A stretch of DNA of 63,377 bases, filler included, from Phoronis australis (lineage: Eukaryota > Animalia > Phoronida): NCBI GenBank assembly GCA_002633005.1. It is 7 parts of 7 records of this genome, joined end to end, with 100 filler letters (N's around TTAATTAATTAA, not from the genome) between each part and the next. Parts side by side here need not be neighbours in the genome. Positions count along the whole stretch, not along the records: positions 59,998 to 63,377 come from NMRA01003055.1; 6 more parts are not named here. One strand, written 5' to 3'. The notes beneath the pieces were generated by a model. That model was not told the origin of the DNA and did no database searches. It was given only the letters and a program-made list of their open reading frames with translations. A program made the translations under genes and the position numbers. This document shows positions 1-63,377 of this stretch, in pieces (the stretch's first letter is position 1; each line of letters opens with the position of its first letter).

Positions 1-626
1 GATTGCGCTATGCCCAATTCTCCGAGGCAACATCTTGGCCCCCCCTTAATTATGGTATACTAGATCCGCCAATGAAAGCAACCTTTAAAAAATAATGTGG
101 AGTTCCTGTTGATGGGCAATAGTGATTATAAATTGAGGTGGTCTATAAAATTGAAACCGAAAGCACATTTTTCTTTGTGGCATGCAGCTTTGAATTCACT
201 TTGACGATTTTTATTGTGGGTCCTCCAGTGTCTTACTATTAAATAAGAATTAACTTTGGTGCGATTTTTGGGGGTTGTGCATATATGGTATACAATGATT
301 TAATTGTTCACAGAACACTTTTTCAAAGTCGGCGGCTTTTTCAAAACTGTCTGTAGATTTCATAACTTGTGTAACTGAATCTTCTGCACAGAAAGTGAAT
401 ATTCTACATTCGACAACTTGCACTGAAGTGTGTAGTTGTGATACAAATTCCTTGATAATAATTTGGATATTTTGTAAAGAAATATTTGTATTTTGCTCAC
501 GTTGTGGCAACAAACCTAATAGGCAAAAATATGCCCCACCCCCTCCCCTTTAGCAATTTTATTATTTTGCCAATTTTGTACTGAATATTGTCAAAAATTA
601 TACTCCATTATCCAAAAGACGTATAT

Positions 627-1029
627 CAAAACGTCACCTTGACTGAACCGTTGGCTTTTGTTTAGCCAGCCTAGCCAGCTGGCTTTGTACCAAGGCTAGC
701 TTTTGTTAAGCCTACGTTACGTCGACTTATGAGGGAATCGCCGTACACGACCTAGTTCTTGAAATGATAGCCAGTTGAAGAAGTGAATATTAGAAATTGC
801 TTAATACATTATCAAACTACATGTAGCAAAACGTCACCTTGACTGAACCGTTGGGTTTTGTTTAGCCAGCCTAGCCAGCGGGCTTTGTACCAAGGCTAGC
901 TTTCGTTAAGCCTACGTTACGTCGACTTATGAGGGAATCGCCGTACACGACCCAGTTCTTGAAATGATAGCCAGTTGAAGAAGTGAATATTAGAAATTGC
1001 TTAATACATTATCAAACTACATGTAGCAA
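627..1029. repeat. 200-bp tandem duplication (2 copies)
   Basis: CAAAACGTCACCTTGACTGAACC...ACATGTAG starts at 627 and again at 827; period exactly 200; 4 substitutions seen. Confidence 0.95.
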
Positions 1030-2082
1030 GAATTTCAAACACAACAGCAACTTTCGTCGATTGACTAGGAAATCGAGTCTGGCGGGGCCTGCTAATGATC
1101 ACTAATTACTGCTTAGTGCTATTGTATTAACAGCAACCGATTCTGCGCGAAGTAAAAACAACAAATAAACATTGTTCTACTAGTTATTAAATAAATACCA
1201 TGTATCCGTACATAAATGAGAGCCCAATTTCGAAGGAAATCGCTGTACAAACGGACGCTATCGACTTTTCCGGTTTTGGTAAACTGTTCAATTTTACCTC
1301 CAATGCTGGAGAGCTTCATAGAATTGCCCAAAATTCTGCGTATTTGGCGGCATTTCACAGGAACTGTGAAAAAACTTCCACAGATTTGACCATGGAATAT
1401 TGTTAATTTACCTTATTTTGGTAGAAAAAAATATCTCACTTTAAATAGTTAGGAACTACTTTCTAATAAAAGCCTTTTGAAATTCCACACTTACTACCCA
1501 TTTCCCTATTGGAATACATGGGAATTTTGGATGTGCTGTAATCCATACAAAAACATTTTTTTGATTTTTAAAATAACTTTTTATTTTATTGTTTGGTATC
1601 CTTAATAAANACCCCATTGACGAAATCCATGAATTTTAACATGCCTCCGCCGACCTCTGCAGGTTTTCTCAGATAATGCCTCTTAAGTTGTTTCAAAGAT
1701 TAAAGAATTTTCCAACATGTTTTAGGAACAAACTTAAGTTATTTAAAGTTAAATTTTTGATAACTTTAAATTTTCAGAACTTAAGATTTTAAGGAACTAC
1801 CGTTTGTAAACTTAAGTTTTCCAAGAGCAACAGATTTTAATATCACAGGCATTAGGAAAAGTCGATTTTCACTATATTAAACAACAGTGTACAATAACAT
1901 ATTTAATGATTTTCATACATCATTTAACGAAAGAGAGTTCTATTAACATATCATTAACAGTAATTGATTGTATTTCCTCAAAATACTCTAGATCCTTACA
2001 ATGTTTGAGCATGCGCGAAATACAAGAACCAAAAAATCCAGACACAGTTCAAGAATCGGTTCATCAAGTGTCATAAATACAG

Positions 2083-2823
2083 CAGTGTTCTCCACGACCT
2101 GTTTTAACTCGACGCTGTAACGAGTTTGGATTTTGCCGCGTCGAGTTTGGGCAAAGCGCGTCGAGTTTGAGCAAAGCGCGTCGAGTTTAAAAATTGCGGC
2201 GCCAGGTTTAAAATTAGACCTTGGCGAGTCCGTCTCATCTCGTGTCAGAAGCCGCCGCTCAGCGGAGGACTTGTCGTCCGTGCGTTGTGGCTTCCTTTTT
2301 AATCCCGTATTAAGTGAAAACAGCCGATCACAGCCCCCTGTTATTAGTAAAGGCTCAATGGTCGGCTGTCGGCAACTTAATTGTATCGAAAGCCAAATTT
2401 AACGGCTTGTTGAGCAACTTAATCGTAACAAAGGCCAAAGCAAACGGCTCGTTAAACCACCCATGGCGACTGTCAAGCAGAACGCGCGTACCCGTTGAGC
2501 TTTCCCAGTCTCAAGCTATTGTTTAACGATGAATAGCTCACTTGGAAGAAATACACCAACAAATGATCAAACATGTCCAAAGAGTAGTATAAATAGTAAA
2601 CAAACAAGCACATGGTCAGTCACAATCCCAGCAATGAAGCGATCACATCAAAGTATTACGTCCTTTTTTAAATCGAAATCAAACAATGTTAATCATGCGC
2701 CCGCTGCAGTGGAAGAAAATCAAGACAGTCCTGCCAAGAAAAGAATGCATCAGAGGCATGAATTTTACGAACCCTGGTTGAAGAAATATGCTTGGTTGCA
2801 GTATGAAGAAGAAGACGGTAAGT
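2083..2823 (+). mobile_element. 5' end of a hAT-type DNA transposon
   Basis: CAGTGTTCTCC terminus at 2083, three subterminal GCGTCGAGTTT repeats (about 2138-2188), then a transposase-like first exon; right end not found in the contig. Confidence 0.6.
2634..2817 (+). CDS. First coding exon of a hAT-type transposase (start of TTF-type zinc finger)
   Basis: MKRSHQSITSFFK...HEFYEPWLKKYAWLQYEEEDG followed by donor G|GTAAGT; ITSFF and F..W...Y.WL.Y are typical of ZNF862-like/hAT N-termini. Confidence 0.6.
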
Positions 2824-3922
2824 AACTATTTTCCGCCCAAAAACGACACCCATTTAAGTGCAATTCTCTTTGGAGGCGCAAACGATCAACTTAGTCCGGT
2901 TTTAACGAAGCAAAAAGTCAGTTCATCTTTGAAATTCGATCCGTCCATACAGCTAGAGTTTTAAAAAGAGGACGGAATTTGCCCGTCTTCGTCCAACTAT
3001 TAACGAAACAAAAATAACACTGTCATTCGAAGAAGATCAAGACGGGCGCTTTTTTCTTCGAAAAATTGCAGATAATCACTTACGATGAAAAGAATTATTG
3101 CCATTTTCTTTCGGAAACCTGTAATCCAGCAATATCAGTTCACACGGGGTAGAATAGCTAATGGTAACATAACGTGTGTTACATTTCACTAGAACCATCG
3201 TCAACACGCTGAATTTGACAAATTTATCGAGTTCATTGCTCTTGTTTACGACCTGGCTACAATCTATCTTTTGGACATATACTTGTCGCGCGCGTTTTTC
3301 GCTTTTATTCGGCAACATGAAAAGCCGCACTCGATTGAGTGTTCGACTGCTTTATAGAAACGTACGGTCGGCACGATTCCACTTCGAACTTTCAATACAT
3401 AATGTTCCGAATTTACCCAGAACAGAATTTTAGTAACTTTTTACCCCGCGTGGCCGAATTTTTGTTACTGCATGTTCACCCGGTTACTGTTAAAAGTTAG
3501 GGCGCTATCGATCCACCATTTTTAATGAAGTAGTTTTTAATTTTGTGGGCTTCGGCCCGCTACGTTACCTTTGAATAACGGGTAAACCTTAGGCTCGTTA
3601 TGAGTCTCACTAAATTACGTGAGTTTCCGACTCGCTCTGTGAAGAGCCCTTTGCATAGGGTTCAGTCAAGTTCCCGTCGGAAACGTGCGTGATCGCCACT
3701 TCATCGACATAGAGCATTGACGAGTACGCGACCGCTCCTTACCCTTCGCGTGTGTAATAAAAGTTTCTTTTACTTGTATACCACCGCATTTGTTGACTTT
3801 AACGTTAAACTGCAAACCATTAGGACTTATTAAACGTGGAAATACGTGACTTGGAAATAAGTACCATAAGTTGACTTAATTTTAGTAACTTGTGAAATAC
3901 AACGTTTCCTTTCTATGCGGAG

Positions 3923-4022
3923 NNNNNNNNNNNNNNNNNNNNNNNNNNNNNNNNNNNNNNNNNNNNTTAATTAATTAANNNNNNNNNNNNNNNNNNNNNN
4001 NNNNNNNNNNNNNNNNNNNNNN
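3923..4022. other. Artificial contig linker
   Basis: 44 N + TTAATTAATTAA (stops in all six frames) + 44 N. Confidence 0.99.
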
Positions 4023-4593
4023 AGTGGTTCTTAGAATGAAGCGTTTACCCCGAAGATATGTTTTACACTATGGAATTTTATTTTGTTTCCGTTTATAAGT
4101 TTACCAGATCTGTGTTCTATATTGTGTTCTTTGTCAGTAGTAATTCATGAAGAGATGTGTGTGTATCTATCTTCGTGTTATTGTTATCTCTTTATTTTAA
4201 AAAATCTTGTTTACGTTACCACTTCGCAGATTATACATGTACATGTGTTTACAATCATGGGCAAAGCAATAAAGACCTTGAGGCACCCAATAAAGTTATT
4301 GTTGGTTTTTGTTAGTAGAAAGTACATGGCTAAATTAATATCAATATCAATTTTAATGACACCGTGCCAAGGTCCCTCAATACTAGATTTGCCAATTTTC
4401 GTTGAAGGATCAGTGCGCATTCCCCGACGTCTGGAGAATCGTCGCTATTACATTTCCTGTTAAGTTTAATCAAAATACGTCTTAAATCTTCGCATTAAAA
4501 CCCTCCGAACAGCTATGATATAACATACTCTGGTCCACTCTCTGATTGCAGGGATGCAATAAATTGATCCACGAATCACACCACTCACATATT

Positions 4594-7224
4594 TGATATG
4601 CCGTAAAATGTAACAATTTCGTAAAATTTAAGAGTTGTTACACTTTCATTGCTACAATTTAAGTTGCTAGGCCTCTCCTAAGATGTAACGATTTGTTACA
4701 TTTTACATAGTTGTTACATTTCACGTCGAACCATTGTTACATTTTACGAAACCCACGTCATATTGCAAAGACACTGACCAAAATCACGAACAATTGGTAT
4801 TTGATACGGCCAGAGGGTACTGTAGTATTTGAATACCTACCCGTTTAGAGTGGGCTCGGACAAAAAAGTGACCCGGTTAGAGACAACTTTGTGTAAAAAT
4901 TGACTTCTGTTCAAGACATAATTTTGCCGAAAATGGCACCATTTTGGAGAGTATTTTTTCTGTGAAAAAACACCCTTTTAGGATGCATTTTTTCGTATAC
5001 CTTCTCTACAGGAATGCCCTCAGAGTTGACATGACATGAATTTGACAACCTATTATTTTTATTAGAATTATATTACTATTACTATTACTGCTATTAGTGC
5101 TACAACTACTGTCACTGCTATTACTAAGTATCGTTTTCGTTATCGTTATTATTGATATTTTTAAATTTATTTATCGAGCACAAAATACATGTTTAGCAAA
5201 GTGCTAATACATCATGGCTCTCAAAGATTTTAAAATCATCTCATTTATGGTTTAATGTTTTCATCGGGTTTTCCATAGTGGACAGCGAGTGCTGTTCCAA
5301 AAGGATTTTAAAGGGGTTCCTATGTTCAGCCTTAACGATATTGTGAGAAATGTCTTGACAGCTGTGGATGCAAAGTAGGGTTACTTTTTGGAACGATGAG
5401 GTTGATATTTAAAATCTTGTTAAGACGTGCACCAACTTCAAAAATTTATTATTTTTGAACTATCGGCAAGCACTGTATTGTTTGTACATAAAACTATATC
5501 CATCTGTAGTTTGCCACGAAGAACTGAATTCAGACCGCAATATTTTCCCCAAGACTTACATCTAAACGTGAGGATACCCATCGTGCAATAAGTTTTGTCT
5601 GTTGTTGGAAACATTCCTTGTCAAAGAACTGGAGCTCGTTCCATGGCCCCCAGTTCAAAAATTACCTTAAGCTGAACTTTGGAGGCAGCCATTTTTTGAG
5701 ACCAAGCGACTAGTCGGCTGCAGTCACCGAGTCATTGGAATAGCTGGTTACGGATATACAAAAAAGGCAACATGTTTATGTAGAACTGGCCCCAATATTC
5801 CCAGAAAAACGCAGCGATTCAACAGAATGATTTGAACTATGTTTCATTGAAAGTGGATAGTATGGAACGAAACCCGCGAACTTCGAAGTCAGCGATGTTT
5901 AATATGAGTATTTAATGCAATGTATCAAAAGGTTAATATACTAAATTATCTTATCAGCCAGCTGTAACACAAAAATGGCACCTCATAACACACGTGACTT
6001 CACGTCCAATAATAGTAGAATGTCCAATCTTTGTCTTTATTTTGATGTACATGTACTTCGAACTAACGAACATTGGCCAAATAGCAATTTTAATTCATAT
6101 TTTATCTTAAAAGATAAGAGAAAGAGAAAGTGCAAGTTTTTTATAGTCCGAGAGGCCAGCTTTTTGGACTATTACCTTAGAACAGGTTTGAGAAAAATGA
6201 TCTAAATATTTTCTATTTCCCGAGCTAGGCATCCCATTTCACGTGTATACGCCACGGTGTGACCTGTTGTTACCACCAGTATTTCAGACAGGCTTGACAT
6301 CATACATGTATGATCAGTGACATTTCTTTCAGCCTTTAAGCTGTATAGCACGTTACTATGCCGCCATATTTATAAACTATTGGCTCGCCCTTTTTTGATG
6401 TTGCTTTGGCAAAATCTGTCAACTTGTCGGCACATACATACGTGCTTTTATTTCCTTCCACCACAATGTCTTTAAGAAATTGTCATTCGTAACTAAGGTG
6501 GTAGACAGAACCCGTCGGCATCAGAAATTTAGGTATTGCTCCTTTTGTGTGGAGCAGGGCAATTACTGCATTGGCGATGTCTCCAAGGCAATAAAACACT
6601 GGCTGAAATAAGCCAAACTATCGTGGACTAAAACTGGTGTTTTTTATCAAACTGGCATCCGAAATTAAATTCTCCATGAAAAAAATTATTGTCGTTTGTT
6701 CCCGAAGAAATACGAAAAATATAAGACAAATACGATGTCACTGTTCTGCTTACCAAGAGAAGTGTGTTTTTGACCTGTGAGCGTCAATCAAAGAACGCTT
6801 TAACAATAAAAAATTGGTACCTGATCCTGGAAACTCCTTTCGCGTTGAGTTGAAACTGTACGCTGTATATCTTCGACTATACCACAAAATTTCTCATGTT
6901 AAAAAACCATGGAAAGCAAGGGACACATCTATAAATTCGCCATGACACATATGTTAGAATTCCATTCATACAGTCCGATAAAGAAGGTGTTAAGTGTGTG
7001 AACGATTTTCCTCCGTGTGATAAATACCACGCAAACTCCTAAAATATGACGTCGCTTTCGTAAAATGTAACAATTGTACACTTCTCGCCTGTGCATTCGA
7101 CGTAAATTGTAACAATTACATTAGATGTAACAACTCGTTATATTTTAGGAGAGGCCTAGCAACGTAAAATGTAACAATGACAGTTGTCTGATTTTACGAA
7201 ATTGTTACATTTTACGACGTATCA
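4594..7224. mobile_element. Non-autonomous TIR DNA transposon (Ginger-like, long repetitive TIRs)
   Basis: About 130-bp imperfect inverted repeats (4594-4730 vs 7097-7224) built of AAAATGTAAC/GTTACATTTT units and sharing GTTGCTAGGCCTCTCCTAA; flanked by direct repeat CATATT (4588-4593, 7225-7230). Superfamily is inference. Confidence 0.8.
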
Positions 7225-7777
7225 CATATTATTCCGGTCGAGACCCATTGGATAACGGTTTATTCCATTGAAAACGCGACACAGTTACACGTAATGATCC
7301 AGATATTGCCACATCTATTAGACTACTGGTGATGAAAGCTCGTGACATTGTCAACCATAGCAAACAGAAAATGACAAATATAATTTAGGTCCGACTGCCG
7401 TGTGTGGAGCATGATAGTCCATAATGCAGGAGAGACTGTCCATGAGACTCAGAATTACATGTACAACAATCGGTTTTAAGATTAATAATGAATAGCTTTC
7501 TATTACTGAGATCTATATCATTCCATCTTGTACATATTTCTTGAAAACGTGACACTTATATGGTTAAGATAAAAGACATCAAAATTTACATCTCCTGATT
7601 AAATTCATTCGCATGAACAATTCACTCCACTGTTGTATGTTTGAAAAATATTTTACTTCAAACTTCTGCTCTTTAATTCAAACAGACTGGAATCTAGGAT
7701 TTTGCCTTTTTGAATTGTTAAATTCGATTGAGTCTTTTGTCAATAGTTTCTTCAGTTTCTATCTTCCTTATCAGGGT

Positions 7778-7839
7778 CTAGTCGTAAAACACGGATGCTA
7801 TTCTTTTGCGAGTATTTGAAAGAGGCTGCCCTGTAGTCA
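7778..7839 (-). CDS. Candidate terminal exon of the secreted protein (V)TTGQPLSNTRKRIASVFYD*
   Basis: Pyrimidine-rich acceptor TTTTTTATATTTCCAG; phase compatible with the 8416 donor; ends at TAG. Confidence 0.4.
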
Positions 7840-8129
7840 CTGGAAATATAAAAAACGTAATAATCATTCAATACTTTACTATTTCTGTTCAGGAACATAC
7901 ACTGTTCGAAGCAACGAAAGTAGATAGAGAGCAATTGAAACCTAAACCGGAAGTATCAAAATATAACCTGAACTGGAAGTATCAAAACGTAAAAAATGGC
8001 TCATCTGGTGGTTCACATAATTAATGGTAAAACAACTTCAACAACTTATAAATAAAGTTTATGTAAGACGTGTACATGTAATATTCCATTGCCAAATTTC
8101 AGTCATATGTGGTGGTGGAAATTTTAAGT

Positions 8130-8222
8130 GACGATGATGGTTGTGAATGTGGTGGTGATGATAACTAGGGTTGTGACGATGATGTTGACGATATTGACCA
8201 TGATGGTGGCTGTGATCCTCAC

Positions 8223-8253
<31 letters not shown>

Positions 8254-8295
8254 TCCATCATCATCATCATTATCATCATCATCATTATCATCATC
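8130..8295. repeat. (ATC)n/(GAT)n trinucleotide microsatellite
   Basis: Near-pure ATC run 8223-8295 preceded by a degenerate GAT/GGT run. Confidence 0.9.
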
Positions 8296-8415
8296 TTCAA
8301 AATTATGACTTGTTGACGTGGAATATGGTAGCTGTATGTGTGTTACATGTACATATATTTAACAAATACACCACAACCTAAAACCATCGCCAAGGAAACG
8401 AAAATGAAATCTTAC

Positions 8416-8641
8416 CTGCGTCACCCGAGTCGGCAAAACCTACGTCATCAGTCACTGCTGTACTTTCTTCGTCAACATTAGTGGATGATGAAGATGATGG
8501 AAACTCATTTTCAGCGCTTTCAGAGACTGATCCTCTCGATTTTGTCGTCGAAGGCTTCGCATATTGCTTTTCAGCATCCCTCTTCAAACTGTTCGCTTGA
8601 ACAATGACGAACAGGGCAATGAAAAGATTTATTCCTTTCAT
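8416..8641 (-). CDS. First exon of an unknown secreted protein/peptide precursor
   Basis: MKGINLFIALFVIVQA signal-peptide-like start, then NSLKR dibasic site and a Ser/acidic-rich region, ending at a strong donor CAG|GTAAGA. Confidence 0.65.
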
Positions 8642-10168
8642 GCTCACAATGTAGAAAAGTTTAAAATTGCGTTGTACTAACTCTTGAGTCCACCTTTCTA
8701 CATAAACTATAAGGAAATGTGCTCAAAACACATCTTTTACGAAATACCAGACTGTTTACCAACCGCTTGAGATATCGATCTGAGGCTCTTATGATAGATT
8801 ATCGTAGATATAAAAATATGTTAACATTCTAAATGCATTAATTCGTATTTGCGCTGATGACAAATCTACGGTTAACGAAACATAAAATGTTCACAAAAAT
8901 CATGTCTAGTAGCATATTTCCTTATATTCAATCATAAGTTTATTCTACACAACGAGGGAGATTAATTATCCTCCGAAATTTGTCAATCGCTCATCAAATT
9001 AACCAACGTGACGGGACAGCTAAATTAAGCGAAAAGCAGAGACGTAGTTCTGACGTTCTATGTCATCGAAACGAATAAGCGACTGAGTACAAATATACAT
9101 AGTCAGATATCATTTTAGATGTAACCAATATTTCACTGCATCATTGGTCACAATATCTTATCGACCTCTTTTCGCGGTTTGAAGTTTTTCGAAAGTTACT
9201 ATTTCACTCAGTTCGGCACCCGACCGACTGCATTGTTTTATTAGATTTCAGTTACAAGATAACAGGCACCGGATGAAAAGCTCACGACTGATACATGTTA
9301 AGAGTCACTGCATGCGAACTTCAGGCAATTTGCTCCAAAAATATAAAATGTCTTTAGTCGTTTTAAATATATAACGAGTAACTAAATCGGGTGAAAAATT
9401 GCCATAACCCATTGTGCGCGACTGTTGAAAATGCCCCGTTTTCATGGGAATTAAACCACTTTTTGATTGAGCGGCGCTCTTCTATTCTTTTTAAAATTGA
9501 GAATGTCAATAATAAATCAGATTGAATTATTTTGATATTTTTAAAGAAATTTTGAATGCCTTGCCTAAACGGGCCAAAACCAGCTAGCCATTTAGACCTA
9601 GTTAGAGGCATATGTAATTCAAGAGTGCAAAATCCGAGTCGCTCATTTAAGCTCTCTTATAGCTACAGCTCTTGTCTTTGAACAATACATCTTTATTTTT
9701 GTGGACTGCACCTTTTTTAATTCTCGAATTTGCACTTCAGTGAAGGCATTGATACCATCTCACCTGTTTCATACAGCCACCGATAGAGGGCGACAGCAGA
9801 AAATATGAAAACATGATCCAAACTGTCAGTGAATTAAAATCAAAAAGATTACATTAAGTTTTATTCAACATACATGTAACCATAATTGGTTTGAACATTC
9901 TTTTAGCGAAATATTGCGTTATTGACATTTAGCTAAGAAAGGGAATGAGTTTCACGAAAATAGGTCACGCTCTGAAGCAAAATGGCGGTAGCCAAAGAGC
10001 TGCTGATTCAATGCTCGTTTTTTGAGGTCACATCGCCTTGTTCCACATTTTCTAAAGTTGTGAATATCGAAAAAGAACGTTTACCTGTGTTAACCTTCAA
10101 AAGAGACATTGTCAAACACCTGGAAAGTGTCACCGCACTAGATCACTTGAGTTGATTGGTAAACCAAG

Positions 10169-11002
10169 AATTGTTCTGAAACCCCCTCGACCCAAGATTC
10201 CCTCTACCTACAACCCCGTCGACTCACGACCCAGAACCCCGTAGACCCAGTCTACACAAGCTCGACTCGATGTGAAGATAGAAGAAATGCTCACTTGTAG
10301 AACCAATGAGTTGGTTAGTGAGCTAGGCTGGCCTTTCCCTGTTTTTTATTTTTTTATTTTTTTTTTAATTAAGGCAGTAGATTCGGCAAGATTGAAAGCA
10401 AATACAGAAAAAAAAACAACACGACCAAATCAAATCAAAGACCTATCAACCTTAAAAATGTCGTTCCCGGCAGAGTGTAACCGTCTAGTCTGCTCTTCAG
10501 TGAATTGCAGAGTGCGGGGAACCGACAAAACCATTATTCCACCAGTAAATTAAATTTGAAAAAAAAACTGTTAACTAAAACGTATTTCAACGTTATATGG
10601 AGCATATTGTAAACTAGTATAAAATATAGAGCAAATAATAAAAATATGAAATCATGCACACTCACGTTGACGTAGTCTCTCCCTAAGTTTATTAGAACAG
10701 TGCCGGTGAAAGCCGCTCTTGGAACTATTTCCGTGACAACGATAGCGCGATCACAATGCGCTATTCAAGACCACCGGCGTTCTCACGCCACTTTCTGTTT
10801 TCAATCACAAGACCGGCCAGAGCAGACTCGCGTGTAGTTATGTCTTATGTGAAAGTCGACCTGCGACGTAATAAGATTATAAAATATGTAAAAAGCGCAG
10901 TTACCTCTATTGCCACAGGTCGTGGGTCGAGGGCGTCGTGTGTCATGAGTGGTGGGGTTGTGGGTCGAGGGGTGTGGGGGTCGATGGGGTTTCAGTACAA
11001 TC
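10169..11002. mobile_element. MITE inserted into the transposase relic
   Basis: ATTGTTCTGAAACCCCCTCGACCC at left is inverted to GGGTCGATGGGGTTTCAGTACAAT at right; subterminal CGACCC/GGGTCG repeats; no clear TSD. Confidence 0.75.
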
Positions 11003-11968
11003 TGCAGTCCGGAACAAATGGGATTGTGGGATATAAAGGCAGGGGCCAGCCTGTCAGAACCAAAGATCGTATGTCCTAAGCACAATGTACTGTTTACTAC
11101 TGAATTTTACTTCAAGCAGGCACTGCCACTATCCAGGTTGTAAGGTGTGCGTTTGCAGCCTCAAGAATGTAATGGGTGTTCACCACTCAATCCCAGGATC
11201 AAGTCAACTGAATGACTTCTCATTTGAGCGTATGGGCAGTATACAACTACATATACTATTTTGATTGTTTCTGCTTTCTAAGAAATCTCACTGTAATTAG
11301 TCATTTAGAGAACCAATTTCAGAGCTGCACGTGGTCTAAAACAAAAGCTAACTTTATGATGGAAAGCCAGGCTGTGTTCATAGACACTAATGAGTTGAAT
11401 ATTCCTTCCCAAGTTGTTTTTTAAAGAAGACTTGTATTGTCATGCTTACGACTAAGTTACCTATTTCAAAAGCAAAATTGGTTGCTTGGAAGGCATATGG
11501 GATTGGAGATGGGATGGTTTTGGAAAATCCTGCTTCTGATTGCAAACCAGTGGAACTAGTGGTTGAGGAATGTCCTGCTGCATCCTCATTGAAACCTTTC
11601 ACCAGTTTCAGCAATCGAAAGACAAAGATGTACCTGTGTCCAGAAGATGACTGTACTAGTAACAGCACTAATGCAACTCGAAAGGAACTCGAGCATCAAG
11701 TTAGCATAGGCTGACATGATAAACAGCCAATACCACCTGAATGTCCTGGCTATGATTTTTTATACATTTATTGCATAGACAATAAGGCAAAGCCAGTCTG
11801 AGGTTGGGCACCTCATATCCGGCTTTAACAAGAGTATATAATATTAAACAATAACAATAAGGCAATAAACTGTAAGTGAAACGGGGGAAGGGGGGAGGGG
11901 AAGGACTTTCACGCGCCATTCATACACACACTCACGCCATGCGGATGTGATGTCTGAAATTATGTGGC

Positions 11969-12020
11969 ATATACATACATACATACATGCATACATACAT
12001 ACGCACATACATACATGTAT
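11969..12020. repeat. (TACA)n microsatellite
   Basis: ATACATACATAC run with few interruptions. Confidence 0.9.
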
Positions 12021-15000
12021 ACTATATAGAAATAAACAATATGGAAATCAGTGTACAATACTTAAAATGGTGTAACATTGCTTGATAGCTAAATGACAAT
12101 CTGAAAATAACAATAACTTTGATCATTTCTAGAATATCCATTAAAAACACGCGTGCAGACCTCTCCATTTATTCACATTTGAGTTCGAGGAATCTGCTAA
12201 AATTGTGTTTATAAACGTTTGTAATTTCAGTTTAAAATCATTAAAAATGATAGGCTTCTCTGCCTTTGTTGTCTGCTAAATGAAGTAGTGCTATGATGAC
12301 GATGTGCGGCGAGTGGGCTGCCAGTCACTGGTACTGAAATAGAAGGTAAAGTTTATGATCTAACTGTATGCTCGTTGAAATCAATTTGGCATCAAAAACC
12401 CATAAGTTTGACATTGTATAACCTTTGCTATGCATTTTGATCACTGGCTGTTCCTAGTTAACATAAAAATGCTCTGTGTGATGTTCTATAATACAACCCA
12501 ACAAAAAGTGAAGGTGTTGTGGAACGTGCAACCCAATAGACTATGAAGCCATGGCTTGGACTTTCCCACAAATTTAGACTGCATATTGATGTGGAGTAAT
12601 GTATCAATCAGACTGCTCAAACAGTACAACTTCTTCACTTATGAACACAGCTTCTGGATTCGTAAGCTCATTTTAGTGATGAATTCACAAAACATGGCTA
12701 CCCATCCAAAAAGCATGGCTTCTGGTCTTGCATCCACTAAGAAACACAGGTCATAGACTTCAAACACAGCTTTGGTACCTATAAACACTCCTCACACACT
12801 CTTCCCTCAAACATGAAAATGATTCTTAGTGACATGAGTTTTTAAACTGATTTTGTTGCAAAAGCCGTGCTTGGTGTGTGTGAACTTGGATCGGCTTCCA
12901 ATGTGAGTTATATTCACGGGTGTTTAACCATTGTTGCTCAGGTAGCCTGCCAATGAACTAGATAACACGTACTATCTCATTAATTTTCCGTTTGCAGGTG
13001 TTAAGATGCAGGCAGCTAGTACTCAAACAGAAGGAAAGTCGTACACTACAATGGGGTGGGCTCTAAAATCAGCACAAATGTCTGAATGAATGACTGAGAA
13101 CGTAAAGAGGTTTTTTGACTGATGCGTTCAACGAAGGCTCGAAAACTGATCAAAATCTCTCCAGTGATGTGTTCTAAACTGATGCGAACTGCAAAGAAAG
13201 GCAATGGCCAGTTGCGATATGCGCCAGAAGAATAGCTCACATAAAAGCAAATCGCAAACTTCTTAACGAGACTTGTGACTCAGCAGAAGCGCATAGCATA
13301 CAGCTCAGACTCTGATGCAGACGATGCCACTTTTACACAAGCAATCACAATTGCTGAGATGCGTGCTTGTGTGATCAAATGGTCATGTAACTTTCCAAAA
13401 CTTTGATTTGTGTCACCTGTCACAACAGAAGAAGGTTAAGGTCTGCTTGCCAGTATTTGGGCAAAACTGTTTCTTCACAGTTGAAACGGAAGGCCACAAT
13501 CATACAACTTCTGTTGAAATATTTTGAGCACCTTATGGTGTGTCTATTGCTAGTTAAATTGATTCCATGACGTTTTCTGTAAAATTACTTCTCACGTCCA
13601 GAGTTTCCCTTTAACTGTCGTTTCCAGGTTATTTGTACACATCAATATACAAAACGAGTCAAGAGTATTCTGACAAAATATTTGGAAATCCTTGCCGTGA
13701 CGGATGGGGCAGAAGTAGAATTTGTCGTCAAAGTGGCCTTCCTTTGTGACTGAGAAAAAAGGGAAACAGGAAAGTTAGTATGGTGGCTTAGGCATTCTGC
13801 AAGTGGCCGCCGTAATAGTTATTACCAGTCGTTTTTGCATTAACAAGATTAGCCGCCAAGTGGGACAAAGACGGTATATAGTCGTATGATTTTTGCTTTG
13901 TTCTGAATGACTGTTTCTGTGCATGCAAGCATGCGTGTGTGGGCCCAGTATGCTACCAGGCCCGCTTTTTTGTCTGGCATCTGCTGCTGCATCTCCAAAC
14001 CCTTGGTAACTATCAAATTTTACAGATGGCATGACACAAGAGAATTTTGGGATGCATTTTACTACCATTGTGCCCTTAGTAGCAACATTGCTTCTCTACA
14101 TGTATCTTAATCTCTATTCTAGCAGGTTCCATGACTGATTTTCGTGAAATTTTGCAAATAGGTTTCAGTTATGGAGACGACCACACTTTTCGATTTCCTG
14201 GCATATTTCTATGTAATCTGTACTGGGATGTTGCCATTGAGATGACCAAGTCTGACATTGATTGTTGATTGGACGATCTTCTACGGTGCCCCCTATTGGC
14301 AATTTAGGTTTTCTTTATGTATGCCTCTATGTTTACCAAGTTTCTTGATGCATTTTCGTGCAATGTGGCAAGTTTGTTTTTATTGAGTAAACGAGAACAA
14401 ACTGCTATTTTCGGCTGGATGTATATAGTGATTAGGTCCACATAAAGTTAAGTTACAAAAAAAGACAAAATTATCGTCAGTGACTTACCTAACTTAACTA
14501 AATTCTCAGTCTTAAGTAGCATAACCTAAAGATGATGTAAGATGCTAATATTACTCTTAGTATATCTGAAAACAAGCCACATCCTGACATCAAGTTACAC
14601 TGAAGCAAATTCCAATGACAGAACACAAATGCGTCCTTCCTCAAACTGTGCACTTGTGAATGGTGTCAATGTGAATTGTACTTTACCACTGGAACCAATT
14701 GAACCAAACAGCAATAACAAAAGGTTGATCATCTCTTTCACCTTAACACCACTTCACAAGTGGTTCTGAGACATTATAATGGGATGCACTACATTGAAAA
14801 AAACGGGGTAAACTATTGCACAGCCCATTCAAGCTTGGCCTCAGTCATTGTTCTATGAAGGTACCTTGTTTTTTGTCTAGCTTAGCCCATACTGGGCAAC
14901 CGCCATCTGGCTAAAGCCTGATACTCCTTGTTATCTGACCAAAATACATGTAGCTGATATCTTTACTGCAAATAGAACTACAAAAGGATGAAAAAAGTAA

Positions 15001-16058
15001 CTCAGACCATCATGTCAATGCAAACACTACAACGTTCTGTTGTTTGCAATCAACTTAAATTCAACAGGAGGGCGCTTACTAATTTAACATTAAAAACTTT
15101 TAAGTTTTCTTTAAAAAATTACCATCAGATGTGCGACAGAAAAAAAAATTCAGTTTTCATAAAAGAAAACTTAACTAGATGTATTACAGAGTAATTTTAC
15201 TTTGTTAAACAAATCTTTCCACCAGTTGACTCTAATTAAAAAAACGCCATTTTAAAATTTTGGTTGAAGAACAATTGAGTTCAGAGATTTTCTACAGTTT
15301 TAAACCAGCGTGAGTGACAAAAAAGTGAAGGATTTTGACAGTGAACTTCAGATTTCTAGTAAGTTTAATATTTGCTTACTTTGAATGTAATGTCAGTTGC
15401 TGTAAAAGTATGCAAAACCCGATTCATAACACAGACGTTCTCAGCTTTTGATCGTCTTCAATACAAATTACATTGTACAATGAAACTCACGATTAGGAAT
15501 TCCACTGGTTCTTCACTTCAGCCGCACAAAACTCAATGTATGTACACAAAACGGGTCCAACAAACCACGAGTAATTGTTATTTCTTCTAGTAGCATTTAC
15601 GGTGCCCTGTTCCAGCGTGTTTGCAACAAATTCATGATCAAAGTACAAAAATCTTCTCAAAAAACCGATGCGGAATGTGCTGCCTGGTAATTGCAGATTC
15701 TTAGAGGAAGGTCACGACATTAATAACTCCACACTTATCCAGACCATTACGAAACCTTCCATGATAAACCAGCAATTCCTGTCCTTCCTAAATCATCGGA
15801 TAGTTCCGTATCGACTCTCGTGGGACACGGTGACAGTACGCATCTGCTTTTTTGGACAGAATTTTCTGCTTCAACTGCTTTCCAGAACAGGACACTTTAA
15901 ATGCTCTCAGAAGAAAGAACAATTGCTCATGTTTTGCTGAACCCCTATTTGTGTAAATTTATTGAGTTTTGAGTTTTGTGTTTAATATGGACAGCTGTAT
16001 TGAACTATGGTGAAGCAATCATGAAATTTTCAGTCCTGAGCGTCATATCTTGTATATA

Positions 16059-16158
16059 ATTATAGTTTATTGAGTACGATCAGAAGATGAGGACGTCTTT
16101 GAGTTATGCCAAAGCCGTCCTCAGCCTCTGAGTCTGATAATCCCAAATACACTATAAT
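16059..16158. repeat. Imperfect palindromic element
   Basis: ATTATAGT..GAGGACG arm inverted to CGTCCTC..ACTATAAT; a further arm copy at about 16249-16290. Confidence 0.55.
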
Positions 16159-19100
16159 ACTAAAAGGCGGAAAAAACGGTTTTGGGAAGATTTTTTGTGA
16201 AGTGAAACATTCATGGAATTCCTAGTTCCGAGTGTCATGCTTTGTGGTATTATAGCGTATTGAGGATGATCAGAAGTTGAGGATGCTTGTGATTTACAAC
16301 AACTGACGACGAATTTCCCGGTGACATATAAGTTAACCATATGAAAAACATAAAGGTTGGGCACTAAAACTTTGCCAAGACTAGGCTCCCAGCTTCAACT
16401 GTTCTAAATCCAAGTAAAATCTGTGTGCACCAACCTCAGATTGGTATTATATAAACAGGGAAACTCCTGACCAAATTTGAGCCTGTGCCCTTTGGGTGCC
16501 CCCGATGACAAAAAGTGTGTCTTTTCAAGAAGTTGTGTCCAACAGACTTGGAGTAATTAAGTGGTAACTTACGAAACGGAAACCTCAAGGGCATTGAGAA
16601 TTAGAACACAGTCATGCTCATGTAAAAGTTGTAAACAGGATTGGTAATATTTACGATGAAATATTGGAAAGTGTCAAATCTGCAACCTACGCATTACCCG
16701 TAAGTTGTACGGCTGTAAGTTGACAAATAGAATCTTGCATTTTGGAAGAGTTCGTTTTGATAGATGCGCCTGGGGGTGGCACTCCTTCAATGTACTTGTG
16801 CCCTTTTGTATGCACTAGAAGCACAAATGCGCATCCAGGAATTTCCCTGCATAAACACCAGAAACCTTCTTTCCTTAACACCTTTGAATTATCCAAGTTG
16901 TGAATGGTGAATTGGTTACGGAATTTCCAAAAACAAACTGAATTCAAGAAGGCTAAATTGTTAACATGGCGCATTTCACTTGTGCTTTAACTTGTACGCC
17001 TGTCGAAGATAAAATATTGAGTTTGTGCTAGCAAACCCCGTGTCAAAACCTAGAAATTTGTCTGCGACTTAGACTTCCATTTACGTATAATTTGCTTAAA
17101 TTTATAGCTCATTTTATCACTTACTAGTAACTTAGAATTTAGATGCAAGAACCGATCTTGTGTTTGGTCTTGACATTATGGACTACTCTTGTTTGAAGCG
17201 TAACGAAGATTTGGCTTTGGTGGAGATTTCTGACGTCAGACACTACGTTTAGTTGCAGGAAATTAGCTATCAGCAACTTCAGGCTTTCGCAGTAATCCTA
17301 AGTTAGTGATTCTTTGGTTTTAAACAACGGTTATTTTACAAACCCAGAATTTAAATACATTCATACCGAAATTGAATTATGCAGCTTCGGAATTGCTTCG
17401 GCTCTGTCTATGAAATATCCGGAGGTGTACGAAGATCGTCTGCCATGAATGTCAAAAATAACCTTGATAGGTTTCAACATGTTTGTTTGCAATTCACCAC
17501 TCGAAGGCAGAAATTATAAAGTGAAAGAAGGTATTCAAAAGTTTGTTCGGTGCTGTTTTAAAAAAATTCCATGCACATTTGAGTAGAAAATTCCGAGCAA
17601 ACCAACGTTTATATATTCATAAATAAGAATTGAAAATAAGTACAACCTTTATTTTAGAGAATAACTATAACTATATAACTATAACAATGCCTTCTGTCGC
17701 ATGGATGGCTGCAATGTGGAAATAATTGCAATCTTCCTTTGTTTTAATGACATCAAGGCATCTCTCAATCATTGCGCAGATGGTAATTACCGTAACCAAG
17801 ACTCAAATGGCTAAACCGATCAGCGCCATCTTGAGGCTTGGGGACGAAGCTAAAAAGGCCACATCAGTGTCAATACAACAAAACAAAACCGTCAATCGAT
17901 GCTCATGAGACTTTTTTGTAACAGATTGTGAAGTATTTTTAGGAATCTTAAAATGGTAACGAAATAGACATTTTGGCAAGAAATGGAATGAATAAAAAGT
18001 CGCTTCTGAAAGTATTTATTACAAGAAACTGAAGTTCTACAACCGCCTGTAATGCTTGTGTTGGCAAAGGATGAAAGATACATCTTGCACATTAATCATT
18101 TCAAATAAGTTTAGTGTTGGAATGGTATACGGTGCCTTTAGGAAATTCTCATTATGTATAACTTAACTGGAAAATGTATAGTGGAGTCTGGTAGTTTGTA
18201 CTCCAAGATATTAAGCAGACGTTGTTTTATTTCAGGGATTGTGATCAAGGAGCACAGTAATGCTAATGCAAGCTTTATAGTAAAAGAGACAGGCCCCAGG
18301 TTCCGAAACGCTGCCGACGGATAGGGAGGACAAAGACTGTGTGAAGCTACCAGAGTTGCCGCCCAGTCCCCTAACGAGCACGAGACAGTTTTGTAAAAAA
18401 TAATTAGAGGTAGATAATATATCATTTTTGTAAGTATTTTACCTTGGCACGTTTCATAGGAATAAAAGTATTAAAGAGCAAGAGCCTTGGTTTCCTGTAA
18501 GTCGCAACTGCACATGCAATAGGAATGAAATGACCAACAATTAAAGAGCACGAGTAGGAGATAAAAACCTGAAGCATTGAAAAAAAATTTCGTTTCATTA
18601 TACCCACAGATCACTATAGTTCCGTAGTAGCCCTTCGTTTATACACAAACTTCGTTAAAGACACGACTAGACTTTTTGTTAGCAAGGTTTATACTCGTAC
18701 GTTCGTAATTTCAGAACAGTTCCCTAAATTTCTTCTGGTGTGCAGGTATGAAGTAACAAACCGAGAGACATAACAAACAAACAAAAACAGTAGCTATATT
18801 TCGTGACTTCATGTCACATCATCAGTCAATAAATGGAATGAACATATACAGAGCGAAATAAACAGTGTACATGTTCATTTCATAGACGTTTCAATGTAGC
18901 TTAGTTGTATATTAAAAGAATAATCCACGTGATATTGTTAACTCTGATCCATTACAGCGTTCTGTCATTCAGTAACTTTTCTAGACGTGAGGGGTGCTGA
19001 ACGTGTGATATCATCTGATTATTTTGTTAATTGCCCAGTTCAGTATTTTGTCCCGTATGATAACAGGCAGGCCAATTATCTCCCAGGATTCAAAGGAAAC

Positions 19101-19733
19101 GTATGGTGGTTGCACGCTATTATCGAACGCGTGTGAACACGGTCAAACCCAGTGCGTTGGAAATCCGTTTGGACAGAATACATGTAGATAGTCTTAACTT
19201 CCGTTGTAGTTAGGCGATTTTAGTGATTCAAGAACGGAACATGATCAGCATTTGACAAGGAATTCAGAAATGCTATTGGTTTAAGCTCACATATATTATA
19301 ACTTAACTTTCATTTTTATCGGCCCAGCCCAGTCAGGCTAGATACGATCTGATCGGAGATTAGAGCAATTATCGAACAAAAGAGCGCAGACCCACCAACC
19401 ATAAACGCCATACTGGAGTTAATCATTCGTGTAAGATATTGGCTACGGGGGTAAACTTCCCAACTTGTTGTTGGGCTGTAGAATCGTACAAGTTGGGAGC
19501 AACGGGATGTCGCCGTTATGAGCGTTTGTATATCACCGAGTATATCAATATGCACAGTTGTTTATCTTCATTTGAAGTTTTAGCTTAATAGTTCATCGAT
19601 TTTTAAAAATCGAAAGCCAATCTTGGTCATTTTTTTCCATCTGAATACAGCTGTGGTATTTGTTTTGTTACGGAAATTGTTCGTTAATGCATTTTGAAAA
19701 TTTGCCAGTATGTACAGGCAGAGGTGTAATTAC

Positions 19734-19840
19734 CTTTAATTGCGTCTTGCTCGCACCTAACAGTGCGGTCATCGCAACTGACTCCGACTCTGGCGACGCG
19801 CTCTCTTTGACCTCGGTAAGCGTATTATTTACGACTTGCA
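19734..19840 (-). CDS. Possible internal exon of an unidentified gene
   Basis: Acceptor TTTCCCAG, donor AAG|GTAATT, one open frame QVVNNTLTEVKESASPESESVAMTALLGASKTQLK; no recognisable domain. Confidence 0.3.
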
Positions 19841-19849
19841 CTGGGAAAT

Positions 19850-20076
19850 GTGAATGATCATCAAACAGGTTACGCACGGCTGTCTTCGAATGATTTTACA
19901 TGAATCTTCATCAATCATCAAACAGGTTAAGTGCAGTTGTCGTCGAATGATTTTACCGAGAAATATGAACGTCATCAATCATCGAACTGGTTAAGTGCGG
20001 TACTTGTGCTCGAATCACTGAGAAATATGAATCGTCATCAATCATCAAACAGGTTAAGCGCGGTTGTCCTCGAATT
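19850..20076. repeat. Degenerate ~60-bp minisatellite (about 4 copies)
   Basis: Recurring TCATCAATCATCAAACAGGTTAAG.GC.GTTGTC.TCGAAT. Confidence 0.85.
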
Positions 20077-20620
20077 ATTCGCCTCACGTCATATCAATGA
20101 GGAAAGGTGCTGACAATTATTGTCGCTAGGTAGCGCCACTATCGAATGGGTTCTTTAGTGAACTTCAAGTTCTTTATTATTGTGCTCGTTTCCACGGGAG
20201 ATTTTCTCACAATTTCTGATAGAGTGACTACTGCAACCATGATTACTATTGCTCAGTCACCAATCAAACGTTGTATTCCTAGCGGATGGTTTTAATTTGT
20301 GTTACCTCATACTGTTTTGTGTAAACAGTGATTTTCATAAGTTACCCATTTGATAAAAACATTGAAGCTTTTGCATCCATTGTCAAAATCACCACCTGTG
20401 TACAGTAATCTCTTTTACACACTGGTCGACCATTCGACCAACAACCTCTTCTTCGTTCATAAAGTGAAGTCTTTATAAACTAACTTGTTGAGAACAATAA
20501 ACTTGAAATAATCAATAAAGAAAGCACTGAGTTTCAAGACCATTACCATAACGCTAAACCCTCGTGAGAGACCGCCCCGAGATGGATGCTGGAGCAACTC
20601 GGGGCGGTCTGGGATCAAGC

Positions 20621-20720
20621 NNNNNNNNNNNNNNNNNNNNNNNNNNNNNNNNNNNNNNNNNNNNTTAATTAATTAANNNNNNNNNNNNNNNNNNNNNNNN
20701 NNNNNNNNNNNNNNNNNNNN
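20621..20720. other. Artificial contig linker
   Basis: 44 N + TTAATTAATTAA + 44 N. Confidence 0.99.
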
Positions 20721-20967
20721 TAAAACTCTTAAGTACCCACAAAAATCAGACCTGACATCACACACAGCTTTGAACATTAACTGAACCTAAACTAACTGTT
20801 GAGGAAGACAAGAAATGCATTTCACCATCACAATCTACTCCCAAAGGCTCCAAGCACACACTTGCAACAATGAGTTGTGCTAGTGATGATCCTTTAATAG
20901 GGAAATTTAGTACAGTATACATGTTCAAAACATGTTCAAGGTAAAGCTCAACGAGCATTAACTGGCT

Positions 20968-21112
20968 ATATACAGGCACAACCATGTACACATATACAGG
21001 CACAACCATGTACACATATACAGGCACAACCATGTACACATATACAGGCACAACCATGTACACATATACAGGCACAACCATGTACACATATACAGGCACA
21101 ACCATGTACACA
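20968..21112. repeat. 24-bp tandem repeat x6
   Basis: ATATACAGGCACAACCATGTACAC repeated perfectly. Confidence 0.97.
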
Positions 21113-21706
21113 GAGAAAGATGAGTGACCTCAAGAGTGATTAAGTCGAGATGTATATGCCGTACCGATGAGGAAACTGAAGACAATAATCGTTTCCAAAT
21201 GTAATAATCCCATTCAGAATAAATCATTTTTTAGAAAGCTACTAAATAACACTATTGAACAAACTCTACACTAACTATAGATGAAACATACGGTAAAAGA
21301 CAAAGTATTCAGACAAAATGACTCAGAATTTTCCGTCATGACAAGCCATTCTATAACTAGAATTTTGCAGCCCTAATACCGGTAGTTACTAATAGTAATT
21401 TGTTCATCCAACAGGATTAGCCGTCATGATAGGAAAATGGTATTTCGTCAGATTCCTTTTGTCCTGTACTGTATGCAAATTCTTTGACCCATTAAAATCC
21501 CATGCAGACTTCAAAATCATTTTAAAAACATTCATAAATATTCAACACCTCTTCAAGGCCAAGTATACAAATAAAGTCGCATGTGAAACAACTTTCTACA
21601 AATGTTATGGCAAGTTAAATATACAAATATACATCTAAGTCTGGCCTAGTCTTGTGTTGACTGTCATAGCAACACCAGTCAGTCACTAGCAGTCACCACA
21701 CGCCTA

Positions 21707-21844
21707 GGTAGAGTTCAGTAATGCTGGCACCTACACTAGGAACTCGCTAAAATATAACCAAAATCGCGTTTTTATTTGAAATACACAGCAATATCTCATG
21801 AATTGTTGCCTTTTAGCAAGGTTCGAGCATTACTGAACTCTACC
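21707..21844. mobile_element. Small MITE
   Basis: TIRs GGTAGAGTTCAGTAATGCT / AGCATTACTGAACTCTACC; related copy begins at about 53232 (GGGTAGAGTTCAGTA..AAATACACGGCAATA). Confidence 0.75.
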
Positions 21845-21977
21845 CTCGTCCAGTGAGAACAACAGGGCTCCTAGGAGACGTGACTAATGTGCCAGGTGGC
21901 TGAATATCATGCCACTGTTGAAGAATTGCCAATGCGGGCCTGCACCTCTGTATTACACCAGTCCACGGCTATGTTGT

Positions 21978-22131
21978 TCACGAAGCCTTGTCAATGCGTG
22001 CCTGCACCTCTGTGTTGCGCCAATCCAAGGCTATGTCGTCCAAGTGGTTATCAAAGTCCACAAGGTCTCTGTGAACACTTTCCTCCAATAACACAGCCAA
22101 ACCTTCTTGACTTCCAACTTCTAATGTAATA
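21978..22131 (-). CDS. EMC8: ER membrane protein complex subunit 8/9, exon 5 (last)
   Basis: ITLEVGSQEGLAVLLEESVHRDLVDFDNHLDDIALDWRNTEVQARIDKAS*; LVDFDNHLDD..DW.N signature; acceptor CTCTTTCAG, phase 2. Confidence 0.95.
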
Positions 22132-23229
22132 CTGAAAGAGAATGGCAATTGTCCACTTATTTCGTATCTCATTCCTTAATTCTTTTACGAACATCTACTA
22201 CAAATTACTGCAACAGTAATAACGCGGGAAAAATTCTTCTAAATCATGGCACGTCAGTGAAATTCAAGAATTTGAATAGTACCTCATCTGCAAATTGGGC
22301 ATACCAATGCTAAAATTTAGAACTCTGGATAACATGCAGTACTTCTAGGGGTGTTTATTTGTCATAGTAAAAATGGCCATTAGATGGCTCAGAATACGTT
22401 AAACCCATTTAAAAAGGGGAAGGTGCCATCGTCACTCAAAATTATTTGCCAAATTTTATGAAAATCCGTCAAAGAACTCCAAAGAAACTAACAGCCATTA
22501 GCAACAGCAGCAATAGTCGAATCTATCCATCTGCTGTCGGGTTAACAGGAATACAACTGCAAAATTTCAAGAAACATCTTGCAAGGAGTTTAGGAGATAC
22601 CGCCGTAAACGATACAAAATATCACTAGGGGGCACCACAGTAGTTCGACAAGTTTGAAAATCCATGTCCGTCATGCTCTTGTCAGTAGGAGGCACCACAG
22701 TAGTTGAAGTCATCGTATAAATATGAGGGCCCATAAAATTTGACAATAATTCTTTTTATCGTAATCTATTTTGCCCGGGGTACGCCACGAGCTATGTTGC
22801 AGAGTAAAACAAGAGGAGGATTGCGAATATTGTCATTTATTATGACGTCAATAGATAAAACTAACTAAGACTCTGCAAGATGGGCATGGACAAAACGCCC
22901 ACCGGCGTGTACAGTTGTTGTGGTGACAAACTATAAATCGGCATTTTCAAACAAATCCATATGCAAATACATTCTAGACTTGTCTGGGCGAACTACTGAT
23001 TTATATTTGATTAATCATCTTGATACTTATTAAACAAAGTGCAACAGGACACTACATGTAAATATGTAAATATGTCTGAGGGGCACTCGGTTTGTTTAAG
23101 TGCGAGGCGTGGGAGTACACAATCAGAATATATCAGGTCAGTTGTATAAGGCTATTGATTGACACAACAACCAGTGCTGCTACAACTACAGCCTGAGCTC
23201 AGTTTCATAAAAAGTGACTCCAGACTTAA

Positions 23230-23658
23230 AGATGCTATGTCTCATTAAAACTGTGAATATTTAAATTTGTAGCAAGCGCCATCTTGTGACTTCCTGGAGA
23301 ACTCTGTGTACAAGTGTGATCAGGAAAAGAAACATTTTGTCATTAAAATGCGGTTTTAAAGAAAACACATACACTTTTAAAAAAACAAGTGTGAAAATAT
23401 AGAAAACCCTCGTAATTCCAAATATGAAATCTTTGATAGTGAAATTAACAAATAATAAAAACTGTGCTTTGTATTACTCAGGTAACGACGACATATTACC
23501 ATACTCGTTTACACAAAAATAGTCTCACGAAACGAGACTTTCGCAAGATTGTAATGGTATCTGGTTCTCAGATGGTTTCCGGCACGTCGGAAGACCCAGC
23601 GTTGTTGGTAAACTAGTACGTCATTTGCTAATTCACAATTCAATGACACATAGCATCT
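23230..23658. mobile_element. Kolobok-like MITE
   Basis: TTAA|AGATGCTATGTCTCATT ... AATGACACATAGCATCT|TTAA: TIRs with AG/CT ends and TTAA target duplication. Confidence 0.8.
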
Positions 23659-24755
23659 TTAAGTTAGAAATTTAGTCTGACACTCCACACAAAAATAGCT
23701 TGAGCTAAAGTGTTAAGTCTGAGAATATGCGCATCACAGCTAGTTATTGAGATAATTTCTACAAATTATTTCTAGAGTGCGATGCACTCATATTTACTTG
23801 ACCATGCCTGTATTCAGCAAGTGTCAAGTAGAAGCATAAGACCACGTTTGAGCGTGTCGCTAACTCAGTACGCTAATATGAGAAAAGCTGCTGACGTCAG
23901 ACACAGAGTAAGCTGAAGGTACAAACAGCGCCCTCGCTTAACTGATTGAAGTTAAAGGTGCCTACAGGTGTCTTCTGCAAGGCTTGGAATTTTCCGCGGA
24001 AATGCGGATTTCCGCTTTTTCTTTTAGTCCCTCCGCGTATTTTCGTTATATTTCCGCGGAAAAAAATCGGATTTGCCATAAAATTATCGGGGCAAATTGG
24101 TTTCTCACCGCGGCGTTGCCGACGGCTCAAAAAGCGGAAACTGCTCTTTATGTTTCTGAGGAACGGAAATTGTAATTGCGGATCACAGGCACTCGAATTT
24201 CCCGGTGACTCGTAACCATATACAAGAAACATTCTTTCTTAATAATGAGTGACGTCAGAGGCAATCGAGGAACAGATAAATTCAAGCGCCTGTGTCTGCG
24301 ATAGCGTGGTTTATCAATGGTGTCTGCATTTGGTATAAAATCGCGGTGACAAATAGTGCGATTCTGTGGTCAAAAAATGCGTGGAGTAGACAGAATATTT
24401 TGTGGAAAAGTGGACAAAAAAGTCAAGGTTTGTGCTCTGTATACTTTGAGAGAGGAACTATTACGGAGTGCGTTGGCGAGTCGCCTCGGACTAAAATGGA
24501 GTCGGAGGACCGACTGAAAATGATGAAACGCTAGAAATAACAACGCTTCCTGAAAGGAAATTCAACTATAACCGGTTATTCATTGGATTGGAATTGTGGG
24601 ATGTGAGTGATGTATGAAATTCTTTTGTTTGATCCCACATGCACGCCCGTTGCCGTTGGCTGCTAAGCCCTAGCTAAGGCCTGACCGCTTGAGTGTGATT
24701 TTCTATGTGCCGCCAAAACGGGATACAAAGTGCTATTTTCGTTACTGCAAATGCG

Positions 24756-26447
24756 GGTAATTGTTTACAATATGACGACATTGACCTACACACATGGATT
24801 TTGGTATCGTTCGATTCCTCGCAACGTTATCTTTCCAAAAATATATGAATTTATCCCCTACTGCTTTTCCTCTGTATTTTATCGTCGAATTCCGGTTCGC
24901 ACTATTTCCCGGTTGACACCGCCATGTTAGCTCAACTAAAGATTACAGCGGCACCTGTTGTTAATGAATCAAACGGCATCATCGATTCTGAATGGTATTT
25001 GCCTGTGCGAGATTCCTCCTAAAGTTTTCCTGACATAATATAGAGGAACAAGCAGCAGCATTTCACCTGTTCCAATTTTTTTACAAGAGCAACGCAGAGC
25101 GTTGAAATGCGCCCACAATTGCACCGTATACGGTATCCTTCTAGGGTTGTTTATTGGTACCATAAAGTGGCCAGTAGAGGGCATATATGTAGTATGTTGT
25201 ACTTTGCAAAATGGAAAGGCATGGTCATTGTCTCCTCAATAGGCTAGGGGCAAAATGTTTGGTTGATAGAGGGGTGGACGCCAAAAAACAGACTCAAAAA
25301 CAGTAAAAATGGCCACTGGGTGTCGCAAACTAGGTCGAATCCATCCGAAAACGGGAGGATAGCGTCATCGCACTAATAGGTGCCTACATACCAAATTTCA
25401 TGAAAATCCGTTAAGGACTTTTGAAGATACTGAGGTAAACGTAAAAAAATAAAATTGCCACTAGGGGGCACACTGGTAGGCGGATCCGTCCAAAAGTCGT
25501 CATCGTCTGTTGTTAACATCATATAAATACACTTATTAAATTTCGTAAAGATCCTCCGAATGGTTTAGGAGATACAGCCATAGGCAAAAAAAACAAAACT
25601 GCCACTAGGACTCGAAAATACTAAAAATGGCCACTAGGTGGTGCAAACTATGTCGAATCCATCTGAAAACGGGAGGATAGCGTCATCTCACTAATAGGTG
25701 CCTACATACCAAATTTCATGAAAATCCATTCAGGACTTTAGAAGATACAAAAGTAAGCGTAAAAAACTAAAATTGCCACTAGGGGGCACACCAGTAGTCG
25801 GATACGTCCGAAAGTTCGCACATGCCGTCCCATTCACGAATGGAACATATGTGCCAAATTTCATGAATGTATGTCAAAGGGTTTTGGAGATAGAGCAGCG
25901 GACGCCGGACACCGGACGGACGGACGGACGGAGATGACGGCATAATGCGTCCACATATAAATATGTGAGCGCATAATAAATATGTGGTGCATAATAATGG
26001 TAACCATTTGACCATTTTTCCACGAAATTGTCTGAAGTGATACCAGTTTCTCCAATATGGACCTTAAAAACAACTTCCGCTTTTTTCGCAGTTTCGTGCT
26101 AACAGATGCGTACCAGGGTTACTATAGGATCGAATTCGATACCCTTGGCACCGTAACTCGGGCGGGGGATAGACGAGTCTCGGTCAATTTGACCTTATAA
26201 AAAGTGACGATGTATAGAAGTCGGTAGATTAGTTAAGTTTTTGACCGCCAGATGACTCCTTCCATTCAACATGGCGGTATTACTACCACGTACTGGGAAA
26301 TAGTGCGAGCAGAAATTTCACGATAAAATATTAAAAGACGGGGTAGGAAGAATTTCTGTGTATTTTTAGAAAGATAACTTTGTAAGGAATTAAACGATAC
26401 CAAAATCATATGTGTAAGTCAATGTCGTCATATTGTAAACAATTACC
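24756..26447. mobile_element. Non-autonomous TIR transposon, Merlin-like (GG..CC ends, 8-bp TSD)
   Basis: About 105-bp TIRs starting GGTAATTGTTTACAATATGACGACATTGAC; perfect TSD CAAATGCG at 24748-24755 and 26448-26455. Confidence 0.88.
25291..25980 (-). mobile_element. Helentron-associated (DINE-1/HINE-like) non-autonomous element
   Basis: Terminal hairpin ATGCGTCCACATAT..ATATGTGAGCGCAT (25945-25974), adjacent (GGAC)n microsatellite, internal ~200-bp duplicated units (25291, 25609); related decayed copy about 22360-22700; distal boundary uncertain. Confidence 0.6.
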
Positions 26448-27557
26448 CAAATGCGTTTTAAATTGTCTGTTATGTATTTCAATTTATCTTGACATTTTTT
26501 GTGTTCTACCGTATTTTGTGACTCGTGTTTTGTAGTTTTAGAGAAGTGATCACGTGACAGATTCCGAATGATCTGATTGGTCTAAGCCATTGTTTACAAA
26601 TTCTGCTAGACTATTTTCAGTGTCCTGATAGAACTTTATTTCTTATGTCACATAGTTTCTTATACACCAGCGTGGCTTATAAACAATTTACTCCTGCAAT
26701 TACTGTTTGAAACTGAAAAGTTTGGCCAACTCAGGATTGTGATTGAAGCATTCTATAATGTATGTTGTTTTTGACTTTCATTTTTCCATGCTAACAGTTG
26801 GGGTATGAGCCACAGGTTTTCGACTTGAATTTTTTCCATTTGCAGTGGAATTCAAAGTTTTGTTGGAATTAAATGTGTATGTATTTCAGGCTTTCTAGAT
26901 AACCCATAGATCGATTTTCAATTTTTTTTGTAATTTAGTATCGTAATTATAAGAATTGAAAATAATTTTGTAGGTTTCCCTCAGTGCAGAAAGTCAAGGA
27001 TAAGCTCCGGCCACTCAGACTGCAAAATTTTCATCATTATTGTTATTATTCTAATTCTAAAAAAGTATTTTTTGTTGCATCTAATTGCTTCATTGTTGTT
27101 GCTGAAATAGATATCAGGTACTGCTTAAGATGGGTGCGTTTTGTCAACACAACACAGTAACTTTCGATCTGTTGAGGTATGGTTTAGATTGAAATGTGTA
27201 TTTATGGCCGTAAAAATTTCCTCTTTTTTGTCATGGGTCATTCCAAGCTCTGCTTCTGAGAGGACAGTTTTCCCCATCCCACCAAACCCACCAATAATCA
27301 TCTCTCATTGGCAGTGCCTTAAGAGCCAAAACTAAAGTTTTGCTTAAAGTGATTGTAACCTTGAAGAGAATTTTTTGGATCCATTGAAAAGAAATTCGTC
27401 TATTCACAGGGGAATGATACTGTTATTCGGCCCCAAAATCGAGTGATCAAGTGTCTTGTATAATTCAAGATTGTAGCAACAAGTGTCACAGTCACCAAAG
27501 ACACTCATATCAAAGTTGATTTCTGTTCATCATGTCATATACAGTACACTGATCAAT

Positions 27558-28428
27558 ATAGATTATTACATGGCGAAGTCGTTATCCCCCGTTATCTAGA
27601 GCTCGAGTGGATTTTGGAGAATTATCGCCCGAGGGGCGTTAGCCCCGAGGGTGATAATTCTACAAAATCCACGAGGGCTCTAGATAAGGGGGATAACGAC
27701 TGAGAACATGTAATAATCTATTTATACCACTAACTAAACGAGAAACATTGCAATGAATCGATCTACCTTTCTCGACTCGCCTTGGCTTTGTAACTACTTT
27801 CTATGTCAGAGGCCCGGGGTCGGAGGTCGTAACCTTTCAAGAAAAGCCGAGCTATTTTTGTCAAATAATACTTATACTCAAAACCAATTGGAAATTTAAA
27901 CAAAATAGAAATGAAGTGAATCTCTAAATTAAGGTTAAGCAACTATTATAGCTTAAAACACGTTTTTTACGCGGTAAGCTTCGACCGGGAAATTATCGTC
28001 TGCTAAAGTAGGTTACCACTGGTAACTGAATATAATTCTCAGGTCAAAGATCCTGACGACACGATACCTGCATTCAAACTGGAGATCGGTGATTTACAAG
28101 CAAGAGGACATGAGAGAAAAATTTCACTGAATTAAGATATCATTTTTATGGAAATTATGTGTCTTATTTTTCGTAGCGTATAAGTACAGTACAATGCGGT
28201 TTGTTGAACGTGCGATTATTGCGCGTGCTCATTTAAGTATTTTATTTTCACACTTGATGACGTCAGTCGCTGCGTGGTGTAGTGGTTAAAGTCGGAGACC
28301 AGCAATATTAGGGTCCCGGGTTCGACCCCGTCCTCGGTTTCCCGCCAAATCGTTATCTCACTAGTGAGATAACTTTATGGGTTATTACACGGTTGTATCT
28401 GCCATTTGACGCTAATATTGTGGTATAA
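27558..28428. mobile_element. Crypton-like non-autonomous element with 164-bp terminal palindrome
   Basis: Palindrome 27558-27721 centred on GCCCGAGGGGCGTTAGCCCCGAGGG; TTATACCAC (27722) inverted to GTGGTATAA (28420); GTTATCTCACTAGTGAGATAAC palindrome at 28352. Confidence 0.65.
28269..28338 (+). pseudogene. tRNA-derived sequence (pseudo-tRNA/SINE head)
   Basis: A box TGGTGTAGTGG, B box GGTTCGACCCC; acceptor and anticodon stems pair poorly. Confidence 0.6.
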
Positions 28429-28602
28429 AAAGTGTTAACTTACACCTTTTACTCAGACAAATGCAAAATAAATCAAATCCAGACTTGCCATTGAAAGAAA
28501 ACACTAGCAACAATAGCAACACTAGCTGACAGTTTAGAATGAGCATCAGTAATCTCACAGTTATCTCACAATTTGGTAAACTATGAAACAAAAGAAACAT
28601 AC

Positions 28603-28697
28603 CTGTTTTCTAGCCTGTTTATTTTGGTGTCTTTACACTGGTAAACATCAAATAGATTTTCGTCACAACAGTACTTATCAAAATTTTCATTATTGAT
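28603..28697 (-). CDS. EMC8: EMC8/9 exon 4
   Basis: 95 nt, INNENFDKYCCDENLFDVYQCKDTKINRLEN(S); TTATTTCAG acceptor, AG|GTATGT donor; phases fit exons 3 and 5. Confidence 0.85.
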
Positions 28698-29428
28698 CTG
28701 AAATAAGCAGAATAATACTAAACTTGCAAGTCGCTTCCTTGTGCACTGTTTTAGGCAACAGATGACAAAATCGACGTTTTAAAACATATAAAATCCCTTT
28801 CGTGGGCATTCCTTGCTTCACAATAGCCAATGTCACAATCCAGCCCATTACAACTGATGTATACCATGGGCTTGATGTTTAGGATAACAACAACTCACTA
28901 AATGCAGCCTGGCAAAATTCCAGGTCACCTCATAGGAAACGGGCTGTCGCAGCATTTCGCGAAAATCGGGCAACTTTGTGGCAACTTTGAGTTTTTCACC
29001 GGGTCGCCAAACAAAATTAAAGATCGCATCGGCAAGCTTTGCCCGTCGCCAAATCCAGCCCTGACAAAGCAGCGCGAAAATTTAAAGGTATACCTCAGGA
29101 TACTCCCTGACTTTAAAGGTGTCTTTAGTTTATAACACTTGCCATCGAAACAGAGGCACATTCTATAATGTACAATCTCACCAACTGTGGGTAAAAATGC
29201 CAAAAATTGCTCTTTTCTCATTTTTCAAACTCTTTTTACAAAAGTTTTCCAAAATGTTGTGTAATGGTATACATCATACAAAACTTGATGAATGCTAAGA
29301 ATTAATTTGGTGAAAACATTTTATTTGAATTAATTTAAAAAAGGAAATTAAATTTCAGCTGCTGGCCATAGTGTGTCTTAAATTGGTGAGATTTTGCAGT
29401 GTTATGTAAAACTCATCAATTGGCTTAC

Positions 29429-29498
29429 CATAAATAAATAAGCTTCGGCACAATGGTCACTTATCCTGCTCACTGTTTTCCTGGCTATTTCATCATGA
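29429..29498 (-). CDS. EMC8: EMC8/9 exon 3
   Basis: 70 nt, HDEIARKTVSRISDHCAEAYLFM; TACTTTCAG acceptor, ATG|GTAAGC donor. Confidence 0.9.
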
Positions 29499-30366
29499 CT
29501 GAAAGTAAATATACATTGCATGACAAAGTGGTTTAAATGAAGCACAGGTTTACACAGTTGCCGATCGCTGACAACATACAAATGAAACGGTAGCATTGTT
29601 TGCATTTAACACCAAAGCGTTGATGCATGGATGCAACCACATCGGTGCATCACAAACTTCACACTACCAGCATTGTTTGTCAATTCCATGCAATACGATA
29701 CTAGACTGATTTGACCAAAAGGGGTGCTACAGTAGTTACAATGAACAAAAACATTTTATTGGTGTCCTGCTTTAAAGAACCAGCAACTCACAATATGCGA
29801 CTGCATATGTGGGTGCACAATATGCAACTGCATATGCGGGTGCACAATAGAGTGTTAACAGTTTCCTTAGTTGATGTCGCATTTCATTCTGTTCAACTGG
29901 ATAAAAGTAACATTAGGTCTTAAATTTTGCTCTCATAAAGCCATTTTCACAATATTCCTCAATAGTATTCTAATTCCATTAGTAACTGGTAGTGAAAATA
30001 AAGTCTTTTCACGGCAACGGATACTACAAGACCAACTTTATGAGAGCAAAACCCTAATTTAGATTTTTTTGAAACAAAAAGATCTAATTAGGCCTTTTAC
30101 TCTCATGAAATAGGTCTTCTTTCGCCAGCTAAACGAGGCGAAAGACAATTTTAATTAAAAGAACAACCCTGGAATAAAAATCAGGGTTTTTGAAAATTAG
30201 CATTTATTTATTAAGCCAATTATGCCAAGAAAAAAATCTTCGCATGACCTAGCGACAAAACTGTGGGAAGTGACCTAATTGATGCGCAGGTTTTAGTGCT
30301 CCGAAAAGAGTAAGAGCATTCAAAATTAGTGCTGGCTTGTATAGTAAACAACTGTCTGGAAGTTAC

Positions 30367-30443
30367 CCTTTGTCTCCTATGCACTCGTTGGCCTGGTAAT
30401 AGCCTGCGATAACTAAATTATTCTCTTGACAATACGCATCCAC
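30367..30443 (-). CDS. EMC8: EMC8/9 exon 2
   Basis: 77 nt, VDAYCQENNLVIAGYYQANECIGDK(G); IAGYYQANE signature; CCTTGCAG acceptor, GG|GTAACT donor. Confidence 0.95.
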
Positions 30444-33400
30444 CTGCAAGGAGATGACCATCTGTTAATGCAGAGGAAACAATACTATAACAAGGAGAGA
30501 CAGAAAAACTACGGCAATTCATCACCACAAAATATGGTCAACACTAAGTGAAATTCTATTTATTATTTCTCAACAAAAATAAAAATTAAAAAAACTGAGG
30601 TCTTCATCTAGTACTACCATAGTATCTACACTTAATTATAAGTCATAAAGTAAACATTAAGAAAGACTTTCATTATAGAAAAGTAATCAGCATTTGAAAA
30701 GTAGAAAGATGACAAATTTTTGGCCATTAACAAGTGGAAAAGTGTAAATTGTGATGACTTGTGTACGCAGTTAATGAGTGCTTGCAAGACACAAAAACAA
30801 GTAGTTCTGCAATTTAATAAACAGTGATTGTTCAACAAACTGAATTTAACATAAGTAGTAAACAAATTTCCACACGGTTAAAAGTGAATTTGCTAAATAT
30901 TTACTTGGCAAAATAGAATTTTGCCAAGTATATTGCTCTGACACTAAGTTTTTTCCCCTTTTTTGTTTGTTTGCACAGGCTGCATGTTTCGTCTGATTTG
31001 CAAGAAATTCACACATAATCTATAGTCCTGGAAGTGCTAGAAGCCTCTTGCTTTTCGTCATGACCGGATTCAAAATGGCGAACGTGGTGGCCATTTTGTT
31101 TTCGAATTCAGATTCAATACACATAGAGGCCGCAAATTTTGACGCACACAGCTGAAAATCGGCACGAATATAATAGCACACGTGTGCTACAAATGTGCAA
31201 GAAATTATTCACTTCCGATCAAAGATGGAGGAAATATCAGCCACTGCGCATGGGCACCTCGATTTCGAGACTAAAACAATTTGTCTTGTAGAGGGTGCAT
31301 TGTAGGACCAATTGCTTCGAAATTTTTTATGTATAAGTTTCCTGTAGCTAGCTAATATCGAGTGATGCTTAACCGGAAGTTGTTTTCAAAATGCCAGATC
31401 TGATGCATTTTCATCAATTTTCAATCGTGCAGGGAAGCCATTTTAAACGGGAAGAGGAAATGACGTGAATTTTTGTGTGTGGATTCTCTAAGGTATACTC
31501 TTTCAAATGAACAATTTTTTGTCAGACTTATCATTTTTGAGTTAGCCAACTTTTTATTCTTCTCCACACACACGCACGCCCGCACGCACGCACACACTCT
31601 TTCGCCCCTAATTTTTCACTTGCTTGGCCACGCTGTAAATTTTTCAAAGAATACTGTTTCGGCTGAAGGGGACAATTTAAAACAGAATTATTCCAGGTGG
31701 CTAAAAAGGGTACAGTGTACTCTAATAACATTTCTTACTATTGCAGTCTTTCAATTTCTTATTATCCCAAACACTCAGGTTAACAACTATGCTCACGCAT
31801 GTGCCCATTCCCTACGTTTGAAGTGTAACATAACAAGCACTGACACTGTGGCGGAAGCTTTTCTGCGAATTATGACTCACACTGATTAAAACAACAAAGT
31901 CCCATTGTTATAAGTACCTTCTGCGCATACTAGCAGAGGAACACCTTTGGAGACCGTTGAAATCTTTTAATTTCTTCCAACTCGAACAAATACTTCCATA
32001 ATCAAACTTTTTCTTTGAGCAGCAGGGCCTCATTTAGGATTTGAAAAGTGGGAATCCAGTTGTGAGAATGATGAGTCACGCGAAGCTTGATTCTGAGGTG
32101 CGTATCACCGAAGGGTTGCAGCCCCCCTCCCACTTAGGGAAAATTGTAATTTATATAAAAAGGTCATTTTCATTTCATTTTAGGACACTGTCTGTATGCT
32201 TTTTTTCTAGTTCAAACAACTGCAAAGAAGGAAACTAAACAAATATTAAATGGTTTGTTCCATTCAGGATGTGTGCATCGTCACCAGACTGTAAAAATTG
32301 AGATCTGTAAATCTTTTTTGTAAGATAATCTGTGTAGAGTTGCATGTTAGACAGATAATTCACAGCATGGCTACAGAACTCAATGCATCTCAAAAGAGAA
32401 TTGTATTACTTTAATGCAGTTAAGGAAGTTAATTTAAACTTTGAGAAAGCAATGAAGTTGCAATTGAAAGGGCATGAAGAAATATATCCTTGAATACACG
32501 TGTCTACGTTTCATTACACCACACAGTACATACTGCAATTCATAAGTCTACAGTGAACACATATCCTCAACAAATTAAAAACTCAGGGCCACCGGCGCTC
32601 GACACAGACGAAAATCTCCGCTCGAAAGTAGGAGTGACGGCATATTTGCACTCACGCTTGTGTACCCGGACTTGGCCTCGTATAAGATGAGGATAAAAAA
32701 ACTTCAGAACTCCGTGTTTTAATTGGCGCTCGTAATTTTACGTTCTCCAATCATTTTTCCTAGTCGCCTGGACTGGCTAGAGTTTGGCTAGGGGCGTCCC
32801 CAATGGTCGCCGGGAACACCATGGTTGTTAGCGTCTTCTTCAGTGGATTATAAATGGAAGCTTTGTTGAAATTCACACTTACCAGGCCCAAAGTCAACCA
32901 TAGTCTTATTACGTTACAACAAATTTATTCCTAAAAACAACCATTATATTCTCGCAGTTTTAAGAATAAAATTCCGGCCTGGTTCCTAGCCGAAGGTACA
33001 GGTGGTGTGACCTACTTTTTCCGCATACAGCAAACAGTGCCACACACAGAGCAAACTTGAATTGCCCATGGAATTCTGCAAAAAGCTGAAGTAATTCGAA
33101 GCTTTTACTTTCATGCTAAGTTAGTCATTGAACACAAAACCAACATAAGACGAAACATTTCATTTTTTCACGTGAAGTTTGCACTGCACGCTCGCTAATA
33201 AATGTACGTCGTTCGGCCTGGGAGGATTTTTTCATAATTTTTTTCATTCATGCGTTCGAGTCGCAACGCAACAGTGCAAACAAATTAAGGCAGTTTGTGC
33301 TAAGTTTTATCTGGTTTGCACATTCAGCAACATTGATGGCATTTGTATGTCAAGTCAGTCGCCGGGTATTATTTTTTTCATTGTGTATGTTCTATTTCAA

Positions 33401-34215
33401 ATTGGCTGCTCTGTCAAATACACTTCGAGAGTGCTGCTTCAACTTCCGTGTAGGCAACTAGCATTAGGGGTACAACAAATCCTTTGAACTTGAGGTCAGT
33501 GTACTTCAATTTCAAAGATTAAGTGTCCGGGTACCGGTACTTAGTGCTGGATGCAATATTTCTCCACACTCGCCAAGCGGGGGATTCCGTATGAGGTCAC
33601 CCTGACGTCACAGAGCAGGAAGGTATTCCCCCAAAAACATGATTGTCGACCGTCATTGTGAAATATATAGTAAAAATAGGCAATATTCTGCAATGTCGAG
33701 TTATTTCTATATATTTATTGAAGTAAAACAATGGATTTTATATTTCAATAAAATTAATTAAATCACAAATGTTAAAATTCTTCGTTTGGTCCTAGTTTTC
33801 ACCGAGGTTGTCTAGAAACAGGCCGTCTTTTTTCAGTCTTGGCCGTGCCATCCAAGCCGTCATTTTTTTAATGGCCGTCCCAATGACGGCCGCAAGACGA
33901 ATTCCTGGCCCAGTGCAGAAATGGCAAGTTGCCGATTTGGGCATCTGAATGAAGGAGTGCTTGAAGAAAGAGTTGGATTAAGGGAGCATCTGTTCGAGTT
34001 GGAAGGAATTAAAGACATCAACGGCCTCCTAAGCCAAGGTGTCCCTCTATGGAGACTATGTGCAAAAGGCACAAGTGTATAATGTCACTTTCATCAGTGT
34101 GAGACATAATTTGCCGTAGAAAGCTAGAGACGGTGGTCACAGTCTAGCATTTCTATTTATTTCTATGAAGTCATTAACAACAAGACTGAGAAAATAGATT
34201 TTTGCACTGGTTGAT

Positions 34216-34287
34216 CACAGGCACCTTTAAGTAGCCCTCTACAATATAATATATTATACTGTAGAGGGCTACTTAATGGTGCCTGTG
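34216..34287. repeat. 72-bp near-perfect palindrome in EMC8 intron 1
   Basis: CACAGGCACCTTTAAGTAGCCCTCTACA..TGTAGAGGGCTACTTAATGGTGCCTGTG; 34 of 36 positions pair. Confidence 0.95.
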
Positions 34288-34475
34288 GTGGGTTGATATA
34301 GTGCCGTGGACCCTGATTTAGAAAACCAGTCAATCACTGAATAACGTGCCCCTTCCTCAGTGGATGACACTTATTCTCTAAATAAGGGTCCACCATATCC
34401 GATCAGTGCCTAGACTTTAAACTAACAAACCAATTAATCAAGCAACATTCGTTGTCCATGACATTGAGATTTTAC

Positions 34476-34679
34476 CTGATTCAGGGCAACTTCTAACATC
34501 GGCGATAAACCTAAAGTTAAATGGAAAAGTGGAACGCTGTCCACAAAATTAATAGGCCCTCTGTCTTTGTTTTTGCGGTTTTCAGCCAGTAAAATACCAT
34601 TAACTGCACAATGTGGATATCTGGCCATATGAAGCACAACTTTGCTGAAAGCAACAGCACTCACTTCGACGTCCGCCAT
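34476..34679 (-). CDS. EMC8: EMC8/9 exon 1
   Basis: MADVEVSAVAFSKVVLHMARYPHCAVNGILLA..VDSVPLFHLTLGLSPMLEVALNQ; YPHCAVNG signature; CAG|GTAAAA donor. Exons total 600 nt = 199 aa + stop. Confidence 0.97.
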
Positions 34680-36816
34680 TGTGTGGTACAGGAATAATAC
34701 AGCTTTGTGTGGTTACCAAATACCGAAGTTTCTAATTATTTCTGTCATTTATTGATATCTTTAATTCCGAAACGATTTAGCTCAGCACATTTTCAAATTG
34801 TATTTGACATATGTATGACAATATCAACACTCAGCCAGCCAGAGCACTCTGATAGTGAACATTCTAGTGCAGTGCATGGACTGTATCGCAAGGTCTTTAA
34901 GTCCTAGCGTTTCTGAAGATTGTACCAAAAACGGTGATTCTACTCTGGCCTCAGTATCTTCACGCCAACACTGTACGACGACTTTATGACTAACCTCAGT
35001 CAAAATCCAACTGCTGCCTGGTGGTTTGGTAATTGGTCCAATTATGTTGCACGTACACTCAGCAGAATTAATGAACACATAATTGCAACATGGCCATGCC
35101 TACACCACCCCCCCAAAAAAAAAATTCTCTTAGATTCCATATGGCAGTTCGAGGTGCAAGACGGCAAAATCCTAGCTAATGCCCTCAGCCTGTGGCCCGG
35201 CCCCTAACTCAAATGAAGATGTTGCATAGGACTGCAAAGAAAAATGTAACACATGGGCGGCGCACTGGCAGCAGCGAAAGTGGGAGGCTATAGTCCCCCT
35301 GCCCCCTACTATGGTGCGCCGACCATGTAACAGGAGTTTTGAGTTCTCACCTTGGACATTTACATCAAAGAAGTTTGATGATATTATTGACTGCTGTTTT
35401 TTAAGTTCGGTAAAGTTCAAAAATAAAATTTTATAGACTTTTTACTCATTCAGAATTAAAATGTAAGCCGCTTTAATGGGTTAAAATCTATAGGCCTAGT
35501 TTTACAGATAAAGTTGACTAAATACCCAGAGCTGACAATAAGGACCTACATGACCTCAATGAACTTCATGGAGTGGCACCTGGTGATGGGTACCCAACTA
35601 CCCACCGACAACCGATTGTACCCCGGAACAATTAAGTAACCCGACGATTGGATGATTTTTATGGAGCTTCCTTCACGTGAATCATCACGCCAGAAAATAT
35701 TCATGCTATGAGACCATGTAACCACCTTCAAGCATTACCCCTCAAAGTTATCATTAACTTCAGTAGTAGGTACACAAAGGCCGGGGTAAACTAATTTATT
35801 TTGTCTCTTCCGCGCTTTACAACCAATGCACACCTTTTAGACATAGCAGACTTGAATACGACTGAAGACACGGCGGATCGTCATTGTCGGATAATGGATT
35901 ATCATATGGTCTCCTGACATCAAATTTTTTTGTCCAGGCGTGATAAGTTTAGGTCCCGGCTGACGTGAAAAGTTTTCGATCCTGACGTGTTAAATTTAGG
36001 TCCTCGACGTGATAAATTAAAGGCCCTGGTGTGAAACTACCATTCTGGTTTTCAGTTGTTTTGTTTTGGTCTTGCAGAAATTTTAATTCTTGAATAGAAA
36101 TTGTGTTTCCTCGAATTTTTCCGCTTATAGGACAAAGACTGCCCGCAAAAATGTAGGATTACTCACTGTCAGTTGACATTCGATTGCAAATTGTACAAGT
36201 CATTCACCTTTGTATAGGCTACTTATGTACGGTCTTTGCAGACCTTTACCACATTAAAATATCAGAGTGTTTGGATTTGAGGTAGGTCGGCTAATTGTCA
36301 TATGTTACGCTTAATTTGTTCGTATCAGATTGATAATTGCCTTAATATCGATGTCGTCGGCTTCATATTATGAAAAACAAGTCAGTGTTAAGTGCTCAAC
36401 GTCTCATTCCCTGTGAAATTACATTTATTTGATAATGAACTAGTGGACCAGTGCAGACTGAGAGGTGTGACTGAGCTGGCTGTCTCGAGTGGTTGTTAAC
36501 CCGTAATTTTTGCGCTGCTGTTCTCTTAGCTCGTCGTCTGCGCCGAGTTAGGACACGCTTATCATAGTTGCCGTTGTGAACTTCCACATTTAATGCAAAT
36601 GCGACGGACGTTCCTTTATTATGGAAGGCTATATCGCTAAAATGACTGGAAAAGTGCAACAGTCTTTTCAATAATCGGATGACCCTCCAAGAAATGACCA
36701 AGAAATGACGATTTTACAAACTCAACTGACTCCCGGCGGTCACTGGGGCCTACTCCTTGAGTAGAAGGGCACCAGGTCTGTACATACATGAAAAGAGTAA
36801 CAGCGGATGCTCTCAA

Positions 36817-37000
36817 CGGGTCTCTCCCAGGGATGGAACATGTAATAACAAAACGGGTCTTTCCAAGGGATACGGCATGTAACAATATAACGGGTTTCTC
36901 CAAGGGATGGGTCATGTAATAACACAACGGGTCTCTCCAATTGATGGGCACGTAATGGCACAACGCGGGGTCTCTCCAAGGGATGGGACATGTAATAACA
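36817..37000. repeat. ~37-bp minisatellite x5
   Basis: CGGGTCTCTCCAAGGGATGGGACATGTAATAACACAA consensus. Confidence 0.92.
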
Positions 37001-38047
37001 CGTTACCTATTGACAAAACTATCATTCAAACATTTTGACGTTTCTCAAAATATGTAATTTCTAATCCTAAAATTTGAAATGTATTTTAATTAAGTTATCA
37101 CTGAAAGTGACCCCTTAACCGCCTTCCACCTTAAGAACCCCAACCCATAGCCTAGAATCAGAATCACAATAAGGTTTATGTTGTGTTTTTTTACTGTTCT
37201 GAATAACCCTTTTTCTCTCCCTAGGCAAGCGATCCACAGAAGCGAGAACTTCGTGAAAGTTCTAGATCCCACAAAACTGCGTGAGATATCGTCATGTATT
37301 ACAAGCTACCAGTCTTGCGTGATATTTTGTAATTGCGTGTTCGCAAGATTCTTGCGGAACACACGACAGGTTGACCCAAATTTTCCAGTTTGGGACTGTT
37401 TCCGCCACGGCAGGACACACAATAAACTAGAATACGTCGTTACAGGCCCGGGAGTACCTATTGTAATAAGCTTTGGGCCTCCAGTGCTCTCGGGTAAATA
37501 TTGATTTAGACATTTTTAAACTGGTAACAAAAACTGTTCTGAGGGTTGCCAAATTCGTTTGCCATGGACAGGCCTACGTTTCACCATTTAAGAATACGAC
37601 AGACTTATCTAGTCTAAGTAAACGTGAAAGATCCACCAAATTTTTTAACCGTAATATAACTTCTTTTCTCAATGACACTATTAAAATAGTGTCACCGAGA
37701 GGGGGCAGAGGACACAACCCCGGAGCCCTTGTGAGTCAATTAATGGGGTCCGCCGGCGAAGTAAAAAGGAAACAAGAAAAACGACCGAATGAAAATGAAT
37801 TTTCTCAGGCCGGTTTGAGCCGTTCAGCTTCAGATGGACAAAAATGAGGCTTTCAGATTCAGAACTAGAAGCCAAAAGAGGATTCTCTCTTTCGTCATTT
37901 CCGACAATATGAAATTATTCTGCTGTCAGCAATGGCACAAAAATTGAGACATAATGTTATCCGCCATTGATAAATTATTCAACTTCCGTAATTTGCGGTC
38001 AAATGCCTACAGTTTTTCGATTAAAACGACTTTTTGAAAATTGCTTG

Positions 38048-38302
38048 TTAAAAATCTGCGGCTTTTAGGCTGACTGTTTCATGGAGATTATAATCACTAT
38101 CTATCACGAAATGTCCGCACCAAGCCATGTAACTGTTAGCAAAGGTGGTGGAGTACCTGAAGTGTTTTCGGAGGAGCAATCCAACAGAACTATGTCGACG
38201 GTGATAGTAACTATTGGCGTAATAACCAATAAGCCACCAGTACGGGTTCAGAGTAATTTTGATGCCGTAATACACAATGTAGAATGTCACCAAATCAGTC
38301 GC
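38048..38302 (-). CDS. Possible terminal exon of an unidentified gene
   Basis: Acceptor GATTTTCAG then 84 open codons ATDLVTFYIVYYGIKITLNPYWWLIGYYANSYYHRRH..AWCGHFVIDSDYNLHE..*; no family recognised. Confidence 0.3.
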   Translation of the reverse strand, partial: ATDLVTFYIVYYGIKITLNPYWWLIGYYANSYYHRRHSSVGLLLRKHFRYSTTFANSYMAWCGHFVIDSDYNLHETVSLKAADF

Positions 38303-40749
38303 CTGAAAATCTCAATGCCCGCCCTCCTTACAAAGAACAAAAAACAGCAATTCCGAACATCGCCCCGTGGTCACTGTTGAACCTGGTGTTGTGCGGCCGC
38401 ATACGCTATGTTCTCTTCAACAATGATACACAGAAATACGTATGGGGATACAACTACATACAGTAAAAGGACGCGTTTACATAAAGAAATGTAATTAATG
38501 TTAGTTTAAAATAATGTTTGTTGCATACTTAAATGACCTTTTTACATTGATTCTTCATCAGTACAAACCAACAGTCCTTAAGTGTAAAGACTAGCCGCAT
38601 ATACAGAAGGGATGTTCAATTTTACGTTCTTTGAAATCTGTCTTGAGTGAATAATTATTGATAATTATTTCCTTTAAAACTGCATCACAAAATGTTTGAC
38701 ACAGTTTCCAAAAATACGTCCCCCAATTCCGAAAATACCCCCGGACATATATTTCATTTAACGTTTTTGAAAGATAGTTTTCCGAATATCCGCCCATTGG
38801 CCCATTTTTCAGGAATGCCCGATAGTAGGACCATGCAGAAAACATGATCAGTGAATGAATTTCTATGGAAATAAAGAGTGCGAAGAAAAAAAATATTTTA
38901 TATTCTCAGTTAATTACTTTTAGTGAATTATTTTTCATTATTATTCTACGCTAACAGTAGTTGACATTGTTTGTCTGCACCTTCCTAAAATGCGGGATGC
39001 GTGTGTATGGGGTCACGTTATTGTGGGGTTGTGCGTCAGGAGGCCTGGTGTTGTGTTGTCCCAGTTGCCCGCTTTATTATTTCGACGTCACTGCCTGTCA
39101 ATGTTGAAAGTTGCTTTTGGACACGGGGAGCAGTAAATGTGATACTTCCTGGCTAGCATAATGGTAGCAGCCGGGCCAGCACCAGCCCAGTACTGGCACA
39201 GGCTAACAAAACGGTACCGGATTCGGCACCGTTTGCGCAGATGTAAAAACCAAAATCAAAACTAGACCGCAAGACGCCACGAGGCATGGAAAGCGTAGAG
39301 GGCACCCTTTTTAAGTGCATCGGGACACTCCACTTGCAGGGCATGTGCTGGTTGTAGGGAAATATGGAGCACAAGCCAAAGGTATCCTAGCAAAATTACC
39401 CAGAATTCCCTGTCACGAAGGCTTGGAATAGCCGAATTCATCGTTTGGAAAGTTTTCCCTTATAACTGAGAATGATAGGGAATTAATAGGTTAGTAAGTA
39501 AGGTGGCTAAACCATTCTGTAATTAGAATTTCACAGCCTGAATAGTCAATATCAATCATTTTTGCTTTGAAAAGATTTAACCGTCATTACGGAGAAACGG
39601 CATTTTGTCCGATTTCTTTGATCTTGTACTGTGTTTACTTTGCCGTGACATAAACCGAATAGCTTTTGTTGGAATATTAATTTACATAAAAAGCTTATTT
39701 TTAATAAACAAAGCTAAATATAATATGAAACCATTTTACAGAGCTCTGTTGCAAACAGGGTTTGTAATCCATAGAAATAATTCTTTCATGTTCAATCAAA
39801 CCTGAAGAACCACTTTCTAAGAGAAAACGCACATATTTGACTGCCACCGTAAAATGGGTACCCGAAAAATAGCAAGTGATAATAAATCTTACTCGACGTA
39901 TACTGCCTAGACCCCACTTGCTCGCGCAAATCCTAGTTGCACGCCCTAGACATGCAGAAGTCGAGTTATCCACCCGCAACGATACACGAGAGGGCAAAAT
40001 ATCAATTCTGGGTCATCCTCATGCTGGAAACATGACTGTTATGTGGGAATACCCAACCTCCCCTGTTTCTGAAGCAAAGCAACAAAGTACTCGACGGAGC
40101 TGTGGTGAGCTGGACTAAACCCAGAACACAGGACATTTTGTGGCCTCCCATCCCGAATATCATTAAATAATATTCGGAATGGGAGGCTCAAGATCACCCG
40201 TTTCCAACGTATTTGGAAACCTAAGAAATGAAAACCTCACGAATGACATTGGGAAACACTGTAATGACTAAACGAAAGTTTAGACAACTTGTTACTTACA
40301 AGTTCTTTTTCATCTACAACGTAGGCAATGCCGGATTTAGATTTTGGGCGTCCCGGGCACTTCACGCTCGAGAGCCCTCACTTAGCAGTGGGAGTTAAGT
40401 AGAATCCAACTAAACTGTATGAATGTACATATTCTGCTTCTGTACAACACTGCTTTTCCTACCAGTGACCAGCAGACACGCGCATTAGTTGTTTTGAGTT
40501 GCAATACTGGAATCAAAAGGCAGGACATATTTTATAACGTATCATGTAATCAATGATTGATGATAGAACCAAATAGATTTGTACCAATCACTCAAAACCA
40601 GAAATTTCCATCTCATGAAAGTATGAGAACTTGTGCTGAGAGAAAGTCACGTGGCAATAGCCTATAGCAGGAAACATTGGGCCCGTTCCAAGAAACTGTC
40701 TTAAGTCCAATACTAAGATTTGTCTTAACTTCCAAACTTTGAAATTAAC

Positions 40750-43700
40750 GAGTCAATGTACCACCTGACCCACAACACATTGCAACAAAAAGTTTTGCAG
40801 TGGTTTTATGCACTGCTGTGTATCCTTATTGACAGGAAAAAGTCTACCAAAATCTGACCACCGGAAACGGGTTAAAACTGCGTCATTTCCAAGATGGCCG
40901 TCACGACGTTTCAAAATCACCAAAAATACATATAACTTCTTCAATAATTGAGATAGAGACATAATTTTTGGTTCTAGTCTATGGTTTTAAGGGGTGAGCA
41001 ACTCGCTGGTGTGGTTAAAACTAAGATATTTGTATTTGATATGAAATTCAAGATGGCGGCTAAAATTCAAAAACACTGAGAAATCACTGCTTTTCACTTC
41101 ATCAATTATAACGAAAATATGATTAGATATGACTGGTTTCTGATTGAATGATCTTAAAACATTTAGATTTGACTGATTTCTGACTGAACTACTTTAAAAT
41201 ATGAACATTGCATTAATATTTAATCCAAAGCATTGGCTTGCATAAAAGTAACAAAAAAAATTTCCAGTGTATGTTTGCGTGCCACTGGTTTTTATTTAAA
41301 GAAACACACAAGACAAGGAAACTAGAAGCCCAAGGCAAAATGTCAACATCTGTCTGGAGTGTCCCAAAATCAACCGCAATTGTGCAGATCATCGACAATC
41401 GTGAGAAGAAATCTGTGGCTGGTCTGAAAATGTTCCATACTGCTCAGTCAATGATCAAGGCAGATCGCACTCGGCCTTGGATGATCACTTGCCAGCTGTT
41501 GGAGAGGCCTTGCCAATATTTGCTGCAGCTGGACAGCACAACTACCTGAAATCTGCTTACCTCTACATACAAGAAATGGCTGATAAGGAGAGCAAACACC
41601 CAGATGTGTGTGCGAAGTTTCAAAAATGACTTTCGTATGATTCGGCGAACAAACCAGTTTTGGACAGGCCTCAGCTGTGATCTAGCCATTGAGAAAAATT
41701 ACTAAATGCGATCGCTAAAAGGCACAGGCGGCGTGACTCGTGGCAGTAAGATGACAGAGGAGCAGCAAGCATTGTGGACAATGTTGGTCGCCGTAACGTT
41801 AGAGGTGAAGATCACCTTGCAGGACTCCAATGACCTCACGTACTCAACAAGCGAACAACACAAACAGGCAACTGCTGCCAGAAATGAAAGATATGAATGC
41901 GACTTTGCAAAGATAAGCACAAAGCTGACCGCATTTTCACCCTTCTCCTCAGACCCTGCGCTACGTAATGTCATCAATGGTGTTGTCGCCAACGCAAACG
42001 CCAACGTGCATGGATGTCAATCTGTTGGGAACAAAATCACTGAGAGAATTGTTCGACAACCTGTGTTTTCTTTCTCTTTTAAGAGGACAGACAGAGAATG
42101 CCAAGACCCTGGGAAATGCAGCTACAGTCCAGGTTGGTCCTGACGGAACCACTGATCCTTGCTTACTCTTCCAGTCATCCCAGGTGGTATTCCGGTAAGA
42201 CGACTTGTTTCTGGAGGAAGTTGTGAGTTTTGAGCTCAGTCCACACCTACAGTCTCTCTATGAGGACAATTTGATCTTGAAGAAGGCTGACAGACCTCAA
42301 CTGGCTCAAACCGTTCATGACCGCTGTTCCAAGGCCCATGCTTTGGAGGAGCACCAAACTTCACACCTTCAGTACGTCTCCAGACTGAAAGGTATGCGCT
42401 TGATGGGGAATCTTTTCTGCACAAGCTCAAATGGAAAAAGAGATATACCTATGGAAAATTGTCGGAGCATGCGCTGACTTCACGGCAAAGCACTCTGAGG
42501 CAGCCACTGTCGTCTTTGATGTTTATGGTGCAGGTCCTTCGATAAAGGATAACACAGAGACGGAGACATACCAGCTGCTATCCGACTGTGAACTTCACCG
42601 GAGAAACGGACTTTGGTGGTTAAGAGAGATGAATTCCTATCCATTGGCAATAACAAGCAACAACTGATCGCCTTAATAAGTAAGCAGTTGCAGAAAGTGG
42701 GATGCACAACCGGTCAGGCTGAAGGGGACGCTGATGTGGTCATTGCAAAGACACCAGTAAACAGTATAATATGCATTCCACCACAGTAATTGGCAAGGAC
42801 ACTGACTTGTTGATGCTTATGCTTCATTACTGTGAGGTTGACGGGAAATCATTATTTTTCAGATCTAGCGACCAGTCATGAAACAATCTTAAAATATACG
42901 GCATAAATTGGATGAGGCGTGTGCTCAGGATTAAATTGTGTACCCAGCTACTATTCCTACCCTCCTTCACAGGATACAATGCAAAGTCTCGTGTATATGG
43001 CGTTGGAAAGACTTCAGTCTCTCAGAAACTCGTGAAAGATGACCAAGTCCTCCAGTCATGCACATTCACTACGAAAGGTGTAATCCCCGCTGAGAGAAAC
43101 TAGGCAGCCAAGCGATGGTGGCAATGCGTGGTGGAGAGAGCACGTGTTCTCTGGTTTGCCGTGCATTACAACATATTCACAAAGAAGCTTGCTGCTGCTA
43201 AGTCTTTCGCTACTCCCGAACGTCTTCCACCAACGGAATCATGCAGTCACCAGGTTTCATTGTCTCGAGTGTACTACCAGGCCATGGTTTGGATGGAGAT
43301 GGCAAATGACCAGGATCCTTTAGACTGAGGCTGGAGTCTTGAAGACAATCAACTCGTACACATCATAACTGCCATGAATGCTGCACCAGACACTCCTCTA
43401 GATGATACACTGCAACTGTACTACAGCTGGTAGCATGCCTGGTGCAGTTGCAGAAAGAATGGGCTTTCATGTACATCTATATGTAGATTGTGCCTAGCGA
43501 CATGTTGTGACAATCCACTAAATCTAATTTCTGAGGAACGTGAAGACAGAGATGAGGGTTGACCTGAGGCAGTATGCATACGTGAAATGAACTTAACATT
43601 CTTGGATGAAAATGTAACCTACTCGTTCATGCGTCATGTCGACGAATGAATACTTTATAAACACCTCTTGTTCAGTCATTTTGTTACTGACAGATGCCTT

Positions 43701-44126
43701 TTAGTAAAGGGGAATTTTTCAGGCTTAAGTTATTGAGCATCATACAACCTATACCTTGGTACACATTCTTTGTCAGTGCATTCCAAACACTGTAGTTCAT
43801 TAGATTGCAGTCAGGACTTTGTGTAAAACATGTTGTAATTAACCCCAGTTAGCTCGTTCTTAGGACTTGAAAACACCATGACTTTGCAAAATGTAGCACA
43901 CAACAGACTATAACAAAACCCTTGAAACGTACTTCTGAATAAATTTATTGCTAAGTGTCATCCTTCTTGATAATAACACTTTGTATAATTTTGTAGGCTA
44001 ATTTGGCATTGACTTTTTTATTATAAAAGTATCTTTTCTGTCTTGGAACAAAAACACAGTGTATTATTATATTTTTATGGTGTACTGACAATAGATTGAT
44101 ATGTACATGTGCAAAATTTCGTGCTA
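40750..44126 (+). mobile_element. Academ-like (XPG/PIN nuclease + Cys-rich finger) DNA transposon relic, cut by contig end
   Basis: Subterminal CAAGATGGC repeats (40890, 41049) followed by a decayed long ORF; left boundary approximate. Confidence 0.75.
41240..43530 (+). pseudogene. Frameshifted Academ-type transposase
   Basis: IRRTNQFWTGLSCDLAIE..MRSLKGTGGVTRG, DPCLLFQ, FELSP, VVFD.Y..PSIKD, QAEGDADVVI, GKDTDLL, LPPTE, RVYYQ..W..DPLD*GW, IHCNC...CSCRKNGLSCTSIC; many stops and frameshifts. Confidence 0.85.
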
Positions 44127-44226
44127 NNNNNNNNNNNNNNNNNNNNNNNNNNNNNNNNNNNNNNNNNNNNTTAATTAATTAANNNNNNNNNNNNNNNNNN
44201 NNNNNNNNNNNNNNNNNNNNNNNNNN
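44127..44226. other. Artificial contig linker
   Basis: 44 N + TTAATTAATTAA + 44 N. Confidence 0.99.
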
Positions 44227-44321
44227 CGATATGACGGTGTGCAAGCCGCTGAGGCTACGAGAGCACCAGTTCTATCAAAATCTCCCGAAGGACCTACAGG
44301 AGTTTGCACCCATTTATAAAG
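44227..44321 (+). CDS. IP6K: Inositol hexakisphosphate kinase, first visible exon (5' truncated by contig start)
   Basis: DMTVCKPLRLREHQFYQNLPKDLQEFAPIYK(G); matches the IP6K TVCKPL..RE..FY..LP.....F.P.YKG segment; G|GTTAGA donor. Confidence 0.92.
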
Positions 44322-44742
44322 GTTAGATGCAACAGCTTGTTCTCTTCTGATGTTTCTTAAAGTGAGACTTTCATGTCTGATGTCTGCTGTTTGAATGTAA
44401 ATAAAATGTCTGAGACATAGACAGTAAAAATATGTACTTCAAAATCTGCAGTGACTTATTCCACGATTTATAAGACAGTCTAACATTGGAGCTTGAGGTA
44501 CCAAAGTTTTCTATTAATCGTGATTAATTTAACATGACTCTCCTTGAGTTGTAAATTGCTGAAAGTGATAATGAAACGCTAGGGGTGGCCTTCAGTAACA
44601 CATGCTTGGCAATAATGTAGTGGGACAAACTTTGCGAAATTGAAATATGACGTTGTATCCGGTGGCTGACCTCTCATCATTTTCCATGTTAAATTAATGT
44701 GTCCTCATCTGAGTGTGCTGTAGAGGTGCTTTCTTTCTTCAG

Positions 44743-44953
44743 GTGCTATAGAAGTTAACTTCAAGGAAGACCGGGATGGTTATGTCACCTTCTTGGGCTA
44801 CCCCACGGACCACCATGGTACTAAGCGAGCACGGGCAGAGCTAGAGACGCGCCGCGACTCTTGTGGTGAAGCGGGCGGCTCTGATACAGACACTGACTCG
44901 CAAGATTCGTTGTCCTCAGCACTCCCCGAGACTTCAGATGAAGAAGCCTTCAG
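44743..44953 (+). CDS. IP6K: IP6K exon (211 nt)
   Basis: AIEVNFKEDRDGYVTFLGYP..EEAF(R); TTTCTTCAG acceptor, AG|GTCAGT donor. Confidence 0.9.
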
Positions 44954-45670
44954 GTCAGTTAACCCCAGTATGTTATGTTCATCCTTGTGGCCTTCAGGTC
45001 CATGGTTTTGTAAGCAACGGACTCTAGTGCACAGAGTAGTGTCTTTGAGGTCATTATTATAGTACACTATATCCAAAAATGTTTTCACACTTTGGTACAC
45101 GGGCATGGTAAACAAACGAAGAGCGAAAATTGAACACGCAATGCTACTGGAAACTGGAAAACATCATGGATGCGCAAAGACAACTGATATTCTTCTCAAG
45201 GTAACAAACAATGCATTTTGATTCCCTCTTTATGAATTTATATCAGCATTCTTTTCCTAACCTAATATACAGTTCAGTTATTGTCATTTGAAGTGTGAGG
45301 ATATCTCTGGACACCCTGTATTTACGGTAAAATGTCTTGATTTTGAGCACTAAAAATAACTATTTTCTTAATAATTAAGAGAACGAGTGATGTCTGTGAC
45401 CTTAGAAAAATTGAAGCCTTCGCTCATGTTTTATAAATGTCATCTGGCTAGCTTCAGTGTTCTTAGTTCAATCATGAATTTTCCCACAGCTTGTCTTGAT
45501 GGCAGCTAAATGATTTTTTTCGAGAGGCTTAGTTTTCATTCAAGTGAACACCCTAGGCTTTAAACTTCAGGAACTCAAAAATATCAGGGGTTGGGCATTA
45601 AGCAGTATACAGCAGCTCATGGGCATTCTAAAGGGAATTTGCTAAATATGCAGGGGTGAGGTGGTTGAAC

Positions 45671-45859
45671 GGAGAACTACCAGCTGAGCTGTCTGCCTCA
45701 AGTGAACGATAGCTGAGCCGACAGCTCACACCAAGGCAAGAACAACTGACTGAACTACCGGCTAGTTCACTAAGTTGCTTTCATGTTGTCACGCCGTGGT
45801 GTGAGCTGTTTGCTCGGCTACTGTCTACTTGAGGCAGACAGCACAACTCTTAGCTCTCC
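45671..45859. mobile_element. Palindromic MITE in IP6K intron
   Basis: Arms GCTGTCTGCCTCAAGT..ACAGCTCACACCA and TGGTGTGAGCTGT..ACTTGAGGCAGACAGC are reverse complements. Confidence 0.8.
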
Positions 45860-45965
45860 CAGTCTGCTGTGGCTCTAACACTGGCAGATACAGCAGTCGT
45901 ACTATTCGTGTCATTTCGACCGTTATAGCGTGTCATCGCAAAGTATTGTTTGTAAACCGTTGCAG

Positions 45966-46123
45966 GTTGCGTATGCGAAGTAGCGGTAGTATTGAAATAA
46001 ATCACACGGAGACTGAAGAGCAAGAGGGTACCTCGGACACCACCACCTGGAGTGCGCTCTGCCACAAACGGCAGTTGGAGAAGATGATTCAGGATAGTGC
46101 CAAGGCCAAGCACAAAACCAAGA
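45966..46123 (+). CDS. IP6K: IP6K exon (158 nt)
   Basis: LRMRSSGSIEI..TWSALCHKRQLEKMIQDSAKAKHKTK(K); WS..CHK.QL motif; TTGCAG acceptor, A|GTGAGT donor. Confidence 0.9.
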
Positions 46124-48370
46124 GTGAGTAAAACGAGCGCATGCAGTGGCATGTGTTGTTGTTCTGTCCGATTTGTCTGTCCTCCCGCAGGTGGCGTGAG
46201 TTGTTACTCCTTTTCTTTAGTATGATGTAAAATTATTATGGTAGCACTGTGGGATTCTGGGAAGTAATAAAATGAGTTAAAGTAGCAGCTGTAAAATCAC
46301 CGTCAGGAAAACTAACTTGATTTGGACCACTTCGCCTCTTGAGGTTGGTGTCATAGTGTCTCTTGGAAAGAACTGACAGCTTGTCATTGTTTGAGACTAG
46401 GATCTACAATTTGGCTTGTAATTGCATGTCGTATTATGGGTCGGGCATGTTCTTGAGCAATAAAAAACTGCCAGTTTTTTTTTTTGTTTCGAAATCTAGA
46501 ACTCGTTTCTCGTTTGAGCTAGGAACACGTTTTATAGCTGTAAGTGGGCTAACTCACCTGCGTTAGCCTCCGCATAGTGTTGTTGTGTTCTCGGAGGGAA
46601 TGTCAATAGCCATCGAATGTCGTCACACCTCATGAAGAGAATGTGACAAGTAATCAATATCTGACTCATTCAGCTGTCATCTCATCTGCCGTGTTACTGT
46701 TATTCTGAAGGTACTCGTCACGGTTTGTGGCCGTGTGCCCGCATTGAACACCCTCATACCATATTGTTTGTTAGTGAGTAAAATTCACAAAATTCATTAG
46801 TATATAAACAGTAGACAAAAGTAATCGACAAAATACCATTTTCCCGTCATGACGGATAATTCTGTTAACAGCAAAAATGACTAGTAATAACTATTAGGGC
46901 GTCAAAATTCTATTAGCGAATGTGCAATTCCGCCATATTTGAATTTGCTGCCACAATTGCATTATGGGAAATGAATGCCTCTATCGCTTGACGACCAATT
47001 GTGTACAGTGTTGCTGGGTGTTGTTGTAACGAATATTTAACAAAGAAGCGATCAATAAAGTTATTTTATTTGAATTCTTATCATAAAATTAATATTAAAC
47101 GAATAACTAGTGCAGAAAACATGCAACTGTATTTTATTATAGAAATGTTTTGGAAATGAATAAAGTCACCATTGCCGCACTCCACCTCCGTCGACTGTGA
47201 CTGTGTTCGACCGGGTGACATTATACTCATAATCAGCTGCAATATTCTCTTCCGTATAGAAACTCTCACGCTGTTGCTAGGCATACATGCTATCCCAGAA
47301 TGCAATAGAGAGGAACTGGTGTGGGGCATGGGCATTGAGATTTGCACATTCACTGTAAATATTGGCTTAACCTCCTCACTAACTTTCCTGTTAATTACCC
47401 TTCATTCTCAAACATTAGGGGAGACAACTCCAATGCTGATTTTGGCCTCTGCCCAGCCATCATGACAAAGAATCCTGGGTCATTTTGTCTGATTACTTTT
47501 GGTTTATACCAAATATAACTGTAAAATGGATCAGGTTATTCCTGCAGTTTTGAAAACCAGAAATCTTTGGTTATCAAATTTCCATTTTGCGTGAGACTTG
47601 TTATGGCCAGTACATTGATAAAAATGACACACCTGCTGAAGTGTCTCCTTTTCCCTCCAATCACGGGACTGTTGTAATAACAGTAATTGTGACATTGTTT
47701 TATCGAATTTGATTCATTGGGAAGGAGGTTTACCTGGACTAAAGTGTAGGTGAATGGTACTATTATCACACTGACCATAGATTGTCAGGATTGAAACTAG
47801 AGTTCTGACATACATATTTGCTATGTAGACTCTGTTAATACGTTTTTGGCTCCTTTGTCTCACAAATCGTCTTGATTTCCTTAAGAACTGTCTGCTATTT
47901 CTGAGGTGTAGTGCTCCCTCCCATAAATTTGATCTCTCTTCGCTATGTTCAGTGTATTTAGAAAGGTAAAGAAATTCGTCATAAGTAATCTAGCTTTACA
48001 GAAGTTATTAGTGAAAACCTGGAACACAAGAAGGAAAACAACAATAGCATGTTTCATTTGAAAATTCGTAAGTGAGGGCTGAAATGTTGAAGAGCCGGCC
48101 GTTCGCTGAAACTCGTTGAAGTTCTTCCTGAACACTGAAATCACTTCTAAACTGAGTAAGAAATTAGTGAAACTGTTTTTAAAGCGGCTTATGATCAAAA
48201 TGATAAGTTTGTTGTTTGACAGCAATCAATACCTTTAAATTAAGTCATCAAAGTTCCGCCGTTTCTTTTATGTTATGGCGTAGAATTCTCTCTTCTCAAT
48301 GTCTTTGCTCTTCGTTTGCGGAGGTCGAAAAACACATTGTGTGATCGATGTAGTTTTGAAATGCACAACT

Positions 48371-48423
48371 GCTAACACACATCTGAGCGTAGTCAATGCT
48401 AACACACATCTGAGCGTAGTCAA
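48371..48423. repeat. 27-bp tandem duplication
   Basis: GCTAACACACATCTGAGCGTAGTCAA twice. Confidence 0.9.
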
Positions 48424-50127
48424 ACACAGATACGACGTTTTACTGCACCTTGCTCAGCATTGCAACTTTCTGTGTGTTACAGTTGAATTATATTCACTTA
48501 GAATGTCCAACTGATGTTAATGCAGACCTGTGTACCATACGCAAAAAATGCGGATTCGTACGGATATCAAGTCTCCAGTACGCAAGTACACACCGCCAGG
48601 CAAAAATACGCAAATTCAGCAAATTCAAAATAGATTATTAATTCGCTTGCTTCTTGCAGATTTGTAGTCTAAACAGACGAGGAAGGAGATTTTAAAGTTA
48701 GAAATGAAAAAAAGATATCGTAAAAGCATTATTTTAGTTAAAAAGTTGAGCTACAAACTCGGAAAACTTCCTTGTTTCATTCTCGAAATAGCCTGATAAT
48801 CGGCAAATCGCGAGGACTCTTCGATCGGCATGTGTTTCACAGGCCTAACCTATAAGCAACGACTTCTGTGATTTGTGGATTGCTTACTTCGTCTAATTCT
48901 GGCTTTTTACGGCTAAATACGTACTGTTGACAAAGTGGCAAAGCACGTATGGTCGCATGTTCCGAGCTGTCAAGAAAGTAGATTCAGAAAGAAGGGAACA
49001 TCTGTTTTTGCAACGTTATTCCGAAGAATGACAATGTCTTGTCCAAGGGACCGTGGAATTTATACTGCAAGTTGTTTAGCGTATTTTTTGCGGACATGGT
49101 GACTGCACTGACCTCATAGCGTGTTGAGCTGACGATAATACTCGACTCTCGAGCCACAGTCGAGCCTCGAGGTCTCAAGGAGTCAAGCCTTGACTCAAGG
49201 TCTTTAGATATGCAATATGGTGGTACGTGATCACAGACACTTGCAATGAATAATTATTCAAAACTTTTGTGAATGGTTAAGAAAATATCGATGCAAAACA
49301 TTGTCCAGTGCAGATTCATCAACACATTTTTGCAGATATGTTGTGTTATGAAATGAGGTGTACATTATTCATGTTCAGTAAGGACATTTGATTAACAGGA
49401 CCTTTTCACTATGCGCGTTGTCTCTCAACTAAACAACTTAAGTTATTCCGAAAATTGGTGATCAATTCACTACGCGTGTTTTAGAAAGTGTTTGAGAGGC
49501 AAGCAAGTAGGAAAAGAACCTATACGCGTACCCAGGGGGTTGAATGAATGTCAAAACCGAAAGTCCGAGGAAACAAGTCCTCTAAAGAGGCAAAAATTCG
49601 GCGCGAAAGGTCTGAACGCTAAGCAAAGCCCCTTCTTTTTTTAGTCGGTGAGATAGTGAAAGTAAATTTGGTCTGTCCGTGAGAATCTGCGAATTTACTG
49701 GAAAATCTGCAAATCTGGCGTTCGGAGTACTCCAATGCAGTTTGGGTGGTACACAGGTCTGTTAATGTAAAGTGGTGATTAGAGCAGCAGCAGTTTGGCT
49801 GATGCCCCACGGATACACAGCATTGTGGGTAAATACCGTAGAGTCCGATGTGTTGTGGTACTTTGGGACGTGGCTGTTAGTACGTTTCGAAAGGCGAGTT
49901 TGTTGTGAGTTTGTCGATATCCTGCTGGGACACTTATTAAATGGCTAGTGTCCCTCGCAGCCTTCTGGTGCACACTAGCAAAATTCTTTGGTGAGGCTGG
50001 AGTAATGAATTGACGAAAAAGATTCCGTTAACACGATTTCTGACCAATAGCTTTTTTGGAAGAATCTTGCTTTATGTCACACACATGTACTACGGCTCAT
50101 TAGCTAACCTCCCCTTTATACATGCAG

Positions 50128-50303
50128 AGTTCATCCTGCTTGAGAACGTGACCAGCCAGTTCCAGTGTCCGTGTATACTGGACATAAAAGTGGGCACTCG
50201 CCAGCACGGAGATGACCAGCCGCAGGACAAGATACAGAGAAAGATGTTACGCTGTGCCAACACTACATCCTGTACACTCGGCCTTAGGCTGGGTGGGATG
50301 CAG
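50128..50303 (+). CDS. IP6K: IP6K exon with PxxxDxKxG motif (176 nt)
   Basis: FILLENVTSQFQCPCILDIKVGTRQHGDD..TTSCTLGLRLGGMQ; CATGCAG acceptor, CAG|GTACTG donor. Confidence 0.96.
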
Positions 50304-50759
50304 GTACTGTCTCACACTTTGCACACCGCTTTTGTTTGGCCTCACTAAAGGATTGTTTTCAACTGCAGAATTGATCGATAAAATCGTGTCCCCAATGTCT
50401 CTTTGAAGAAAAGCATGTGACCTTCGAAGTAAAAGATGGGCACTGGTATCCGCAGGAAATGACATTTCAAAATATGACTAATTATAGTGCTTAGTATCAA
50501 AAAAGCGTACTAAATAATATTCTCTTTTTGACTGTCCTCCAACCTTCTGTGTGTTTTTTCCCTCCCAAAAAGCTGATTTCCACCTGGTTTTCAACAACAT
50601 TTCAAAACCGTAGTATACCCTTTGTCAACTGCCTCCTCTAGTGTACATTGGACAATGTCAAAAATCTCCGTGCGTGTGGACGAGCCCTGACTAAAATACA
50701 TCTTTATGACTATTACAGGTTTGCTAGCTGTAGCTCTAACTTCTAATTTTGTTCTTCAG

Positions 50760-51233
50760 GTTTACCAAGTGCCTTCAGGGAAATTTCTTACTCGTGACAA
50801 GTATTGGGGTCGTAGAATCAAGGGGGACGATTTCATGGAAGCATTAAACAATTTTTTCTACAACGGCATCTGTTACCGCACTGACGTGTTGGAGCCAATG
50901 ATAGAGAGGCTGACGGCATTTAAGGAAATGGTGGAAAGACAGCATACATTCCGGTTTTATTCCAGTTCACTGCTAGTCATGTACGATGGGAAATCTACAG
51001 GGGAGACAATGAGTGAGACAAATTCTGTGCCTTGTGAAAATGCATCAAGTGGACTGCCGAGTACATCGCAAAGAATGGTGGATGTGCGCATGATTGACTT
51101 TGAGCACAGCACATTCCAGGGCTTTTGTGAAGGGGCCACGGTGCACCCTGGCCCCGATCAAGGCTACCTGTTCGGGCTAAATAACCTCATTAAAGCACTG
51201 CAAGATATCAGACGTAAGAATACAGCGTCATAG
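50760..51233 (+). CDS. IP6K: IP6K last exon
   Basis: VYQ..DKYWGR..FRFYSSSLLVMYDG..VDVRMIDFEHST..GPDQGYLFGLNNLI..*; SSLL and IDF motifs. Confidence 0.96.
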   Translation, partial: VYQVPSGKFLTRDKYWGRRIKGDDFMEALNNFFYNGICYRTDVLEPMIERLTAFKEMVERQHTFRFYSSSLLVMYDGKSTGETMSETNSVPCENASSGLPSTSQRMVDVRMIDFEHSTFQGFCEGATVHPGPDQGYLFGLNNLIKALQDIRRKNTAS

Positions 51234-51619
51234 CTCATCGTTGAGCTGCTGTTAATGGGAGTGTCTGAATATAATTTGTGCTTCTTGTATCCAGTGGGTT
51301 ACATTTACCTGTGGAGCAGACGTCCACAAAGCTGACTGGTCACATGACGATGCTTGCTGCCACCTACCTGTGTTGGAAGGTACTTCTAATTTGCTGGTGT
51401 ATAAAATACAAAATTAGGCATGTTGCCACTAGAGGGCAGTAAAGGCTGTCGTCCTCATCATTGCTTTGTGGCCGTCTGCCACGAAAGCTTCAAAGGGTAT
51501 TTCCTGATGCTTGCCTTGAAATGTTTATTTTCCTTGTATTGTATTGTCCACATAATGCTGTTCCTTAAAAATGATGGTTTGGACTGAACACTGCGCGTTT
51601 ATTGTATGTCCGTTTGAAA

Positions 51620-51719
51620 NNNNNNNNNNNNNNNNNNNNNNNNNNNNNNNNNNNNNNNNNNNNTTAATTAATTAANNNNNNNNNNNNNNNNNNNNNNNNN
51701 NNNNNNNNNNNNNNNNNNN
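51620..51719. other. Artificial contig linker
   Basis: 44 N + TTAATTAATTAA + 44 N. Confidence 0.99.
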
Positions 51720-51975
51720 TGTATGTATGAATGTATGTATGCATGTATGTATGAATGTATGTATGCATGAATGTATGTACAGTATGTATGTATGAATGTA
51801 TGTATGCATGTATGTATGAATGTATGTATGCATGAATGTATGTATGTATGTGTGTATGCATGTATGAATGAATGTATGCATGCATGTATGTATGAATGTA
51901 CGTATGTTGTATGTATATACGGTATGTATGTATGTAAATGTGCGAGTGTGTATGTGTGCGTGAATGCATGTATGT
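51720..51975. repeat. (TATG)n compound microsatellite
   Basis: TGTATGTATGAATGTATGTATGCA runs. Confidence 0.97.
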
Positions 51976-53713
51976 AGCCTACTGTATGTATCATGTCACA
52001 AAGCCAAAGTAAAATAGCGCCAGGGGAAATTAGTGACATTCGGCTGAAAAGATGCAGAGGAAAAATATGAATGTCAATTGAAACACCAATACATCTGGCA
52101 AATTTAAAAAATCTAAAACAGGGCACCCTGAAAAATAAATCGAATTAAGATGAAATTTATGAACGTCATACTTATCGGACTAAATCGATCTTCAGACGAG
52201 TTATGTGGAATTATATTTTGGCACGAGAAAAAAATAAAACATGCGACCCACTTTACAGACTTCTTAGCCTTCGATAAAAACTACCACACCTTTCTATTCA
52301 CTGAAACTCCTGAAGTAAACTCTGACTGTCACAGAGTGTAAATTAGTCGGTCTATTGCATAACTTTAAGAAGTAGTTCACTTCAGTTTCTTGGGAGACAA
52401 GTACGTAGAACTGTTACTATAATACCCTTCGTTTTTGCAACTTGCCGCGGCATTTGATCGAATAGCCGTTTATGCTGTTGTTAATTTCATTGAGATTAAG
52501 ATTTAGATTTTACTCAGACAGGGCTCACATGTTCTATGCTGTACCATTTCAGTTATTACAGTACTCAAAAATACGAGAAACGTGAACCTCGTTGTTTCTA
52601 GCTGGACCGGCGAACCACTTCGATAACTAACCCGCTATCGCATTATCGGCAAGAAACGCACGTGATTTTCCGAAATGTGCCTCAGCGCAGAGAACCTGCA
52701 ACCGTCGCGGCTGTCGTGTCGGTCGCAGCCTGAACGCTCTAGTCTTCTGGCGGACCCACCTGGTACATTGGGAGTTGAATTCCTTCCGTATGGGTAGCGC
52801 GTTCATCTACGCCTGAACGTATTTAATATCGCGTAAACTCGCAGTGGTTTGAGCTCTGGGGACTCCTGTTTGGGAAACTTGATATCAGTAGCTGACAATC
52901 GAGCATTGCACATGGGTGCCTCCTACTCCTCTGAGCTCGGCCTTATACTAGTGAATGTATGCAAGGGAGTGAATAAGAACCCGGACTGTGCAAATATTAG
53001 CATGGGCGGCGCAGCACTGAAAAAAGCAGAGGGCTATAGCCCCCCAGCCCGCTATGGTGTGACGCCCATATAAATTAGTAGGGGCCTACTCGCTTTGTAG
53101 ATGTGCGTAGGATGTCGCTCGTTTGTCTTTAGTTTATATGGTATATAGTTTCTCGGGTTTTAAACCGTGGACTTTTTCAGATTAGGTTTTTACATGCTTT
53201 CATTCGTTTTTCTTTATATATAGACCTACCAGGGTAGAGTTCAGTAGCCGTCTCGGAGCTAAAAAATTAGTCAACATCACGTGTTCTCATTTAAAATACA
53301 CGGCAATAGCTCACGTGATCTCTCGAAGTCTTGCTTTTTAAAGTGGTTCTCGTCTAGGTCTTCAGTAATCAACGGTACTATATAGTCACTGCCAAGGATT
53401 ATGAATTCTGGGTATAGGCCTACATCGAGTCCCTGTTAGATGGATATTTATCATAGCATCAGTTGTTTTATAATGGGTTAAAAAAGGAAAGCCCAAACAG
53501 GTTGAAAGCAGTCCTGAAATTGTCAGCTCACCACACCATTAACATATCAAATATTAAAAATAATTGCAGGCGGTCTGATACATGTTGTACCAGACGTCCG
53601 CAGGCCTCGCATGTGGGCCCATTGCACTGATCACCTGGAAATATTTTTATGCTTTATTAATATATGGTTAAAACCGACCTGAGGAGCTAGAAACCTGGCT
53701 CAAGGGTTTAGCA

Positions 53714-53790
53714 GTGTGACCTGGTGGGACTTGAACCCACGACCTCGAGTAAAGAAAGCGGGCACTTATCAACCAGGCCACACTGCCTCC
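53714..53790 (-). mobile_element. tRNA-derived SINE head
   Basis: Minus strand GTGGCCTGGTTGATAAG (A box) .. GGTTCAAGTCC (B box). Confidence 0.65.
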
Positions 53791-56289
53791 TCCATCAGTC
53801 AAACGGTTCTCCTCTTGTCATTTCTCATTGCATTAGTCCGAGTCGGATTAAAGAGCGTTTGTTTCGTCAAGTCACCGGCTTTGCTTTCAGCACTCCCTGC
53901 AAACCTGTTTGTAAAAGAATCATAAAAACAACGGATTCTGTTGTTTTGTTGCTGGTCAAGCAGGGCTCTCGCTCACTTGAGAGGAAAAGTGCCTCAGTAT
54001 AGGTCTCCTGAGGGGGGATTTTTCAGTCGAGAGGAGAAAATCCTTTACCGCCAATTCTACGCTTCTGTCGTTACCTCTCATTAGCTGCCTCAAAAACTTA
54101 CTGCAGAAGTGATTTTAACCGGCCTTGGCGGGATTCTTCATCACAAGCGGACTTTGAACTTCATGAGAGGAATTTCGCCTAATTTTTAAATATCCTTCAT
54201 TGGTGAAAGAGGCCTTCGTCCCCAAACCTGAAGCATCCAGTTCTCTGGAATCAGGAGTCGGTCCGATTCAGCAATCATCACCAAAGAGTTTTCGGTAGTA
54301 AAACCGGTACTGTTCCTTTAAGCCCGGCTGCAGCAGGGCAATTTTATATGTCTACCTTTAGTACACAGGGATGAACCTGCTATCGGGTAATCGGAGGTAA
54401 GCTGCGGTGCCAGGGTGTAATCTTTCCACCGCGACTCGAAGTATTTACATTTTTCGTCCTACTTCCGTGCGAACTCAAGATAAGGGCCTATAGCTGAAAT
54501 GTCAGGGTTATCAAGTACAAACCAAGATTAGACAGTCAAGCACGCGAAGCGTAATGTACTCTGGCAAGAATACGAAAAAAAAAAACGTATCTTCACTGGA
54601 CAAACGTAGGCCTAGCAGGCTGTGGAAACGATCCAACTTTCTGACGTAGATCAACTGCAAACGAACTTAACTTAATGAACAGATCTCAGTAGCTCTGGGC
54701 CCTCGGCGGGAGATGCGGAGTGACTTACTTGGATTCGTGCTAAAATGTCACTGCTGCGACTTCCAACGATTAGTCATGTGCATTACGGTATTATTTCAGT
54801 GACACAAAAACAATACGAATGTTTGTGCTTCGTAAATTATCATTTCTAAAAAGAACGCTTCAATCAAACATTAGAAATAAAAAGTTATATGCCTGGATGA
54901 CGTTTTAAAACAAATTACAAGGTATTGTCTGTTTAAAAGTTCTTGTGTTCAAAATTTACCCTAAGTTTCCATCGTTTTGTACTACCATAAATTTTTTCCG
55001 TCATCGCTGTGTTTCACAGAGAACCTCAGCTCTTTCAGTTTCGTGGACTCACAAGAAAACCAGCGTGATCACGCGTCTTCCTTAAAATATAGCGATATCT
55101 CGCAAATTTGGGAGTGCTTGCTTTTCTCGCAAGGAACTAGGTCTACGCAACGCACGCCTAATCCGAGTGCAGGAGCACGTTGAGGGCAGTCAAAAGTTAC
55201 CGTTTTTTGACAAATGGCGGGTATACAACAGTCTACAGCAGCTCTAATACTTAGATAATTAAAAAATCTTAAGCCCGTCTTAGTTTCTCTTAAACGAGTT
55301 GGGTGACCATTTGAATTCAGATTACTTATCTTTTTATAAATAAGAAATGATTGTTGACTCCGGCATTTATAGATTACATTTGTCCCAGGGCAGCCTAGGC
55401 AAACCCAGAATCTGTTATGTTACAAAACAGCAAGGCTAAAAATAGAACTTAAATGAGATTATCTCCACCAACGAACACAGGTTAGTGGGTCGAGGTCATG
55501 CAAATATTTTAAAGGGTGGATGCGTCAACAATTAAAGGTGAATGTCTTATAGGGCATTCTCCTTGTTTGAAACATTCCAGTGATCACTGAGTTATCTAGA
55601 GGTAAAATATGCGTGAAACCGAATGGACAGAGTTCACGTTGGACTTTACCTATGGACAAGAGTAAAACATTTGTTTTGAAAATTGTGAAATGTAAAATCA
55701 AATTACCCCACCAGCTTCCCCAATTATATCTCCTACAATTGTCCCGGTTGACAAAAGGTCGACAACCTTGTAACATGTTTCACAGACGCACACCTGGTCT
55801 CTATCTTCGCTTCCTTCAGCCTTCCACACCTAAACTCCGAATGCTTCATGTTAAATAATACCAACATTATTGTTGTCCAAATTACAAAGACCTAGAGTCA
55901 TAAATCTTCACCTGAGTTGGTGGAATTATTTATAAAAAAACAAAAGGAAGCACTTTGTTTAACATGTTTATTTTTCAATAAATTGATTCCTTACACCAAC
56001 AACCTACAGGAAAAAACTGAGTACATAATAATGTTTTAAACATAAAATCCAACACTAACTGGCAAGGAATGTCTTTAAGACTATACAATCAACAGCCTCA
56101 GGCTCAACCAAAGGCTGTTTCTCTATCTCAAAATACCAACATAACAGAGATCATTTACTTGTTACACAGAGAACCCAATTTTCTGTTGTAGCAGAAAATA
56201 AGCAGAATTTATAATGAATCCGACTACCTTGGTTGAGTTAAAAGTTTGGAATGGAATTCACATATTTCAATAATACCAGTAGATGGCGT

Positions 56290-56389
56290 NNNNNNNNNNN
56301 NNNNNNNNNNNNNNNNNNNNNNNNNNNNNNNNNTTAATTAATTAANNNNNNNNNNNNNNNNNNNNNNNNNNNNNNNNNNNNNNNNNNNN
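56290..56389. other. Artificial contig linker
   Basis: 44 N + TTAATTAATTAA + 44 N. Confidence 0.99.
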
Positions 56390-56719
56390 AGACGACGATA
56401 GGCAAACAATGAGCTTAACATTTCATTAAATTTGTGCACTTTTGACTTCAACGTAGTCAGAGAAATGCTTTTAACATTTTGTAAAAACTACGTTTACATA
56501 TTGTAGGAACTAAATTTACACTTTTAATGGATATAGAGAAAAAAGCAGAAGTTTTCGTTGGTCACAGCGAAATTTTCCGCGACACCTGGTAGTGAGTGTC
56601 GACCCAGGAAAAAACATCCGGCAATTTGTCTAAGTCCCGGTTCCACGTGTCACAGATTGAAACCAGTCTTCACTATAATGAATAAAATCCTAATTGGTGT
56701 ACTTTTTGTTATTCTGCAG

Positions 56720-56758
56720 GGTTGTGTGATAAGGCAGCTGGTAAAAAGGGGACCATAT
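56720..56758 (+). CDS. KIF28: Kinesin-3 (KIF28/KLP-6-like) 39-nt micro-exon
   Basis: TTCTGCAG acceptor, T|GTAAGT donor; LCDKAAGKKGTI(L) joins in frame to PFRDS. Confidence 0.75.
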
Positions 56759-57034
56759 GTAAGTATGACTCCTTTTCAGCAGTAACAACTGATCCTCGTC
56801 TACCACGTAGGAAAAGTTTAAGCCACCCGTTGGCATTTTTCAAATATGATGATTAATGTTATCAAATGCATTCACATTATCTACAAATTTGTACTTGCGT
56901 TTCCAATTTCTCGAACCACTTGAAATATTGTGTCAACCAAAGAACTTTTAAACACGATAAATGCGTACACTACATTAGTCACAAATCATAAATTATGTTT
57001 AGTAGATCGTATAGGCTTCCTCTTTATGTTTTAG

Positions 57035-57166
57035 TACCATTCCGTGACTCCAAGTTGACCATGTTGCTGCAGAATGCTCTTGGCGGCAACAGCAAGACCA
57101 TCATGATAGCCGCCATAAGTCCTGCAGCTGAGAACTACGACCAGACGCTTTCAACACTACGCTATG
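57035..57166 (+). CDS. KIF28: Kinesin-3 motor domain C-terminal exon
   Basis: [43 protein letters not shown](A); G|GTATGT donor. Confidence 0.93.
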
Positions 57167-57911
57167 GTATGTAGATGAACCAGTCCAGAAAATTTACTTT
57201 ATGTTCGTCATATGATAAAAGGTGCCTCTCAAGATCAATTTAAAGAGATGGAAAGGAAAATGCAAGTTGGCGAAATAAAGATGACTTATTATAATGGCAA
57301 ATACTGGTAAAGTATACAGTAGGAACAATAATACAAAAATAGACAAATAGAAATCTCTGACATCAATGAAAAGTGACACGAGAGTTTTGCAAAACAGTTC
57401 ATTTTCTATGCGCCGTGATCTTAGGTTCATTTTACGGCAATTCCCGTTCGAATGCGTACACAACGTTCTTAAGTAAATCCCAGAAGCTAGCATTGTGCTA
57501 TCTGCATATTCCTAAAATCCCGTGATGGGTGGGATCATTTGTTTGTTGTCCTAAACTGTGGGTTAGGATGCCCAGTACTGCCAACTAGCTCTTTATACTA
57601 AAGATTTTCACGTTAATATCTATAACATTACCTTAAGACCTTACTGAACAGTACGATCCAGATTTTTCAAAGGACAGCAAATAACAAAACCCATTGCATA
57701 AGCTAAAATACTCTTAAGTGAATAAATGTGATCTCAGCACTATTTCCAAAAGCCATTGTAAGTGCATCTTTCTTACAGAGACCGAGTTGTGATTTCAAGA
57801 ACATAGGTACATGTACATGTTTTGTATTACCTTCTTCGAGGTATAGAAGTCTCTGTTTGATATCAATATTCTTTGCTTTAGTTCTTGATAGTTTTTTTTT
57901 TGCGTTTCAAG

Positions 57912-58070
57912 CTGACCGGGCCAAGTCTATCGTTACAAAGGCTAAGGTGAACGAGTCGGAGACGGACAAGCTAATAAAAGATTTAATAGCAGAGAAAGAA
58001 AGACTGTTGAAAGAGCTAAGTGAAGCTAAAACTGGGACGAACAAAAGTGCGAAATGGATCAACACCGCCG
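57912..58070 (+). CDS. KIF28: Kinesin-3 neck exon
   Basis: DRAKSIVTKAKVNESETDKLIKDLIAEKERLLKEL..; TTTCAAG acceptor, G|GTAATA donor. Confidence 0.9.
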
Positions 58071-58945
58071 GTAATACATTAACAAAGTTGGCAGCTGGTT
58101 TCATTGTCACAGTGTCTTCAAGCTGGAAAAATCGCAGTTTCAGGAAAATATATGAAGCTACCAGTGCAGGAGTAAGGTTTTGCGACCCCTAAGTTATCAA
58201 AAGAATGGAGCGTCCAAGAGATTGAGCCGCCCATGGCAGTCTCAATTTTTTCATCCACAACTTTCCCCTGTCGCCACAGTGTCTTATCTAGACGCCCTGG
58301 TCGACACTAGCGGTCCTCACAATATCCGAATCCTCCGTGGTGTCACAAGTTATCACCTCTGGTCAACGAATTTCGAGGGTCCTGTTGGCACGAGGCAGGG
58401 GTTCCAATTTTGTGAGGGACCCTACGCTATACCCTTTTAGCTTAATTGTTAACCTGACATTGCAAATGACAAAGTAGCACGCTCTGATACAGTAAAGGAA
58501 ATTCAGACGTGCGTGTTGATATTCGTTTTTCACTGTGTGCATCAAAACTAGTAAGTTACGGTGAGATGTTACAATCGAGAAATTTGCATAATATTCTGCT
58601 TAGTTAAGCTGAGAACCTAAAAATGCTGTTATGCATTAAGATATCGTGTAGTATAATCCCCTTGTTTTATTCGTAAACCTAGAAGCAATGATCTCCTTTC
58701 TGGGTTATCTGTACTATTTCATGGAATAAAGATTTTTGACTGACTGACGCTGAAATGCGTTCATGCGTTTTACCAGCAATAATTATCATACAACCTTTTT
58801 GCAGTTTATCCTCATACGTTATTTGTTTGTGTTTTGCAAAGTGAAATTTTGTGTTGGAAAGTGTCTAAATTATGTCGAGAATAATGCGACGAGTGAATGA
58901 ACATAGTTTCGTTAAAAACAAACTAATTCTGATTTTGGTTTTCAG

Positions 58946-59061
58946 AGCTTGCATTATTGAAAGCAGAAAAAGAACGAGAAATAGCCAGACATAAAGAAGA
59001 AATCGCAAACATGAACAAAACCTGGGAGATCAGACTTCAAGAAGCGAGAGCGGAAATGGAG
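58946..59061 (+). CDS. KIF28: Kinesin-3 coiled-coil exon
   Basis: LALLKAEKEREIARHKEEIANMNKTWEIRLQEARAEME; TWE.RL motif; TTTTCAG acceptor, GAG|GTGATT donor. Confidence 0.88.
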
Positions 59062-59505
59062 GTGATTGGGTCGGGCTCAAGTTATGATTTACGAATGTGA
59101 AAAGTTTATTTTTAAAACGAGAATCTTAATTAGGAAACCACGGTTGCTAGATTTGTGCTGGCTTCCCACGTTCCATAAATTAAGATTCTCACAAGACACT
59201 TGCGGGACAAATATTTGGTTTATAAAACAAACGTTTTAACGCTTGCTGGATTTTGCGTGGTCTTGAGTAATTTCGTTTTTCTCTCTAGAAACTTGCTACA
59301 AGGAACGAACCCTTGTATATGGCAAATTTGATTTTTTGAACCTCTGGTTCTTCAAACACGTCTGCAATATTTCTTCTGTCAAAGTTAGTTGTTACAGCTA
59401 TATGGTCATACAAAACCTATTGTATGTACACGACTTTCTGTTGGTTTGTGGTGTGAATTTTAGGCAAAAGTAGTTGATTGTCCTAATCCTGATTTTTGGT
59501 TACAG

Positions 59506-59626
59506 AAGTCTAAAGCAGACGACATTAAGGAGTCTAAACAAAAGGGCAGCATACCTCACTTGTGGAACCTCAACGAAGATCCGTCATTGTTGGGCAAAAT
59601 CATGCACTTCATAAAGGAAGAAGAGG
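59506..59626 (+). CDS. KIF28: Kinesin-3 pre-FHA exon
   Basis: KSKADDIKESKQKGSIPHLWNLNEDPSLLGKIMHFIKEEE; PHLxNLNEDP is the kinesin-3 signature; subfamily call from recall. Confidence 0.9.
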
Positions 59627-59897
59627 GTACCGTCATGTGAAATTTCTTTTCGAGCAACTTGTATCTTATGTCTTTGTAGTAGACTAGATTTTGTCCTGGC
59701 AAAAGCTGGGTGCTAAACTTCTCTACACCACACGTTTTGCTTAGTTGAGACTGCGTTCTGTAAACTCACTCGCGAGAAAAAGCAAGATCGTGCGAGATAA
59801 GCCATGCACCATAAGCGAAGCATGTTATCACATTTAGCTTTAGTAGCATGCGTCTACCGGGTGAAACATTGCCTGGGTTGTTAATTGTTTTCAATAT

Positions 59898-59997
59898 NNN
59901 NNNNNNNNNNNNNNNNNNNNNNNNNNNNNNNNNNNNNNNNNTTAATTAATTAANNNNNNNNNNNNNNNNNNNNNNNNNNNNNNNNNNNNNNNNNNNN
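59898..59997. other. Artificial contig linker
   Basis: 44 N + TTAATTAATTAA + 44 N. Confidence 0.99.
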
Positions 59998-60229
59998 ATA
60001 ATTGTTAAACAAAACAGGATGTATTTATAGCACATTAACATTCATTGAAGCTGTTACTATGTATGTTACCAAGACATTTTTTGTAAATTATCCCAAAAAG
60101 TTCAACAAGATGTTGGATGTTAACCGAAATAGTTCAGGACACACCCAACAACATATTTAATGTGACGAAAAAAATAAGTTTCCTAATTTTGAATAGGAAC
60201 ATTGCTTTTGAATAAAGACGATATCCTGA

Positions 60230-60690
60230 GGTAGTTAATCGATGGCGACTTAATCATATTTCCATATGGTTCATGTGGTGTCTTGTTCTTCAACCGGTTT
60301 GTTAAGTTTTAGAGTGATTACGACTGTGTGGTGATCAAAATTGCCAACAGAATGTAGTACAGAACATGATTCAATGATACTCAAATTGTTTGTTATGCAG
60401 AGATCAATACATGATTGAGAAATCTCGGCCATGCTCATTGGCGCATGAAGTAGATGTATGTAAGTTGAATAAAAAGTAAGATGTAGTCCAGCTGTATCGT
60501 CATGACCATCACAGTACCATGCAGGTGGCTGAGTTTCGGGCACCATTTATGATTCTAAACGCTATTGGGCTTAGCTAGAGCTTTGAAATAATGTTTTCTT
60601 TCATCTGGTGACTGAGGTGATCGGTAAATCAACCTATGATGAAAGTTTCTGTGACCGAAATCAATTTCGATCCAGTAGTTTCATAACTGG
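60230..60690 (-). mobile_element. Decayed LINE apurinic-endonuclease fragment
   Basis: WIEIDFGHRNF..IYRSP upstream of SCIDLCITNN..VGNFDHHTVVITL (APE C-terminal IDL / xDH motifs), with stops. Confidence 0.7.
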
Positions 60691-61399
60691 GGACAAGTTA
60701 AAATGGGACAAAATTTAAATATGAGTGTGTTTATTGTGAACAGGGTGATGTCAGAGCCACGATATACTGTGACAGCTAGTGTTATGTAATCATCTCTCAG
60801 GGGATTTTGGATGTGTCACTTCCTGGTCAAATCAAGACTGAAAACATGTTTTTCTTCACAGCCAGTCTTATACGAGGTGATGTGGGGCACCTATGACGAT
60901 GTTAAAAAGACTAATTAATTCAGGTGGAATTCTGTTTTAATGCTGCTTCGTGACGCAATTTTCTACAAATCCATGAAAATCGGCGTGTTTTTTGAAACCA
61001 CTTCACCCATTCTTTTTTTTGTTTCCATCATCACATTCCATTGCTGACAGATAAATCTCTAAGTCCACCTGATCGAATCTTCGAAACCGCGCGTTTTTAT
61101 TTTTCGTATCTGAGCAGTGAAAAGCAAGGAGTGTACATTATGGAATAGTCCAGTCAATGAGCTAGCTATCTTGTAGAGTTCACTACGCCATCTTGCCATT
61201 CCGAACGCGGCAATGGTTATCCGTAGAAAAGTTAGCGCCCCACTGAACCATAACACTGATCGATAAGTTCATACTTCAATGATGTTCGATGTGCAATAAA
61301 ATTACTGTGTGATTGAAAATGCCCATAACCAGTTTTGTTTATAGATATCCGAAATTATTAAACTCAGTCATAGCCGCTGATTCCCGACTTGAACTCATG

Positions 61400-61730
61400 C
61401 TCTTCTCCGACCAGCACCATTTAACAAGTATTTAATTTTTCCTACCTAAGGAGAGGTATATATATTTGCCTCAGACATGTATTTGAATAATCTAAACATT
61501 GTACAAGAAAGTTTTGACGCTTTTCCATTTTTCAATCTTAAATTCAACATTCGTGATCGATCATTTTTTCAATTTATGTCTACCCAATTAATTCACCAAG
61601 TACTTTACAATTTGCTGTATTTTTATTCAGTTTTAGAATGCTTTTACCGAATTCCATGTAAAAGGTCTCCAGTGCTTCACAATTTTCATGTCCCAAACTT
61701 CTGAACCGTATAAAAGAATTGGTGCTTGGC
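61400..61730 (-). mobile_element. Decayed LINE ORF2 C-terminal fragment (RTE-X/L2-like)
   Basis: PILLYGSEVW, frameshift, HENCEALETFYMEFGKSILKLNKNTANCKVLGEL. Confidence 0.7.
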
Positions 61731-62149
61731 AGAGACCGTCTTTTTGCTTGGCATGTGCCCCCCGAAAAGCAAATTCAGTAATCCCGTCATGCCTTGTAAA
61801 CCAGGAAGTAAAAGTTTTGCGGCTGCGCACATTAAACATGTGAAATGTATTCATTTGTTTCAAAACACTGTCAAGAGTTGTTCTTAACTGTAGTGTTGTA
61901 ATTATTTATTTCATCAGTTTCTGTACTCGTGAGTAATTGTGAATTTTGTTCCCCTTCTCTTTTCAAAATGTTGATTGGCTATAATTTGGGGTTGGTTGAG
62001 TAAAATTTCAACGCTTGAATGAATCGGTGTATGACTAGTCCGTGAATAACATTCAATGAAGCTTGTGGGCTTGGTACCTTTGCGTAGTGTGTTTTCATCA
62101 ATGTTCATTGTTATACACGGAAAAGGTTTAGGGAGGTTTTATATGGTTG

Positions 62150-62916
62150 CANCTGGTCTGCTTCGTCTCTGGTCAGGGTTTCGACTGCAGTGGGTGGAGC
62201 ATGGCTCTCAAATGCCCCCAAGAAGAGTGGTGACATCCTATTTGGTCGTGGGCTCTACCATTGTTTGGTACCAATCAAAGTTTTGCAGGGACCGAGACTT
62301 GAACTATACAATATTAGCAGTTGGCATTGTAGTAATACTAGCCGAGATTACCCGACCCAGGAATCGAACCAGCGACCCCCATAAAACCGGCAAGCGTGCT
62401 AACCATTCAGCTAATGGGCAATTGCCCGTTAGCGAGTGGCTAACAGAGGCTCATATATGATTTACCGGAAGCACGTCTACAACATCCCCCCTTTCTTACG
62501 GAACGGGCATGCCACCAGGAAGGTGAACACCAGGATGCCATACGTAGGTCATCAACGTCCCTTGGTACTTTTACCACCACAACACAGAGGTGAACACAAG
62601 GTGTTCTCTCATACACAGGTCCTTGACTCCTGCAACCTTCCATGCGCGCCGTCCCGAGGTCCGCAGGTACTTGTTCGCAGTGCTTCATTGGTAGATCATC
62701 CATTTGCAGACTACACCATTTGTAGGAATAGCCGAGATTACCAGACCTGGGAATCGAATCAGCGACCCCCATAAAACTGGCAAGCGTGCTAACCATTCAG
62801 CTAATAGACAATTGCCCGTTAGCGAATGGCTAACAGAGGCTCATATGTGATTCACCGGAAGCACGTCTACAACAACACCATGATAGCCGAGCTTTCAAAC
62901 CATTCAGTTAAGAAGC
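62150..62916 (-). mobile_element. tRNA-derived SINE split by the TRIM insertion
   Basis: A box TAACTGAATGG (62900-62910) and B box AGTTCAAGTCT (62295-62305) lie either side of the TRIM; 3' boundary approximate. Confidence 0.55.
62328..62874 (-). mobile_element. TRIM (miniature LTR retrotransposon) with tRNA-like Pol III promoter in both LTRs (Helenus-type)
   Basis: LTRs 62721-62874 and 62328-62484 (TGT..ACA, about 11 substitutions + one 3-bp indel); PBS TGGTGTAGTCTGCA 2 nt after the 5' LTR; PPT AAGAAAGGGGGA abutting the 3' LTR; A box TAGCTGAATGG and B box GGTTCGATTCC inside the LTR. Confidence 0.88.
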
Positions 62917-63185
62917 AGTTACCACTTGGAAAAATTTAGGGCTCGACTTTACGTGGCTGTGTGTCACACCCGCAACGGGCCAGAAGTCACGTGCCACGTC
63001 AAGTGTGAAGGAAATATCGGGAAGAACTCGCGTGAAGTTTGGAGATAATTTACGACGGTCAAGCAAAATAGTCTGAGTCAAACTTTACTCATTGTTCTTG
63101 CGCAGTCAGACCAACTTTGTTCCACTCACTAGTCTGAAGGTCTTTTCAAGCGTATTGACTTTAATACCTTATTCAATTTAGGTCA

Positions 63186-63377
63186 GTCTAAATCACGTTT
63201 TTGCATTGGGTCTAAATCGCCTTTTGCATTGGGTCTAAATCACCTTTTGCATTGGGTCTAAATCACCTTTTTCATTGGGTCTAAATCATCTTTTGCATTG
63301 GGTATAAATCACCTTTTGCATTGGGTCTAAATCACCTTTTTCATTGGGTCTAAATCACCTTTTGCATTGGGTATAAA
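63186..63377. repeat. 23-bp minisatellite (about 8 copies, runs off window)
   Basis: GGTCTAAATCACCTTTTGCATTG consensus. Confidence 0.96.

What the first reader, a model, noticed from the sequence alone, without database searches (positions are those of the whole stretch)
62328..62874. Miniature LTR retrotransposon whose LTRs contain a tRNA-like Pol III promoter
Seen (minus strand): two ~155-bp TGT..ACA LTRs about 92% identical around a 236-bp interior with no retroelement ORF. The PBS TGGTGTAGTCTGCA is a 12/14 match to the complement of the tRNA-Ser 3' end as I recall it, and a PPT abuts the 3' LTR. The LTR carries an A box (62403-62413) and B box (62360-62370), preceded by a GTTAGC-N5-GCTAAC hairpin and a GGGCAATTGCCC palindrome. 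Established: plant Cassandra TRIMs carry 5S-derived promoters, and tRNA-bearing TRIMs (Helenus) have been reported, so the class is known but rare; this family may be new. Inference: a SINE/LTR hybrid transcribed by Pol III and mobilised by a Gypsy-type partner. Caveat: the 4-bp flanks GCAT and ACAC differ by two transitions, so the TSD is unconfirmed.
Basis: partly seen in the sequence, partly recalled or inferred. Interest (0 to 1): 0.8.

Follow-up and report, generated by a model that had tools for sequence, protein, structure and literature searches.

The report
Helenus mini-retrotransposon with mirrored promoter hairpin
This is a worn copy of a repeated, gene-less jumping element whose two end repeats each carry tRNA-type promoter boxes, a kind described in 2024 as Helenus, and each promoter is preceded by its own mirror image, a predicted hairpin that would help RNA polymerase III stop in the second repeat rather than the first.

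Summary
Real, and a new family of a known kind. A 547-bp minus-strand TRIM: LTRs of 154 and 157 bp (143/154 identical), 236-bp non-coding interior, PBS, PPT, and A/B boxes in each LTR. Raw data show a multi-copy family with sharp ends and solo LTRs; most sister copies carry a perfect 14-nt tRNA-Ser PBS; two expressed solo LTRs appear to have 4-bp TSDs (flank pairing inferred). It meets every testable feature of Helenus (Kojima 2024); nearest by eye is Helenus-2_PiNo. This copy's own TSD is uninformative, and its 5' B box and PBS are damaged. By eye, 53 of 76 published non-insect animal Helenus LTRs share this arm, which the paper's text does not mention. Likely role: making the 3' LTR, not the 5' LTR, end a Pol III transcript (untested). 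Host phylum and helper element unresolved. The scan has noted Helenus-type elements in other genomes before.

The parts
62328..62874 (-). Whole element, 547 bp, LTR-interior-LTR
   Evidence: depth step at both ends
62721..62874 (-). 5' LTR, 154 bp, TGT..ACA
   Evidence: solo copies span 62721-62873 (X1 records 4, 5)
62328..62484 (-). 3' LTR, 157 bp (3-bp insertion private to this copy near its end)
62485..62720 (-). Interior, 236 bp, no Pfam match, no TTT on the sense strand
62705..62718 (-). Primer-binding site for the tRNA-Ser 3' end, 2 nt after the 5' LTR; 12/14 here, 14/14 in most sister copies
62485..62497 (-). Polypurine tract, 13 purines abutting the 3' LTR
   Evidence: sequence
62740..62810 (-). 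tRNA-like segment of the 5' LTR (limits set from box positions; acceptor stem broken)
   Evidence: not called by ARAGORN or Rfam
62350..62420 (-). tRNA-like segment of the 3' LTR
62793..62803 (-). A box, 5' LTR; no variant at 12% or more in the family
62750..62760 (-). B box, 5' LTR; damaged at 62759 in this copy
62403..62413 (-). A box, 3' LTR
62360..62370 (-). B box, 3' LTR, canonical
62787..62835 (-). Inverted repeat in the 5' LTR: U3 arm (62835-62812) mirrors the tRNA-like 5' half through the A box; centre between 62812 and 62811
   Evidence: z -4.7; 4 of 2000 shuffles
62397..62445 (-).
   Evidence: z -2.7; 0 of 2000 shuffles
62773..62776 (-). T4 run, 5' LTR (candidate weak Pol III terminator, would have to be read through)
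   Evidence: no variant at 12% or more
62383..62386 (-). T4 run, 3' LTR (candidate terminator, 5-10 nt after the hairpin)
62875..62878 (+). Flank at the 5' LTR end (ACAC); 2 of 4 match to the other flank
62324..62327 (+). Flank at the 3' LTR end (GCAT)

Best explanation
This is an old, damaged copy of a multi-copy, gene-less LTR retrotransposon of the Helenus type, which is likely transcribed by RNA polymerase III from tRNA-type boxes in its 5' LTR and likely copied and inserted by the enzymes of an autonomous Gypsy element. Shown: anatomy, multi-copy family with fixed ends, solo LTRs, tRNA-Ser PBS in sister copies, A/B boxes, inverted repeat, single T4 per LTR. Inferred steps: (1) Pol III starts near the centre of the inverted repeat in the 5' LTR, so the RNA lacks the U3 arm there and reads through the weak T4; (2) it crosses the T-run-free interior; (3) in the 3' LTR the RNA includes the arm, the long hairpin forms 5-10 nt before the same T4 and promotes release, leaving a terminal repeat R of about 39 nt on an RNA of about 430 nt; (4) tRNA-Ser primes minus-strand synthesis, the PPT primes the plus strand, and a Gypsy integrase inserts it with a 4-bp TSD. 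My odds: Helenus-type TRIM 0.93; Pol III transcription 0.75; Gypsy helper 0.75; arm-assisted termination at this T4 0.3.
For: Family and ends: 1243 (X1) and 824 (X2) contigs laid at 85%; loose ends at both termini with agreement about 0.4; solo LTR contigs of 1544, 1807, 484 and 390 nt with unlike flanks on both sides. PBS: at the two positions where this copy departs from tRNA-Ser, 94% and 81% of X1 depth and 29 of 29 and 24 of 24 X7 reads carry the pairing base. TSD: GGGC ends the left flank (138 reads) and begins the right flank (83 reads) in X7; CTTC does so for a second locus (22 reads left in X7; 49, 60, 47 reads right in X7, X5, X6); neither extends to 5 bp; two such matches among 9 pairings p about 0.0005. 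Animal Helenus make 4-bp TSDs and share PBS types only with Gypsy (PMC10886601). Pol III: A+B 0 of 20000 shuffles; no TTT in the 386 nt between the two T4 runs despite 26% T (15 of 5000 base shuffles, 103 of 5000 dinucleotide shuffles) while the other strand has five T runs; A box and T4 unvaried in the family. Hairpin: -30 kcal/mol with the arm against -4.5 from the centre on; a hairpin 0-10 nt before a T4 enhances Pol III termination in human cells and in yeast in vitro (passages of 10.1101/2020.09.11.294140 and PMC9278858). RNA: in X8 the unit assembles as one 416-nt LTR-interior-LTR loop with no flank; interior reads lean to the element's sense strand in X6 and X7; one expressed copy begins exactly at the hairpin centre, 62421 (23 and 17 reads).
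Against: No discrete RNA start or end was seen in three RNA runs (table 6 empty), and 75-78% of reads run on into unrelated sequence, i.e. most RNA comes from copies inside host transcripts. X8 is only guessed to be RNA, and tandem arrays or collapsed copies give the same loop. X5 shows no strand bias in the PPT-side half of the interior. If transcription starts only 8 nt upstream of the centre, a -11 to -14 kcal/mol structure already forms beside the 5' T4, which weakens the asymmetry. The T4 in this position is not general: among the 53 arm-bearing published LTRs I saw a mid-head T4 in two (Helenus-6_SaGl, Helenus-1_CVi), a downstream run of 4 or more T in 16, and none downstream in the 17 chordate ones (by eye). 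The TTT test was chosen after looking; any one homotrimer is absent in 194 of 5000 shuffles. This copy has no exact TSD (p 0.03 at 7% divergence; likelihood about equal to unrelated flanks), and pairing of left and right flanks for the two solo LTRs is inferred, not read on one molecule. No helper element was found; no genome is held.
Confidence: 0.75

Rival explanations
1. Same element, but the mirrored arm protects rather than terminates: in the 3' LTR part of the RNA it pairs with the tRNA-like 5' half and keeps RNase P from cutting there, or acts as a switch that frees R for the first strand transfer (the arm can refold into its own 6-bp hairpin).
For: The arm is far more general than the mid-head T4 (53 of 76 against about 2 of 53, by eye); it is centred at the tRNA +1 position in nearly all of them; many arm-less families keep a clean acceptor stem (Fig. 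S1 text); the short hairpin inside the arm recurs in fish, bivalve and nemertean LTRs and keeps its stem in this family while its loop varies (62826, 62828).
Against: The head here does not fold as a cloverleaf even without the arm, so there may be nothing to shield; arm-less families lean to a downstream T run (20 of 23 against 16 of 53, by eye, related families not independent), which points to a link with termination.
Confidence: 0.3
2. The element is transcribed by Pol II (own U3 promoter or host read-through) and the tRNA-like boxes are a passive relic of an old SINE insertion; the arm is a fold-back accident kept by chance.
For: Most RNA reads come from copies embedded in other transcripts; no sharp RNA ends. 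Kojima notes Pol III activity of Helenus is not validated.
Against: A box invariant and B box kept in the family; sense strand free of TTT; arms with unlike sequence still pair across phyla, often through G-U pairs on the sense strand (for example all 24 positions paired with 6 G-U in Helenus-2_MyGa, by eye).
Confidence: 0.17
3. A local tandem duplication of a tRNA-derived SINE that mimics an LTR element.
For: No TSD at this site; family depth is much higher over the A-box core than at the LTR ends.
Against: Interior is itself multi-copy with PBS and PPT, ends are fixed TGT..ACA, solo units have apparent 4-bp TSDs and no tail.
Confidence: 0.02
4. A retrozyme-like element whose RNA ends are made by a self-cleaving ribozyme in each LTR, as earlier notes of this scan proposed for other tRNA-headed TRIMs.
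For: Loop-shaped unit contig in X8; structured LTRs.
Against: Rfam to E 10 gives no ribozyme over 62200-63000; no hammerhead core motifs on either strand; only about 20 nt lie between the head and the LTR end.
Confidence: 0.04

Closest known systems
Helenus (TRIMp3), Kojima 2024, PMC10886601 (main text parts 1-5 of 6, supplement parts 1, 5, 6, 7, 9, 10, 11 of 11, two string searches of the whole supplement; figures not seen)
   Same: Under 1 kb, two LTRs with a tRNA-like segment and A/B boxes, PBS and PPT, no coding capacity, solo LTRs, apparent 4-bp TSD as in animal families; sizes inside the published range.
   Different: No published family has this PBS (0 hits for two spellings); T4 inside the head rather than after it; host phylum not resolved, so a range extension beyond the six listed phyla is open.
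Helenus-2_PiNo and Helenus-3_PiNo (Pinna nobilis)
   Same: By eye: similar PBS followed by the same 8 bases, a shared 9-mer in the interior, a short hairpin plus palindrome before the head, and roughly 70-75% likeness over the head; 3 of 6 probes chosen after inspection hit Helenus-2_PiNo.
   Different: LTR 121 against 154 bp, interior 178 against 236 bp and otherwise unlike; the paper assigns its primer to tRNA-Glu; no computed alignment was made.
Mytilid Helenus-2 families (MyGa, MoPh, LimFor)
   Same: tRNA-Ser primer class, LTR 141-156 bp, interior 226-268 bp, same first 10 bases as Helenus-2_MyGa, long U3 arm pairing with the head.
   Different: Different serine isoacceptor (TGA type in the paper), T run after the head in two of three.
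Cassandra (plant TRIM with 5S promoter; PMC7215508 passages; Kalendar 2008 as cited by Kojima, itself not held)
   Same: Pol III-type promoter in both LTRs; RNA starts in the 5' LTR and ends in the 3' LTR leaving a short R (18 bp as cited); self-complementary LTR folds are described.
   Different: 5S type-1 promoter, plants, transcription validated; the reported super-hairpin is between whole LTRs, not a U3 mirror of the promoter's first half.

Membership tests
Helenus (TRIMp3) | TRIM shorter than 1000 bp with two LTRs | tested here: met
   547 bp, LTRs 154/157 bp, 92.9% identical
Helenus (TRIMp3) | No coding capacity | tested here: met
   Longest frames 118 and 113 aa, no Pfam match at E 0.1
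Helenus (TRIMp3) | tRNA-like sequence in the LTR with conserved boxes (TRGCY..YGG and GGTTC per the paper) | tested here: met
   Both motifs present 43 nt apart; 0 of 20000 shuffles; family keeps them. No cloverleaf call by ARAGORN or Rfam, as for many Helenus heads
Helenus (TRIMp3) | PBS complementary to a tRNA 3' end just after the 5' LTR | tested here: met
   14/14 to human tRNA-Ser(AGA) in most sister copies, 12/14 here; the host's own tRNA-Ser could not be read
Helenus (TRIMp3) | PPT abutting the 3' LTR | tested here: met
   13 purines, 62497-62485
Helenus (TRIMp3) | Dispersed multi-copy family with fixed ends, solo LTRs | tested here: met
Animal Helenus | 4-bp TSD | tested here: inconclusive
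   This copy 2 of 4; two expressed solo LTRs show 4-bp matches with inferred flank pairing. Leans to met
Animal Helenus | PBS shared with an autonomous Gypsy of the same host | not testable with these tools
   No genome held; collection scans empty
TRIMp3 | Transcription by RNA polymerase III | tested here: inconclusive
   Sequence signs favour it; RNA-seq shows no sharp ends
tRNA-derived SINE | Head at the 5' end, LINE-like or simple-repeat tail, variable TSD | tested here: not met
   Head lies 64 bp inside a TGT..ACA unit with fixed ends and no tail
LTR retrozyme | Self-cleaving ribozyme in each LTR | tested here: not met
   No Rfam ribozyme at E 10, no hammerhead core; an undescribed ribozyme is not excluded
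Cassandra / Ajax | 5S rRNA-derived promoter | tested here: not met
   No 5S match; boxes are of the tRNA type

The most novel reading that the evidence does not exclude
The mirrored U3 arm is an overlooked, ancient control element of animal Helenus: it forms only in the 3' LTR part of the RNA and so lets an element with the same Pol III signals in both LTRs start in one and stop in the other. Because bivalve, nemertean, coelacanth, sturgeon and carp families share it at the same register, arm-bearing animal Helenus would be one old lineage rather than separate SINE captures, and this family, with its lone T4 beside the hairpin, is a clean test case.
Probability: 0.3. Interest if true: 0.7.

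Novelty: new member of a known kind. Interest (0 to 1): 0.42.

Why it matters
As an element it adds one more family to a group described in 2024 and is of modest interest. The arm is the part worth having: how a Pol III-driven LTR element avoids stopping in its first LTR yet stops in the second is unexplained for Helenus, and no Helenus transcript has been mapped according to the paper. A 70-nt LTR fragment with one hairpin and one T4 makes that question testable in a standard termination assay, and the shared arm is a character for testing single against multiple origins of animal Helenus.

Tried and rejected
No whole genome is held, so copy number, TSD statistics, host tRNA-Ser and helper element are open. 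No second copy in the 63-kb window at BLAST E 1. Scans of metagenome contigs and viral contigs found nothing. The look-up of sequencing runs listed no RNA holder; RNA runs came by species label. Host placement failed: the IP6K exon gives 27 near-length hits (best 47%) and 16 longer ones, with named hits at 33-44% from fish, bivalves, a tunicate and crinoids; the kinesin exon found no candidate; the Atlas gave no answer. An empty-site allele was not among the joints listed (15 of 49 shown). Summed contig depth was not used as copy number. Rfam's two weak hits (mir-367 E 2.1, ftsZ-DE E 5.3) are chance. A G-U bias between the arms is weak in this family (about 4 G-U against 2 C-A by hand; sense and antisense folds -29.9 against -17.2 for the 5' LTR but -30.6 against -29.0 for the 3' LTR), so it is not counted as support here. 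The count of arms in published LTRs is by eye on text, not computed; insect, fungal and plant families were not scored, and supplement parts 2-4 and 8 were only string-searched. The claim that the arm is not in print rests on the term search of the Helenus paper (0 hits for hairpin, palindrom, inverted) and paper searches; its figures and Repbase entries could not be seen.

Full report
Observation. The element lies on the minus strand at 62874-62328 exactly as described: 5' LTR 154 bp, interior 236 bp, 3' LTR 157 bp, TGT..ACA ends, 143 of 154 aligned bases identical, K2P distance 0.076. The PBS starts 2 nt after the 5' LTR; a 13-purine tract abuts the 3' LTR. The A box and B box lie 43 nt apart; this pair arose in 0 of 20000 dinucleotide shuffles of the LTR and once in the 63-kb window. 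ARAGORN and Rfam call no tRNA. The two open frames crossing the interior have no Pfam match. The window is animal DNA with spliced IP6K and kinesin exons; the element sits about 400 bp after a plus-strand splice donor at 61929-61930, so it is probably intronic and antisense (inferred from read depth arithmetic). The phylum was not resolved.

It is a family, not a local duplication. No genome is held, so I laid public runs. In DNA runs X1 and X2 (one sample, possibly the source of the window) 1243 and 824 contigs fit at 85%; depth is about 30 (X1) in both flanks and 10^3 to 10^5 inside, and loose ends gather at the two termini with unrelated flanks (agreement about 0.4). On the 5' LTR alone 930 X1 contigs fit, among them whole LTRs with unlike sequence on both sides in contigs of 1544, 1807, 484 and 390 nt, i.e. 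solo LTRs. At the two PBS positions where this copy departs from tRNA-Ser, 94% and 81% of X1 depth and all 29 and 24 covering X7 reads have the pairing base, giving 14 of 14 against the human tRNA-Ser(AGA) probe printed in PMC13478228 (one passage seen). The 5' B box of this copy is also hit at a base that 96% of family depth keeps. This copy is therefore an old, probably inactive member.

TSD. The flanks here match at 2 of 4; that is about as likely for a decayed TSD (0.018) as for unrelated flanks (0.023). Both LTRs share minority alleles (62828/62438 and a 2-bp insertion), which favours one insertion over a chimera. Two expressed solo LTRs help: in X7 the dominant left flank (138 reads) ends GGGC and the dominant right flank (83 reads) begins GGGC; a second locus has CTTC on the left (22 reads in X7, also in X5 and X6) and CTTC on the right (49, 60, 47 reads). 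Neither match extends to 5 bp. The pairing is inferred from dominance, since 151-nt reads cannot span an LTR; two matches among nine pairings would occur by chance about once in 2000. Only the best-supported loose ends were shown (24 of 532, 14 of 180).

Comparison with Helenus. I read parts 1-5 of 6 of PMC10886601 and 7 of 11 parts of its supplement. Every defining feature that could be tested is met, and animal families are reported with 4-bp TSDs and Gypsy-type PBSs. String searches of the whole supplement found no family with this PBS, A-box region or PPT. By eye the nearest are Helenus-2/3_PiNo and the mytilid Helenus-2 group. So: new family, known kind. The scan's own notes list 59 findings with these words in at least 16 genomes, none alike in sequence, and none on this family among the 7 and 4 notes returned for this genome.

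The short hairpin and the palindrome belong to one inverted repeat of about 50 nt (62397-62445; 62787-62835): the U3 arm is a reverse complement of the first 25 nt of the tRNA-like head, through the A box, centred one base before the predicted tRNA +1 (BLAST 80% over 50 nt; 0 and 4 of 2000 shuffles; fold z -2.7 and -4.7). Scoring the published LTRs by eye (11 positions from the centre through the start of the A box, at most 2 unpaired, G-U allowed, one bulge allowed in two carp families), 53 of 76 non-insect animal families have such an arm: chordates 17 of 18, bivalves 33 of 51, nemerteans 3 of 3, Lingula 0 of 3, ctenophore 0 of 1. The paper's text has no hit for hairpin, palindrom or inverted, and searches returned no other paper on it; figures and Repbase notes were not seen. 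A run of four or more T follows the head in 20 of 23 arm-less families but in 16 of 53 arm-bearing ones; the families are related, so the Fisher value overstates this.

Mechanism. The sense strand has one T4 per LTR and no TTT in the 386 nt between them (15 of 5000 base shuffles, 103 of 5000 dinucleotide shuffles; any homotrimer absent in 194 of 5000), as expected of a Pol III template. A box and T4 show no variant at 12% or more. An RNA starting at the hairpin centre folds only weakly before the 5' T4 (-4.5 kcal/mol), whereas in the 3' LTR the arm gives -30 kcal/mol ending 5-10 nt before the T4. Published work shows that T4 alone is a poor Pol III terminator and that a hairpin 0-10 nt upstream improves it (passages of 10.1101/2020.09.11.294140; PMC9278858, which also calls the strict hairpin model controversial). 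I therefore propose start near the centre, read-through of the first T4, release at the second, R of about 39 nt, tRNA-Ser priming and Gypsy integration. Against: a start 8 nt further upstream already allows a -11 to -14 kcal/mol structure beside the first T4; most arm-bearing relatives lack a T4 at this place; and shielding from RNase P or a strand-transfer switch would explain the arm's generality as well.

RNA data. In X5, X6 and X7 (about a fifth of each run read) 532, 495 and 471 reads fit; 75-78% run on into unrelated sequence, and no common start or end was found. The libraries appear stranded with the first mate opposite the RNA (9 and 14 reads all ending at the plus-strand donor). On that reading interior reads lean to the element's sense strand near the PBS (X7 17-24 against 2-5; X6 about 2.5 to 1; X5 even near the PPT, about 2 to 1 near the PBS), while LTR reads are dominated by antisense solo copies in host transcripts. 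In X8 (RNA by guess) the unit is one 416-nt loop without flanks, which fits an element-length RNA with R over 30 nt but also tandem copies. One expressed copy starts exactly at the hairpin centre, a weak hint at the RNA start. None of this shows Pol III.

Verdict. Observation confirmed, interpretation supported, novelty modest: a new Helenus family. The added value is the mirrored arm, apparently shared by most non-insect animal Helenus and not found described, with a cheap decisive test. Interest 0.42; novel case probability 0.3, interest 0.7 if true.

Noticed in passing
window 62899-62909 (minus) and 62296-62304 (minus): The flanks carry an A-box-like 11-mer 25-35 bp before the element and a B-box-like 9-mer 24 bp after it, about 55 nt apart if the element is removed. 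The upstream match to the LTR A box was reached by 4 of 2000 shuffles (chosen after looking). The element may have landed inside a decayed tRNA-derived sequence; the flanks are single-copy at 85% and the two solo-LTR flanks show no such boxes in 30 nt, so targeting is not supported.
   Followed up: partly
window 53640-53830 (minus): A separate tRNA-derived sequence with a canonical B box at 53737 and a degenerate A box, probably a SINE.
   Followed up: no
window 56992-59640 (+): Exons of a kinesin gene (Pfam Kinesin E 3e-19; weak Kinesin_assoc), likely kinesin-3; a further plus-strand exon appears to end at 61928 by RNA reads, so the element is likely in an intron of this or the next gene.
   Followed up: partly
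window 44228-51233 (+): Spliced inositol hexakisphosphate kinase gene; last exon only 33-47% identical to the best hits.
   Followed up: partly
window 63153-63377: Tandem array of 23-bp units running to the window end, preceded by a low-copy repeat at about 62990-63075.
   Followed up: no
window 62780-62840, run X1: Summed contig depth over the arm and A-box core (about 296000) is about ten times that at the LTR ends (about 30000-41000). It may be an assembly effect or a more abundant relative that shares only this core.
   Followed up: no
window 62753, run X7: 14 reads of one expressed copy join the PBS straight to the LTR with about 10 terminal LTR bases missing.
   Followed up: no
PMC10886601 Data S1, Helenus-2/3_PiNo: Their PBS, assigned to tRNA-Glu in the paper, resembles this family's tRNA-Ser PBS and is followed by the same bases; the primer assignment may deserve a second look.
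   Followed up: no
window 46800-46920 with 13808, 21347, 39513: A dispersed repeat of about 100 bp, 75-76% alike, four copies in the window.
   Followed up: no
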